In this document: positions 1-64,000 of the stretch, piece by piece
Numbering within the stretch: position 1 is the stretch's first letter
Layout: the number at the start of each line of letters is the position of its first letter
NCBI GenBank assembly: GCA_963662275.1
Contig: OY759316.1
Coordinates: forward strand, 224,001 to 288,000
Reading direction: 5' to 3'
DNA length: 64,000 nucleotides
From: Candidatus Cloacimonadales bacterium
Lineage (GTDB): Bacteria; Cloacimonadota; Cloacimonadia; Cloacimonadales; DAONDQ01
Made by a program: the position numbers and the translations under genes
Notes under the pieces: model-generated
Told to the model about the DNA's origin: nothing
What the model saw: the letters and a program-made list of their open reading frames with translations, nothing else
Databases searched by the model: none

Positions 1-2
1 TG

Positions 3-605
3 ACTCAGCCAGCCAATATCGAACCTTATGAAAGTTCCCTGGTACAAGTCCAAAATGTTAGGGTGACAGCTATTCCAACTGCAACATATTATGAATGGAA
101 AGTGACGGATCAGGGAGAGAACATTAATCTCGCTCAAATCGATGACGGTTTTTCAAGTGTTCTTACATTTTCTGGAATCACACCTCCTATCTATCTGAAT
201 GAAACCTGGGCACAGATTCGGGGTATTTGTGATTACAATCATAGTGAATTTGGGATCAATCCACGTTCATATTCAGATTTGAATCGGACAGTTGGTGTAG
301 ATGATGAACAAACTGCTGCTCCTATAAATAATATGGAAGTATATCCTAACCCCATATTTCAAAATACCCATATCAAAGTGACAGATAACCAGGTAAAGGC
401 TGGTGAAAAAGTGAATGTCAAAATCTTTAATATTCGAGGACAACTGGTAAGAGGTATCAAGTTAGAGAGCAAGGATAATAATCAATTTGAAGCAGACTGG
501 GATGGAATTGATCAGAATGGTGGCAAGTGTGCTTCCGGGATATATATGATTCGGACAGATCATGCCGGAAACAGGCTGTCTAAGAAGATTGTGGTGGTGC
601 ATTAG
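3..605 (+). CDS. Secreted protein with C-terminal FlgD-Ig/T9SS-type sorting domain (5'-partial)
   Basis: Frame is open from the window edge (TQPANIEPYESSLVQVQNV...). C-terminus has YPNPIF...IFNIRGQLVR...WDGIDQNGGKCASGIYMI...KKIVVVH, a typical CTD. Confidence 0.8.
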   Translation, partial: TQPANIEPYESSLVQVQNVRVTAIPTATYYEWKVTDQGENINLAQIDDGFSSVLTFSGITPPIYLNETWAQIRGICDYNHSEFGINPRSYSDLNRTVGVDDEQTAAPINNMEVYPNPIFQNTHIKVTDNQVKAGEKVNVKIFNIRGQLVRGIKLESKDNNQFEADWDGIDQNGGKCASGIYMIRTDHAGNRLSKKIVVVH

Positions 606-645
606 AAGAAGGTGTTAGGTCTTAGGTACTAGGTAACAGCAAAGA

Positions 646-714
646 CGGTTCATTGAGTGATTTCTCGGTCATTGAGCGAAGTCGAAATGCGAGAAATTGT
701 TTCGAAATGTACCG
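646..714. repeat. Nested REP-like palindromic element
   Basis: GTCATTGAGCGAAGTCGAAATG sits inside the inverted arms atttctcg/cgagaaat and outer cggt/accg; intergenic. Confidence 0.5.
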
Positions 715-848
715 ATGTTAGAACGTATCTTGGTGCAATCGCTGTTAGCTGTTACCTGTCCGCTGTCAGCTTCTTTTCTCAAATTCATTGACATAAAACC
801 GATAATAAAAGAACGATTCATAAATTTATACTTGCGATGGAGGTCACT

Positions 849-1727
849 ATGCTTCAAGGTTCTTATGTTGCTCTCGTTACGCCGTTTAAACATAACGAAG
901 TGGATTATAATGCTTTGGAAAAATTACTTGATTTTCACTTGAATAATCATACGGACGGTATGGTTCTGTTAGGAACCACCGCAGAAACAGCTTCCCTGGC
1001 AAACGATGAAAAAGAACGTATCCTGGCTTTTGCCCTGAAGCATCTGAATCATAAACTGCCAATTATGATCGGGACAGGTACTTACAATTTTCATCAGACT
1101 TTAGCTAATACTATTCGAGCTAAGGAATTGGGTGCTGATTATGCTCTCATCGTTACCCCATATTACATCAAACCCACACAGGAAGGAATGTATCAATACT
1201 ATAAAGCGATTGCAGAAAAAGTTGATATGCCGATAGTTCTCTATAATGTGCCGGGAAGAACGGGTGTAAGTATCAGTTCTGAAACGACTGTTCGTCTTGC
1301 GAATGATTTCCAGAACATAGTAGGTATCAAAGAGGCATCAGGCAATTTGGTACAAGTGTCAGAAATTGTCAGAGATTCACCGAAAGGTTTTGTGGTTTTA
1401 TCCGGTGAGGATGCCTTGAATATGCCAATCATGGCTTGTGGCGGTAAAGGCACAGTATCTGTGACAGCCAATATCATTCCTGACCATATGCATCGTTTAA
1501 TCAAAGCATGCTTGAACAACAATTATGAGGAAGCCCTGGATCTGCATTTGGAACAAGTGCTGATAAATCAGCTTATGTTCATAGAAACCAGCCCTACTCC
1601 TGCTAAAACAGCATTGAGCATGATGGGAATGATAAACCCTGATGTCAGGTTACCTTTATACCAATTGAAGGATGAAAATCGCTTGAAAGTTGAATCTGGA
1701 ATCAGGAAATTTGGATTGATAAAGTAA
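849..1727 (+). CDS. dapA: 4-hydroxy-tetrahydrodipicolinate synthase
   Basis: Motifs ALVTPF, GTTAE, LYNVPGRTG, GIKEASG. ATG at 849 follows a GGAGG RBS. Confidence 0.95.
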   Translation: MLQGSYVALVTPFKHNEVDYNALEKLLDFHLNNHTDGMVLLGTTAETASLANDEKERILAFALKHLNHKLPIMIGTGTYNFHQTLANTIRAKELGADYALIVTPYYIKPTQEGMYQYYKAIAEKVDMPIVLYNVPGRTGVSISSETTVRLANDFQNIVGIKEASGNLVQVSEIVRDSPKGFVVLSGEDALNMPIMACGGKGTVSVTANIIPDHMHRLIKACLNNNYEEALDLHLEQVLINQLMFIETSPTPAKTALSMMGMINPDVRLPLYQLKDENRLKVESGIRKFGLIK

Positions 1728-1735
1728 ATATAAAC

Positions 1736-1832
1736 GTGGAGTAGGATTCCAATCCTACTGAATACGAAACACTAGAACGTAGTTTCCTGAAGAAAACTTC
1801 AGTGGCATAAGATTCCGATCTTATGGAACACG
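1736..1832. repeat. Pair of GTGG-led REP-like palindromes
   Basis: gtgg-AGTAGGATT-cc-AATCCTACT (1740-1759) and gtgg-CATAAGAT-tccg-ATCTTATG (1806-1825). Confidence 0.55.
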
Positions 1833-1907
1833 ATACTATAACCTCTTGAAGTAGGCGTCACAAGTGTTACAAAATAGATTTAAAAAATATGGATAGTAGG
1901 AGTTACA

Positions 1908-4841
1908 ATGAATTTGGAACAGAACCAGGTTTATTATGGTTTTCGTCTGAAATGGATCAAAGAAGTTAAGGAAATGAATTCTGCAGTATATTTTTTTACA
2001 CATGAAAAAACTGGTGCGGAATTAATGTATATGAAAAATGAAGATACTAATAAGGTCTTTTCTGTATTTTTTAAAACTCCACCGGAAGATAGTACAGGCT
2101 GCCCTCATATATTAGAGCATTCTGTTTTGAACGGTTCTAAACGCTTTCCGATTAAAGATCCTTTTACTGAACTTGTGAAGGGTTCATTGAACACTTTTCT
2201 GAACGCTTTCACTTCTTCCGATAAAACCATGTACCCTTTTGCCAGTATGAATCATAAGGATTTTCGTAATCTGATGGAAGTGTATCTTGATTCTGTCTTT
2301 TTCCCTAATATCTATCAATATCCTGAAATTTTCTGGCAGGAAGGCTGGCATCATGAGTTCAGTGAAAATGGCGAGTTGATATACAAAGGTGTTGTTTATA
2401 ACGAAATGAAAGGGGCTTTTTCTTCACCGGAAAGTGTGCTTTATCGCATGGTGCAATCAGTTCAAAATCCGGATAATGCTTATTTCTTTGAATCAGGTGG
2501 TGATCCTGAAGTAATACCGGAGCTTACCTATGAGAAATTTTGCAGCTTTCATAAAAAACATTATCATCCAAGTAACAGCCGTATCTTCTTGTATGGGGAT
2601 TTAGATCTGGAATCTGCATTTCAATTGATTGATGGTCAATATCTCAGCCAGTTTGATAAACTTGAAATTGATTTGACCATCAAACCACAAAGACCTTTTG
2701 ATCAACCGATTGAAGTTGTGGAGAAATATCCCATATCTTCATCTGATGATTCTTCAGAAAAGACGTATATGAGCTTGAATTTTACACTGCCGGATGTCAG
2801 GGATGCCGAAACATGTCTTGCCTTTTCGATTTTAAGACATATGCTCCTGGAAACGCCTGCTGCTCCATTAAAGAAAGCTATCCTTGAAGCAAAAATAGGT
2901 AAAGATGTTTTAGCTGTATTTGATGATGGGATCATGCAGCCGATTTTCGAGATCATTGTTAAAAATACAGAAACTGCCAGGAAAAATGAATTCAAGGAAG
3001 TTGTACGTCAAACACTTCAGCATCTTGTAAGGGATGGAATCGATAAAACATTAGTCGAAGCCTCCCTAAATCAATTGGAATTCCAATTAAGAGAAGCTGA
3101 AATGGGTCGTTTCCCCAAAGGTTTATACTATGGTTATACTGCTAGTAAGACTTGGCTTCATAATGCAGATCCACTTCTGTATCTTGAATATGAGAAACTG
3201 CTTCCAACATTCAAGAAAGCTCTCACAGAACCCTATTTTGAAAGTTTGATCGATAAATATCTGATAAACAATCCACATAGCAGTCTCCTGATTCTCGAAC
3301 CAAGCAAAACCTTGTCGGAAGAAAGGGAGAAAAAAACTAAAACTGATTTGAATCAGTACTTATCTGGTTTAACACCAGAACAGAGAATATCCTTGAAGTC
3401 TGATAATGAAAGACTTATGAAGCGCCAGAAGACTCCTGAAGCCCCTGAAGCATTGAATGTAATGCCACACCTTACCTTAGAAGATTTGGATACAGAAATC
3501 AAGAAACTACCATTGGAATGTGTCCAGGAGAATGGATTTCAGTTGCTTTTACATTCTCAGTTTACCAGTAAGATATTGTATATGGTAGCATATTTTGATA
3601 CACGTGTCTTACCCTTTGAGGACATTTTATACTTAGTTATCTTAGCCAAAACATTGGGAAATATTGATATAAAAGAAATGGATTATGCCAATTTATCAAA
3701 TGAAGTGAATATCCATACTGGTGGAATTCACGGCAGCCTGGAAAATCACTCAAATGCCCATGTTTTGGATATGGTTACACCAAAGCTAAGTCTTTATGGG
3801 AAAGCTTTAAGTTCAAAGATTCCTGAGCTGTTTAAATATTCTGCTCTGATCTTAAGCAGAACTGTTTTTCAGAATCATGACAGATTACTGGAAATCATCA
3901 GGGAAATGAAATCTTCCATTGAAATGGCTTTGATGCGTGCAGGACATCTTACAGCCATAACAAGGTTATGTTCAGGTTTCACACCAAGCCATGCTGTTTC
4001 AGAGATGTCTAAAGGTATCTCTCAATATCACTTTCTGGCAGATTTGGAAGCGAACTTCGATGAGCGTTATCAGACTCTGGCTGATAAGCTTGAAGATGTT
4101 CGAAGTATCATATTCCGTCCAGGTAACCTGATTCTCAGTCTAACTGGGGATGAAGAAGATATTACTGCAGCAAGAAAGTTAATACCACTTTTAATAGAGG
4201 AATTGCCCAAAGAAATCTTACCTTTAACGCAATATCCTTTTATAGAACAGCAAAAAAATGAAGCTCTTCTAGCTCCTGCTGAAATACAATATGTAGCACA
4301 AGGGTATAATTTCCTAAAACTAGGTCATGAGTATTCTGGAAAGATGCTCGTAACAAAATCGATCCTGTCTACGGATTTCCTCTATAACAAGATCAGAGTC
4401 CAGGGTGGTGCTTATGGGGCTTTATGTAATTTCTACAGAAGCGGTAATGTATTCTTCTGTTCTTACCGAGATCCCAATTTAAAAGAGACTTATGATGTAT
4501 ATTCAGGGATCAGTGAATACATGCGTAACTTCGATTGTAGTGACCGTGATATAACTAAATACATCATTGGTACAATAGCAGAATTGGATATGCCCCTGAC
4601 TCCAGCGATGAAAGGAAATAAAGCGGCTTCCAATTATCTTGCAGGAATCACGGATGAGGATCGTCAGAAGGAACGAACTGAAGTCCTGAAAGCCATTCCC
4701 CAGGATGTTAGGGATTTGGCTGATTTAGTAGATCAAATTATAGAAAAGAATTTTATCTGTACATTTGGAAATGAGAAAAAGATACGTGAAAATAGTGATT
4801 TATTCAAAGTATTGGTACCGGTATTCTCTTCAAAAAGCTAG
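1908..4841 (+). CDS. Insulinase-family (M16C, presequence protease-like) Zn-metallopeptidase
   Basis: HILEHSVLNGS (HXXEH), FLNAFT, GVVYNEMKG, RVQGGAYG, SYRDP; 977 aa. Confidence 0.93.
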   Translation: MNLEQNQVYYGFRLKWIKEVKEMNSAVYFFTHEKTGAELMYMKNEDTNKVFSVFFKTPPEDSTGCPHILEHSVLNGSKRFPIKDPFTELVKGSLNTFLNAFTSSDKTMYPFASMNHKDFRNLMEVYLDSVFFPNIYQYPEIFWQEGWHHEFSENGELIYKGVVYNEMKGAFSSPESVLYRMVQSVQNPDNAYFFESGGDPEVIPELTYEKFCSFHKKHYHPSNSRIFLYGDLDLESAFQLIDGQYLSQFDKLEIDLTIKPQRPFDQPIEVVEKYPISSSDDSSEKTYMSLNFTLPDVRDAETCLAFSILRHMLLETPAAPLKKAILEAKIGKDVLAVFDDGIMQPIFEIIVKNTETARKNEFKEVVRQTLQHLVRDGIDKTLVEASLNQLEFQLREAEMGRFPKGLYYGYTASKTWLHNADPLLYLEYEKLLPTFKKALTEPYFESLIDKYLINNPHSSLLILEPSKTLSEEREKKTKTDLNQYLSGLTPEQRISLKSDNERLMKRQKTPEAPEALNVMPHLTLEDLDTEIKKLPLECVQENGFQLLLHSQFTSKILYMVAYFDTRVLPFEDILYLVILAKTLGNIDIKEMDYANLSNEVNIHTGGIHGSLENHSNAHVLDMVTPKLSLYGKALSSKIPELFKYSALILSRTVFQNHDRLLEIIREMKSSIEMALMRAGHLTAITRLCSGFTPSHAVSEMSKGISQYHFLADLEANFDERYQTLADKLEDVRSIIFRPGNLILSLTGDEEDITAARKLIPLLIEELPKEILPLTQYPFIEQQKNEALLAPAEIQYVAQGYNFLKLGHEYSGKMLVTKSILSTDFLYNKIRVQGGAYGALCNFYRSGNVFFCSYRDPNLKETYDVYSGISEYMRNFDCSDRDITKYIIGTIAELDMPLTPAMKGNKAASNYLAGITDEDRQKERTEVLKAIPQDVRDLADLVDQIIEKNFICTFGNEKKIRENSDLFKVLVPVFSSKS

Positions 4842-4874
4842 GTAGCATCCACTTCAGCGGATATAAGGAAGATA

Positions 4875-5945
4875 ATGCAAAAGAAAAAAGATAAGAAACG
4901 GCATACCAGATCAGCACCCAGGCTCATGAATGTTGAGTTTGGTGATTTGGATATGTTGGATAATACCGAGTATGACCATGATCGAAAAAGCTCACATCGT
5001 TCCGTGGAACACGGCACAAAATCATTCAAAAATGATATGGTGCTTGAAAAAGGACGAATTGTGGAAGTAAAATCAAATTATAGCTGTATCGTTCAATTGC
5101 CGGACAGAAAAGTTGTCTGTTCCTTGAGTGGCAGATTGAAACAGTTTCGTTTTGAAACTCGTGTTTTAGCTGCGGTTGGGGATTGGGTCAGTGTAAATAT
5201 AAGTAATCCTGATCATGCTCGGATTGAAGATATTTTTCCCCGTAAGAATAGACTTTCCCGCTATACAGAGGGAAGCTTTCAAACAGAAATTATCCTTGCT
5301 TCCAATATAGATCAGATTATCATCACGACTTCAGCAAGATTACCAATGATTAAACCCGGTCTTGTAGATCGTTATCTTTGTATTGCACATATCCAGGGTT
5401 TAGAAGCTATTGTATGTGTGAATAAAATGGATCTGGCCGATAATCCTGTAGAGATTAGACAAATCTGTTCCTATTATGAAAAGTGCGGTATTCCTGTTGT
5501 TTATACATCAACCGTGACCGGTGAAGGTATGGATGAATTGAGGCAACTTCTCAAAGATCGTGATTCAATTTTTTCTGGTCAGTCCGGGGTAGGTAAATCA
5601 ACACTTATCAATGCTATTCAACCTGAGTTAGCTTTGAAGATTGGCGAAATCAGCATGTTCAACGAAAAGGGAAAACACACGACGACACAGGCAATTATGC
5701 TGGAGTGGGATTTTGGCGGACATCTTGTTGATACACCTGGATTAAAGACAATCAATCTACATCGCGAAGATAAACCAAGAGTGCCTGAGATTTTTCCTGG
5801 ATTTGAAGAATTGAGACTTCGATGTAAATTCCCCGATTGTTCTCATTTTCATGAAGAAGGATGTGCAATACAATCTGCTGTTGAATTTGGTGAAATTCCC
5901 TATGAACGATATGAATCATACCAACGAATCTATGAATCATTGTAA
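4875..5945 (+). CDS. rsgA: Ribosome small subunit-dependent GTPase A
   Basis: Circularly permuted G motifs NKMD, GQSGVGKS, GKHTT, DTPG, and Zn finger CKFPDCSHFHEEGC. Confidence 0.95.
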   Translation: MQKKKDKKRHTRSAPRLMNVEFGDLDMLDNTEYDHDRKSSHRSVEHGTKSFKNDMVLEKGRIVEVKSNYSCIVQLPDRKVVCSLSGRLKQFRFETRVLAAVGDWVSVNISNPDHARIEDIFPRKNRLSRYTEGSFQTEIILASNIDQIIITTSARLPMIKPGLVDRYLCIAHIQGLEAIVCVNKMDLADNPVEIRQICSYYEKCGIPVVYTSTVTGEGMDELRQLLKDRDSIFSGQSGVGKSTLINAIQPELALKIGEISMFNEKGKHTTTQAIMLEWDFGGHLVDTPGLKTINLHREDKPRVPEIFPGFEELRLRCKFPDCSHFHEEGCAIQSAVEFGEIPYERYESYQRIYESL

Positions 5946-5957
5946 GGATAGGTTTTA

Positions 5958-6818
5958 ATGAAACATTTCGGAGTTTATTTAAATCCAAGTTATGCTCATA
6001 AAAATGAAGTTTATGATATTTTACTTTCTATGCATGCAACCAAGGATATTCATTTTTATGGTTTACCGGAACAAAAGTCAGTTTTACCACCCTTCATACG
6101 TTGTGATGCTGATCTTGAGAATGGAAAGCCCAAACTTGCATGTATCTTGGTTTTCGGTGGAGATGGCACCATCATGCGTGCCAAGAAAATGGCTTTGGAT
6201 ACTGGATCTCCGATATTGGGTATCAATATCGGTAACTTAGGATTTTTATCCGAAAGTACTTTGAAAGATGTAAAAAAATCCATGGAGTCTTTATTCCGAA
6301 ATCATTATGAGATTCAAACTCGCATGTTGTTAGAAATCAAATTGAAGCGAAAGGGTAAAATCATCGCTTCTGAACTTGCTCTAAATGATGCCGTTATTTA
6401 TAAGGCAATTACTCCAAGGCTGATCGAGATCAGAGTCTATTCAAACCGTAGGCTTGTTATTGATGCCCGTTGTGATGGAATAGTTGCATCATCCCCTACC
6501 GGATCGACTGCATACTCGCTTTCTGCCGGAGGACCTATATTATCTCCCCTGATGGATGCCATTGTTGTCAGTCCTCTAAATCCTCATATCTTAGCAACTC
6601 GACCCATTGTTTTTCCTGCCAGCGATACATTGAGCTTTAAAATGATGCAGATATACCAAATGGCTGTTCTGCAAATTGATGGGCAGAATGTACATGACCT
6701 GGAAAATGGGGATGAAGTATTTGTTACAGCAGCCAAACAAAAGATCAGTTTTATCAAACTTAATAAACAAACATTCTACCAGATTCTTCGAAAAAAAATG
6801 CATATGGGAAGACTATGA
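5958..6818 (+). CDS. nadK: NAD kinase
   Basis: GGDGT, GNLGFL, LNDAV, SPTGSTAYSLSAGGP; located upstream of recN. Confidence 0.95.
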   Translation: MKHFGVYLNPSYAHKNEVYDILLSMHATKDIHFYGLPEQKSVLPPFIRCDADLENGKPKLACILVFGGDGTIMRAKKMALDTGSPILGINIGNLGFLSESTLKDVKKSMESLFRNHYEIQTRMLLEIKLKRKGKIIASELALNDAVIYKAITPRLIEIRVYSNRRLVIDARCDGIVASSPTGSTAYSLSAGGPILSPLMDAIVVSPLNPHILATRPIVFPASDTLSFKMMQIYQMAVLQIDGQNVHDLENGDEVFVTAAKQKISFIKLNKQTFYQILRKKMHMGRL

Positions 6819-8521
6819 TTCGAAAATTGAAATTACTCAATTTCATCTTAGTAACTGAGATAGAACTTGAATTCAGTGATGGATTACAAGTCATAACCGG
6901 TGAAACCGGGGCGGGTAAATCAATTTTAGTCGGAGCATTGAGTCTAATTCTTGGTGGTACTCTACGCCAGTACCAGGCATTTGATGTAAGTAAGTCAATC
7001 TTTTTGGAGGCTGTTTTCTCTGTTGAAAAAGAACAAAAAGGTCTTCAACATCTTCTTGAACAATATGGCATTGATGAGGACGAAGAACTTATTCTGGCGA
7101 AGGAGATAAATCCAGCGGGTAAGATCACATGTTATCTCAATGGCAGAAAAGTAACGAATAATACATTAAAAGAATTCGGTGAAGAATTATTAGATTTTCA
7201 TGGGCAGAATGAACATCAGCGTTTGCTGCAGCGTTCTTATCAATTAGATCTCTTGGATGAATTTGGTAATTTGATGGAAATGCGAGATTCTTTCCGATCT
7301 CAGTATCATTCTTTATTGGATAAGTGCACTGAACTGCAGGGCATGAAGTTAGCTGAACAATCTTTAAAGGATAAAATGGAATTGTTCAAGTATCAAAAGG
7401 ATGAAATTGAGGAAGCAAGGCTAACTTTAAATGAAGATGAGGATTTGCAAAAGGAACTGAATATTTTAACCCATGCAGGTGAAATACAGCAACTTACCAG
7501 TGAAGGTCTGCATTTTCTCTATGAAGGTGATCAAACATCATATGATCAACTAAATACATTTATCAGTAAATTATCTCACTATACAACAGATCATGTTCAT
7601 ATTGCTGCTTCGGTTCAACATCTTAATGATTGCCTTGGCTACCTGGATGAAGCGATACAAGAATTACGTCTGTTACAGGATTCAGTTCAAATTGATGATC
7701 AGCGTCTTGTCGAAGTGGAACAACGCTGGAATGAAATCAATCGGTTTAAAGCGAAGTATCGGGTGCAGAAAATAGATGATGTAATTATTTATTTGAATAT
7801 GATTAACCAGAGTTTGAGAGACTATCAATCCAATCAGAAACAAATTTCAGATCTGGCTGAGATAATTCAGTCAGATTGTGCGAAATTAAAGTCACAGGCA
7901 GATGTTTTAACTGATTCACGGAAAAAGGCAGCGATCCAATTCAGTGCTCTTGTTGAGGAGAATATTCACCAATTAGCAATTCCTGATGGTAAAATAGAAA
8001 TACAATTTGACAAAAAACAGGATATAATTGATAAAACACAGGATGCTTTATTATATTATAACGATAGAGGTCAGGATGGCATTGATTTTTATTTCTCAGC
8101 CAATCGTGGAAGTCCTATTCAATTATTAAAACATGCTGTTTCAGGCGGTGAACTATCACGCTTGTTACTTGCGATTAAGAAAATTTTGTCCGATAAATTA
8201 GAAAAAAGAGTGATTGTGTTTGATGAAATAGATGCCGGAATCGGGGGTAAAACGGCTGATAGTCTGGCTGGTTTTATAAGATCGATTGCGAAATATCACC
8301 AAGTTCTTTGTATCACGCATCTACCACAGATTGCAGCAGCAGCAACGCATCAATATGCAATCGAGAAAAAGGCAAGGAAAGATAAAACAGAGATGTATGT
8401 GGAATTGTTGTTACCTGACGAACGTGTTCATGAAATAGCCCGGATGTTATCAGGAATGACGACAGAAACTGCACTACAACATGCGAATGAACTACTAAAC
8501 AGAAATAGAGGGAGGGACTAA
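6815..8521 (+). CDS. recN: DNA repair protein RecN
   Basis: ITGETGAGKS, SGGELSR, FDEIDAGIGG, ITHLPQIAA, EIARMLSG. Confidence 0.96.
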   Translation: MIRKLKLLNFILVTEIELEFSDGLQVITGETGAGKSILVGALSLILGGTLRQYQAFDVSKSIFLEAVFSVEKEQKGLQHLLEQYGIDEDEELILAKEINPAGKITCYLNGRKVTNNTLKEFGEELLDFHGQNEHQRLLQRSYQLDLLDEFGNLMEMRDSFRSQYHSLLDKCTELQGMKLAEQSLKDKMELFKYQKDEIEEARLTLNEDEDLQKELNILTHAGEIQQLTSEGLHFLYEGDQTSYDQLNTFISKLSHYTTDHVHIAASVQHLNDCLGYLDEAIQELRLLQDSVQIDDQRLVEVEQRWNEINRFKAKYRVQKIDDVIIYLNMINQSLRDYQSNQKQISDLAEIIQSDCAKLKSQADVLTDSRKKAAIQFSALVEENIHQLAIPDGKIEIQFDKKQDIIDKTQDALLYYNDRGQDGIDFYFSANRGSPIQLLKHAVSGGELSRLLLAIKKILSDKLEKRVIVFDEIDAGIGGKTADSLAGFIRSIAKYHQVLCITHLPQIAAAATHQYAIEKKARKDKTEMYVELLLPDERVHEIARMLSGMTTETALQHANELLNRNRGRD

Positions 8522-8523
8522 TT

Positions 8524-9417
8524 ATGGCCCTAAAAAGAAGGATTAAAACCGGAATTGCGGTAATGATAATTATCTTTGCTTTTTTAACAGCATATATGAC
8601 AAATAGGGGGAGCATATCTCCATATGAAGGAAAAGAGAATTTTAGCAAGGTTGAACATGTCTTTGATTTTTCGGATAATAATTCTAAACTGAAAGTTGAG
8701 ATGAGTATTTCTGATTTACAGAGGAATCAAGATTCTTTTACCAAGCTGCTTGCACTTCCTGAGATGATCCATAACTATCATGAAGTCATTGGAAAGCAAT
8801 CTGTATATCTTCTTGAAATTCCTTCCCAGATGAAAGATACTTTCATAATGGACGCCAAGAAAGTTGGTAGAGTTGTCATTTCGAAAGAGATAACTCGTGT
8901 GACTGAAGTTGACCCCAATTTGGAAACTAAATTAGCTGATTTCAAACTCATAAAACAACAACTTATTGAAGATATTTCCAAAAGAAGAGAAGCTTCTGAT
9001 TATAAGATTACGCGTATCAAGGATCTCCAAGCCACGATTGATAGTTTGACAACGAGCCTGCAAGCTCGTGAACATAATCGGAATATGAGTTTGATTTATC
9101 TGATTTTAACGGATGCAACTTCACAGAGAGCAAATCCTTTTCATAGTTTACTATCTTTCCTCAAACAAGTGCTCTTTAATGTACTCATATATTCGGTAAT
9201 AGTAATAGGTGCGTATTATGGTTCACGCCTCCTGGTAGCATTTATGACATATATGGGGGTGCGGAGTTCATCAAGTACCGGTGCATATCGTTATGGTGGT
9301 AAATATGGATATGGATACAGCTATGGCTCTTCAAATCGGAAACGCAAGATAAAGAGAATTTATAAAGGAAATGTTCCCAAAGAACCTGATGAAGAGGATG
9401 AAACACTCCCCAAATAA
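8524..9417 (+). CDS. Membrane-anchored coiled-coil protein, possibly DUF4349-like
   Basis: N-terminal hydrophobic segment, coiled-coil middle, C-terminal TM segment, then a G/Y-rich and basic tail; translationally adjacent to recN. Confidence 0.55.
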   Translation: MALKRRIKTGIAVMIIIFAFLTAYMTNRGSISPYEGKENFSKVEHVFDFSDNNSKLKVEMSISDLQRNQDSFTKLLALPEMIHNYHEVIGKQSVYLLEIPSQMKDTFIMDAKKVGRVVISKEITRVTEVDPNLETKLADFKLIKQQLIEDISKRREASDYKITRIKDLQATIDSLTTSLQAREHNRNMSLIYLILTDATSQRANPFHSLLSFLKQVLFNVLIYSVIVIGAYYGSRLLVAFMTYMGVRSSSSTGAYRYGGKYGYGYSYGSSNRKRKIKRIYKGNVPKEPDEEDETLPK

Positions 9418-9431
9418 CAGGAGGTTAAGTT

Positions 9432-9887
9432 ATGAGCGATTTTTCACCTTGGATGTACTGGGTTGCAGCAGGAATTATCTGCGTCATTATTGAAATCTTC
9501 TATCCGGCTTTCTTTTTTCTCAGTATAGGAATTGCCGCTATCATTACTGGAATCTTGGCATCTCTGCATGTTATTTCCAGTTTTGTTGTTCTACAAATCA
9601 TTATATTCGGTGTCGTTAGTATTCTGACCTTCCTGAGTATGAAGAAATTAGGAAAAAAGATCATATCTGAACCGACAAAACCAACTAATGTCTATGCTTT
9701 AATCGGGAAATCTGGTCATGTCACAACCAATATACCCTCCGTCGGTCGCGGTCATGTTAAGATCGGAGGGGAAGAATGGTCTGCAACATCAAAAACCGGT
9801 GAATCAATTGCTACCGGTACCATGATCGTCGTTGTCGAATTAGATGGCAATAAAGTGATCGTGGAAAGCAAAAAGGATGAATCATGA
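9432..9887 (+). CDS. NfeD-family membrane protein (short form)
   Basis: Three TM helices plus an OB-like domain (LIGKSG...GHVKIGGEEWSA); directly upstream of an SPFH gene. Confidence 0.9.
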   Translation: MSDFSPWMYWVAAGIICVIIEIFYPAFFFLSIGIAAIITGILASLHVISSFVVLQIIIFGVVSILTFLSMKKLGKKIISEPTKPTNVYALIGKSGHVTTNIPSVGRGHVKIGGEEWSATSKTGESIATGTMIVVVELDGNKVIVESKKDES

Positions 9888-10828
9888 CACTCCCTATTGT
9901 ACTAATCATATTTGTCATACTTGTGATATCCATTATTTCGAAAGGATTGATCATCGTCCGTCAGGCTGAAGTCGTTATAATTGAAAGACTCGGTAGATAT
10001 CATGTTACCTTGACAAGCGGATTGCATTTGATCGTTCCAATTTTTGATCGTCCTCGACCCATTCATTGGCGTTATGTTCGTAATGATATGCGTGGAAATG
10101 CAATGGTCGTAATGCGCGTTGAAAATAGAATTGATCTTCGTGAAACTGTCTATGATTTTCCCCGCCAAAAAGTGATTACCAGTGATAACGTAACGATCGA
10201 TATCAATGCACTACTCTATTTCCAAGTCACAGATCCCTATAAAGCAGTCTATGAAATCGGTAATCTTCCGGATGCAATAGAAAAACTAACACAAACAACT
10301 TTACGTAATGTTATTGGTGAAATGGAATTGGATAAATGCCTGATATCACGAGATACAATCAATACTAAACTGAGAAATATACTGGATGAAGCTACTGATA
10401 AATGGGGTGTGAAAGTCAATCGTGTGGAATTGCAGGATATCATGCCACCTAAGGAAATTCAAACTGCGATGGAAAAACAGATGCGTGCTGAACGAGACAA
10501 ACGTGCTCGTATCCTGGAAGCTGATGGTGAAAGAGAATACCAGGTAAGGGTCGCGGATGGTGACCGCCAGGCTAAGATCAACCGTGCCCAGGGTGAAGCA
10601 GAAGCCAAGCTGTTAGTCGCTGATGCAGAAAAAAGGTCAATCCAGATGATTGCAGAAGCAGTTTCCATGACTAAAACAGATCCTGCCCAATATATGCTCG
10701 CTTTAAAGTATATCATTGCCTTTACTGATATTGTCCAGAAAGGTGATAAGACAGTGGTCGTACCTTATGAAGCGACTGCAATGTTGGGATCGATCAAGAT
10801 GATGGAGCAATTGTTTAAAACAACATAA
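9884..10828 (+). CDS. SPFH/band-7 (stomatin/QmcA-like) protein
   Basis: IIERLGRY, TTLRNVIG, WGVKVNRVEL, QMRAER. Confidence 0.93.
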   Translation: MTLPIVLIIFVILVISIISKGLIIVRQAEVVIIERLGRYHVTLTSGLHLIVPIFDRPRPIHWRYVRNDMRGNAMVVMRVENRIDLRETVYDFPRQKVITSDNVTIDINALLYFQVTDPYKAVYEIGNLPDAIEKLTQTTLRNVIGEMELDKCLISRDTINTKLRNILDEATDKWGVKVNRVELQDIMPPKEIQTAMEKQMRAERDKRARILEADGEREYQVRVADGDRQAKINRAQGEAEAKLLVADAEKRSIQMIAEAVSMTKTDPAQYMLALKYIIAFTDIVQKGDKTVVVPYEATAMLGSIKMMEQLFKTT

Positions 10829-12136
<1,308 letters not shown>

Positions 12137-12166
12137 TTAATGCATATGGATAAGCTTTGTATATCG

Positions 12167-12199
12167 AAATGGCAGACTTAACGGTCTGCCATTTTATTT
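12167..12199 (+). terminator. Intrinsic terminator after eno
   Basis: AAATGGCAGAC-ttaacg-GTCTGCCATTT followed by a T-rich run. Confidence 0.75.
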
Positions 12200-12419
12200 A
12201 GGTAATCAGTTTGGGCATATGAACTCCAGAATCTCAGCTTTCATATCAAGTTCGCCCATCTGTTAGTCCTCTCTTTTTCATTAATCTCATATAATGTTTG
12301 AACTCAATAATTTCTTTATTACGCTGTTATCAAATTATATTTATTACACTTGGTTATTTCCTTTACAAAAGATAATAGCTTCTTTAATTGGCAATCGAAT
12401 TCACATAGGAGATGACAAT

Positions 12420-14801
12420 ATGACAAATTCACGTTTTCTATTGCGATTAATGCTAATTTTATTCTGTTTTTCATTACCTGTTTTTGTATTTGCTAGTGAA
12501 GCTGACCTTTTACTCCCTGATCTAAGCCAAGTCCAGTTCGTAGGAATTGATGGTCATTCGCTACTGGCTTTCGGTTTAATCATATGTGTTTTAGGTTTGT
12601 TGTTCGGATTCTTTCAATATCGGGGAATTCGTAGTCTTCCAGTCCATCGAGCGATGAGCGAAGTCTCTGAATTGATCTATAGTACGTGTAAGACTTATTT
12701 GATCACACAAGGTAAATTCTTATTGGTACTGGAAGTGCTGATTGGAATTATCATCTCCTTTTATTTTGGTTATGTGAAGCATTTCCCAGGTTCACATGTA
12801 GCGATCATTCTTGCTTCGAGTGTGATCGGGATTCTTGGCAGCTATATGGTTGCCTGGTTTGGAATACGTGTCAACACAAGAGCAAACTCACGTTCTGCTT
12901 TTGCTAGCCTGAGAGGCAAACCTTTCCCGACCTATGCCATCCCAATCAGGGCAGGTATTAGTGTTGGAATGATGTTGATCAGTGTTGAACTTTTAATTAT
13001 GCTCTGCATATTGTTATTTATCCCGGGTAATTATGCCGGTGCCTGTTTCATAGGCTTTGCTATCGGTGAATCTTTGGGTGCTTCAGTGCTTCGTATTGCT
13101 GGCGGTATTTTTACTAAGATAGCTGACATCGGTGCTGACCTGATGAAGATCGAACACGAGATCAAAGAAGATGATCCCCGCAATCCCGGTGTGATTGCTG
13201 ATTGTACCGGTGATAATGCCGGTGATTCTGTAGGTCCCACTGCTGATGGTTTTGAAACTTATGGTGTAACAGGTGTTGCACTCATCACTTTCGTACTGCT
13301 GGCAGTCCCCAATGTTCAGATGCAGGTAATCCTGCTTGTTTGGCTTTTCGTTATGCGCCTTGCTATGCTCATTGCCAGCGGATTATCCTATTATATCAAT
13401 GACTTCATTGCTCGCATCCGCTTTTCGCACGTCGATAAAATGAATTTCGAAGATCCTTTAACCTCACTGGTATGGATTACTTCTGTTTTCTCGATCTTTT
13501 TAATATTCCTGCTATCCTATATCATCCTTGCTCCTCATTATCCAACCTTATGGTGGAAACTTGCTTCTATCATAACGTGTGGAACTATAGCAGGAGCAGT
13601 GATTCCTGAAATCGTCAAAATATTCACATCCACCAAATCTGCCTTTGTGCAGAATATTCTGACTTCTTCAAAACATGGAGGAGCTTCTTTGAATATTCTC
13701 GCTGGTCTTACTTCCGGCAATTACAGTGCATATTGGATGGGAATGGTGATCATTGCATTAATGGGAACTGCATTCATATTTAGTACCTTTGGTCTTGGCG
13801 TTTTCATGATTGCCCCTGCTGTTTTTGCGTTTGGCTTGGTAGCTTTCGGGTTTTTGAGTATGGGGCCGGTTACAATTGCCGTAGATTCATATGGACCTGT
13901 TACGGATAATGCGCAATCTGTATATGAATTATCCTTGATTGAAACCATTCCTAATATTAAAAAAGAAATTGAAAAAGACTTTGGATTTACACCTGATTTT
14001 GAGAGAAGTAAGGCTTTTCTCGAAGAAAATGACGGTGCCGGCAATACTTTTAAAGCTACAGCAAAACCTGTTCTTATTGGTACTGCTGTTGTAGGTGCTA
14101 CGACTATGATCTTTTCCATCATCATGATTTTAACTAACGGTCTTACTCAAAACATGGAGAAACTATCATTAATATATCCTCCATTCCTATTGGGTTTGCT
14201 TGCTGGCGGGGCAATGATCTATTGGTTTACCGGCGCAACAATGCATGCTGTTACGAGTGGAGCCTACCGAGCCGTTGAGTTCATCAAATCTAAACTGAAA
14301 CTGGATGGACATGCTGTAGCTAGCTTGGAAGACAGCTCGAAAGTAGTGGAAATTTGCACTATTTACGCCCAAAAAGGCATGATCAATATCTTCATGGTTA
14401 TTTTTCTGACCACATTAGCATATGCTTGCCTGGAACCTTTCTTCTTTATTGGATACCTGATTTCCATCGCGATGTTCGGTCTTTACCAGGCTATCTATAT
14501 GGCGAATGCCGGTGGTGCCTGGGATAATACGAAGAAAATTGTGGAATGCGATTTAAAGGAAATGTCAACTCCTTTGCATGAAGCTTCTGTTATTGGTGAT
14601 ACCGTTGGAGATCCATTTAAAGATACTTCTTCTGTGGCTATGAACCCGGTGATCAAGTTCACAACCTTATTCGGGTTACTGGCTATGGAATTGGCTCTGA
14701 CTTTAACCCGTACGATGAACACAATTTTGGCGATTATATTCTTTAGTGGAGCACTTATTTTTATCGTACTATCCTTTACCAGTATCCGTATTCGGGATTA
14801 G
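12420..14801 (+). CDS. hppA: Membrane-integral cation-pumping pyrophosphatase (K+-independent-type signature)
   Basis: GGIFTKIADIGADL, EDDPRNPGVIADCTGDNAGD, GNTFKA, GGAWDNTKK, GDTVGDPFKD. Likely start is 12420, after AGGAG. Confidence 0.93.
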   Translation: MTNSRFLLRLMLILFCFSLPVFVFASEADLLLPDLSQVQFVGIDGHSLLAFGLIICVLGLLFGFFQYRGIRSLPVHRAMSEVSELIYSTCKTYLITQGKFLLVLEVLIGIIISFYFGYVKHFPGSHVAIILASSVIGILGSYMVAWFGIRVNTRANSRSAFASLRGKPFPTYAIPIRAGISVGMMLISVELLIMLCILLFIPGNYAGACFIGFAIGESLGASVLRIAGGIFTKIADIGADLMKIEHEIKEDDPRNPGVIADCTGDNAGDSVGPTADGFETYGVTGVALITFVLLAVPNVQMQVILLVWLFVMRLAMLIASGLSYYINDFIARIRFSHVDKMNFEDPLTSLVWITSVFSIFLIFLLSYIILAPHYPTLWWKLASIITCGTIAGAVIPEIVKIFTSTKSAFVQNILTSSKHGGASLNILAGLTSGNYSAYWMGMVIIALMGTAFIFSTFGLGVFMIAPAVFAFGLVAFGFLSMGPVTIAVDSYGPVTDNAQSVYELSLIETIPNIKKEIEKDFGFTPDFERSKAFLEENDGAGNTFKATAKPVLIGTAVVGATTMIFSIIMILTNGLTQNMEKLSLIYPPFLLGLLAGGAMIYWFTGATMHAVTSGAYRAVEFIKSKLKLDGHAVASLEDSSKVVEICTIYAQKGMINIFMVIFLTTLAYACLEPFFFIGYLISIAMFGLYQAIYMANAGGAWDNTKKIVECDLKEMSTPLHEASVIGDTVGDPFKDTSSVAMNPVIKFTTLFGLLAMELALTLTRTMNTILAIIFFSGALIFIVLSFTSIRIRD

Positions 14802-14842
14802 AACTAACAATAAGAATTGCTTATCTATTAGTGTTATATATC

Positions 14843-14876
14843 AAAATGGCAGACTGTTCGGTCTGCCATTTGATTT
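14843..14876. terminator. Bidirectional hairpin terminator between hppA and the convergent gene
   Basis: AAATGGCAGAC-tgttcg-GTCTGCCATTT. Confidence 0.75.
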
Positions 14877-14886
14877 AGGAGATCAG

Positions 14887-17457
14887 TTATTTAACCAGGA
14901 TTAGCTTCTGAATCCTATGTTTATTCCCGAGGTAAGAAGAACAGAAGTAGATACCGGAAGCTAGCTGGTGGTTGCTTTCATCTGTCCCGTTCCAATCCAG
15001 GTCATGTTTGCCGGATTCTAAAAAAGCATTGATCAAGGTCTTGACTTTCTGCCCCCTGATATTGAATATCTCCAGTTTCACTTTTTGCGGTGATTTCAGA
15101 TGAAAAGACAGCGTTGCGCTGCTTTGAAAGGGATTCGGGTATATTGATAATCCTTCCCTCGCTGCTGCTGTATTGTCTTGGTTGGCAACGGGTGTAATGA
15201 TTGACATCCTGCGAATGCTATCATAGCGATTTGCGTAACTGACGATGAGTGAGGGAGAAAATGTGCCGCCTTCTGTATAAGCATAAGTGGGATTCTGCTC
15301 TTCAGAATCAAGGACACCATCATCATTGAAATCCCACGCCCAATGATCGGCATCACCAGTACTCATATCCGTAAAATGGACGGCAAGTGGAGCTGCACCA
15401 CTGGTATCAGAGACAGCAAAACCAGCCTGAATCTGACCCTGGTATTCATAAGCACCAATATCTATCCTACTCTCTATCCCCAAACCATTCATTATTCTCG
15501 GATTGCCGAATAAGTCAAAAGGAGAGAGCGATAATCCTGTGGTATCAGTTGTTCCGGCATCTATCCCCGGGGATAGGGAAGTTATCATATAGGAGTTATC
15601 TCCCCACCCAAAGAATATCGGCTCTTCATCAATATTTCCCTCCTGCCAGTGCAGGAAATCGGAAGGATCACAAAATACACCTTCCATGCCATTCCGAATG
15701 ATATTATTGGATAGATACTCATGATGATTATTCAAACCATCAGGAGTATATAGAAATTGAACTTCCTGGGTTAAACTCGGATTCCAAAAGATATTGTTCT
15801 TCAGGACAGCATCACCCACTATTCCCAACACTGCGCTTCCTCCTGAATTATTGGCAAACGTGCAGTTACTGATTTCAATACCGTTATTGGCTGAGATTAG
15901 AGCCATAAAAGTATATGCTGTTTGAGTATTCTCTATGATATTAGAATTCGTTATTATTACTTTGAGTGTATCATCATCTGTATTACGCCCAATAGAAAAA
16001 ATAGTTGGCATTCCTTCTGCTGAACTGAAATTCCCCTTGAAAGTGCAGCCATCTATAATAATCGTTCCCTTATCACCATATTTCAAACCATTTCCATCTC
16101 CCTGAAGACTTGTATTGTTTTCGGAAATGCAATTAATCAGTTTATTCAATCCAGAACACTCACTAAAAGAAAAACCAGGATAAAAATAAGTTACTGAATT
16201 GTTGAGAATAATTGTATTTGTTATACTAAAATCCCTTCCTTTACCAATAGAGATCCCAGAACTTGAATTGCTCATGCCACCAGTTGCAATTACATTTTCA
16301 ATTATCAGACCATAACTCATATTTGATACAATACTCTGTGCTGAATTGTAACATGTCAAATTTGAAACTCTAACACTTTTGCTGTGAAATGCAGTAGACA
16401 ATAATAGATATATATTCTCTCCATCCAATATGGTGCTTTCTCGTGTTTCTCCCTTGAGATGTGTCCAGCTTTTTAAAGACACACCATATCTCTGATTATT
16501 CGCGGAAACTGAATATGTTCCTGGAGCGAGATGTACTGTTTTCGGATTCAGACTGTCTGCTGCTATATGATACATGGCATAATAAATGGAGCGCAGGGGT
16601 GTTGATTCTGATAAGCCATCATTTGCATCACTGCCATTGGGAGAAACATACAGGTCATGATTGATTTCTGTCATATAGGCATGTTCAACTTCGTAAATAA
16701 TGGAATTCTCAATATGGGGATCGGATGCGTATCCGGTAATAAAATAATTCAAGGGACTTATCACCGTGCAGGTATCTAAAATCACATGGACAGAGTTGTA
16801 TAATGAGAACTGACAATCCAAACCGTAAGAGGCGTCATTATTATAGATCGAGCATTTATTTACAGAACTGAATGTCACAGAAAATGAATTTGATAAATCA
16901 CTGTAACAAAATAACCCACCTCCACCATCTGATGCACTATTATTAAAAATTGAGGTTCCTTCAAAAATTAGATTTGACCATGTACTAGCAATCCCTCCTC
17001 CCCCATCAGCAGTATTGCCATAAATCTTACAATTAGTTACTAATAATTGGTCATTACCTGAGCTTAGGATACCTCCTCCCCACCTTGCATTACTCTCCGT
17101 ATAATAAGTGCCAATACCATTTGTTAGCGTTAGTCCCCTAATTATAGCATTCATTTCGTTGTGATTAAGAATAATGCAACTGCTTAAATGATTCCCGTCA
17201 ATGATCGTGGAATCAATATAAGCAGGATTCCCGGTTGTCAGTTCCAAACTCGCAAGGGTTAGGCTATGCCCATTGAAATTGATATTCTCGAAGTATCTTC
17301 CCGGATATACTAAGACCGTGTCACCGGTTGCAGAGGCATTGATGGCTGATTGGATAGCAGTAAACTGAGCAGAGCCATCCAGGTTTACGGTATGAGTAAG
17401 AGCGCAGAGTATTCCTGTTGAGAATGCAAGCATTATCAATAACATAGTCTTTGACAT
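14887..17457 (-). CDS. Secreted right-handed beta-helix + PKD + CTD surface protein (allele A)
   Basis: Signal peptide; TIQSAI...GDTVLVYPGRY; GGG beta-helix turns; DIGAYEY; PKD (WAWDFNDDG...NPTY); CTD YPNPF...ASGIYF. Confidence 0.85.
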   Translation of the reverse strand: MSKTMLLIMLAFSTGILCALTHTVNLDGSAQFTAIQSAINASATGDTVLVYPGRYFENINFNGHSLTLASLELTTGNPAYIDSTIIDGNHLSSCIILNHNEMNAIIRGLTLTNGIGTYYTESNARWGGGILSSGNDQLLVTNCKIYGNTADGGGGIASTWSNLIFEGTSIFNNSASDGGGGLFCYSDLSNSFSVTFSSVNKCSIYNNDASYGLDCQFSLYNSVHVILDTCTVISPLNYFITGYASDPHIENSIIYEVEHAYMTEINHDLYVSPNGSDANDGLSESTPLRSIYYAMYHIAADSLNPKTVHLAPGTYSVSANNQRYGVSLKSWTHLKGETRESTILDGENIYLLLSTAFHSKSVRVSNLTCYNSAQSIVSNMSYGLIIENVIATGGMSNSSSGISIGKGRDFSITNTIILNNSVTYFYPGFSFSECSGLNKLINCISENNTSLQGDGNGLKYGDKGTIIIDGCTFKGNFSSAEGMPTIFSIGRNTDDDTLKVIITNSNIIENTQTAYTFMALISANNGIEISNCTFANNSGGSAVLGIVGDAVLKNNIFWNPSLTQEVQFLYTPDGLNNHHEYLSNNIIRNGMEGVFCDPSDFLHWQEGNIDEEPIFFGWGDNSYMITSLSPGIDAGTTDTTGLSLSPFDLFGNPRIMNGLGIESRIDIGAYEYQGQIQAGFAVSDTSGAAPLAVHFTDMSTGDADHWAWDFNDDGVLDSEEQNPTYAYTEGGTFSPSLIVSYANRYDSIRRMSIITPVANQDNTAAAREGLSIYPNPFQSSATLSFHLKSPQKVKLEIFNIRGQKVKTLINAFLESGKHDLDWNGTDESNHQLASGIYFCSSYLGNKHRIQKLILVK

Positions 17458-17491
17458 ATCTTCTCCAAGATTCTAATTGGAACGCTATCTT

Positions 17492-17837
17492 TAGACCCCC
17501 CTCCCCCCCTTCTCAAGGGGGGATTAAGGAGCCTTATCTGAACTTAATTTTAGTCTCCCCTTTCCAATCCCCCCTTGAGAAGGGGGGTTAAGGAGCCTTA
17601 TCTGAACTTAATTTTAGTACCCTTTCTAATCCCCCCTTGAGAAGGGGGGTTAAGGAGCCTTATCTGAACTTAATTTTAGTACCCTTTCTAATCCCCCCTT
17701 GAGAAGGGGGGTTAAGGAGCCTTATCTGAACTTAATTTTAGTCTCCCCTTGAGAAGGGGGGTTAAGGAGCCTTATCTGAACTTAATTTTAGTCTCCCCTT
17801 TCTAATCCCCCCTTGAGAAGGGGGGTAGGGGGGTCTA
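17492..17837. repeat. Palindromic tandem array bounded by 35-bp inverted repeats (REP/BIME- or MITE-like), 5 units
   Basis: CCCCCCTT-GAG-AAGGGGGG hairpins separated by the constant linker GGAGCCTTATCTGAACTTAATTTTAGT. The ends are reverse complements with 1 mismatch. Confidence 0.9.
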
Positions 17838-18008
17838 TTTCTGAATCTGTGCCATATTTGGAGTTCAAATGCCCTAAACAAATTATCATTGAATACTTAA
17901 CTAAAAGGGCATTCGGACTTCAAAATCGACCTTTCATTCTCGGTAGCGAAAACCTGTTTTCTGGGAAGTTCAAATCCTCAGCTTTCATGTAAAGTCCAAA
18001 TCGCCTTT

Positions 18009-18065
18009 GTGAAATGTTATTTATTACATTTACCCGCTTTTAATGGTTATAAATAACCATTCACG
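18009..18065. repeat. REPIN-like inverted doublet
   Basis: GTGAAATGTTATTTATTACATTT ... AATGGTTATAAATAACCATTCACG; homologous in inverted orientation to 22850-22913. Confidence 0.7.
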
Positions 18066-18118
18066 AAGCAACTTGGTGATTGAAACTCCAAAATTCGAGA
18101 GTATTGCGCCCCTATAGA

Positions 18119-20872
18119 TCATTTCAGCAATACCATCTTCTTCGTCAGTTTGCATGCAGGTGTATCCAGACGATACAGGTAAATACCGGAGGCAGCTTTC
18201 CTTCCTGCATCATCTTTGCCATTCCAGGCTGTATCATGCCTGCCTGTCGTTGTGATACCATTGACAAGAGTACGTACCTTCTGACCTCTACAGTTATATA
18301 TGGATAAATTGGCATGCATGTCTTTGGCGAGTGTGAAGGAGATATGAGTATCCGGATTGAAAGGATTTGGATAGTTTGCATCTAATTCAGTCTCTAATGG
18401 AATTAAGGGAGTTCCTTCGCCAGCTTTAAAAGAGAAATAGAGATAAGAATCAATATCCCTGAGATGAATTTTCCTTTTTTCAAAGACCATTTTATTCGGA
18501 TTAAAGACTGTCCAGCTATTCTGCAACTTTGTACCACGATCTCCATAAGAGAATACGATTTCTATATCCGCTTCCGGAACCGACTTTGTGTCGTCCAGTA
18601 AATAAGCATTTATTTCAAGGGTGTCACTATCCACTTTTGCAGCCCCTTTACATACCCCATCCACCATTATTCCAACTTCTACAGGTACGTCCTGCGGATC
18701 TAACTCCACAAACACAGGCAGATAATCCAGCTTCTCCTTATAAGTGAAAATCTCAGCTTTCTCTCGTATTACAGGCGGGCGGCTTGTTGACGGAATATTC
18801 CAGTACATTTGAGCAGGTGCATTGCTGAAAGCTTTCACAGCCACCATTTCACCACAGGATAATGTGGGATGACCGACCGGAATTCCCCAGGCAGCGCCGG
18901 ATTTGGGCATGATTCTGCGGGTTGCCCAGTTCCTGGTCTTAATCTCATACAGATAATCAAGATAAGTATGGGTCAAATCCCCGGGAATATGTTTCTTAAA
19001 AGCATCCATCAGATTTTGTGTCTGCTCCGGGAACCAGCCCAGCCAATATTCTCTGACTGTATTGGGATTGCTTGGAATTGTCAATGCCAGAGGAGTGGTA
19101 TGAGCATCAGGATATAACCCGCTGATATGGAGACTATCAATATAGGGAGTACTAAATTGAACTTTAAAACCAACAGGGGCAAAAGCCCGATAATTGCCGG
19201 ATTGCCACTGGCCATTATAAAATCTAAAATCATTTGATTCAAGTCCATATTTCGACTGTGCAGAGACGAGTGTCACATTCTCCGGATCTATATAGTTACT
19301 CAGAAGCAATCCAATTTCATTCATATATCGACCGTTTTCATAAGTTCTATCATCCAATACTGGGAAGCTGCACCAGACTATGCTGCTGCTTCCATCTGGA
19401 TTTAGCTGGAAATAATCCCTTGTTTTATGCACATAAGGAGGAATATTCTGATCTGCAAAAGGATATACTCCCATATCGGGAGGAGTTCCATACTCACCAC
19501 TTAGAGGTGGATCATTATGACCAAGTGGTTTGCCTCCGTCTATACAGGGGCTTGGTCCATTGCTGTTCCAATTCAGATAATATGACTGAGTGCTATTGAC
19601 ATCGCCCAGTGTAATATTCGGGTCAGCCGCGATGTTACCATTACCTATAGTGAAATTGTTGCCATTTGCGGGTATTCCATTTTGAAAGCAGGAATATGAT
19701 ATAGGGATTGGGAGAAACAAATTAGAAGGATTCCCATTATCATCTTCAATTTTAAAATCTACAGTATTGTGTGACATGATATTGCTATGAAACGAAGAAA
19801 TAAGATTACTTCCAATTTGATCTGAATGCTGGTATATATGAATTGCTTTCTGACAATTTCGGAATAAGGAATGTGAAATATTCAGATTTAAATTATGATT
19901 AAGATCTAAATCTGTATTTCTATTAATCATAATACCATCCAGATAATCGGATATCATATTATCTTCAAATTCTATATTCATCGGCTGCTCAAAACCTGGA
20001 GATTGAAATAGAATTGCGTAAGATTGACCGTTATTACCCCAAAACTGGTTATGGATAATACTTGAACTGCAGGTATCAATCAGAGTTGTACCTTTATTAA
20101 ATATATTATTTTGGATAATAAGATTTTGGTTTATACCAATTCCTTTACACACTACCGAACCTTCTATATAATTGTCTTCAATCAGTAATGTCCCATCAAA
20201 ATGAACACCATCATTGAATTGTAAAGATTCGGCGAACCAATCAGAATTCAATCTATAGAAACGATTCCCAATAATTTGTTTGTGAACAGAATTTTGGTTA
20301 GAATATATACCTAATTGCCCGGAAGCAAGATTAAAAATATTTCCGGTTATTGCTGCGCTGCCTGGTAAATATCCAAAATCACTATTCATACATATTCCGT
20401 AGTGGCACGCATTAAATACATTTGCTATAATTGAGACAGAACCCATGTATTGCAAAAAAATGCCTGCATCCTCATTATTATGAATAAAATTTTCGAAAGT
20501 AAATCCCTGAATCGTTAAAGGGGCTGTAGTGTTACCTATAATATGAAATCCTAAAATGTTATCATTAGAACCATCAATTATGCAATGCTCATTTCCATTT
20601 TCGCTTTCGATGGTTAAAGAATAAGTGCCAAAATTTGTCATATAAATTACAACACTCTCCGAATAAATGCTATCTCTGACTATAACCAGTTGATTTTCTC
20701 TAACAGTAGAATCGAATATAACTGCCTGCCCGATTGTTTTAAAGGGATAACCAAAGGAACCATCCTGTTGATTTAAGGTAGTAGTCCCATCTACGTAAAT
20801 TGTATGCACACCGTAGAGGAAAGAAAAAGAAAGGCATAGAATTAGTAAAACTATTACATGTGATGTTTTCAT
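18119..20872 (-). CDS. Secreted beta-helix + CTD protein (allele A)
   Basis: Signal peptide, DGSFGYPFKTIGQA, Asn/Ile-rich beta-helix, SPCIDGG...DMGVY, CTD NYPNPFNP...KKMVLLK; GGAGG RBS. Confidence 0.85.
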   Translation of the reverse strand: MKTSHVIVLLILCLSFSFLYGVHTIYVDGTTTLNQQDGSFGYPFKTIGQAVIFDSTVRENQLVIVRDSIYSESVVIYMTNFGTYSLTIESENGNEHCIIDGSNDNILGFHIIGNTTAPLTIQGFTFENFIHNNEDAGIFLQYMGSVSIIANVFNACHYGICMNSDFGYLPGSAAITGNIFNLASGQLGIYSNQNSVHKQIIGNRFYRLNSDWFAESLQFNDGVHFDGTLLIEDNYIEGSVVCKGIGINQNLIIQNNIFNKGTTLIDTCSSSIIHNQFWGNNGQSYAILFQSPGFEQPMNIEFEDNMISDYLDGIMINRNTDLDLNHNLNLNISHSLFRNCQKAIHIYQHSDQIGSNLISSFHSNIMSHNTVDFKIEDDNGNPSNLFLPIPISYSCFQNGIPANGNNFTIGNGNIAADPNITLGDVNSTQSYYLNWNSNGPSPCIDGGKPLGHNDPPLSGEYGTPPDMGVYPFADQNIPPYVHKTRDYFQLNPDGSSSIVWCSFPVLDDRTYENGRYMNEIGLLLSNYIDPENVTLVSAQSKYGLESNDFRFYNGQWQSGNYRAFAPVGFKVQFSTPYIDSLHISGLYPDAHTTPLALTIPSNPNTVREYWLGWFPEQTQNLMDAFKKHIPGDLTHTYLDYLYEIKTRNWATRRIMPKSGAAWGIPVGHPTLSCGEMVAVKAFSNAPAQMYWNIPSTSRPPVIREKAEIFTYKEKLDYLPVFVELDPQDVPVEVGIMVDGVCKGAAKVDSDTLEINAYLLDDTKSVPEADIEIVFSYGDRGTKLQNSWTVFNPNKMVFEKRKIHLRDIDSYLYFSFKAGEGTPLIPLETELDANYPNPFNPDTHISFTLAKDMHANLSIYNCRGQKVRTLVNGITTTGRHDTAWNGKDDAGRKAASGIYLYRLDTPACKLTKKMVLLK

Positions 20873-20956
20873 AATGACCTCCTTAATTAATAATAGGTTA
20901 AAAGCAGATGTTTCAATGTCAAGATAAATATTTAGACGATAAGAAAAACCTTATAT

Positions 20957-22817
20957 GAGACTGTTCAAAATTAACCTCCATTTTACGCAGCCTTATTGGT
21001 AGTGACAGAGAAAAAGTGGTCTAAGTGCGACCAATCCACATTTTCTTGACATATGCGGGAGATATTTAAACTTGCTAAAAGTGATTCCTGACGCATGATT
21101 GGTTGACCTTTATCGACCAGTTCTTTGAACCAAAGCGAAAACACAAGGTTGCGGGTGGTTTCTTCAGATTTTAGTCCAAATCTACCGGATGTCACCTTCT
21201 TGATTTTGCGGTTCCAGCGTTCAGAGACATTGGAAGTCAAACCTTTGCTGAGGTGTCTCCAATCACTAATGATATTGCTTTTGATGTATTCGGCGGCGGT
21301 TGGGGGAGTAATAGCTGTCAGGCTTGCGATACCCTTTTTCCTTCCGCCCGCCGTTTCTCTTCGGAAAGCTTTCATAATCCTCTTCTTAAAGAACTTGTCC
21401 CTGTCTTCAGGGAGATGACATTGACTGATTCTTTTGAAGAGATTTCGTATCTTATGGAACTTACAGAGTTGGTAATGGACTTTTGGAAACACTGTTTTTC
21501 TTGCAACTGCTAACGATTTACTGCCATCACTGACAATCAGGGTTGGATCTTTCCTGTAGAGCTGTCTGAAGGTTCTGAAACATGCTTCGAATGATTCTTT
21601 CTTTGTGTCAGGATACAACTCACAAAACAGAGGGATGTGAGTCACAAAATCAACAATACTGATGACATAGTACGGAATACCTTTGATCTTCACATATTTC
21701 TCATCAATGCTGATCTTTCCGCTCCACTTACCGATTGAGTTCAGAATCAGGCTCTGCAGGTCAGCGATTTCATGCCAGAGATTTGAGACTGTAGCTTTAC
21801 AGGTGTTGAGCAGCAAAGCTATCGTCTCGAAGTTCATACCGCTTCCAACCAGGTAATGTACCAGCAGACACAGGTTCTTGCGTTCCAGACTATGGAACGG
21901 CTTTGCATCGGCGGTTCTATGGGATGTATTGCCTTTAGCAGTCTTCATTTGTTCCAGGAGTCTGTCACAGATAACAGGTGTATTCTGCTGACCGGCAAGC
22001 AGTTTCAGCAGATGTACAGCATCACCGCCTACTGTCTTTTTCAGAAGAAGCTTCTGAGCTTGCTTAACTACAGACAGAGAATTGACCTGAGAAGCATATT
22101 TGCAGAAAGTGGTATAGGACATTTTAAAATCATGATGGCTGATGAACTCCTGATACATGACATTTAAAGGTAAAAGCAGGTTATTGATAACAAAATTCTC
22201 GATCTGAGGAATACACTCCAGCAGGTCAACTTTCCGGCTTAAATATGCCAGGATATCATGACCATGCTGCTCAAACTCTTGCCAGAAATTATGTACATTC
22301 CTGCGGTCTGCGTAGTTAAACAGATCAGCTATTTGCTGAAGTGTAAGGAGGTTGTCTCCGCCTATTCCTACTAATAAGCGTAGAAACGCTATTAAGAACT
22401 TGTGGTTTGATGTTGTCTCAGGCAAAGTGAATGAAAATGGTACGTTAATACTTACATGGTATTGGTTACTTTCATGACTAACACTTACCGCTTCTTGAAT
22501 TGGAGTGTTTTTTTGTCATAATATCCTCCCTTTTGTTACCAGGTAACAAATGCCATTGAAGCTATAGCAAAAAACTTGTAAAGAACTATTTTATATGATT
22601 TTAACTACACATTTAGTCAGAAACGGCTTCGAAACATTACTTATAATCGCGTGTTTTTCAATTTTAGTCAAAAAGCTTAACTTGTGATTTGGTGTCCTTA
22701 GCAGAGCTTATCTGTCAATTCTGGAAGGTATGTTAAATTATGACCGTTTCGACCACTTTTTTCAACTTGCTACTTTCTAACTTATTGAATATTATGAATA
22801 ACTTCATGAACAGTCTC
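20957..22817 (-). mobile_element. Insertion sequence, 1861 bp, DDE transposase (IS256/Mutator-like or IS6-related; family uncertain)
   Basis: 11-bp TIRs GAGACTGTTCA/TGAACAGTCTC and 8-bp TSD CCTTATAT (20949-20956, 22818-22825). The empty site is present in duplicate copy 2 at 44585-44592. Confidence 0.97.
20983..22519 (-). CDS. DDE transposase (RBS-preceded ATG at 22519 is one base out of frame with the main ORF 20983-22425)
   Basis: SIDEKY, IVSDG, QLCKFHKIRN (CxxH), TSNVSERWN. Confidence 0.85.
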
Positions 22818-22849
22818 CCTTATATGTCCTCATTCATCCTAACCATACT

Positions 22850-22913
22850 CGTGAATGGTTATTCATTACCATTAGTGTGGATTTTAAGCAAATGTTATAA
22901 ATAACATTTCACG
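22850..22913. repeat. REPIN-like inverted doublet
   Basis: CGTGAATGGTTATTCATTACCATT ... AAATGTTATAAATAACATTTCACG, immediately 3' of the gene ending at 22915. Confidence 0.7.
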
Positions 22914-22914
22914 A

Positions 22915-24456
22915 TCAATCCACCTTCACCATCTTACCATTTATCTTCCGATGATTGTCAACCACGACCTGGTACAAATACAATCCTGACGGTACTTTTT
23001 TGCCCGATACATCTTTCCCATCCCATACAAAATGCATATCAGCATCTAATTTATCAGGTGCACCCAACTTTCTTACCAGTTGCCCTTTCAAATTGTAAAT
23101 AGAAGTGACAGCATTCCTGCTATTCCCCTTTAAAACAATTTCTGTGCTTCCCCTGAATGGATTAGGATAAGAATTGGCAGAACTGATCACAGGTATTACT
23201 AAGGGATCTGAAGACTCTGTTACCCTTTCTATGGCATATATTTTGATATCATGGTCTATGATATAGTAAATATAGTTCCCACCAGAGCATACATAATACT
23301 GGTAATCTGGAATTGTTGTAAACAATGTATCAAAGGAAGCCTGGATCGTCTGATCCTGTAAGTCTATGCAGGCAAATTTACGGATATTGTCTGCTGGTAA
23401 AGAAACTCCCACAATGTATCTAGCGCTAACCTGGAAAAGCCTTTGAACATTCGGGTAATCCATGGGAACCAAAAAAGGGAAATTCGTGTCTGTATTAAAC
23501 TGATCATTGGCAAAATGATAGGTCTGATAGTATGGAGCAGTATCATATGTCTCTATGCAAATGAAGCGTTGATCGCCAAGGGGAATACTATCGTATTGTA
23601 TGGTAGGAGGTGGACCTAATTCAAAATCTGTACTTAAGCCAACTAATCTGATTTGATTATTGTTGTATTCCACAAAACCAAAAATACTGGTTCTCACTAA
23701 ACCGTCACTCCACCAGGCAGGATAAATCCCTCCACCTATATTTGGCTGTGTGTTATTAATAATGTAAAAAGCATTCTGAATGTTATTGATGGGAGAAGTG
23801 ATATTTCCATCAATGTCAATAACGCGATAAAAGTCATTGTTGTAGGAAACATAGATTAATAGATATTCATCTCCTAATAATGCCATTTTCATATTATCAG
23901 GGGATGTAAATGCTAAAGCGATTGATTGGTTGTCATTGATCAAATTCAAAGCATAGAGGTTGTTATCTGTCGAACTAACGTAGTAAACAGTATTGCCAAG
24001 TTGTTCTGCTTCTTCAGTCCAAACTTCAGTGTTGATACCATGATTCTCAAACACATGCACTGTAGGAATTGTGTTTAGTGCAACATCAGGAAGTTTAAAG
24101 ATGAAGATTTGCTCGAGATTCTTTAGATATATGTAAGTGAAATAATCTTTTTGTATACTTTTTAAGAACATTGGTTCTATTTCAAAGGTAGAGGGACTAT
24201 TGTAGGTGATCACGGGTTGAATTGCCGAGATAACGCCTTGAGGAGAACAAACAACCTTTCGAATAGAAATACTGGCGCTATCGACAATCGTATCATAGAA
24301 AACAAGACTTCCATCGGATTCCACATTGGCAAAAACCTGGCTGAAGCCGGATACACTGAAAGGGGTTCCAGCAACAGGATTGATTTGTGCGACCGTGATC
24401 CGGGCATATAACCCGGTTGTGCAGATAAGGATTAGGACAATCAGGAATTGTTTCAT
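22915..24456 (-). CDS. Secreted CTD-bearing protein of unknown function
   Basis: MKQFLIVLILICTTGLYA signal peptide after GGAGG; CTD SYPNPF...WDGKD...PSGLYLY. Confidence 0.8.
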   Translation of the reverse strand: MKQFLIVLILICTTGLYARITVAQINPVAGTPFSVSGFSQVFANVESDGSLVFYDTIVDSASISIRKVVCSPQGVISAIQPVITYNSPSTFEIEPMFLKSIQKDYFTYIYLKNLEQIFIFKLPDVALNTIPTVHVFENHGINTEVWTEEAEQLGNTVYYVSSTDNNLYALNLINDNQSIALAFTSPDNMKMALLGDEYLLIYVSYNNDFYRVIDIDGNITSPINNIQNAFYIINNTQPNIGGGIYPAWWSDGLVRTSIFGFVEYNNNQIRLVGLSTDFELGPPPTIQYDSIPLGDQRFICIETYDTAPYYQTYHFANDQFNTDTNFPFLVPMDYPNVQRLFQVSARYIVGVSLPADNIRKFACIDLQDQTIQASFDTLFTTIPDYQYYVCSGGNYIYYIIDHDIKIYAIERVTESSDPLVIPVISSANSYPNPFRGSTEIVLKGNSRNAVTSIYNLKGQLVRKLGAPDKLDADMHFVWDGKDVSGKKVPSGLYLYQVVVDNHRKINGKMVKVD

Positions 24457-24593
24457 GCTAAACCTCCCTTGGCTGTACATGACTTAACGATAAGGGATGC
24501 ATTAATTATTCCATTTCAAAGAGAGTTATCTTTATAATAATATAAACAGCAAATATTATTACATAGTCAAGCTATAAGATTTTCTCCTGATAA

Positions 24594-24620
24594 AGAGACA
24601 CCCAAGTTGGGTGTCTCTAC
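24594..24620 (-). repeat. GTAG-type REP palindrome
   Basis: Minus strand reads GTAG-AGACACCCAA-C-TTGGGTGTCT-CT; duplicate at 46361-46387. Confidence 0.7.
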
Positions 24621-24698
24621 AGTGAGATTTCAGGTACTTGACAAAATTGATGTCTAAATTCTGCTGGTTCATAGAAAAACATATTTAGAGAGGTTGAT

Positions 24699-26471
24699 AT
24701 GAACATGCGCTGGAGTCTTGATTCACTCTATACATCTTTTGATTCGGAAGCATTCCAGAATGATCTGACGAAAGTTGATAAAGTCATTGCTGACATGCAG
24801 AATTTTGTAAAAGAACATATTGAGCAGCAATCTGAACTGAACCCTACTGTGATACTCGACGAATACGTCCAGAAGATGAATTCAATGTCTGATTTCAGCA
24901 GAAGGCTGATGGGTTTTGCTTCTCTTTCTTCATCGGTTGATACAAAAAATACTGATGCTCAGAAATACCAGGAAATGCTAAGCAAGAAGTTTGTGGAACT
25001 GACTGAGTCAGAAGTACGTTTTGAGAAATGGCTTTGCGAATTGAAAGATTTGGGGGCTGTCATAGCAGCTTCTCCACTGCTGGAAGAGCATCGATATCAC
25101 TTGGAAAGAACTGTCAAATTGCACACTTACATGCTCAGTGAAAAAGAAGAAGTGATGGCTTCAAAACTGAAAAACACTGGTTCAACTGCGTGGACTCATC
25201 TTCAGAATGTTATGTCATCTACTTTGCTTGTGGAACTGGAATTGAATGGTAAAACACAGTCATACCCACTTCCTGTAATCCGCAATATGGCATATGACAG
25301 TAATCCTGAAACACGGAGAAAAGCTTATGAAGCTGAATTGAAGGCTTATGAGAAGATTGAGGAAGTTTCTGCTTCCTGCTTGAATGCTATTAAAGGTGAA
25401 GTCTTGACGATGAGCAAGATACGCGGGTATTCTTCTCCTCTCGAAAAAGGCTTACTCGATTCAGATATGGATAAGGAAACCTTGGATGCTATGCTGGCAG
25501 CGATGAAGGAAAGCCTTCCCTGGTTCAGGAAGTATCTCCTGAAAAAGGCAGAAATTCTAGGTCATAAAGAAGGTCTACCATTCTATGATCTATTTGCTCC
25601 GATGGGTTCTATTGAAAAAAAATATACTTATGAGGAAGCCAGGGATTATGTCGTGGAGAATTTCCGTTCCTTCAATCCAGAACTGGCTGAGTTTGCTGAC
25701 AAAGCATTCGAAGAGCAGTGGATCGATGCTGAACCACGTCAAGGTAAGCGGGGAGGGGCTTTTTGCTCTGGACTGCATGGTTTGAAAGAATGTCGTATCC
25801 TGACTAACTTCAACGGTAACTTCAACGATGTGACCACGTTGGCTCATGAATTGGGGCATGGATACCACGGTAAGTGCCTGTATAATGAAACCAGTTCAAA
25901 TAGCGGTTATCCTATGCCTTTGGCTGAAACTGCATCCACATTCTGTGAAACCATTGTTTTCCAGGCTGCTTTAAAAAAAGCAACTCCTGATGAAGCATTC
26001 ACCTTACTGGAAACAAGTATCTCAGATGCAACTCAGATCATCGTTGATATCTACAGCCGTTACTTATTTGAAAGCAAGTTGTTCGAAATGCGTGAATCCA
26101 GTTCTCTTCCAGTAGCTGACTTAAAAAAGATTATGTTGGAAGCACAGGAAGAAGCATACGGTGAAGGTTTACATAAAGATCTCAGGCATCCTTATATGTG
26201 GCTCAATAAACCACACTACTATTATGCCGGCAGTAACTTCTACAATTATCCCTATGCCTTCGGTCAACTCTTTGCCATAGGCTTATATGCTGAATATCTG
26301 AGGCGGGGAATGGAATTTGTTCCTGCGTATGATGCGTTATTAAGAGCAACCGGTAAGAATGGAATAACGGATGTGGCAAAATCAGTTGGTATCAATGTGA
26401 ATAGCATTGATTTCTGGAGAAGTTCACTGGATGTCATGAAAAAGGATATTGAGCATTTCCTGAGTTTGTAA
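24699..26471 (+). CDS. pepF: M3B oligoendopeptidase F family peptidase
   Basis: WSLDSLY, GKRGGAFC, TLAHELGHGYH (HEXXH), LAETAS, FYNYPYAFG. Confidence 0.9.
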   Translation: MNMRWSLDSLYTSFDSEAFQNDLTKVDKVIADMQNFVKEHIEQQSELNPTVILDEYVQKMNSMSDFSRRLMGFASLSSSVDTKNTDAQKYQEMLSKKFVELTESEVRFEKWLCELKDLGAVIAASPLLEEHRYHLERTVKLHTYMLSEKEEVMASKLKNTGSTAWTHLQNVMSSTLLVELELNGKTQSYPLPVIRNMAYDSNPETRRKAYEAELKAYEKIEEVSASCLNAIKGEVLTMSKIRGYSSPLEKGLLDSDMDKETLDAMLAAMKESLPWFRKYLLKKAEILGHKEGLPFYDLFAPMGSIEKKYTYEEARDYVVENFRSFNPELAEFADKAFEEQWIDAEPRQGKRGGAFCSGLHGLKECRILTNFNGNFNDVTTLAHELGHGYHGKCLYNETSSNSGYPMPLAETASTFCETIVFQAALKKATPDEAFTLLETSISDATQIIVDIYSRYLFESKLFEMRESSSLPVADLKKIMLEAQEEAYGEGLHKDLRHPYMWLNKPHYYYAGSNFYNYPYAFGQLFAIGLYAEYLRRGMEFVPAYDALLRATGKNGITDVAKSVGINVNSIDFWRSSLDVMKKDIEHFLSL

Positions 26472-26508
26472 AGTAATGATCAGTAGATTATAAAACAGGG
26501 AGAAACAT

Positions 26509-26961
26509 ATGAAAAGAATCATCTTGATTACCCTTATAGTTGCTCTATTCACGACTTCTTTCTTATTTGCACAAACTCAACAGCAGAAAATGGACAAACG
26601 TGTGAAAATACTCATTGTACTACTCGATGGCAAACCATCCTGGTTCAAGCAGTCGATCATTGATTCTCTAAAAATCTATTACAGGGTCGATACGATTGAA
26701 GCTAAAACACCACAGGAAGTCAGAGCCTTTGAATATAAGGCTGTCATTATCATGGACCAGCTCAAAGCCTGGATGATGGGTAACGGGAAACTCAAGAGTT
26801 TCACGAAAGTTATGGATCCGAAGCATACGGTCTATTTCGTCACTTCAGGTGATAAAAAATGGAAATGGAAAAAACAGGGGATCACTGCCATTACATCAGC
26901 TTCCACACCTGCGAAGATACCGGAAATTGTGAAGAATTTACAATTGAAGATTGAACGATAG
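26509..26961 (+). CDS. Exported hypothetical protein
   Basis: GGGAG RBS, signal peptide, 150 aa; identical in copy 2. Confidence 0.75.
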   Translation: MKRIILITLIVALFTTSFLFAQTQQQKMDKRVKILIVLLDGKPSWFKQSIIDSLKIYYRVDTIEAKTPQEVRAFEYKAVIIMDQLKAWMMGNGKLKSFTKVMDPKHTVYFVTSGDKKWKWKKQGITAITSASTPAKIPEIVKNLQLKIER

Positions 26962-27121
26962 AAGAAGGAGCAAGAGACCAGAGGCTAGGGAAGAATTGAA
27001 AATACGAAGTGCGAAGTGGATAACCACCAGGAAATAAATCGACTTTCAAGTCTGTTCGCTTTTAATTTTAAATCTTTAATTTTTAATTCTCATATTTTCC
27101 CCGGAAAATATGAGATAGGTT

Positions 27122-27163
27122 TCATCTAGGCATTATCTAGGGATCATCTAGGGATCATCTAGA
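27122..27163 (+). repeat. Four 11-bp-period direct repeats (core ATCTAG)
   Basis: tcatctaggca/ttatctaggga/tcatctaggga/tcatctaga; duplicate at 48889-48930. Confidence 0.8.
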
Positions 27164-27366
27164 CTTTTTTAGTTTTTCTTAGGTTGATGCTTAGTTTTTT
27201 GTTATTTTCAAATTTCATGATCTTTCTTGACGTTTATATTGCCAATAGATAAACCAACCAAAACACATCACACTTAGGATCAGCACTATAATACCTCTAA
27301 ACTAAAGGAATATCTTATTCAAATGCAACGACATTACATTCTCTGCAACTGAAATACTGGCTTTTT

Positions 27367-29039
27367 TTATCCTTTCGTAAAGTACTCTCTTTTCAAGTAT
27401 TTTTCTGTATTTTCCACATAGTAGGATAGAACCCAGTCTTGTGGTTTTTCTGCTAAATATTTCGGTTCCAATTATCCGCTTTATTGCTCTTATCTTCTTC
27501 TGTGTATATCTTTACAGCTTCCCGGAAGCGATGATGTGAAAAGATTCTCATGAATTCTGTGAAATAGATATCAGCTACTGTAAGGTCATTCCGAATGATA
27601 AGCATATTCTCATCATTTCCATGCGTGCTTTCGTCACTCCAATTAGCTGAGCCAGATATAACAGTAGGTTTTGTTCCTAACGGGTCAACAAGCATAAACT
27701 TAGTATGGACCCAGGGAACACCACTTCCGAGAGAGAAACGTTCTTCCAGCCAACCATCAATTGTTTTCACTTTGATATAGTCTCCCACAGCCATACAGAT
27801 ATTGGGGAATTTACGGATTCTGTCTATTTCTGCCTTGGCTTCTTTACTATTTCTACCACAACTGGGATATTTATCGAGCATTGCAAAGCGTAAAACAGAA
27901 TCTTCATGATCAAACACTTTAGCAAAGCCATCTAAAATACCGAATGGGAAAGTCATGAAAAGAGCCTCTGTTGCACTTGAAGCAGTACTCTTGTACCATT
28001 CCAGAACCCTGTCTTCTGTTTTAGTTCCCTTATGCGGAGAAAAAATAACCGGTATTGAATCTGCCTTCTCTTCTAGTGGAAATACGTTATTGGTTTCCAC
28101 CCATTCCTGCATAACTTTATGTTCATCATCCTTCTTTAATTCCATCCAATAATTGAGATATTGCTGTGCAAGAACTGGGTCTTCCACGATGATACCGTTA
28201 TTCAACTGACCATATACTGCGTTTTCAGAAGCATTCATGGAGCCGGTCCAGGCGGCTATAGGTTTGCCCAGATGCGATAATACAACAAATTTGTTATGCA
28301 TGACTGGCGCATTTATTCTGGGAAAACAATAAGGGTCTAATTTTCCTTCATGGATAGCTTGTTTTGTTTTTTGGGTTCCTGAAGCATTTGGCTCAGCATC
28401 ATAAATGATTTCAACAGATACTTTACGAGCTACTGCTTCAGCAAACATCTGGAGTATTTTTGGCAAATTGAATTCATAAAATGCGCAGTGCAGACTATAA
28501 TCTTTATTTTCCGCGCGTTTGATAAAGCTCTCAAATCCATCCAGCAAACCTCTCTCTAACCACTGATAAGCAGCATCTCCAACTTTCGAAGGTTTTTCCC
28601 TGCCAAATTTCTTCGTATATGCCTGTGAGGCTATTGCTCCCATATTAAAGAACACAGATATTTTCTCTCCAAAGGGTTTTTCTGTGGAAATCTCGACTTC
28701 AGTTAATGATCCTTTTTGTAATTTCCCAGGTTCTCCGCGCATGGGATAGATTCGATAGATGTAAGTATATCCCGGTTTTGCTGTATAATCTGCCCATTGA
28801 AAACCTTGAATTGGTGCGACCAAGCTCGAATAATCCGTCACCGTTGAACCAGCATTGCATTTTTCAAATGTTTTATTACCACGTAACCAAACGACTTCTC
28901 CGGTTTCTTTGTCTTGCCGTTGGATAGCAAACCCCATGAGATCGTTTGTGTTCTCAACCTGCATGTTCAACCCCAAAAACACGACATGCGTTCCACTAAT
29001 TGCATAAACCGTGACTTCACCATTCTTTTTTACACGCAT
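27367..29039 (-). CDS. Phospholipase D-superfamily (HKD) protein with an apparent frameshift near the C-terminus (~27466)
   Basis: HNKFVVLS...TGSMN and HTKFMLVD...SGSANWS; ATG 29039 follows AGGAGG. The ORF stops at 27453, but the shifted frame continues (KYLAEKPQDW...EYFTKG*) to 27367. Confidence 0.8.
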
Positions 29040-29166
29040 AATATCCTCCTGATTTTGTTTACTTAAGTTTTCACCCAATATTTTCTTATCCATTCTAACG
29101 AAATACATGAAGAGTCCATATTGGGTTGAATCTATTACCCAATAATATATTATTTTGATTTCTCAG

Positions 29167-30330
29167 TTATAAAGCTAGAAGAATCAATATAGCTAAGGAT
29201 GCTCCTCCAATTACTTTAAGTGCAAGGCTTCTGTTATTTTGTTCTATCCCTTGAATTTGTTCAGGTGATGCTAGAACCAATGGAAGCTGGTAGAATTTGC
29301 TGCCTTCATTATTTTTGAAATCAAGAGGATTGGAACTTTGAGCATTATACGTTATTGGTAATGAGATATTAAAAGTATCAGCTTTCGCTGTATTATCTAT
29401 ATACATTTTGTATTTGGAATTAAATTTATATAATTTCGCTCTAGCTGGTGGTTTATTTTTATACAAAACTGGAAATACACTGGGGTCTTTATCAGTTATT
29501 AACATACTATTTGTACTATCGCCTTGTAATGCATTGTTAATTTGATATAATGATACTCCATTAGGGAGGATTTGCTGAGGCCAGTACGTAATACATGAAT
29601 CAGACTGAGTTTTATGAAATAGGTGTGATTCCATATCTTGATTAATATGGAAATCTTTTTCATCTGTTTTCTTTAGTTTAATGTATGATCCTTCTTGATA
29701 TGGTGTTTTAAATTCTAGTAGTAGTTGATTTTTATAGTTTATATTAAGAACTTGTGAAGAAGTAACTAAAATATTATTAGTATGTAAAAACTGCTCTACA
29801 GATAGCGTATCATTCAGGATATGAATATATCTTTCTTTCTTATAGATGTTATCGAGCTTGATTAAAAGCTCTGTTTTAGATGAATCAATTAGAGTTTTGC
29901 TGGATGAAATTTCATCTTTTCCAAGAATAAGTGAACCGTGAAAATCTGAACTATTGAGTCCGGAATATATAGCCATTATATTGGGGTTATTTTTAAAACG
30001 AAACATAGAATAATACTGACGATCAGTATAGAACTCAAAAGACACTACATCATCAATATCATGGTCTTTAGGCAATTTACCGAAATTATCTAGATAAATT
30101 ATTGCTTTAGCACTTTTTAAGCTTGAGCCAGGGTTTTTTGTATTTGGAAGTGATTTATATATAGACTCTCCGTCCTCAATATTTATCGGTATTTGAACAC
30201 AAATACGTAAATTTCTATTTACAGAATGCTCTTGTGAAAAAAGATAATTAGTAAAAATTACTAACAAAAAAAGGCATATGATAGTTAATTCTATCTTTTT
30301 GCTTTGCTTAAAAGATACAAATAGTTCCAT
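29167..30330 (-). CDS. Exported hypothetical protein with C-terminal hydrophobic anchor
   Basis: N-terminal hydrophobic stretch; ends ALKVIGGASLAILILLAL; overlaps the upstream gene. Confidence 0.65.
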   Translation of the reverse strand: MELFVSFKQSKKIELTIICLFLLVIFTNYLFSQEHSVNRNLRICVQIPINIEDGESIYKSLPNTKNPGSSLKSAKAIIYLDNFGKLPKDHDIDDVVSFEFYTDRQYYSMFRFKNNPNIMAIYSGLNSSDFHGSLILGKDEISSSKTLIDSSKTELLIKLDNIYKKERYIHILNDTLSVEQFLHTNNILVTSSQVLNINYKNQLLLEFKTPYQEGSYIKLKKTDEKDFHINQDMESHLFHKTQSDSCITYWPQQILPNGVSLYQINNALQGDSTNSMLITDKDPSVFPVLYKNKPPARAKLYKFNSKYKMYIDNTAKADTFNISLPITYNAQSSNPLDFKNNEGSKFYQLPLVLASPEQIQGIEQNNRSLALKVIGGASLAILILLAL

Positions 30331-30818
30331 TTTTTTAGTACCACCATTTCATTTTTTATGTCTCTTGAATGATAAGGGAAATCAATAGTAAGATAATGGT
30401 TATTCAGTTTTTGGTCGTAAATAAACTTCAGATTAATAATTATTGTCCCAATAGTATGAGGATTCTGTTGATACCAATTGATTTCCTTATCTGAAATACT
30501 ATAGAATTTTATATCATATATTTTTGTTGTATCAGGATGCTCGCTAAAAAGTTTTTCCTGGTAAACAGTCGAACGAATATTTTCTTTGATTAAGCAATCA
30601 TTGCATAGACGATCCCACTGGATCTTTGAGATAGTCACTGTTTTGGGTGCTTGACGAGGATTATTACCTGATTCTGAAAAAAAATCAGGTAAAAAGATCT
30701 TAAGCACAATAAATACAATACCTAATGTTATGCCCATAGCAGATAACATCATATACATATCTAAAGAAAAGAGATTAATATCATCTCCGCTAGATTCTAT
30801 ATCATGTCTTCGTTTCAT
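30291..30818 (-). CDS. ExbD/TolR/MotB-like single-TM protein (putative)
   Basis: MKRR...DDINLFSLDMYMML followed by a TM helix resembles the ExbD INxxxxxD motif. Overlaps the stop codon of the ExbB-like gene by 4 bp. Confidence 0.55.
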   Translation of the reverse strand: MKRRHDIESSGDDINLFSLDMYMMLSAMGITLGIVFIVLKIFLPDFFSESGNNPRQAPKTVTISKIQWDRLCNDCLIKENIRSTVYQEKLFSEHPDTTKIYDIKFYSISDKEINWYQQNPHTIGTIIINLKFIYDQKLNNHYLTIDFPYHSRDIKNEMVVLKKWNYLYLLSKAKR

Positions 30819-32581
30819 CGTTTATCCTTTGAAAAAACATCCATAACTAGTTTAGCTATTCCTTGAAGGAAATTGACTATGTCTTGGATTAAAGTTGAAT
30901 CACCTTTTGGGGGACATTTCAGTTTCTTAATTTCTTGAAGTGCTTCATTAATGTCTTCAGTATCGGATGTAATTTTCTGTACGTTCTCAGATAATTTAAT
31001 TGTATTTCTATTGATATTTTCATTATTGATACGAATTGAATCAGTATCGTCCTTAATTTCATTTGTTTTTGCAGCAATTGAGGGTAATTGAGTGGAAATT
31101 TTCTCTGTATTAAGACTAATATCTGAAGTATGTTTATCGATTAATCCTGTGTGCCCAACTATATTTGTAGTATCATCTTTGATAAATGCAGTATTTTTCT
31201 GTATTAAATCCGTATAACTGGATATTTCCTCAGTGTTTTGGTTTATGCTCGATGCGTTGTCTCGAATTTCTTCAACATCTGCTTTAATATCTTTTGCTAT
31301 AGAACCTATATCAGAAGCTTCTCCACTAATCACCTGCAATTTATTAATAATGGTATTTGCGTGCTCTTCTACTCTACAACGATATCCCATTGTAAATTCT
31401 GGTCTTTCTTGCATTTTGAGATATGCAGTTTCAATTAATTCTCTGTTTGAAAAAATTCGTAGACCCGTAATACCCAATATTAACTCTAGAAAAAAAGTGG
31501 CACTATGTGCCACAATACTTGTGATAACTGCGACGGAATTCCCAAGTAATGCTTGAATCATAGAATCTTTAATTATTGATGAGATATTTCCATTACCGTC
31601 ATCAGCTGCTTTCAGTTGCATCATTCCCTGAGCCATTTCATAAAATGCCAACATTACACCAAAGAGTGTTCCAAGGATTCCTAAACGCACTATCCAGGAT
31701 AATAAAACTCCCATTGTTCTATTTGATTGATTGAGTTTTTCCGTTTCTTTTTCATAGTTGTTTTCAAATATTTCTTCCATCAGTTCAGGCTTTCCCTTAT
31801 AGTGCCACATCTCATAGATTAATTTGAAAAGAGGAAATCTTCTATGCTCAGCTAAGTTATCAAAATATACATTATCCATTTCTGGAATATTCACATGACG
31901 GTAATGTTTCCTGATAAGCAAATCATATCTATATTGATACAGAATTCTGAATAAAATAACTAGAAATACAACAAACATCATTATCGACATTGCAAGATAG
32001 ATCCAGCCCGATTTTAACGATGATGTTAATTCGGAGTTCATAATGAAAAAGGGAGTTTTACCATCTGCATTTTGGGGAGGATTGAAGATAACCTGAATAG
32101 ATTTTCGATAATATTCTTTTGCTTTGGCAACGTTAAAAATAACCCCAAATCCTTGAATACCAATATCTAATACTCGTTCACCCTTTTCAGTAGAAAATGC
32201 AAGATCAACAGCTTCGAATGCCTTACGAATATATGTCGAGTCTTTCGCTGAATGAACTAGTGGCCAGTATCTTTTTAAATCCTGTTGTGCTTTAATAACA
32301 TCTTTTGAATTTTTAAAAGATGTTTTATTGATGATTTGGGAAATATCAGAAATTTTGGATTGTGGCATATTTTTCGTATCAGATCCAACATAAATGTCTT
32401 TTAAAGTTGAACTGTATTTGTTAATTTTTTTGTAATATCTAATGTTGTCATCAATTGTAGATCCAATCCAGAACATCAAACCTGATCCACTAATTACTAG
32501 ATACGAAACGAATAGAAACAACATAGCTCTCCAGCCATATTTTGAAAAAAGGAAATCTCTAATATTTTTCAAAACTAACAT
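30815..32581 (-). CDS. MotA/TolQ/ExbB proton-channel family protein with long heptad-repeat C-terminal tail
   Basis: LGILGTLFGVMLAFYEM and GNSVAVITSIVA TM pair, two additional N-terminal TMs, and a tail of I-x-x-x-T-x-x heptads. Confidence 0.75.
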   Translation of the reverse strand: MLVLKNIRDFLFSKYGWRAMLFLFVSYLVISGSGLMFWIGSTIDDNIRYYKKINKYSSTLKDIYVGSDTKNMPQSKISDISQIINKTSFKNSKDVIKAQQDLKRYWPLVHSAKDSTYIRKAFEAVDLAFSTEKGERVLDIGIQGFGVIFNVAKAKEYYRKSIQVIFNPPQNADGKTPFFIMNSELTSSLKSGWIYLAMSIMMFVVFLVILFRILYQYRYDLLIRKHYRHVNIPEMDNVYFDNLAEHRRFPLFKLIYEMWHYKGKPELMEEIFENNYEKETEKLNQSNRTMGVLLSWIVRLGILGTLFGVMLAFYEMAQGMMQLKAADDGNGNISSIIKDSMIQALLGNSVAVITSIVAHSATFFLELILGITGLRIFSNRELIETAYLKMQERPEFTMGYRCRVEEHANTIINKLQVISGEASDIGSIAKDIKADVEEIRDNASSINQNTEEISSYTDLIQKNTAFIKDDTTNIVGHTGLIDKHTSDISLNTEKISTQLPSIAAKTNEIKDDTDSIRINNENINRNTIKLSENVQKITSDTEDINEALQEIKKLKCPPKGDSTLIQDIVNFLQGIAKLVMDVFSKDKR

Positions 32582-32589
32582 AACATCTC

Positions 32590-33663
32590 CTAAAATTTAA
32601 TACTAATACTTGTTTTCAAGGGAGAGTCAACCAGGCTAAGTGACTCACTATCATAATTATATTTATTCAATTTATCATAATTCATATAAATTGTGTAACT
32701 TATATCGACTTCTGCTTTCGAAAAATGTAGAAATTTGGAGATCAATTTGTTGAATCCAAAACCCAAAGAGGTACTATCCCAGCTGAAAGAATCTCCATTA
32801 GAACCAACTCCCCCAGAAAATCCAATTCTACTTATGAGTAATTCCCAGAAGTAAATTTCTCCTCCGATTGTGCATTTCAAGGGAGAATAATTAGAAGCAT
32901 TTCCTTCAAAACCTATCATTAGATGTTGTTTACTAAATTGATAGCAAGCACCCGTTCTTATTCCATATTGATAAATATCATCTTCACTACGAAGAGATTC
33001 AAATGTTGTCTGTAATGCAATACCTATCTGAAGACTATCCAATGATCCTCTGAAACCAAGATCGATACCATGTTGGTGTTTGGGACTTCTTAAGCGACCA
33101 ATATCCATCCATCCATTCTTGTAATCGATGCCTAAAGAATAATCACCAGCTATTCTTTTAGCCAAAGCAATTGAAATCATATTTTCGCGACTATCAAATA
33201 CACCAATTGTTTCAATTTCATTTGTATTTGGAATAATCTGAGTCTGTTGGATATTATTAATGCCTCTTGAATACAAATTAAGACCACAGTCAACATCCCA
33301 TAATTTATGAAGCAGACCAAAATACATAAAATCCCATCCATCATCAGTAGAAGAATTTAAGTTAAAGTAGTCATCTGTATCACCAGGATGACTCCATCTC
33401 TGTATCATGCCAATTTCTGTTTCTTTAATATCATCTTCTTTCGCAATACCTGCCGGATTCCAGAACATTGAAAACGGTCCAGTGGAAAAAGCGACTCCCA
33501 TTCCTCCCATGGCAACTTCTCTAGGTGAGACTGGAATCTGTGCAAAAGCTAAAGGACCTCCACCTCCGCTATATACCTTAGCTTCAGCATTACAAATCAT
33601 TAATGAATACATCGATATGAATAAAAAAAGAACTAGCTTACATTTAATAACATACGTATTCAT
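32590..33663 (-). CDS. PorV/PorQ-family outer-membrane beta-barrel
   Basis: Signal peptide; FAQIPVSPREVAMGG...FWNPAGIA plug motif; terminal Phe (ISIKF); AGGAG RBS. Confidence 0.8.
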   Translation of the reverse strand: MNTYVIKCKLVLFLFISMYSLMICNAEAKVYSGGGGPLAFAQIPVSPREVAMGGMGVAFSTGPFSMFWNPAGIAKEDDIKETEIGMIQRWSHPGDTDDYFNLNSSTDDGWDFMYFGLLHKLWDVDCGLNLYSRGINNIQQTQIIPNTNEIETIGVFDSRENMISIALAKRIAGDYSLGIDYKNGWMDIGRLRSPKHQHGIDLGFRGSLDSLQIGIALQTTFESLRSEDDIYQYGIRTGACYQFSKQHLMIGFEGNASNYSPLKCTIGGEIYFWELLISRIGFSGGVGSNGDSFSWDSTSLGFGFNKLISKFLHFSKAEVDISYTIYMNYDKLNKYNYDSESLSLVDSPLKTSISIKF

Positions 33664-33671
33664 TTTATCTC

Positions 33672-36264
33672 CTAATGAACAAGCACAAGAGGCCAGGAAA
33701 CTTTGATATCGTTATTTGCTTTTAGATAGACCAAGTATATACCACTTGCAACGGCATCCCCACTATAGTTCCTTCCATTCCATCCATTTAGAATTTGATG
33801 TTTTCCAGCATCATTTTTTACACTCCACTTTTTAACAAGTCGTCCAGCAGAGTCTATGATCTTAATCTCAGCAGAACTTACTTCGGACGGTAACTGATAT
33901 TCAATAATGGCATATCCATTTTCTTTTTGATAATATGGGTTTGGAGCTGTTCTGAGAGAATATCCTCCTGATTCATGTTGATGATTAATTGGTTGATCTA
34001 TTTTAAAAGTAACACTATCTACTTCGCCTGCTTTATTCAGAATCGTTGGTATGCTTATATTTGTAGTCAGCTTTCCTGAAAGTGGCTCTGTATTTGTTAA
34101 AATCCAGTTATTTGTAAGATTTTCAGCTAGAAGAGAATCATCTTCAGACTGATACTCCACACGGTCAGAATCCAGAGCATCGCTACCACCTACCATGACT
34201 CCATCTCTTGTGTATCCTATAAATACAGGTCTTAAAATATTAGTGAACATTTGAGCTATTGGATTGATTAATACATCAGAGAGTTTCATTTTATTTGCAT
34301 CAAAACCCCTGGTTTCATTAATAAAGTTTTGAACTCTTTCAAGAGCATTATTGGAATAAAGATATTTTAGAGTATCTGTAATAGATTTGGGACTCAGAAT
34401 AAGAGACTTTAGTTGGGCTTCGTTAGAGCTTTCTAATAATGTACTTAAAGATTGCATCATCTTCGATTTTGAAATGAAGTTCCGACCTGTGATGTATGCA
34501 CTTACATCTGTATACGGAGATATATTACTATAGGCTTCATTTAACCCTGATGGATAAAAATTCAAAACTACTGGTGGTATCCCATCTTCCACTATCAGCG
34601 TATATTTACAAAAAAGACTATCACCAGTAGGTTCTTGGCAAATTTCCTCTAATTGATGTTCAATATTCTCTTCGTTGCATTGGAAAGCAACATCATTGTA
34701 ATCTGGACCTACTATCAAGTTACTCGCAATATGGGTTTTAATAACCAGCATAGAAGGATCGGATTGTGCTTTTAATAGTGTAACACTCGAACTGTCTCTA
34801 TTACTGGCACAATTTGTTGCTAATTTAGCACCATCTCCCAATTTGATAAACATACATTCAGCAGAATCTGCCTCTGTATAACCTATTTGTTGATAAGATA
34901 GAACAATTGAATTATCTACATTATCTATATCTTCAAACTTGTCATCAGATTCTGTCAGAAAGAACATATTCTTTGCTTCATTCCCGAATTGAGAATGTCT
35001 TGATACATTCATATCAAATTTTACTTTGATAAGATCGTCCTTGTTGATTTCTCCATCAGGTATACCTGTTATTCCACCATCTAAGTAACGACAATTCATA
35101 ATTTGTGGCAATTTGTCTGTTTGCACAGTGATCCTGATTGCTGAAGGATACGTAATATGGGTAACACATCTTGTTGTATCCATATAAGAGCATACAAGAT
35201 CCAGATTAACTGCATAATCACCGAGAACCATTGCCCCGGGTATCATTTCATTGAATGTTAAAACAGCACTGTTATTGATAGAATCAAGCACGACATTCGA
35301 GTTCATATATGCAGTAACACTGTTTCCCAGGTTATCAGAGAAAGACAGTTTGGAACAGGGTTCTTGATTAATTGTATTACCGAATAAAGTCAAATTTGGA
35401 TGCCTACCAGGTTTCAAATGCACGAATACTTCAAATTTAGCAAGTTTCTCTCTTAGAACGATGGGATCAGATTGTAATACGGGGATTTCTAATGCTGGAG
35501 GGCTAATAATTTCAAAGAGATTGATACATGTAGTTGAATCCGTAAATGCATTTTGATTCTCATCATGTCCTTTTAATATGAATGTAACATCATGAAATCC
35601 TACTTCAAAATCTAATCCTAACGGAGAATAGCTAAAAATGCAATGCATCACAGAACCTTCATCTACTATGCATGAGTCCATATATGAGATGAATTCATGA
35701 CCTGCGTTGTCTTTACACTTAATCAGACTCTCATTCATAGCAAAATAAGCATCTGCGCTTCCTTGATTCTCGATGTCTATACTGAAACGAACAGTTCCAC
35801 CCTGAACTCCGTTTCCTGGACTCAGAGAGCTTATATCAGGCTCTAATTCAACAGGAGTTTGTGCTGTAACATCATCAGAAAGAGTTCCACTACTGAAGAA
35901 CTCATAGCCGTTTCTATCTGAACCTTTTAGTTGTAGTGTCATATGACAAAGAGAATCTGATACAATTGGGAAAACCTTCGATTTAAAAGTGATAGGAAGA
36001 GTCTCATTGGAATGAAAATGCACTACAGAAGTTGCAAACAGAGTATCGATACCGTTTAGAGTCGGAAAACTCAACCAGGTTTGACTAGGTTGAAGATCAA
36101 TTTCTGTACTCGTTTGATTTTGAACCTGTAATGAAAATGAACGTGAGAATCCCATTGTCACCTTTGGGGGAGATATCGATCCTGCGAGATATTCTAATTT
36201 AGGATCTTCGATAACCTGTACAGAATCTATGGTATTGGGTTGATCATCTATCATGGAAAGAGAG
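33672..36264 (-). pseudogene. 5'-truncated large secreted Ig-like-repeat protein with CTD
   Basis: CTD APNPY...IIDSAGRLVK...WNGRNYSGDAVASGIYL. No signal peptide; the apparent ATG (36272) lies inside the duplicated hppA sequence. Confidence 0.75.
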
Positions 36265-38490
36265 TTAATCATATGTGTTTTAGGTTTGTTGTTCGGATTC
36301 TTTCAATATCGGGGAATTCGTAGTCTTCCAGTCCATCGAGCGATGAGCGAAGTCTCTGAATTGATCTATAGTACGTGTAAGACTTATTTGATCACACAAG
36401 GTAAATTCTTATTGGTACTGGAAGTGCTGATTGGAATTATCATCTCCTTTTATTTTGGTTATGTGAAGCATTTCCCAGGTTCACATGTAGCGATCATTCT
36501 TGCTTCGAGTGTGATCGGGATTCTTGGCAGCTATATGGTTGCCTGGTTTGGAATACGTGTCAACACAAGAGCAAACTCACGTTCTGCTTTTGCTAGCCTG
36601 AGAGGCAAACCTTTCCCGACCTATGCCATCCCAATCAGGGCAGGTATTAGTGTTGGAATGATGTTGATCAGTGTTGAACTTTTAATTATGCTCTGCATAT
36701 TGTTATTTATCCCGGGTAATTATGCCGGTGCCTGTTTCATAGGCTTTGCTATCGGTGAATCTTTGGGTGCTTCAGTGCTTCGTATTGCTGGCGGTATTTT
36801 TACTAAGATAGCTGACATCGGTGCTGACCTGATGAAGATCGAACACGAGATCAAAGAAGATGATCCCCGCAATCCCGGTGTGATTGCTGATTGTACCGGT
36901 GATAATGCCGGTGATTCTGTAGGTCCCACTGCTGATGGTTTTGAAACTTATGGTGTAACAGGTGTTGCACTCATCACTTTCGTACTGCTGGCAGTCCCCA
37001 ATGTTCAGATGCAGGTAATCCTGCTTGTTTGGCTTTTCGTTATGCGCCTTGCTATGCTCATTGCCAGCGGATTATCCTATTATATCAATGACTTCATTGC
37101 TCGCATCCGCTTTTCGCACGTCGATAAAATGAATTTCGAAGATCCTTTAACCTCACTGGTATGGATTACTTCTGTTTTCTCGATCTTTTTAATATTCCTG
37201 CTATCCTATATCATCCTTGCTCCTCATTATCCAACCTTATGGTGGAAACTTGCTTCTATCATAACGTGTGGAACTATAGCAGGAGCAGTGATTCCTGAAA
37301 TCGTCAAAATATTCACATCCACCAAATCTGCCTTTGTGCAGAATATTCTGACTTCTTCAAAACATGGAGGAGCTTCTTTGAATATTCTCGCTGGTCTTAC
37401 TTCCGGCAATTACAGTGCATATTGGATGGGAATGGTGATCATTGCATTAATGGGAACTGCATTCATATTTAGTACCTTTGGTCTTGGCGTTTTCATGATT
37501 GCCCCTGCTGTTTTTGCGTTTGGCTTGGTAGCTTTCGGGTTTTTGAGTATGGGGCCGGTTACAATTGCCGTAGATTCATATGGACCTGTTACGGATAATG
37601 CGCAATCTGTATATGAATTATCCTTGATTGAAACCATTCCTAATATTAAAAAAGAAATTGAAAAAGACTTTGGATTTACACCTGATTTTGAGAGAAGTAA
37701 GGCTTTTCTCGAAGAAAATGACGGTGCCGGCAATACTTTTAAAGCTACAGCAAAACCTGTTCTTATTGGTACTGCTGTTGTAGGTGCTACGACTATGATC
37801 TTTTCCATCATCATGATTTTAACTAACGGTCTTACTCAAAACATGGAGAAACTATCATTAATATATCCTCCATTCCTATTGGGTTTGCTTGCTGGCGGGG
37901 CAATGATCTATTGGTTTACCGGCGCAACAATGCATGCTGTTACGAGTGGAGCCTACCGAGCCGTTGAGTTCATCAAATCTAAACTGAAACTGGATGGACA
38001 TGCTGTAGCTAGCTTGGAAGACAGCTCGAAAGTAGTGGAAATTTGCACTATTTACGCCCAAAAAGGCATGATCAATATCTTCATGGTTATTTTTCTGACC
38101 ACATTAGCATATGCTTGCCTGGAACCTTTCTTCTTTATTGGATACCTGATTTCCATCGCGATGTTCGGTCTTTACCAGGCTATCTATATGGCGAATGCCG
38201 GTGGTGCCTGGGATAATACGAAGAAAATTGTGGAATGCGATTTAAAGGAAATGTCAACTCCTTTGCATGAAGCTTCTGTTATTGGTGATACCGTTGGAGA
38301 TCCATTTAAAGATACTTCTTCTGTGGCTATGAACCCGGTGATCAAGTTCACAACCTTATTCGGGTTACTGGCTATGGAATTGGCTCTGACTTTAACCCGT
38401 ACGATGAACACAATTTTGGCGATTATATTCTTTAGTGGAGCACTTATTTTTATCGTACTATCCTTTACCAGTATCCGTATTCGGGATTAG
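36253..38490 (+). pseudogene. hppA: 5'-truncated second copy of hppA (lacks the first 52 aa, in-frame MERE fusion start)
   Basis: Matches 12576-14801 from 36265 onward; no RBS seen before ATG 36253. Confidence 0.85.
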
Positions 38491-38575
38491 AACTAACAAT
38501 AAGAATTGCTTATCTATTAGTGTTATATATCAAAATGGCAGACTGTTCGGTCTGCCATTTGATTTAGGAGATCAG

Positions 38576-41146
38576 TTATTTAACCAGGATTAGCTTCTGA
38601 ATCCTATGTTTATTCCCGAGGTAAGAAGAACAGAAGTAGATACCGGAAGCTAGCTGGTGGTTGCTTTCATCTGTCCCGTTCCAATCCAGGTCATGTTTGC
38701 CGGATTCTAAAAAAGCATTGATCAAGGTCTTGACTTTCTGCCCCCTGATATTGAATATCTCCAGTTTCACTTTTTGCGGTGATTTCAGATGAAAAGACAG
38801 CGTCGCGCTGCTTTGAAAGGGATTCGGATATATTGATAATCCTTCCCTCGCTGCTGCTGTATTGTCTTGGTTGGCAACGGGTGTAATGATTGACATCCTG
38901 CGAATGCTATCATAGCGATTTGCGTAACTGACGATGAGGGAGGGAGAAAATGTGCCGCCTTCTGTATAAACATAAGTGGGATTCTGCTCTTCAGAATCAA
39001 GAACACCATCATCATTGAAATCCCACGCCCAATGATCGGCATCACCAGTACTCATATCCGTAAAATGGACGGCAAGTGGAGCTGCACCACTGGTATCAGA
39101 GACAGCAAAACCAGCATGAATCTGACCCTGGTATTCATAAGCACCAATATCTATCCTGCTCTGTACCCCCAAACCATTCATTATTCTCGGATTTCCAAAT
39201 AAGTCAAAAGGAGAGAGTGATAATCCTGTGGTATCAGTTGTTCCGGCATCTATACCCGGGGATAGGGAAGTTATCATATAGGAGTTATCTCCCCACCCAA
39301 AGAATATCGGCTCTTCATCAATATTTCCCTCCTGCCAGTGCAGGAAATCTGAAGGATCACAAAATACACCATCCATGCCATTCCGAATGATGTTATTGGA
39401 TAGATACTCATGATGATTATTCAAACCATCAGGAGTATAAAGAAATTGAACTTCCTGGGTTAAACCCGGATTCCAAAAGATATTGTTCTTCAGGACAGCA
39501 TCACCCACTATTCCCAACACAGCGCTTCCTCCTGAATTATTGGCAAACGTGCAGTTACTGATTTCAATACCGTTATTGGCTGATACTAGAGCCATAAAAG
39601 TATATGCTGTTTGAGTATTCTCTATGATATTAGAATTCGTTATTATTACTTTGAGTGTATCATCATCTGTATTACGCCCAATAGAAAAAATAGTTGGCAT
39701 TCCTTCTGCTGAACTGAAATTCCCCTTGAAAGTGCAGCCATCTATGATAATCGTTCCCTTATCACCATATTTCAAACCATTTCCATCTCCCTGAAGACTT
39801 GTATTGTTTTCGGAAATGCAATTAATCAGATAATTAGTGCCTCTGTTTTCACCAAAATAAAAGCCAGGATAAACATATGAAGCAAAATTGTTTCTTACAG
39901 TAGTATTCTTTATTCGAAAGTCCTTACATCGGGTAATACCGATTCCCGATCCAATATCGCTTGAAGCATTTTCAACTATGACGTTATTAATTAACAAATT
40001 CAAGGATTTATCGGGGGCAATACTGATATTCGAATTTCTGCATGTGAGATTGGTTATTGTAACATTTCGGCTGCCAGTTGCGGGTCTGATTAGAATTTGT
40101 GTTCCACTCCCATCAAGTACAGTGGTTTCTCTTGTTTCTCCAGTAAGGGTTGTCCAGCTTTTTACAGGTATTCCGTATTGCTGATAGTTTTCGGGAAATG
40201 AATAGTTACCGGGTGCAAGATAAATCATCTTAGGATTTAAACTGTCTGCTGCTATATGATACATGGCATAATATATGGAGCGAAGCGGAGATGCTTCCGA
40301 CAAGCCATCATTTGCATTATTGCCATTAGGAGCAACATATAGGTCATGATTAATTTCTGTCATATAGGCATGTTCAATTTCACAAGTGATGGGATTCTCT
40401 ATTTGTGGATTATATGAATATCCTGTTATGAAAAAATTCAGTGGATTCATAACAGAACAAGTATCCAGTATGACTTGTACATAATCAAAATATTGAAAAA
40501 AACAGTCTGTTCCTATTGATGCAAAGTTATTATAGATATTGCACTTCACTTGCTGATTAAAAACAATTGTATTATTTACTAATTGTAAATTATTATAACA
40601 TATGATACCCCCCCCAATATCAGCATTGTTATCCCTAACAGTTGTCCCAGCTAAAAAAAGATTTGAAGCATTGGAGGAAATCCCTCCTCCATTATCGGCT
40701 GAATTATTGAATATTAAACTATTTATCACACTAAGTTGACCAATATGAGAACTATTTATTCCTCCTCCAAAACGTTTATTACTTCCAGTATAATAATTGC
40801 CAATTCCATTTGTAAGAGTTAGTCCTTGAACGGTCGCATTAATTTCATTATGATTAAGAATAATGCAACTGCTAATCTGGTTTCCATCTATAATTGTAGA
40901 ATTTGTATATATAGGATTCCCAGTTGTCAGTTCCAAACTCGCAAGGGTGATGCTATGCCCATTAAAATTGACATTCTCGAAGTATCTTCCCGGATATACT
41001 AAGACCGTGTCACCGGTTGCAGAGGCATTGATGGCTGATTGGATAGCAGTAAACTGAGCAGAGCCATCCAGGTTTACGGTATGAGTAAGAGCGCAGAGTA
41101 TTCCTGTTGAGAATGCAAGCATTATCAATAACATAGTCTTTGACAT
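38576..41146 (-). CDS. Secreted beta-helix + PKD + CTD protein (allele B)
   Basis: Paralog of 14887-17457 with a divergent N-terminal block. Confidence 0.85.
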   Translation of the reverse strand: MSKTMLLIMLAFSTGILCALTHTVNLDGSAQFTAIQSAINASATGDTVLVYPGRYFENVNFNGHSITLASLELTTGNPIYTNSTIIDGNQISSCIILNHNEINATVQGLTLTNGIGNYYTGSNKRFGGGINSSHIGQLSVINSLIFNNSADNGGGISSNASNLFLAGTTVRDNNADIGGGIICYNNLQLVNNTIVFNQQVKCNIYNNFASIGTDCFFQYFDYVQVILDTCSVMNPLNFFITGYSYNPQIENPITCEIEHAYMTEINHDLYVAPNGNNANDGLSEASPLRSIYYAMYHIAADSLNPKMIYLAPGNYSFPENYQQYGIPVKSWTTLTGETRETTVLDGSGTQILIRPATGSRNVTITNLTCRNSNISIAPDKSLNLLINNVIVENASSDIGSGIGITRCKDFRIKNTTVRNNFASYVYPGFYFGENRGTNYLINCISENNTSLQGDGNGLKYGDKGTIIIDGCTFKGNFSSAEGMPTIFSIGRNTDDDTLKVIITNSNIIENTQTAYTFMALVSANNGIEISNCTFANNSGGSAVLGIVGDAVLKNNIFWNPGLTQEVQFLYTPDGLNNHHEYLSNNIIRNGMDGVFCDPSDFLHWQEGNIDEEPIFFGWGDNSYMITSLSPGIDAGTTDTTGLSLSPFDLFGNPRIMNGLGVQSRIDIGAYEYQGQIHAGFAVSDTSGAAPLAVHFTDMSTGDADHWAWDFNDDGVLDSEEQNPTYVYTEGGTFSPSLIVSYANRYDSIRRMSIITPVANQDNTAAAREGLSIYPNPFQSSATLSFHLKSPQKVKLEIFNIRGQKVKTLINAFLESGKHDLDWNGTDESNHQLASGIYFCSSYLGNKHRIQKLILVK

Positions 41147-41180
41147 ATCTTCTCCAAGATTCTAATTGGAACGCTATCTT

Positions 41181-41476
41181 TAGACCCCCCTCCCCCCCTT
41201 CTCAAGGGGGGATTAAGGAGCCTTATCTGAACTTAATTTTAGTCTCCCCTTTCCAATCCCCCCTTGAGAAGGGGGGTTAAGGAGCCTTATCTGAACTTAA
41301 TTTTAGTACCCTTTCTAATCCCCCCTTGAGAAGGGGGGTTAAGGAGCCTTATCTGAACTTAATTTTAGTACCCTTTCTAATCCCCCCTTGAGAAGGGGGG
41401 TTAAGGAGCCTTATCTGAACTTAATTTTAGTCTCCCCTTTCTAATCCCCCCTTGAGAAGGGGGGTAGGGGGGTCTA
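41181..41476. repeat. Palindromic tandem array, 4 units
   Basis: As 17492-17837 but 50 bp shorter. Confidence 0.9.
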
Positions 41477-41757
41477 TTTCTGAATCTGTGCCATATTTGG
41501 AGTTCAAATGCCCTAAACAAATTATCATTGAATACTTAACTAAAAGGGCATTCGGACTTCAAAATCGACCTTTCATTCTCGGTAGCGAAAACCTGTTTTC
41601 TGGGAAGTTCAAATCCTCAGCTTTCATGTAAAGTCCAAATCGCCTTTGTGAAATGTTATTTATTACATTTACCCGCTTTTAATGGTTATAAATAACCATT
41701 CACGAAGCAACTTGGTGATTGAAACTCCAAAATTCGAGAGTATTGCGCCCCTATAGA

Positions 41758-44508
41758 TCATTTCAGCAATACCATCTTCTTCGTCAGTTTGCATGCAGGT
41801 GTATCCAGACGATACAGGTAAATACCGGAGGCAGCTTTCCTTCCTGCATCATCTTTGCCATTCCAGGCTGTATCATGCCTGCCTGTCGTTGTGATACCAT
41901 TGACAAGAGTACGTACCTTCTGACCTCTACAGTTATATATGGATAAATTGGCATGCATGTCTTTGGCGAGTGTGAAGGAGATATGAGTATCCGGATTGAA
42001 AGGATTTGGATAGTTTGCATCTAATTCAGTCTCTAATGGAATTAAGGGAGTTCCTTCGCCAGCTTTAAAAGAGAAATAGAGATAAGAATCAATATCCCTG
42101 AGATGAATTTTCCTTTTTTCAAAGACCATTTTATTCGGATTAAAGACTGTCCAGCTATTCTGCAACTTTGTACCACGATCTCCATAAGAGAATACGATTT
42201 CTATATCCGCTTCCGGATCAGACTTTGTTTCATCCAGTAAATATGCATTTATTTCAAGGGTATCACTATCCACTTTCGCAGCCCCTTTACATACCCCATC
42301 CACCATTATTCCAACTTCTACAGGTACGTCCTGCGGATCTAACTCCACAAACACAGGCAGATAATCCAGCTTCTCCTTATAAGTGAAAATCTCAGCTTTC
42401 TCTCGTATTACAGGCGGGAGGCTTGTTGACGGAATATTCCAGTACATTTGAGCAGGTGCATTGCTGAAAGCTTTCACAGCCACCATTTCACCACAGGATA
42501 ATGTGGGATGACCGACCGGAATTCCCCAGGCAGCGCCGGATTTGGGCATGATTCTGCGGGTTGCCCAGTTCCTGGTCTTAATCTCATACAGATAATCAAG
42601 ATAAGTATGGGTCAAATCCCCGGGAATATGTTTCTTAAAAGCATCCATCAGATTTTGTGTCTGCTCCGGGAACCAGCCCAGCCAATATTCTCTGACTGTA
42701 TTGGGATTGCTTGGAATTGTCAATGCCAGAGGAGTGGTATGAGCATCGGGATATAATCCGCTGATATTGAGCCGTTCAATATAGGGAGTATTGAATTGAA
42801 CTTTGAAACCAACAGGGGCATAGGCTCTATATTCTCCGTTTAGCCAAATTCCATTATAATTGAAGTTGTTTGGTTCAAGGTTATAATTCGACTGAGCAGA
42901 AACAAGAGAAGTATTAAAAGGCAAGGTATATTTCTGGAGAATTTTACCGATTTCGTTCTGATACTGATTATTTATATAAGTTCTATCATCCAATACTGGG
43001 AAGCTGCACCAGACTATGCTGCTGCTTCCATCTGGATTTAGCTGGAAATAATCCCTTGTTTTATGCACATAAGGAGGAATATTCTGATCTGCAAAAGGAT
43101 ATACTCCCATATCGGGAGGAGTTCCATACTCACCACTTAGAGGTGGATCATTATGACCAAGTGGTTTGCCTCCGTCTATACAGGGGCTTGGTCCATTGCT
43201 GTTCCAATTCAGATAATATGACTGAGTGCTATTGACATCGCCCAGTGTAATATTCGGGTCAGCCGCGATGTTACCATTACCTATAGTGAAATTGTTGCCA
43301 TTTGCGGGTATTCCATTTTGAAAGCAGGAATATGATATAGGGATTGGGAGAAACAAATTAGAAGGATTCCCATTATCATCTTCAATTTTAAAATCTACAG
43401 TATTGTGTGACATGATATTGCTATGAAACGAAGAAATAAGATTACTTCCAATTTGATCTGAATGCTGGTATATATGAATTGCTTTCTGACAATTTCGGAA
43501 TAAGGAATGTGAAATATTCAGATTTAAATTATGATTAAGATCTAAATCTGTATTTCTATTAATCATAATACCATCCAGATAATCGGATATCATATTATCT
43601 TCAAATTCTATATTCATCGGCTGCTCAAAACCTGGAGATTGAAATAGAATTGCGTAAGATTGACCGTTATTACCCCAAAACTGGTTATGGATAATACTTG
43701 AACTGCAGGTATCAATCAGAGTTGTACCTTTATTAAATATATTATTTTGGATAATAAGATTTTGGTTTATACCAATTCCTTTACACACTACCGAACCTTC
43801 TATATAATTGTCTTCAATCAGTAATGTCCCATCAAAATGAACACCATCATTGAATTGTAAAGATTCGGCGAACCAATCAGAATTCAATCTATAGAAACGA
43901 TTCCCAATAATTTGTTTGTGAACAGAATTTTGGTTAGAATATATACCTAATTGCCCGGAAGCAAGATTAAAAATATTTCCGGTTATTGCTGCGCTGCCTG
44001 GTAAATATCCAAAATCACTATTCATACATATTCCGTAGTGGCACGCATTAAATACATTTGCTATAATTGAGACAGAACCCATGTATTGCAAAAAAATGCC
44101 TGCATCCTCATTATTATGAATAAAATTTTCGAAAGTAAATCCCTGAATCGTTAAAGGGGCTGTAGTGTTACCTATAATATGAAATCCTAAAATGTTATCA
44201 TTAGAACCATCAATTATGCAATGCTCATTTCCATTTTCGCTTTCGATGGTTAAAGAATAAGTGCCAAAATTTGTCATATAAATTACAACACTCTCCGAAT
44301 AAATGCTATCTCTGACTATAACCAGTTGATTTTCTCTAACAGTAGAATCGAATATAACTGCCTGCCCGATTGTTTTAAAGGGATAACCAAAGGAACCATC
44401 CTGTTGATTTAAGGTAGTAGTCCCATCTACGTAAATTGTATGCACACCGTAGAGGAAAGAAAAAGAAAGGCATAGAATTAGTAAAACTATTACATGTGAT
44501 GTTTTCAT
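41758..44508 (-). CDS. Secreted beta-helix + CTD protein (allele B)
   Basis: Paralog of 18119-20872 with a divergent ~75-aa internal block. Confidence 0.85.
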   Translation of the reverse strand: MKTSHVIVLLILCLSFSFLYGVHTIYVDGTTTLNQQDGSFGYPFKTIGQAVIFDSTVRENQLVIVRDSIYSESVVIYMTNFGTYSLTIESENGNEHCIIDGSNDNILGFHIIGNTTAPLTIQGFTFENFIHNNEDAGIFLQYMGSVSIIANVFNACHYGICMNSDFGYLPGSAAITGNIFNLASGQLGIYSNQNSVHKQIIGNRFYRLNSDWFAESLQFNDGVHFDGTLLIEDNYIEGSVVCKGIGINQNLIIQNNIFNKGTTLIDTCSSSIIHNQFWGNNGQSYAILFQSPGFEQPMNIEFEDNMISDYLDGIMINRNTDLDLNHNLNLNISHSLFRNCQKAIHIYQHSDQIGSNLISSFHSNIMSHNTVDFKIEDDNGNPSNLFLPIPISYSCFQNGIPANGNNFTIGNGNIAADPNITLGDVNSTQSYYLNWNSNGPSPCIDGGKPLGHNDPPLSGEYGTPPDMGVYPFADQNIPPYVHKTRDYFQLNPDGSSSIVWCSFPVLDDRTYINNQYQNEIGKILQKYTLPFNTSLVSAQSNYNLEPNNFNYNGIWLNGEYRAYAPVGFKVQFNTPYIERLNISGLYPDAHTTPLALTIPSNPNTVREYWLGWFPEQTQNLMDAFKKHIPGDLTHTYLDYLYEIKTRNWATRRIMPKSGAAWGIPVGHPTLSCGEMVAVKAFSNAPAQMYWNIPSTSLPPVIREKAEIFTYKEKLDYLPVFVELDPQDVPVEVGIMVDGVCKGAAKVDSDTLEINAYLLDETKSDPEADIEIVFSYGDRGTKLQNSWTVFNPNKMVFEKRKIHLRDIDSYLYFSFKAGEGTPLIPLETELDANYPNPFNPDTHISFTLAKDMHANLSIYNCRGQKVRTLVNGITTTGRHDTAWNGKDDAGRKAASGIYLYRLDTPACKLTKKMVLLK

Positions 44509-44681
44509 AATGACCTCCTTAATTAATAATAGGTTAAAAGCAGATGTTTCAATGTCAAGATAAATATTTAGACGATAAGAAAAACCTTATATGTCCTCAT
44601 TCATCCTAACCATACTCGTGAATGGTTATTCATTACCATTAGTGTGGATTTTAAGCAAATGTTATAAATAACATTTCACGA

Positions 44682-46223
44682 TCAATCCACCTTCACCATC
44701 TTACCATTTATCTTCCGATGATTGTCAACCACGACCTGGTACAAATACAATCCTGACGGTACTTTTTTGCCCGATACATCTTTCCCATCCCATACAAAAT
44801 GCATATCAGCATCTAATTTATCAGGTGCACCCAACTTTCTTACCAGTTGCCCTTTCAAATTGTAAATAGAAGTGACAGCATTCCTGCTATTCCCCTTTAA
44901 AACAATTTCTGTGCTTCCCCTGAATGGATTAGGATAAGAATTGGCAGAACTGATCACAGGTATTACTAAGGGATCTGAAGACTCTGTTACCCTTTCTATG
45001 GCATATATTTTGATATCATGGTCTATGATATAGTAAATATAGTTCCCACCAGAGCATACATAATACTGGTAATCTGGAATTGTTGTAAACAATGTATCAA
45101 AGGAAGCCTGGATCGTCTGATCCTGTAAGTCTATGCAGGCAAATTTACGGATATTGTCTGCTGGTAAAGAAACTCCCACAATGTATCTAGCGCTAACCTG
45201 GAAAAGCCTTTGAACATTCGGGTAATCCATGGGAACCAAAAAAGGGAAATTCGTGTCTGTATTAAACTGATCATTGGCAAAATGATAGGTCTGATAGTAT
45301 GGAGCAGTATCATATGTCTCTATGCAAATGAAGCGTTGATCGCCAAGGGGAATACTATCGTATTGTATGGTAGGAGGTGGACCTAATTCAAAATCTGTAC
45401 TTAAGCCAACTAATCTGATTTGATTATTGTTGTATTCCACAAAACCAAAAATACTGGTTCTCACTAAACCGTCACTCCACCAGGCAGGATAAATCCCTCC
45501 ACCTATATTTGGCTGTGTGTTATTAATAATGTAAAAAGCATTCTGAATGTTATTGATGGGAGAAGTGATATTTCCATCAATGTCAATAACGCGATAAAAG
45601 TCATTGTTGTAGGAAACATAGATTAATAGATATTCATCTCCTAATAATGCCATTTTCATATTATCAGGGGATGTAAATGCTAAAGCGATTGATTGGTTGT
45701 CATTGATCAAATTCAAAGCATAGAGGTTGTTATCTGTCGAACTAACGTAGTAAACAGTATTGCCAAGTTGTTCTGCTTCTTCAGTCCAAACTTCAGTGTT
45801 GATACCATGATTCTCAAACACATGCACTGTAGGAATTGTGTTTAGTGCAACATCAGGAAGTTTAAAGATGAAGATTTGCTCGAGATTCTTTAGATATATG
45901 TAAGTGAAATAATCTTTTTGTATACTTTTTAAGAACATTGGTTCTATTTCAAAGGTAGAGGGACTATTGTAGGTGATCACGGGTTGAATTGCCGAGATAA
46001 CGCCTTGAGGAGAACAAACAACCTTTCGAATAGAAATACTGGCGCTATCGACAATCGTATCATAGAAAACAAGACTTCCATCGGATTCCACATTGGCAAA
46101 AACCTGGCTGAAGCCGGATACACTGAAAGGGGTTCCAGCAACAGGATTGATTTGTGCGACCGTGATCCGGGCATATAACCCGGTTGTGCAGATAAGGATT
46201 AGGACAATCAGGAATTGTTTCAT
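44682..46223 (-). CDS. Secreted CTD-bearing protein (copy 2)
   Basis: Translation identical to 22915-24456. Confidence 0.8.
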   Translation of the reverse strand: MKQFLIVLILICTTGLYARITVAQINPVAGTPFSVSGFSQVFANVESDGSLVFYDTIVDSASISIRKVVCSPQGVISAIQPVITYNSPSTFEIEPMFLKSIQKDYFTYIYLKNLEQIFIFKLPDVALNTIPTVHVFENHGINTEVWTEEAEQLGNTVYYVSSTDNNLYALNLINDNQSIALAFTSPDNMKMALLGDEYLLIYVSYNNDFYRVIDIDGNITSPINNIQNAFYIINNTQPNIGGGIYPAWWSDGLVRTSIFGFVEYNNNQIRLVGLSTDFELGPPPTIQYDSIPLGDQRFICIETYDTAPYYQTYHFANDQFNTDTNFPFLVPMDYPNVQRLFQVSARYIVGVSLPADNIRKFACIDLQDQTIQASFDTLFTTIPDYQYYVCSGGNYIYYIIDHDIKIYAIERVTESSDPLVIPVISSANSYPNPFRGSTEIVLKGNSRNAVTSIYNLKGQLVRKLGAPDKLDADMHFVWDGKDVSGKKVPSGLYLYQVVVDNHRKINGKMVKVD

Positions 46224-46465
46224 GCTAAACCTCCCTTGGCTGTACATGACTTAACGATAAGGGATGCATTAATTATTCCATTTCAAAGAGAGTTATCTTT
46301 ATAATAATATAAACAGCAAATATTATTACATAGTCAAGCTATAAGATTTTCTCCTGATAAAGAGACACCCAAGTTGGGTGTCTCTACAGTGAGATTTCAG
46401 GTACTTGACAAAATTGATGTCTAAATTCTGCTGGTTCATAGAAAAACATATTTAGAGAGGTTGAT

Positions 46466-48238
46466 ATGAACATGCGCTGGAGTCTTGATTCACTCTATAC
46501 ATCTTTTGATTCGGAAGCATTCCAGAATGATCTGACGAAAGTTGATAAAGTCATTGCTGACATGCAGAATTTTGTAAAAGAACATATTGAGCAGCAATCT
46601 GAACTGAACCCTACTGTGATACTCGACGAATACGTCCAGAAGATGAATTCAATGTCTGATTTCAGCAGAAGGCTGATGGGTTTTGCTTCTCTTTCTTCAT
46701 CGGTTGATACAAAAAATACTGATGCTCAGAAATACCAGGAAATGCTAAGCAAGAAGTTTGTGGAACTGACTGAGTCAGAAGTACGTTTTGAGAAATGGCT
46801 TTGCGAATTGAAAGATTTGGGGGCTGTCATAGCAGCTTCTCCACTGCTGGAAGAGCATCGATATCACTTGGAAAGAACTGTCAAATTGCACACTTACATG
46901 CTCAGTGAAAAAGAAGAAGTGATGGCTTCAAAACTGAAAAACACTGGTTCAACTGCGTGGACTCATCTTCAGAATGTTATGTCATCTACTTTGCTTGTGG
47001 AACTGGAATTGAATGGTAAAACACAGTCATACCCACTTCCTGTAATCCGCAATATGGCATATGACAGTAATCCTGAAACACGGAGAAAAGCTTATGAAGC
47101 TGAATTGAAGGCTTATGAGAAGATTGAGGAAGTTTCTGCTTCCTGCTTGAATGCTATTAAAGGTGAAGTCTTGACGATGAGCAAGATACGCGGGTATTCT
47201 TCTCCTCTCGAAAAAGGCTTACTCGATTCAGATATGGATAAGGAAACCTTGGATGCTATGCTGGCAGCGATGAAGGAAAGCCTTCCCTGGTTCAGGAAGT
47301 ATCTCCTGAAAAAGGCAGAAATTCTAGGTCATAAAGAAGGTCTACCATTCTATGATCTATTTGCTCCGATGGGTTCTATTGAAAAAAAATATACTTATGA
47401 GGAAGCCAGGGATTATGTCGTGGAGAATTTCCGTTCCTTCAATCCAGAACTGGCTGAGTTTGCTGACAAAGCATTCGAAGAGCAGTGGATCGATGCTGAA
47501 CCACGTCAAGGTAAGCGGGGAGGGGCTTTTTGCTCTGGACTGCATGGTTTGAAAGAATGTCGTATCCTGACTAACTTCAACGGTAACTTCAACGATGTGA
47601 CCACGTTGGCTCATGAATTGGGGCATGGATACCACGGTAAGTGCCTGTATAATGAAACCAGTTCAAATAGCGGTTATCCTATGCCTTTGGCTGAAACTGC
47701 ATCCACATTCTGTGAAACCATTGTTTTCCAGGCTGCTTTAAAAAAAGCAACTCCTGATGAAGCATTCACCTTACTGGAAACAAGTATCTCAGATGCAACT
47801 CAGATCATCGTTGATATCTACAGCCGTTACTTATTTGAAAGCAAGTTGTTCGAAATGCGTGAATCCAGTTCTCTTCCAGTAGCTGACTTAAAAAAGATTA
47901 TGTTGGAAGCACAGGAAGAAGCATACGGTGAAGGTTTACATAAAGATCTCAGGCATCCTTATATGTGGCTCAATAAACCACACTACTATTATGCCGGCAG
48001 TAACTTCTACAATTATCCCTATGCCTTCGGTCAACTCTTTGCCATAGGCTTATATGCTGAATATCTGAGGCGGGGAATGGAATTTGTTCCTGCGTATGAT
48101 GCGTTATTAAGAGCAACCGGTAAGAATGGAATAACGGATGTGGCAAAATCAGTTGGTATCAATGTGAATAGCATTGATTTCTGGAGAAGTTCACTGGATG
48201 TCATGAAAAAGGATATTGAGCATTTCCTGAGTTTGTAA
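46466..48238 (+). CDS. pepF: M3B oligoendopeptidase F family peptidase (copy 2)
   Basis: Translation identical to 24699-26471. Confidence 0.9.
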   Translation: MNMRWSLDSLYTSFDSEAFQNDLTKVDKVIADMQNFVKEHIEQQSELNPTVILDEYVQKMNSMSDFSRRLMGFASLSSSVDTKNTDAQKYQEMLSKKFVELTESEVRFEKWLCELKDLGAVIAASPLLEEHRYHLERTVKLHTYMLSEKEEVMASKLKNTGSTAWTHLQNVMSSTLLVELELNGKTQSYPLPVIRNMAYDSNPETRRKAYEAELKAYEKIEEVSASCLNAIKGEVLTMSKIRGYSSPLEKGLLDSDMDKETLDAMLAAMKESLPWFRKYLLKKAEILGHKEGLPFYDLFAPMGSIEKKYTYEEARDYVVENFRSFNPELAEFADKAFEEQWIDAEPRQGKRGGAFCSGLHGLKECRILTNFNGNFNDVTTLAHELGHGYHGKCLYNETSSNSGYPMPLAETASTFCETIVFQAALKKATPDEAFTLLETSISDATQIIVDIYSRYLFESKLFEMRESSSLPVADLKKIMLEAQEEAYGEGLHKDLRHPYMWLNKPHYYYAGSNFYNYPYAFGQLFAIGLYAEYLRRGMEFVPAYDALLRATGKNGITDVAKSVGINVNSIDFWRSSLDVMKKDIEHFLSL

Positions 48239-48275
48239 AGTAATGATCAGTAGATTATAAAACAGGGAGAAACAT

Positions 48276-48728
48276 ATGAAAAGAATCATCTTGATTACCC
48301 TTATAGTTGCTCTATTCACGACTTCTTTCTTATTTGCACAAACTCAACAGCAGAAAATGGACAAACGTGTGAAAATACTCATTGTACTACTCGATGGCAA
48401 ACCATCCTGGTTCAAGCAGTCGATCATTGATTCTCTAAAAATCTATTACAGGGTCGATACGATTGAAGCTAAAACACCACAGGAAGTCAGAGCCTTTGAA
48501 TATAAGGCTGTCATTATCATGGACCAGCTCAAAGCCTGGATGATGGGTAACGGGAAACTCAAGAGTTTCACGAAAGTTATGGATCCGAAGCATACGGTCT
48601 ATTTCGTCACTTCAGGTGATAAAAAATGGAAATGGAAAAAACAGGGGATCACTGCCATTACATCAGCTTCCACACCTGCGAAGATACCGGAAATTGTGAA
48701 GAATTTACAATTGAAGATTGAACGATAG
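48276..48728 (+). CDS. Exported hypothetical protein (copy 2)
   Basis: Translation identical to 26509-26961. Confidence 0.75.
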   Translation: MKRIILITLIVALFTTSFLFAQTQQQKMDKRVKILIVLLDGKPSWFKQSIIDSLKIYYRVDTIEAKTPQEVRAFEYKAVIIMDQLKAWMMGNGKLKSFTKVMDPKHTVYFVTSGDKKWKWKKQGITAITSASTPAKIPEIVKNLQLKIER

Positions 48729-49184
48729 AAGAAGGAGCAAGAGACCAGAGGCTAGGGAAGAATTGAAAATACGAAGTGCGAAGTGGATAACCACCAGGAA
48801 ATAAATCGACTTTCAAGTCTGTTCGCTTTTAATTTTAAATCTTTAATTTTTAATTCTCATATTTTCCCCGGAAAATATGAGATAGGTTTCATCTAGGCAT
48901 TATCTAGGGATCATCTAGGGATCATCTAGACTTTTTTAGTTTTTCTTAGGTTGATGCTTAGTTTTTTGTTATTTTCAAATTTCATGATCTTTCTTGAGGT
49001 TTATTTGGGGTTTGGTTTGCCCATAGATAAACAAACCAAAACATATCACATCGCAGATGTGAAATCCGATATGCAAACAGCATCAAATTCGACATCAGCT
49101 CGATAATACCTGTAAACCAGAGGAATATCTTATCAAAAATACAAAGATACTACACTCCTCATTCAACTAGTATCCTGACTTTTT

Positions 49185-49291
49185 TTATCCTTTCGTAAAG
49201 TACTCTCCTTTCAAGTATTTTTCTGTATTTTCCTTGTAGTAGGGTAGAATCCAATCTTGAGGCTTTTCTGCTAAATAATTCGGTTTCCAAT
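49185..49291 (-). pseudogene. 3' remnant of a diverged PLD-family gene
   Basis: Reads WKPNYLAEKPQDWILPYYKENTEKYLKGEYFTKG*, homologous to 27367-27472. Confidence 0.8.
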
Positions 49292-49305
49292 CCATGATAA
49301 ATTGT

Positions 49306-49343
49306 AAAAAAAACTAACCCCAATCTTCAGATCGGGGTTAGTT
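49306..49343 (-). terminator. Intrinsic terminator
   Basis: AACTAACCCC...GGGGTTAGTT stem with a T run on the minus strand, just after the stop at 49359. Confidence 0.8.
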
Positions 49344-49358
49344 ATTATCTTAGGTGAT

Positions 49359-52300
49359 TTACTTACTGGTGTTATTGGCTGTTACATGATAAAAACGATA
49401 ATCCAGACCGGATGTATCAACCCATGTTGTTGTAGTTGCATCAATGGTGGCAATTGGGGAACCCCATTCTGTTACAGTAGGATCGGTCACTGCATAAATA
49501 TTGTATGTCGTTGCCCCTAAAACCGTATCCCAGCTCACTTCAATTCCAGATTCCGTTTTTATAGCAGTTACATTATCCGGAGCTTGCAATTGGGTTTGAT
49601 CAGGTAGAGTTGTAAATGACCGAATCGAATTACTGGTGGAATTTCCATTCACATTGTGCGCTACTACTTTCCAATAATATGTCGTTGCATATGACAATGG
49701 AGAAGTAAAAGCAAATGATGAATCTGTAGGAGAACCCACTAGTGTCGTCGGGTCTGCATTCGTGTCACAATAGACGTAATAGACAGTTGCAGGAGTGCCT
49801 GCGGCTGCAGGTGACCACCTGAGAGTAGGCATACTGATAACAGTAGAAGCACTATCGGATGGAGAGACTAATGTGACAGGATTAGGTGGGGTCGGATCTG
49901 CCATTGTTGTAAATGAGCGAACTGTATTGCTAGTGGAATTACCATTTGCATTATGTGCCACGACTTTCCATTTATAGGTTGTGGAATAAGCCAGGGGGGT
50001 TGTGAATGTAAATGGTGATGCCGTGGGAGAACCAACCAAAGTAGTCGGATCTGTATTTGTATCACAATAGACATAATAGACCGTCGGGGTTGTACCTGTT
50101 CCAGCAGGAGTCCAACTGACTTGCGGTAGGATAATTTGACCTGTTGCACCTGCTGTTGGAGCCACTAATGTGACAGGATTAGGTGGGGTCGGATCTGCCA
50201 TCGTCGTAAATGAGCGAACTGTATTGCCTGTGGAATTACCATTTGCATTATGTGCTACGACTTTCCATTTATAGGTTGTGGAATAAGCCAGGGGGGTTGT
50301 GAATGTAAATGGTGATGCCGTGGGAGAACCAACCAAAGTAGTCGGGTCTGTATTTGTATCACAATAGACATAATAGACCGTCGGGGTTGTACCTGTTCCA
50401 GCAGGAGTCCAACTGACTTGCGGCAGGATAATTTGACCTGTAGCACCTGCTGTCGGAGCCACTAAAGTGACAGGATTAGGTGGAGTCGGATCTGCCATCG
50501 TCGAAAATGAGCGAACTGTATTGCTAGTGGAATTACCATTTGCATTATGTGCCACGACTTTCCATTTATAGGTTGTGGAATAAGCCAGGGGAGTTGTGAA
50601 TGTAAATGGTGATGCCGTGGGAGAACCAACCAAAGTAGTCGGATCTGTATTTGTATCACAATAGACATAATAGACCGTCGGGGTTGTACCTGTTCCAGCA
50701 GGAGTCCAACTGACTTGCGGTAGGATAATTTGACCTGTTGCACCTGCTGTTGGAGCCACTAATGTGACAGGATTAGGTGGGGTCGGATCTGCCATCGTGG
50801 TAAATGAGCGAACAGTATTGCCTGTGGAATTACCATTTGCATTATGTGCTACGACTTTCCATTTATAGGTTGTGGAATAAGCCAGGGGGGTTGTGAATGT
50901 AAATGGTGATGCCGTGGGAGAACCAACCAAAGTAGTCGGATCTGTATTTGTATCACAATAGACATAATAGACCGTCGGGGTTGTACCTGTTCCAGCAGGA
51001 GTCCAACTGACTTGCGGTAGGATAATTTGACCTGTTGCACCTGCTGTTGGAGCCACTAATGTGACAGGATTAGGTGGGGTCGGATCTGCCATCGTCGTAA
51101 ATGAGCGAACTGTATTGCCTGTGGAATTACCATTTGCATTATGTGCTACGACTTTCCATTTATAGGTTGTGGAATAAGCCAGGGGGGTTGTGAATGTAAA
51201 TGGTGATGCCGTGGGAGAACCAACTAAAGTAGTCGGGTCTGCATTAGTATCACAATAGACATAATAGACAGTCGGGGTGGTACCTGTTCCAGCAGGAGTC
51301 CAACTGACTTGTGGCAGGATAATTTGACCTGTAGCACCTGCTGTTGGAGCCACTAATGTGACAGGATTAGGTGGAGTCGGATCTGCCATCGTCGTAAATG
51401 AGCGAATTGAGTTTTCTGTAGAAGTACCATAGGCATTGTGCGCAACTACTTTCCAGTAGTATGTTGTAGAATAAGCCAGCGAAGTTGTGAATGTATATGG
51501 TGATGCTGTAGGAGAACCAACCAGGGTAGTCGGGTCTGTATTTGTATCACAATAAACGTAATAATCAGTCGCTGGTTCGCGGTTAATAAGTATTGAGAGT
51601 GAACGTTCATTAGGAGTACTAGTAAGTGAGCGTGATCTTAACGGTTTAACACCAGTACGATCATTGTCTGTCCAGCTAACTGTAGGTAAAAGTGTAATAC
51701 CTGTAGCGGTATTTGCTGGGGATACCAGAGTTACCGGGTTAGGTGGTGTTGGAGGTGGATAGTTGAAAGTAACAGTATTACTGGGTGAACTTTCACCTTC
51801 CGTATAAACGGTGGTCACTTGGTATGAGTAAGAACCATTTATCGTTGGTGTATCAGAGTAGCTAGTACCAGCTACTTCCGTAATTTTACGATAATAATCA
51901 GCATTGATTTTTCTCCAGACATTGTAATGATCAAAATGCAGAGATCTATCATCACGTGCTGACCAGTTCAAGGCAATTGAACCTACTGCGGGAGTGCAGG
52001 ATAATGTCGGTGGAGTAACAAGTAATTCTAAGGTAAAATTAGCTGTCTGGGTTGGATTGACATCCGACACAGTTTTCGACTGTGTGGATGGAGTTGTATA
52101 ATTAGTAAGAGTAGCTATTGTAGAATAAGTACCATTTGGCAAATAGATAGAATATGTCCCGTCAGAAGCCGGATGAGTTGCATACACACTGGCTTTCACC
52201 ACTGTATTTGTTATTGTGGGACTTGTTGGTGATAATGTGATCGTACCTGTGATTTTGCCTGTTTTAGTCACTACTCCAGAAATTACAACATTATCAATGA

Positions 52301-55300
52301 ACCAGCCTTTATTATTAAGCGAAATGTCTGAGAAGAAATGCCATTTAAACATAACATTGTTACCAGCATAAGAACTTAGGTCAAAAGTTGCCGTACCTGT
52401 CACGGCTACACCTGTTGAAGCACTTGAATATGCAGGATGAATTGCCAAATTAGTGGAACTGTTCGGATAACCGCCAGTTGGGCTGATAAGCGTCCAGTTT
52501 GTACCTGCATCAGTGGAAATATATACAACACCTCCGTCATAATTCGCTTCTGTACAGAATAAGTGCCAGAAGGATAGTGTTGCTCCTGTTCCAATCGGGA
52601 TTACTGGGCTGAACAGTTCCCAAGTTGTATTATCTGGATAATTTGAAGTCAAATCTGTTCCCCATAAATGAGTCGTATTCTCTGTAATTTTCGATGTCAA
52701 ACCCCATGCCCATCCTGAGGTTGAAGAGAAAGAACCATTATTTGATTCAAAATCAGTTGTCATACCTGAAGTACCTATAGTCATCTGAATTACCTGGTTA
52801 ACAGTGGTCATACTGGTTCCAGTAATTGCCAAGTTAAATGATACCACAGTTCCATTTGTTATGGTACCTAAATTGACACGGAATGCTTTCTGGAGTTTTG
52901 TACTTGCAGCCGAAGTACCACATGCAAGCGATGTATCCAGCAAAGTAACATTTGGAGAGGTTGTGCTCATTGTCATATTGACATTGGAGACATCAATTGA
53001 GCTTGTGTTATTTGTGTTGACTACTAGTAAAATGGATTCATTCGAATTTGGAATCCCATTGTTATTACCACCTTGGTCATTAATGAAATAATTGTCATAA
53101 TACAAGCCAGGTTTCACAACATTGATACTGAATACCTTTTGAAATGTTCCTTCCGTACACGAGATATTTAATGTAACTAGTATAGAATAATTATTGGGGC
53201 AACCAGATGCAATATGAACCTGGAAATAGCTTAATCCCCAGGCTGATTGATCGGGATCTAGATTAGAATAACTTACAGTTGGCGTTGTGATAGAAATATA
53301 GGGATCAGTAGAAGACAGTGTTGCACTGATATTATGTCCTGCCTGCATTCCTATATTGCTAAGAGATATACCAATCTGGACATCTTCATTCGGTTCTATG
53401 ATGCTGTTGTTCCCATCCAGGAGAGTCTTATCAGAAGTAGTCAGGTATGCACTTGAATGGAATTCAGGAGCACTTGTGATCAATAATGCTTTGAGGTTTA
53501 CTAAAGAATCAGCAGTGCTAGGATAAGTTCTATTAAAGGAATATTGTATCCCATCAGTACCGGTATGGTCTTTGATACCAATTGTGGCATAACAGCCATG
53601 TGTTGGCGGATAGACAGTTGAACCTGCATCTACGTTATTAAAGACTTTGTATTGCAATTTGATATTACCTTCACCATTACTTGTCGGATAGTAAAAAGGA
53701 TCATAAAGTATAGCCTGGAAGGTCTCTTCAGAAGTCTGATTATATCCGTTCTTTGCCTGGTACCACTCCACAACCCAATAATGCAAACTACTATCATAAT
53801 ATTGGTAAACTCCACTGCCCGTAGGCAAACTCAAATCATCCCAGAAAGCTGCGATCATAGGGTTGGGACCTAATGCACCTGGTAATGTATAGTTTCTGAA
53901 TTCACCATCCGTGCTTGCTCCTAAGCTTATGAAACCGTTCGAACAGATGCTTGCTTCTGTATAATTCCTTCCATATAATCTGAATGTAAAAGGTAATATG
54001 ACAGTTGTAATTGAGTTAGAGCCAGTTTGATCACCTTCATCTGTTGTTAGCGGTACACCCACATCCGTAACTGGAACAAGGGTTCCAAGACCACCTTCGG
54101 GTGTAGCGATTTCTATCCAGGAATAGGTAGGGGCTACTGCATAACTGATATCACCAGTATCATATATTACATGACCGAAGGCATCAGGACCTGTAGGGTC
54201 GGCAATGTCAACGACACCGATATTTAAGGTAATAGGTTCAGTTTCAGAATATCCAAGGCTATTATAAAAATTTACGTTCATGGGGATGACCATACCAGGC
54301 ACTAAAATACTATTACCTGTTATTGTGAACGGGTTTGAAGTACAGGTAGCGGTCGAGCCATTGTTAACTGTACCAAAATAGGCAATGTCATCGCTTACAG
54401 TAACCAAGGAATTGAGCGGTATCAATTGTGCGTAAACTGTATTCGTGGGTATCTGTCCATTATTCTGGATTGTAAGGATCAAATTCGTTGTTTCACCCGG
54501 ATCAAGAACACCATTTCCACTATCCGAGATGTTGACATTCGTAATATCCATATCACCGCTTCTAGCCAACACCTGGAATGAGAAACTATATCTTCCAGTG
54601 CCAGAATCACTGCAATTCAGTTTGAAATTGAGCATCGTATTATCGGGTATGTTTTGTGCAATACTGAAGAGATACTTTGTTGCTCCATTTGCTATTGCTC
54701 CCGCAGCAATATTGCCGTATGATACGTTGGGTGTGAGTATCGTTACTCCCGTTGAAGTGGTGCTCAGTACTCCACTGATTAAATTCAGTTGAGAAGTAGT
54801 CGTATTTTTTACTGCTAACTGTAATTCGATAGTTTCACCTGCATTGGCAACTCCATTACTGTTTCCAACAGAAGGCGCAACATTATTATCATCAATGGAT
54901 TGACTGCTATAAACCAAACCACCTGCTGCTCCGATGGAGACAGTCTTGACATTTGGTTTGAAATTCTGTTTAGATACTGTCACCGTGAATGATCCAGTCA
55001 AGGTGGTTGGTATCATGGCAATATATTTACCATAGGAATCTGTTAGTCCGGTAACATGGACAGCACCACGTGTATAACAAGTGACGATCGCATTCGGAAC
55101 GGGATTTGCTGAGGCGTCGTTGACAGTGATTTCAACTTGATTTGAACCTGAAGGGACAGAAATCGATGCTCTAACACTAAGAGTATCTGGAATTCCTGTG
55201 AATACTTCTACTGTAGGATCACCTATCAAATTACAGATATTCATGAAAAATTCTGTAATATCAGGGTCCTGTGCATGATAGATTCGATGCAAGTATAATT

Positions 55301-56903
55301 TCCCATTTAGAAGTGCCTGCCCCATTGTATGCATATCATAGTTGTAAATCCCATCAAAAATTCCACCATCGAGACAGTTGTTCAGCATGGTATGCGTACT
55401 GGAAGTAGCCATGCCTATAGCAGTCACAGAGCCTTTGGGTGATGCTTCAAGACCAAGCCTGGTAAGAGATTCTGTTGTGGAAGTACTACCGTTGAAAGTA
55501 CCTGTTGCACAAGTAATGATAACAGCATGGGGTACTTTATTACCATTCAACATGGAACTTGAAGTTGGTGACCAACTGCTCATACCAATGTATCCCCTGT
55601 AATTAAAAAACCCTACCCCTGTTGTGAATCCTGTATCAATAGAACTTGGGAATGGAGCAGCATATGTTTCTAAAAAAGAATATGACGGGTTATGAATTGC
55701 AGCTATTTCCTTGATGAATTTATTTGTATAGATAGTAGAAATACCGGATGAACTGGTATCTCCAACAAGAAGTAGCCGATTTAGCCAGGAAGCTGATGCA
55801 ATATCTAAATCCCGCTCGTATAGAAAACCTTTTTTGGTCATATTTAAAAAATCATTAGTGCTGGAAATCGATATACGACCGATAAGCATATCGCCCAATA
55901 AGTCGCTTCCTGCTAAAAGTGTATATTGATAATCACAATCGTTGCTAGTTGACCATGCTGAAGTTGACCAAGTTGGTATCGTAAATGTACCGGTTGCGTC
56001 GCCGATGAGAATAAGGTAAGTGGGACGAACTGAAACACTGTCATACGCCGCTTGGATAATGGTTTTTACACTTGTATTTGTAGGCGTTGGAGAAGAAGGA
56101 AGCATACGGGATGAAACAAGATAACCTTTCTGTTTTTTCCAATCTATCAGGTTGTACAAACGTGTGAGGAATGTGGAATCCGTTGTGTAAGGATAAATCA
56201 TCAGGATTCTTTCCTGCGTATAAGCGGCTGTCACATCTCGAGTAGAACCGTAATTCAAAATTTGCGCACGATAAAGGGGTTCAAAACTTGGTGAAATTGA
56301 TATAGGCGCTTCCATCTCATTTACACCTCTAGTGGAGGTAAAATGAAAACGAACCTGGATTTTCTGATCAACGTTTAATGATTTTGTCCTCGCATCATAG
56401 GAAAATGGATTTATGGTAACGTTTACAATTCTGATTTCACGTAGAATTTCAGGATCTGAAGCTTGTATTTTCTGTTGTGGATAAAGACTGCCAGTTTCAT
56501 AATAGGAACGATTCATTCGAAAAGAACTTGGTGCTGCGGTACTTTCATCCTGTTGGGGATAAGGAATGAAATTCTGTAAACGATTGTTCTCAATGCCAAG
56601 AATTTCAGTTGTCACACTACCATGGTAAGGTATGGCGATATTGATTGAATAATTCGGTACATCCGGCATTCCAGGCTGCAATAGCTGACCTGAATCTTTT
56701 GTTACGATTTTCTTAAAATCAATGCCATCCACTGTTTTTGTTTCCAGTTGATATGATGGCAAAGTGAATTCAACATCAAGGAATTGCGATGATTGCTGAA
56801 TGACTTTAAAAGGTGTTGTTTGTGGAACAGATGTACTGTTCGTTGTGGCAGCCAGTAAAAGGCTGCAAGAAATTAGGATAAAAATGAGGATTAGATTTTT
56901 CAT
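49359..56903 (-). CDS. Giant C25 (gingipain-like) peptidase-family protein with FN3-like repeat array
   Basis: Signal peptide, propeptide (PGMPDVP), WKKQKG, LIGD, IGRIS, NYRGY, ITCATG, NLIGDP, Ig/MAM-like modules and 7 FN3-like units. Start 56903 follows GGAG. Confidence 0.85.
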   Translation of the reverse strand: MKNLILIFILISCSLLLAATTNSTSVPQTTPFKVIQQSSQFLDVEFTLPSYQLETKTVDGIDFKKIVTKDSGQLLQPGMPDVPNYSINIAIPYHGSVTTEILGIENNRLQNFIPYPQQDESTAAPSSFRMNRSYYETGSLYPQQKIQASDPEILREIRIVNVTINPFSYDARTKSLNVDQKIQVRFHFTSTRGVNEMEAPISISPSFEPLYRAQILNYGSTRDVTAAYTQERILMIYPYTTDSTFLTRLYNLIDWKKQKGYLVSSRMLPSSPTPTNTSVKTIIQAAYDSVSVRPTYLILIGDATGTFTIPTWSTSAWSTSNDCDYQYTLLAGSDLLGDMLIGRISISSTNDFLNMTKKGFLYERDLDIASASWLNRLLLVGDTSSSGISTIYTNKFIKEIAAIHNPSYSFLETYAAPFPSSIDTGFTTGVGFFNYRGYIGMSSWSPTSSSMLNGNKVPHAVIITCATGTFNGSTSTTESLTRLGLEASPKGSVTAIGMATSSTHTMLNNCLDGGIFDGIYNYDMHTMGQALLNGKLYLHRIYHAQDPDITEFFMNICNLIGDPTVEVFTGIPDTLSVRASISVPSGSNQVEITVNDASANPVPNAIVTCYTRGAVHVTGLTDSYGKYIAMIPTTLTGSFTVTVSKQNFKPNVKTVSIGAAGGLVYSSQSIDDNNVAPSVGNSNGVANAGETIELQLAVKNTTTSQLNLISGVLSTTSTGVTILTPNVSYGNIAAGAIANGATKYLFSIAQNIPDNTMLNFKLNCSDSGTGRYSFSFQVLARSGDMDITNVNISDSGNGVLDPGETTNLILTIQNNGQIPTNTVYAQLIPLNSLVTVSDDIAYFGTVNNGSTATCTSNPFTITGNSILVPGMVIPMNVNFYNSLGYSETEPITLNIGVVDIADPTGPDAFGHVIYDTGDISYAVAPTYSWIEIATPEGGLGTLVPVTDVGVPLTTDEGDQTGSNSITTVILPFTFRLYGRNYTEASICSNGFISLGASTDGEFRNYTLPGALGPNPMIAAFWDDLSLPTGSGVYQYYDSSLHYWVVEWYQAKNGYNQTSEETFQAILYDPFYYPTSNGEGNIKLQYKVFNNVDAGSTVYPPTHGCYATIGIKDHTGTDGIQYSFNRTYPSTADSLVNLKALLITSAPEFHSSAYLTTSDKTLLDGNNSIIEPNEDVQIGISLSNIGMQAGHNISATLSSTDPYISITTPTVSYSNLDPDQSAWGLSYFQVHIASGCPNNYSILVTLNISCTEGTFQKVFSINVVKPGLYYDNYFINDQGGNNNGIPNSNESILLVVNTNNTSSIDVSNVNMTMSTTSPNVTLLDTSLACGTSAASTKLQKAFRVNLGTITNGTVVSFNLAITGTSMTTVNQVIQMTIGTSGMTTDFESNNGSFSSTSGWAWGLTSKITENTTHLWGTDLTSNYPDNTTWELFSPVIPIGTGATLSFWHLFCTEANYDGGVVYISTDAGTNWTLISPTGGYPNSSTNLAIHPAYSSASTGVAVTGTATFDLSSYAGNNVMFKWHFFSDISLNNKGWFIDNVVISGVVTKTGKITGTITLSPTSPTITNTVVKASVYATHPASDGTYSIYLPNGTYSTIATLTNYTTPSTQSKTVSDVNPTQTANFTLELLVTPPTLSCTPAVGSIALNWSARDDRSLHFDHYNVWRKINADYYRKITEVAGTSYSDTPTINGSYSYQVTTVYTEGESSPSNTVTFNYPPPTPPNPVTLVSPANTATGITLLPTVSWTDNDRTGVKPLRSRSLTSTPNERSLSILINREPATDYYVYCDTNTDPTTLVGSPTASPYTFTTSLAYSTTYYWKVVAHNAYGTSTENSIRSFTTMADPTPPNPVTLVAPTAGATGQIILPQVSWTPAGTGTTPTVYYVYCDTNADPTTLVGSPTASPFTFTTPLAYSTTYKWKVVAHNANGNSTGNTVRSFTTMADPTPPNPVTLVAPTAGATGQIILPQVSWTPAGTGTTPTVYYVYCDTNTDPTTLVGSPTASPFTFTTPLAYSTTYKWKVVAHNANGNSTGNTVRSFTTMADPTPPNPVTLVAPTAGATGQIILPQVSWTPAGTGTTPTVYYVYCDTNTDPTTLVGSPTASPFTFTTPLAYSTTYKWKVVAHNANGNSTSNTVRSFSTMADPTPPNPVTLVAPTAGATGQIILPQVSWTPAGTGTTPTVYYVYCDTNTDPTTLVGSPTASPFTFTTPLAYSTTYKWKVVAHNANGNSTGNTVRSFTTMADPTPPNPVTLVAPTAGATGQIILPQVSWTPAGTGTTPTVYYVYCDTNTDPTTLVGSPTASPFTFTTPLAYSTTYKWKVVAHNANGNSTSNTVRSFTTMADPTPPNPVTLVSPSDSASTVISMPTLRWSPAAAGTPATVYYVYCDTNADPTTLVGSPTDSSFAFTSPLSYATTYYWKVVAHNVNGNSTSNSIRSFTTLPDQTQLQAPDNVTAIKTESGIEVSWDTVLGATTYNIYAVTDPTVTEWGSPIATIDATTTTWVDTSGLDYRFYHVTANNTSK
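49888..51374 (-). repeat. Intragenic tandem repeat, five near-identical 297-bp (99-aa) units flanked by two diverged units
   Basis: PPNPVTLVAPTAGATGQ...RSFTTMADPT recurs every 297 bp. Confidence 0.95.
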
Positions 56904-57369
56904 TAGACTCTCCATATCAACGCAGAATACTATTAAGATGAATATTTTTCATGCAATATATATTCTAATATCAATGAATTTGCAAAATCAGACGAGAGGT
57001 TGTAAAAAAACTGGATAGTGTTATGTGGGAATCGTAGAATAGATGGTTTGGAATATTTGTTTAATTATCAAGAAATATCCATATATATTCATAATAACAC
57101 CTGTTTTAATATCAACTGGATGATGCCCTTCAAAACTACCCAGAGATCATCGAGACTCTCTTGATTTTCGTTTATTATTTATGTTCACTTCCTGCTAATT
57201 TTCTATATTTTCCATTATGTTTGACACATAAAGCATATTTCCAAGTATCATCAATACGAAATTGTGTCATTATTTTGTGATACATTACTTGGAAATCTGA
57301 AGATGTTGTCTTGGATTTGTATTTTTCAATGAATCGGTATTTGGAATAGCTACAGTTTTTGGTAGTAAT

Positions 57370-57408
57370 AAAAGGGAACACAATCTAAAGATGGCGTTCC
57401 CTTTTTTA
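57370..57408. terminator. Intrinsic terminator (likely bidirectional)
   Basis: AAAAGGGAAC...GTTCCCTTTT stem after the stop at 57420. Confidence 0.7.
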
Positions 57409-57419
57409 TGTCATTTTAA

Positions 57420-60400
57420 CTAATTTTTTCTCACGGTTTGATCAATTTCCTTAGTTATTGCACTTCGTGATACATCTGCGGTAACACGATAGAAACGGCG
57501 ATCCAAGCCTGAAGTATCTGTCCATGAAGTTAGCGGAAAAGCAACTGTAGTAATAGGTGTTCCCAATTCTTCATTGCTAAGGTCATTAACAGCATAAATA
57601 CGGTAAATCGTAGCGGTAGCAACAGGACTCCAATTAATCTGAACGCCACTTACAGTTTTTACGACGTTGACATTCGTAGGTGTTGGCAATTGAACAGGTG
57701 GGGGGTATGTGAAAGTAACCGTATTACTGGGAGCGCTTTCACCTTCGGTATATTCAGTCGTTATCTGATATGAATATGTTCCATTGATTGTTGGCGTATC
57801 AGTATAATTTGTGGAAGTCACTTCTATAATTTTGCGATAACTATCAGCATTGATCTTTCTCCAGATATTATAATGAACGAAATGCACTAACCTGTCGTTA
57901 CGAGCTGACCAATTCAAGGGAATTGATCCAACAACGGGGTTGCACGTCAAAGTCGGAGGAGAAGCCAAGAATTCCAGGGTGAAATTGCCTGTCTGTGTTG
58001 GATTGGCATCAGACACAGTCAATGACTGTGTGGATGGTGATGAATAATAGGTGAGTGCTGCTGATGTTGTGTATGTTCCATTGGGAACATACAACGAATA
58101 TGTGCCATTGGAAGCAGGATGAGTCGCATAAGTACCAGCTTTTACATTGGTATTTGTTACATTGGGATTTGTAGGTGAAAGTGTGATTGTTCCCGTAACT
58201 TTACCTGTTTTGGAGACAACCCCGGAAACAACAACATTATCAATGAACCAGCCTTTGTTATTTCTTCCAATATCGGAAAAGAAATGCCATTTGAATATAA
58301 CTGTCTGGTTAGCATATGCACTTAGATCAAAGGTTGCTGTACCTGATGTACCAGTAGTTGGTGTTGGATATGCGCAGGAGTATGCAGGTCTAATTGCCAA
58401 ATGTGCGTTGTTATTTGGATATCCACCATTAGGGCTGATGATCGTCCAATTTGTTCCACTATCAGTGGAAATGTAAACAACACCACCATCGAAGTTTGCT
58501 TCAACGAGATAATAATGCCAGAAAGAAAGAATAGCGTTTGTACCGATAGTGATTGATGGACTGTAAAGATCAAAAGTTGCATTATCAGGGTAATTGGCAG
58601 TCAAATCAGTACACCAGACATGGGTAGTATTCTCTGTGATCTTTGAAGATACTCCCCATTGCCAACCAGGAGGTAATGTTGGTACTGCTGCAGTAAAATT
58701 ACCATTACTCGTTTCAAAGTCAGTATTGATACCCGTTGCACCAACAATCATGGTGATTATTTGGTTTACAGTTGAAATATTATCACCGGTGATACAAAGG
58801 TTAAAGGTAATGACAGTACCATTTGCAATTGTACCAAGATTGACACGGAATGTTTTCTGTAGTTTTGTACCTGCTGATGCAGTTCCACATGAAAGTGATG
58901 TATCCAGTAATGTGACATTGGGAGAAGTTGTGCTCATGGTCATATTCACATTGGAAACATCGACTAAACCTGTATTATTTGTATTTACTACGAGAAGAAT
59001 GGATTCATTAGTATTTGGAATGCCATTGTTATTACCATTCTGGTCATTGAGTAAAAAACTATCATAGACTAATCCCGGTTTCACTACCTCAATAGTAAAG
59101 TATTTTTGCCAGGTTCCCTCGGTGGATGTGATATTCATTGTAATTGGTATAGAATAACCGTTAGGACAATTGGAGGCAATATAAACCTGGTAATAACTTA
59201 ATCCCCAAGCTGTTTGGCTAGGATTAATATCTGGATAATTCGCATTTGAAGTTGTGAATGATATGTATGGGTCAGAAGAAGAAAGAGTGGCACTGACATT
59301 ATGTCCTGTCTGTAATCCATCATTGATGAGAGAAACACCGATTTGCACATTTTCATTCGGTTCAATGATGCCATTGTTTCCATCCTGTAATGTTTTTTCT
59401 GATATTGTCAGGTATGCATCTGTATGGCTTTCAGGAGCACCTGTTATCAATAATGCTTTTTCATTACCTAAAGCTGCTGCCGATGTAGGATATGTGTTAT
59501 TAAAAGTATATTGAATACCATCGATTCCGGTATGATCTTTGATGCCGATTGTAGTATAACAACCATGTGTTGGTGAAGAATTTCCGACATCGACGTTGTT
59601 GAAAACCTTGTATTGCAGTTTGATCATGCCATCCCCAGTACTGGTCGGATAGTAAATTGGATCATACAGAATTGCCTGGAAGGTTTCTTCAGAACTCTGG
59701 TTGTACCCATTCTTTGCCAGGTACCACTCGACTACCCAATAATGTAAACCGCTATTATAATACTGATATACTCCGCTTCCAGCAGGTAAACTTAAATCAT
59801 CCCAGAAAGCTGCAATCATGGGATTTGGACCTAATGCCCCAGGCAGTGTATAATTTCTGAATTCTCCATCCAAACTTGAACCCATACTTATGAATCCGTT
59901 CGAACAAATACTAGCTTGTGTATAATCTTTACCATATAATGTAAAAGTGAAAGGTAAAGAAACTGTGGTTATGCTCGTAATGACAGAATTAACGATTTGA
60001 TCACCTTCATCACTTGTTGTACCGACATCTGTTACCGCGACCTGTGTTCCTGGTCCACCGATAGGAGTAGCGATTTCGATCCATGAATATAGTGGAGCAT
60101 CAGGATAATTGGCATCTCCCATATCATAGATGAAATGTCCGAAAGCATCCGGACCGGTCGGGTCAGTAATGTGAACAACACCGATATTTAGCGTGATTGG
60201 TTCAGTTTCAGCATGACCTAGACTGTTATAGAAATACACGTTCATGGGAATTACCATCCCTGGTAACAACTGGGACATACCGGTTATTCTGAATGGGTCT
60301 GAACTGCATGTAGCTGTTGAACCATTATTCACAGTTCCAAAGTATGCAACAGAGTCACTGACTGTGACCATCGAACCTATCGGTCTTAATTTAGCATAAA

Positions 60401-62858
60401 CGGCAGTTGTAGGTATTTGTCCATTATTTTGGATAGTCAGGATTAGATTGCTTGTTTCGCCGGGATCAAGTACACCATTTCCGCTATCCGAAATGTTTAC
60501 ATTTGTAATATCCATATCTCCGCTTCTTGCTAACACATGGAAAGATATTGCAAATCTTCCTGTGCCTGAATCACTGCAATTCAATTTGAAATCAAGCATG
60601 GTATTATCTGGGATATAATGTGCAAGTCTGAATAAGTACTTTGTTACTCCATTGGCAACAGCACCTGCAGAAATATTACCATAAGAAACCCCGGATGTAT
60701 AGATTGTCACACCTGCTGATGTTGTACTTAGTACACCACTGATGGAATTCAACAGCGCTGAAGTTGTATTTTTTAAGCTAACCTGTAATTCGACAAATTC
60801 ACCGGTATTAGCGATTCCGTTTCCATTACCGTTGGAGGGCGCACTGGCATCATCATCAATCGTTTGACCATTATACACTAAACTACCGGCAGCAAGGATT
60901 GAAACAGTGCTAACAGTGGGTTTGAAATTCTGTTTGGAAACGGTCACGGTAAAGGAACCAGTCAAAGTTGAAGGAATTGTGACGATTAATCTACCATCCG
61001 AATCAGTCAATCCGGTTATATGCACTATTCCACGTGTATAACAAGTAACGATCGCATTTTTTACTGGATTTGCAGAGGCATCATTTACCACAATTTCTAT
61101 TTCATTTGTACCTGCAGGTATTGAATTAGGTATTCTGGCACTAAAGGTGTTTGGAATTCCGGTAAAAACTTCTATTGTTGGGTCTCCCATCAAATTACAG
61201 ATATGCTGAAAAGATTCAGACAACACCGGATCAGGAGTATAATAGATCCGATGCAGATACAATTTACCATTGAGAAGAGCTTGTCCCATTGTATGCATGT
61301 CATAGGTATAGATACCATCGAAAATACCACCATTAAGGCAGTTATTCAGCATGGTGTGTGTACCTATAGTTGACATCCCGATAGCGGTCACTGAACCTTT
61401 GGGTGTATCAGAAGTTCCAAGTCTGGTTAATTGTTCTGTATAGTCATCACCACTTGCATAATCGCCAGTTCCACAGGTAATAATCACCGCATGATTCAAC
61501 TTAATTCCATTTACTAGATTCGTAGCGGATGGAGACCATCCACTCATTCCAAGATAACCTCGGTAATTAAAAAATCCCACACCGGTATTGATACCGGAAT
61601 TAATAGAACTCGAAAATGGTGAAGTGTAATACTCCAAATATGAAAGAGCGGGGTTGTGAATCGTAGAGATTTCCTTAATAAATTTATTCGTATATATAGT
61701 TGAAGCACCTGAATTGCTCGGATCACCGACAAGAAGAAGTTTATTCAGCCAGGACGCTGTTGATATATCCAAATCTCTTTCATACAGGTAACCCTTTCCA
61801 GTAATTGTCTGAAAATCTGTTGTGTTTGAAATAGAAATGCGTCCGATGAGAACATCACCGAGTAAATCTCCACCTGCCAGTAAAGTGTATGGATAATCGC
61901 CTTCTCCATTGTAGTTGGACCAGGCATGCATCCATACTGGAATAGAGAAAGTACCAGAGGCATCACCGATAAGGATGACAAAAGTGGGACGAACCGAGAC
62001 GCTGTCGTATGCAGCCTGGATGATAGTTTTTACGCTGGTGTTGGTTGGTGATTCAGGAAGCATCCGTGAAGAAACTAAGTAACCTTTCTGCTTTTTCCAA
62101 TCGATAAGTTGATAAAGACGAGTCAGAAATGTTGAATCAGTTGTATAAGGGTAAATCATAAGTATTTTTTCTTGTGAATAGGGTAAAACTACATCTCGAT
62201 TATTACCATAATTCAGGATCTGGGCACGATAAATGGGTTCAAAACTTGGAGAGATTGAAGTGGGTATTTCCATTTCGTTCACACTCCTGGCAGAAGTAAA
62301 ATGAAAACGTACCTGAATTTTCTGGTCTACTGTTAGAGATTTCGTTCCAGCATTATAAGTAAAGGGATTGACGGTCACATTCACAATTCTCATTTCACGC
62401 AGAACCTCAGGCTCTGAAGTTAGTATCTTTTGCTGCGGATAAAGACCGCCTTTCTCATAGAAGGAATGATCCATGCGAAAAGTACCGGGAGTATCTTGAC
62501 TGATATCCTGTTGAGGAAAGGGATTGAAATTATGTAATTGATTATTTTCGATGCCAAGAATTTCTGTGGTCACAATACCATGATAAGGGATAGCAATGTT
62601 GACAGAATAATTCGGTACATCCGGCATTCCTGGTTTAAGTTGCTGACCGGCATTTTCTGTAACGATTTTTTGAAAATCGATACCCGAAACTTGTTCCGTT
62701 TTTAATTGATAGGATGGTAGAGTAAATTCTACATCTAAATATTGAGATGTCTGTTGTATAACTTTGAAAGGTGATGAAGAGACTGGTATACTGTTCTGTG
62801 AAAGAGCAAGTAACATGTTGCAAGAGACAAGAAAAAGAAGTAGGATTAGATTTTTCAT
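57420..62858 (-). CDS. C25 (gingipain-like) peptidase-family protein, paralog without the repeat array
   Basis: Colinear with 49359-56903; NYRGY, ITCGTG, NLMGDP; ends with RRFYRVTAD. Confidence 0.85.
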   Translation of the reverse strand: MKNLILLLFLVSCNMLLALSQNSIPVSSSPFKVIQQTSQYLDVEFTLPSYQLKTEQVSGIDFQKIVTENAGQQLKPGMPDVPNYSVNIAIPYHGIVTTEILGIENNQLHNFNPFPQQDISQDTPGTFRMDHSFYEKGGLYPQQKILTSEPEVLREMRIVNVTVNPFTYNAGTKSLTVDQKIQVRFHFTSARSVNEMEIPTSISPSFEPIYRAQILNYGNNRDVVLPYSQEKILMIYPYTTDSTFLTRLYQLIDWKKQKGYLVSSRMLPESPTNTSVKTIIQAAYDSVSVRPTFVILIGDASGTFSIPVWMHAWSNYNGEGDYPYTLLAGGDLLGDVLIGRISISNTTDFQTITGKGYLYERDLDISTASWLNKLLLVGDPSNSGASTIYTNKFIKEISTIHNPALSYLEYYTSPFSSSINSGINTGVGFFNYRGYLGMSGWSPSATNLVNGIKLNHAVIITCGTGDYASGDDYTEQLTRLGTSDTPKGSVTAIGMSTIGTHTMLNNCLNGGIFDGIYTYDMHTMGQALLNGKLYLHRIYYTPDPVLSESFQHICNLMGDPTIEVFTGIPNTFSARIPNSIPAGTNEIEIVVNDASANPVKNAIVTCYTRGIVHITGLTDSDGRLIVTIPSTLTGSFTVTVSKQNFKPTVSTVSILAAGSLVYNGQTIDDDASAPSNGNGNGIANTGEFVELQVSLKNTTSALLNSISGVLSTTSAGVTIYTSGVSYGNISAGAVANGVTKYLFRLAHYIPDNTMLDFKLNCSDSGTGRFAISFHVLARSGDMDITNVNISDSGNGVLDPGETSNLILTIQNNGQIPTTAVYAKLRPIGSMVTVSDSVAYFGTVNNGSTATCSSDPFRITGMSQLLPGMVIPMNVYFYNSLGHAETEPITLNIGVVHITDPTGPDAFGHFIYDMGDANYPDAPLYSWIEIATPIGGPGTQVAVTDVGTTSDEGDQIVNSVITSITTVSLPFTFTLYGKDYTQASICSNGFISMGSSLDGEFRNYTLPGALGPNPMIAAFWDDLSLPAGSGVYQYYNSGLHYWVVEWYLAKNGYNQSSEETFQAILYDPIYYPTSTGDGMIKLQYKVFNNVDVGNSSPTHGCYTTIGIKDHTGIDGIQYTFNNTYPTSAAALGNEKALLITGAPESHTDAYLTISEKTLQDGNNGIIEPNENVQIGVSLINDGLQTGHNVSATLSSSDPYISFTTSNANYPDINPSQTAWGLSYYQVYIASNCPNGYSIPITMNITSTEGTWQKYFTIEVVKPGLVYDSFLLNDQNGNNNGIPNTNESILLVVNTNNTGLVDVSNVNMTMSTTSPNVTLLDTSLSCGTASAGTKLQKTFRVNLGTIANGTVITFNLCITGDNISTVNQIITMIVGATGINTDFETSNGNFTAAVPTLPPGWQWGVSSKITENTTHVWCTDLTANYPDNATFDLYSPSITIGTNAILSFWHYYLVEANFDGGVVYISTDSGTNWTIISPNGGYPNNNAHLAIRPAYSCAYPTPTTGTSGTATFDLSAYANQTVIFKWHFFSDIGRNNKGWFIDNVVVSGVVSKTGKVTGTITLSPTNPNVTNTNVKAGTYATHPASNGTYSLYVPNGTYTTSAALTYYSSPSTQSLTVSDANPTQTGNFTLEFLASPPTLTCNPVVGSIPLNWSARNDRLVHFVHYNIWRKINADSYRKIIEVTSTNYTDTPTINGTYSYQITTEYTEGESAPSNTVTFTYPPPVQLPTPTNVNVVKTVSGVQINWSPVATATIYRIYAVNDLSNEELGTPITTVAFPLTSWTDTSGLDRRFYRVTADVSRSAITKEIDQTVRKN

Positions 62859-62980
62859 GTAATTCTCCATAAAGATACGTAATATAATTAATATGAACTA
62901 TTTAATATGCAAAATATGTTCTAAAACAAAGAGAGTTGTTGATAAAGCTTGAGTATTATAATAGAAATCAGAGGATGAAG

Positions 62981-63013
62981 GAAAGAAAAGGGCGGACATA
63001 TAGGTCCGCCCTT
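62981..63013 (-). terminator. REP-like hairpin acting as terminator
   Basis: Minus strand AAGGGCGGAC-ctatat-GTCCGCCCTTTTCTTTC, after the stop at 63027. Confidence 0.75.
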
Positions 63014-63026
63014 GCTGAAGAATATC

Positions 63027-63998
63027 TTATTTCATTAAGATCATTTTACATGTTTCAGATAGATTTAGCGTCTGCATTTTGCAGAAATATACACCACTGC
63101 CTACATTTTGTCCCAAATCATCAGTACCGTTCCATTGAACAGTCTGTTTTCCTCTCTTCTGTATGCTATTAATCAAGGTTCTGACTTTCTGACCTTTGAT
63201 ATTATAGATTTCAATATTTACTTTCCCATCCTGCTTCAACTGATAGCTGATTGTTGTGGAAGGGTTGAAAGGATTGGGATAATTCCCGTTCAAGCGATCT
63301 GCCATAATCGGGATAACTATTGGATCATCAATTCCAGTACCTGTCAGGGTGACCTTTACATCATCCAGCAGGAGAATGAACTGAAGGGGGTCGCTATAGG
63401 CATGGAAACCTACAAAATAGACACCGTCAACAGGTGCTGAAAGTGTATTTTCAAAATGAGTGTAGGTTTCAGTAGTGATTGATGCATTATCGAATAAAGA
63501 AGCTAACATGGAATTAGAGTTAGGCATAGTACCCCATTTTACTTCCATTTTTTCCACACATGGATCACCGGGGAATGGTATCGATTTGTACCAAAAATCC
63601 AGTTTATACGTATGACCACCAATCATCTGCAAGGGAGGTGTATACAGCCAATCATTGTGAGACGAGAGAAAACTGAATCCCATGTGCATTGCCTTTGTCC
63701 CAGTATGAGCATTCACGGAACTGGTGCTATTGGCAATACCTGACCAGAATACGCTGTCATTATTCAAATTCTGCAGTTCCCACCCTTGAGGATATCCACC
63801 AACTTCTGTTGATTCAAACCCTTCATTCAAGGTGGTTGTTGCTGATAATACAACCGTTGGATTAGGCTGAGTTGTGAAACTCCAGGTAGAGCAATTGACC
63901 GCATTACCGGAAGCGTTATACGGTACTATCTTCCAATAATATTGTGTGTTGTAATTTAATGCTATCTGAAGTGTATCGACTTCAACTAATCCTAAATC
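63027..63998 (-). CDS. Secreted protein with FN3-like, cleaved-adhesin-like and CTD domains (5'-partial)
   Basis: Frame is open to the window edge (YYWKIVPYN...WSFTT); EGFES...DWLYTP...LDDV; CTD NYPNPFNP...KMILMK. Confidence 0.85.
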   Translation of the reverse strand, partial: DLGLVEVDTLQIALNYNTQYYWKIVPYNASGNAVNCSTWSFTTQPNPTVVLSATTTLNEGFESTEVGGYPQGWELQNLNNDSVFWSGIANSTSSVNAHTGTKAMHMGFSFLSSHNDWLYTPPLQMIGGHTYKLDFWYKSIPFPGDPCVEKMEVKWGTMPNSNSMLASLFDNASITTETYTHFENTLSAPVDGVYFVGFHAYSDPLQFILLLDDVKVTLTGTGIDDPIVIPIMADRLNGNYPNPFNPSTTISYQLKQDGKVNIEIYNIKGQKVRTLINSIQKRGKQTVQWNGTDDLGQNVGSGVYFCKMQTLNLSETCKMILMK

Positions 63999-64000
63999 TA

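Follow-up and report, generated by a model that had tools for sequence, protein, structure and literature searches.

The window, that is, the whole stretch of 64,000 nucleotides of Candidatus Cloacimonadales DNA analyzed here, carries a cassette of five genes. They encode, in order of transcription, a cargo protein with a C-terminal sorting domain (CTD), an outer-membrane barrel, a motor-like A subunit, its B-subunit-like partner, and an anchored periplasmic protein (Table 1). The initial annotation had described these genes as co-oriented and tightly coupled, and the list of open reading frames (ORFs) agreed, giving gaps of 8 and 8 bp followed by overlaps of 4 and 40 bp; a minor difference lay in the start of the first (cargo) ORF, which the ORF tool placed at 36272 versus 36264 in that annotation. 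The B-partner gene starts within the last 4 bp of the A gene, and the two genes are translationally coupled. The block is also AT-richer than its flanks, as had been noted before, with a GC content of 0.29 to 0.37 over positions 29000–36000 versus 0.38 to 0.43 on the flanking DNA. Profile searches and alignment upheld the identities that had been proposed for the parts, namely a CTD cargo, a PorV-like barrel, a MotA/ExbB-type A protein, and a partner bearing a conserved Asp, and scans with Pfam, PADLOC, and NCBIfam models likewise found no TonB, receptor, or Zorya effector adjoining the cassette in the window. A gene for a PLD-type protein, with weak matches to DrmC and ZacB, lies 58 bp downstream of the cassette in the window only.

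Table 1. Features of the cassette and of the duplication in the window
Feature	Coordinates	Strand	Basis
Type-I anchored periplasmic protein gene	29167-30330	-	387 aa ORF
B-subunit-like partner gene	30291-30818	-	175 aa ORF
MotA/ExbB/TolQ-family A subunit gene	30815-32581	-	588 aa ORF
PorV/PorQ-like barrel gene	32590-33663	-	357 aa ORF
Truncated cargo gene	33672-36272	-	866 aa ORF
T9SS type-A C-terminal sorting domain (cargo aa 777-858)	33699-33944	-	TIGR04183, FlgD_ig
Copy A of the ~5.2 kb direct duplication	12576-17800		self-comparison of the window
Copy B of the ~5.2 kb direct duplication	36265-41500		self-comparison of the window

The sorting-domain model TIGR04183 scored 24.1 bits on the whole window cargo and 29.8 bits on its last 130 aa against a cut-off of 23, and FlgD_ig PF13860 scored 37.8 bits on the CTD. 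The best NCBIfam match of this domain was the PorZ C terminus (E = 1.8e-8), and the PorU C terminus matched too, with both matches covering the CTD only. When six cargo C termini were compared with TIGR04183, five matched at E ≤ 0.05, and that of the window was the only one of the six above the cut-off. The cargo homologues are 2004 or 2663 aa long, or open-ended at no less than 1461, 2102, and 2387 aa. The intact cargo was thereby shown to be a giant repeat protein of at least 2000 aa with a T9SS type-A sorting domain at its C terminus. In the window, the stop-to-stop frame comprises only 876 aa, and residues 16–863 of the cargo aligned to residues 1846–2660 of the 2663-aa homologue in genome G032. 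Judged from this alignment, the window cargo is a 5′-truncated remnant, 866 aa versus at least 2000 aa elsewhere, from which the front two thirds are gone. Hydropathy analysis of the window cargo detected no N-terminal hydrophobic segment and hence no Sec signal peptide, because the gene is truncated at its 5′ end; G032 and L008, whose homologues are of full length, do have such a segment in theirs.

Self-comparison of the window located a direct duplication at the point of truncation. Positions 12576–15114 are identical to 36265–38803 (2539 bp exact), and beyond this stretch copies A and B share 97–98% identity to approximately +3500 and patchy identity to approximately +5200. Copy A contains a full-length H+-PPase gene (12294–14801, 835 aa), and at the left edge of copy B (36264|36265) lies the breakpoint by which the cargo gene and the second copy of the H+-PPase gene (36253–38490) are both cut short. 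The junction was supported by contigs of runs X1 and X3, which extend 30 bases across it, and by X4 record 16, which spans it; it is present in contigs from two studies. As read from the sequence comparison, this ~5.2 kb duplication, a recent event, removed the promoter side of the cargo gene, its signal peptide, and roughly its first two thirds, while the four genes downstream of the cargo remain intact. Given that the adhesin gene is damaged, the window copy of the cassette is probably inactive or decaying, and because it was broken recently, tests of the cassette need an intact locus from another genome.

The 357-aa protein encoded behind the cargo carries a signal peptide. PorV_fam NF033709 matched it at E = 4.1e-11 through the N-terminal motif only, its 43 bits lying below the cut-off of 90, and PorVQ2 covered residues 18–223 (E = 2.5e-6); no PorP/SprF model was among its NCBIfam matches. 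All five homologous barrels (5/5) matched PorV_fam, with a best E of 4.3e-17, and a profile of five barrels retrieved PorV chain 6h3i_F first (E = 2.4e-8), followed by the FadL-family proteins TbuX, CymD, and TodX. From these matches, the protein resembles a divergent PorV/PorQ-like outer-membrane barrel. The FadL-family proteins that come after PorV, together with a motor core closest to TolQ and ExbB (see below), would also suit Ton-like uptake, in which the motor opens the hatch of a FadL/PorV-type barrel and a substrate caught by the giant protein is imported. We regard this as very improbable, since the best match of the barrel is PorV itself and the surface protein has a T9SS sorting domain at its C terminus. 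Moreover, no TonB, TonB-dependent receptor, or substrate-processing gene occurred in the loci scanned, which comprised the window genes and the neighbors of L007, L008, L010, and L013.

The 588-aa protein had been taken for a MotA/ExbB-type motor subunit, and a search with MotA_ExbB PF01618 supported the family assignment, scoring 37.5 bits against a cut-off of 22.9 over residues 261–359; the same model matched 14 of the 27 members of the A-subunit family at E ≤ 0.01. A profile of the A-subunit core matched TolQ at E = 6e-4, with the G-x-x-G-T motif aligned, ZorA at E = 0.003–0.05, and ExbB chains as well. In the AF2 model, the core had a pLDDT of 75–92 and the tail consisted of long helices at residues 400–460, 465–553, and 562–585. 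The top Foldseek rows for the core were ExbB and TolQ, with probabilities of 0.96–1.0 and target TM-scores of 0.44–0.61 at E > 0.1, and VIA Z was 10.4 for TolQ and 9.8 for ExbB, values within the noise for helical proteins. Profile searches and the model together showed that the A subunit belongs to the MotA/ExbB/TolQ superfamily, with a predicted three-helix core of the ExbB/TolQ type. By hydropathy, its layout comprises a first transmembrane helix (~19–37), a periplasmic region (~38–195), the three-helix core (~196–374), and a cytoplasmic heptad-repeat tail (~400–588), whose heptad autocorrelation is 0.3–0.4 at lags 7, 14, 21, and 28. The protein was thereby shown to extend beyond the core, with an additional N-terminal anchor and a periplasmic region on one side and a cytoplasmic heptad tail of ~190 residues on the other. 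Neither GldL nor GldM appeared among the NCBIfam matches of the A and B proteins at E ≤ 0.1.

The B partner has one N-terminal transmembrane helix containing Asp20 (codon 30759–30761), followed by a periplasmic region of ~130 aa. Asp20 was found in 10/10 aligned homologues, and the partners of G639 and G642 have it as well. The partner of the window was matched by no model of Pfam, NCBIfam, or PADLOC, nor was there a PDB match. Furthermore, none of ten B partners matched the ExbD, TolR, MotB, or OmpA families; hence, no peptidoglycan-binding domain was found in them. The structural model of the partner was confident for the helix only, the periplasmic part having a pLDDT below 50. The A and B proteins resemble ExbB-ExbD and TolQ-TolR in that the A subunit lies above the MotA_ExbB cut-off, its core aligns with TolQ, its model is ExbB/TolQ-like, and a one-helix Asp partner is encoded directly downstream. 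They differ from those pairs in the N-terminal anchor, periplasmic region, and tail of the A subunit and in a partner that is not recognized as ExbD or TolR. Likewise, instead of TonB, TolA, a receptor, or Pal, the cassette has a PorV-like barrel and a giant CTD protein.

Given that the ExbB-like core of ZorA, in ZorA-ZorB, also bears a long coiled-coil tail in the cytoplasm, a Zorya-like sentinel was considered, in which the tailed motor would sense a disturbance of the envelope or the fiber, for example by phage, and signal through the tail to an effector. Besides the match of the core profile to ZorA chains, a few relatives weakly matched ZorA models (one ZorA2 model was matched by 5/27 members of the A family and three ZorA1 models by 3/27 apiece, with E = 2.2e-5 at best), and the patchy distribution and low GC of the cassette, as well as the PLD-type gene next to it, would be in line with such a role. 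However, the A subunit of the window matched no ZorA model at E ≤ 0.1 among the PADLOC models. The defense reading offered in the initial annotation was not supported either: the window proteins matched no Zor model, and a cytoplasmic effector was conserved at none of the loci scanned. Neither ZorC, ZorD, or ZorE nor any cytoplasmic enzyme was conserved in the other loci, and the conserved neighbors, all of them envelope proteins, contained no nuclease or helicase domains. Unlike ZorB, the partner has no peptidoglycan-binding domain (0/10 for the OmpA/MotB families). The AT-rich block does not include the PLD gene, which is missing from the five other loci, and ZacB is a component of Azaca, not of Zorya, according to an excerpt of 10.1101/2025.07.10.664194. 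With the cassette family not found in viral contigs either, we consider a sentinel function improbable.

The last gene encodes a 387-aa protein with an N-terminal signal peptide and, by hydropathy, a transmembrane helix at its extreme C terminus. A protein of this topology occupies the last cassette position in 6/6 long loci. No sequence similarity was detected among the five anchored proteins compared (window, G032, L008, L013, and L010), and because of this they were equated by position and topology; that of the window had no family or Atlas match.

Co-occurrence of these genes in other genomes, on which the earlier proposal of a module depended, was borne out. The same order and orientation were found in 6/6 loci with at least 8 kb of context (the window, G032/L007, L008, L010, L013, and G639/L025), and three short contigs (L011, L012, and G642/L026) showed a partial but consistent order (3/3). 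Since gene order is the same in all six long loci, the grouping is more than chance. The cassette consists of five genes; where an additional small gene is found upstream, the number rises to six. Its carriers belong to at least three lineages, namely Cloacimonadales, Melioribacteraceae, and one unclassified group. The family is rare, with 44 representatives among 1.84 billion, and the cassette was present in 2/232 genomes of Cloacimonadota and in 1/401 and 3/79 genomes of two other phyla. The cassette is thus best read as rare, horizontally spread, and patchy in distribution. That the five genes form no functional unit, being unrelated neighbors or spurious ORFs in an AT-rich stretch, is hardly credible. 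Such a reading would account for two of the five proteins (175 and 387 aa) having no family match and for anchored proteins that cannot be aligned across loci, but it is contradicted by the synteny of the 6/6 long loci in different lineages, the overlapping starts, the invariant Asp in the 175-aa family, and the topology of the last gene product, which is kept in 6/6.

The module had also been called self-contained, and this part of the initial annotation did not hold. The CTD is common to the C termini of 29 other ORFs of the genome, SprA is encoded in that genome away from the cassette, and the cargo of the window lacks its signal peptide and front two thirds. In the other carrier genomes, SprA was above the cut-off in four of five. 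The sorting domain of the cassette is the generic one of the genome, and these sequence data are best read as indicating that the cassette relies on the T9SS of its host. One alternative is a dedicated export helper, in which the motor and the anchored protein would add proton-motive energy to pull the cargo, on its PorV-like shuttle, from SprA, serving secretion only and having no role after display. A cargo of at least 2000 aa with a T9SS CTD, a PorV-like barrel, and SprA in the carriers all accord with it. The GldL/GldM TIGR models matched nothing in the genome of the window, which is a weak point in its favor because the controls were silent too. Supportively, GldLM motors drive both T9SS secretion and adhesin movement, as stated in an excerpt of PMC8986121. 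Nevertheless, at least 29 other CTD proteins of the genome are presumably exported without such a cassette, and the cassette is missing from 230/232 genomes of the phylum and therefore cannot be a general motor. The ~130-aa periplasmic part of the B partner is, furthermore, far shorter than GldM, and we judge a helper devoted to export rather unlikely.

The reading that we prefer, with a probability of roughly one half, is that of a portable cassette in which a giant adhesin is coupled to a motor and which makes use of the host T9SS. In this reading, the A and B proteins would assemble into an ion-driven 5:2-type stator. Export of the giant protein would proceed through Sec and the T9SS that the host itself supplies, and the protein would then stay bound to the surface, its sorting domain held by the dedicated barrel, in analogy to PorZ, which is held by PorQ, and PorU, which is held by PorV. 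The anchored periplasmic protein may bridge the motor and the barrel, and ion flow could do mechanical work on the adhesin-barrel complex by moving, tensioning, or releasing it, so that the whole would resemble GldLM-SprB or Agl-Glt on a small scale. The proposed model gives no role to the cytoplasmic tail of the A subunit.

No description of the cassette was found in the literature searched, and the five-gene cassette, as a whole, is apparently undescribed. Few systems with MotA/ExbB-type wheels are known, and each has a job of its own, from swimming and uptake to envelope upkeep, gliding, secretion, and phage defense. It is conceivable, albeit doubtful, that the cassette represents a further class of 5:2-type ion-driven envelope machine in addition to Mot, Ton, Tol, Agl-Glt, GldLM, and Zorya, a "motorized adhesin" that could be plugged into any host T9SS. 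Its ExbB-like wheel, with a periplasmic arm and a ZorA-like tail, would mechanically couple a giant surface fiber to the cell interior, either outward, to move or tension the fiber, or inward, to report pull or damage. With such a wheel linked to a giant T9SS-exported adhesin and a PorV-like barrel of its own, a compact, conserved cassette would be a small, tractable model, one that could reveal how energy from the inner membrane is passed to the cell surface in the FCB group and what function a ZorA-like cytoplasmic tail has apart from phage defense.

Comparison with known surface systems revealed partial likenesses to the proposed motor-coupled adhesin cassette. In SprB/SprF, the gene of a dedicated outer-membrane barrel directly follows the adhesin gene. 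The cassette shares this arrangement, and like GldL-GldM/SprB it genetically ties an ion-driven inner-membrane motor, here a predicted one, to a giant repetitive T9SS adhesin, whereas its A subunit is of the MotA/ExbB family, its barrel is PorV/PorQ-like, its CTD is of type A, and it forms one small sporadic cassette. With PorZ-PorQ and PorU-PorV, it has in common the pairing of a CTD protein with a PorV/PorQ-like barrel; its cargo, however, is a giant repeat protein rather than PorZ or PorU, and the pair is encoded together with a motor. AglRQS-Glt of Myxococcus is similar in idea, in that a TolQR-type motor acts together with linkers in the periplasm, barrels in the outer membrane, and an adhesin on the surface. 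Compared with it, the cassette has far fewer parts, with no Glt homologues detected, and its adhesin would be a T9SS substrate. AglRS is listed among non-flagellar homologues in an excerpt of PMC12505986.

ORF calling placed five minus-strand ORFs in the block, which encode, in gene order, the giant CTD surface protein (cargo), the PorV/PorQ-like barrel, the MotA/ExbB/TolQ-family protein A, its one-helix partner B and the anchored protein. The spacers of 8 and 8 bp and the ensuing overlaps of 4 and 40 bp were as reported in the initial annotation, whose first ORF also exists but was assigned a start at 36264 instead of 36272. GC content was 0.29–0.37 in the five-gene block versus 0.38–0.43 in both flanks, and a promoter/terminator scan detected no signal exceeding those of shuffled sequences.

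Coordinates of the cassette genes and associated features (window positions unless a locus is named; L007, locus of the Cloacimonadales genome G032; L008, Melioribacteraceae locus)
Feature	Position	Strand	Basis or remark
Cargo ORF, 866 aa	33672–36272	minus	ORF calling
Barrel ORF, 357 aa	32590–33663	minus	ORF calling
A ORF, 588 aa	30815–32581	minus	ORF calling
B ORF, 175 aa	30291–30818	minus	ORF calling
Anchored-protein ORF, 387 aa	29167–30330	minus	ORF calling
Duplication copies A and B	12576–17800 and 36265–41500		direct repeat, ~5.2 kb
~160-aa secreted-protein gene	L007 681–1169; L008 965–1450		overlaps giant-gene start

Protein A matched the Pfam model MotA_ExbB at 37.5 bits against a cut-off of 22.9, and this HMM check bore out its earlier designation as MotA/ExbB-like; its Thr305/Thr354 region is conserved. 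By hydropathy, it comprises an N-terminal helix (residues 19–37), a presumed periplasmic region of about 150 residues, three core helices (196–374) and then a tail, in which hydrophobic positions showed an autocorrelation of 0.3–0.4 at lags 7, 14, 21 and 28. Because the full-length A alignment retrieved only coiled-coil proteins from the PDB, a profile of the A core was used, and it matched chains of TolQ (E 6e-4), ZorA (E 0.003–0.05) and ExbB (E 1.7). The AF2 model of A had a mean pLDDT of 64.7 (75–92 in the core), and its best Foldseek rows were ExbB and TolQ, with target TM-scores of 0.44–0.61 at E > 0.1. A VIA wide search with A was dominated by helical bundles, and its Z scores for ZorA (11.2), TolQ (10.4) and ExbB (9.8) were tied within the noise of helical proteins. 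Partner B, which matched nothing in Pfam, NCBIfam, PADLOC or the PDB, is a single-helix protein whose model (mean pLDDT 51) was confident for the TM helix alone. Asp20 of B was invariant in all 10 aligned homologues and also occurs in a further two; the protein's designation as the B subunit is based on this Asp and on the 4 bp that its gene shares with the A gene. A 4:2 complex prediction of the A core with B residues 1–60 stayed below the mark of 0.32, at 0.12 and 0.10, in a run without controls that speaks neither way on binding.

Since the window A protein matches no Zor model, a conserved effector is absent and a peptidoglycan-binding domain occurs in none of 10 B partners, the envelope-sensing defence function suggested by the initial annotation, that is, a Zorya-like sentinel, is weakened and appears improbable, although one ZorA2 model was weakly matched by five of 27 A relatives. 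Use of the cassette for Ton-like uptake is judged very unlikely.

Of the 44 family representatives that an exhaustive search recovered from 1.84 billion (E ≤ 0.001), P0003 is a spurious repeat protein; a word-indexed homologue search with A returned A itself and one relative only. DNA context covered eight places besides the window, and six loci, the window included, had at least 8 kb: the window, L007 of G032, the Melioribacteraceae locus L008, L010 and L025 (genome G639), both of one unclassified phylum-level group, and the metagenomic L013. The order giant protein–barrel–A–B–anchored protein, on one strand, was found in all six, which affirms the co-occurrence in other genomes on which the initial annotation had made its proposal depend; that the genes are chance neighbours is hardly credible. 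One additional small ORF lies ahead of the anchored gene in L010 and G639, and three short contigs showed a partial gene order consistent with the cassette. Similarity between the window and the other loci was low, with identities of 24–41% for the A core, 23–32% for the barrel, 36–50% for the first 35–70 residues of B and 25–33% for the last 480–850 cargo residues. The genes beyond the cassette were ordinary and differed from locus to locus; directly after the L013 cassette, and at that locus only, genes for a WD40 propeller protein of 323 aa and for a protein of 1254 aa with PD40, peptidase M23 and OmpA domains follow on the same strand (10496–15216).

The distribution of the cassette is sparse and patchy: in the window's phylum it occurred in 2 of 232 genomes, in that of L008 in 1 of 401 sampled and in that of L010 in 3 of 79, and one cluster was labelled Marinimicrobia. 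Neither the cassette nor a syntenic empty site was found in the same-genus genome G001 (99% complete), where PPase gave the sole match, and the viral contigs searched held no relative. In three of five "matching" genomes, the match was confined to the coiled-coil tail.

The 357-aa barrel protein carries a signal peptide and an N-terminal PorV/PorQ barrel motif, and its PorVQ2 match spans residues 18–223. All five cassette barrels matched PorV_fam, and their joint profile matched the solved PorV chain 6h3i_F first (E 2.4e-8), with FadL-type channels next. The barrels thus resemble PorV/PorQ, in keeping with the PorV barrel proposed earlier; the window barrel matched PorV_fam at E 4.1e-11 but reached just 43 bits against the cut-off of 90. 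The anchored protein begins with a signal peptide and ends in a membrane helix at the extreme C-terminus; it matched no family, and its best ESM Atlas score, 0.75, was not usable. Among five loci compared, the anchored proteins were unalignable, and position and topology alone were conserved. At both loci with a visible 5′ end (G032 and L008), a ~160-aa secreted protein is encoded directly upstream, its reading frame running into the start of the giant gene. This protein may be a sixth cassette member; those of the two loci have no detectable mutual similarity.

The cargo C-terminus is a T9SS type-A sorting domain: against a cut-off of 23 bits, TIGR04183 gave 24.1 bits with the complete sequence and 29.8 bits with the final 130 residues; FlgD_ig scored 37.8 bits, and the closest NCBIfam match was the PorZ C-terminus (E 1.8e-8). 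The gene had thus been correctly named a CTD cargo, but in the window it is only a remnant, without a signal peptide. Its residues 16–863 align to 1846–2660 of the 2663-aa G032 protein, the open frame continues for just ten codons upstream of its start, and this start overlaps an H+-PPase gene head-on by 20 bp. One copy of a direct duplication has its left edge at 36265; the stretch 12576–15114 is identical to 36265–38803 (2539 bp), followed by a further kilobase at 97–98% identity and patchy similarity to about 5.2 kb. Besides the H+-PPase gene, the duplication carries the gene for an 856-aa CTD protein of the beta-helix/PKD type and part of the gene for a CTD protein of 916/917 aa. The PPase is full length (835 aa) in copy A; in copy B it has 745 aa, lacks the first ~94 codons and opens with 12 bases of the cargo gene's antisense strand. 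Two studies supplied contigs (public sequencing runs X1 and X3) that cross the truncation junction by 30 bases, and one contig of run X4 extends 170 and 693 bases either side, indicating that the junction is real DNA. The public runs listed as containing the sequence included no RNA run. It follows that a very recent rearrangement stripped the adhesin gene of its promoter side and of roughly two thirds of its length. The four genes downstream are full length relative to their homologues. The missing N-terminal part, queried with the G032 protein in a search without a positive control, had no match elsewhere in the genome, and cargo residues 380–780 had no usable match in the ESM Atlas.

In X4, a related strain covers the cargo remnant in patches only (34500–36100), and one contig diverges from the window left of 36095, so cargo sequence differs among strains with the same truncation junction. 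Like giant adhesins, the G032 giant protein (L007 1141–9132) contains runs of long, near-perfect repeats, here within the first two thirds of its sequence.

The cassette had been described as self-contained; this did not hold, as 29 further ORFs of the genome have C-termini that match the sorting domain and SprA is encoded elsewhere, in a 2090-aa frame at 3338092–3343338. SprA was above the cut-off in four of five other carrier genomes, the fifth (G233) giving weak matches only. The GldL (TIGR03513) and GldM (TIGR03517) models had no match in the window's own genome, but control genomes were equally silent, so absence is not established. PMC11285876 states only that Cloacimonadota and further FCB phyla may possess T9SSs. 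The genome holds 14 PorV_fam-like and five MotA_ExbB matches in total. One region of it (G000:C1, ~4,325,000–4,347,000) combines two PorV_fam barrels above the cut-off (4327541, 4343815) with a MotA_ExbB gene at 4338623 and with ORFs at 4325298 and 4346821 that bear the same CTD as the cargo.

From the parts list and its conservation, both directly observed, we infer a motor-coupled adhesin riding on the host T9SS, with a probability of roughly one half. A and B would assemble into an ion-driven stator of the ExbBD/TolQR/ZorAB type, and the giant protein would exit via Sec and the host T9SS, after which its CTD would hold it to its own PorV/PorQ-like barrel, as PorQ holds PorZ and PorV holds PorU. 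The anchored periplasmic protein would link motor to barrel, and ion flow might then move, tension or release the fibre; this mechanical step is the weakest link. An export-only helper, in which the cassette would serve export alone, is rather unlikely. A motor-coupled adhesin working in this manner would be a miniature likeness of GldLM–SprB and of Agl–Glt.

The cassette would be a motor-driven envelope system assembled from known part families. No description of its gene set was found in the accessible main texts of the literature searched, including PMC12505986 and PMC12204202, which survey relatives of MotAB and force transducers of the periplasm, as well as PMC11285876 and PMC8542988, and the cassette stands a fair chance of meriting the name of a new class.

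Beside the cassette, 58 bp downstream and outside the AT-rich block, lies a minus-strand gene (27453–29108, GC ~0.40) for a 551-aa PLD-type protein, in which two PLD-like domains (PLDc_2, 82.6 bits) were recognised along with weak NucT, DrmC and ZacB matches. It is peculiar to the window locus and lacks the partner genes of NucT/DrmC/ZacB-type systems; its weak ZacB match relates to Azaca rather than to Zorya.
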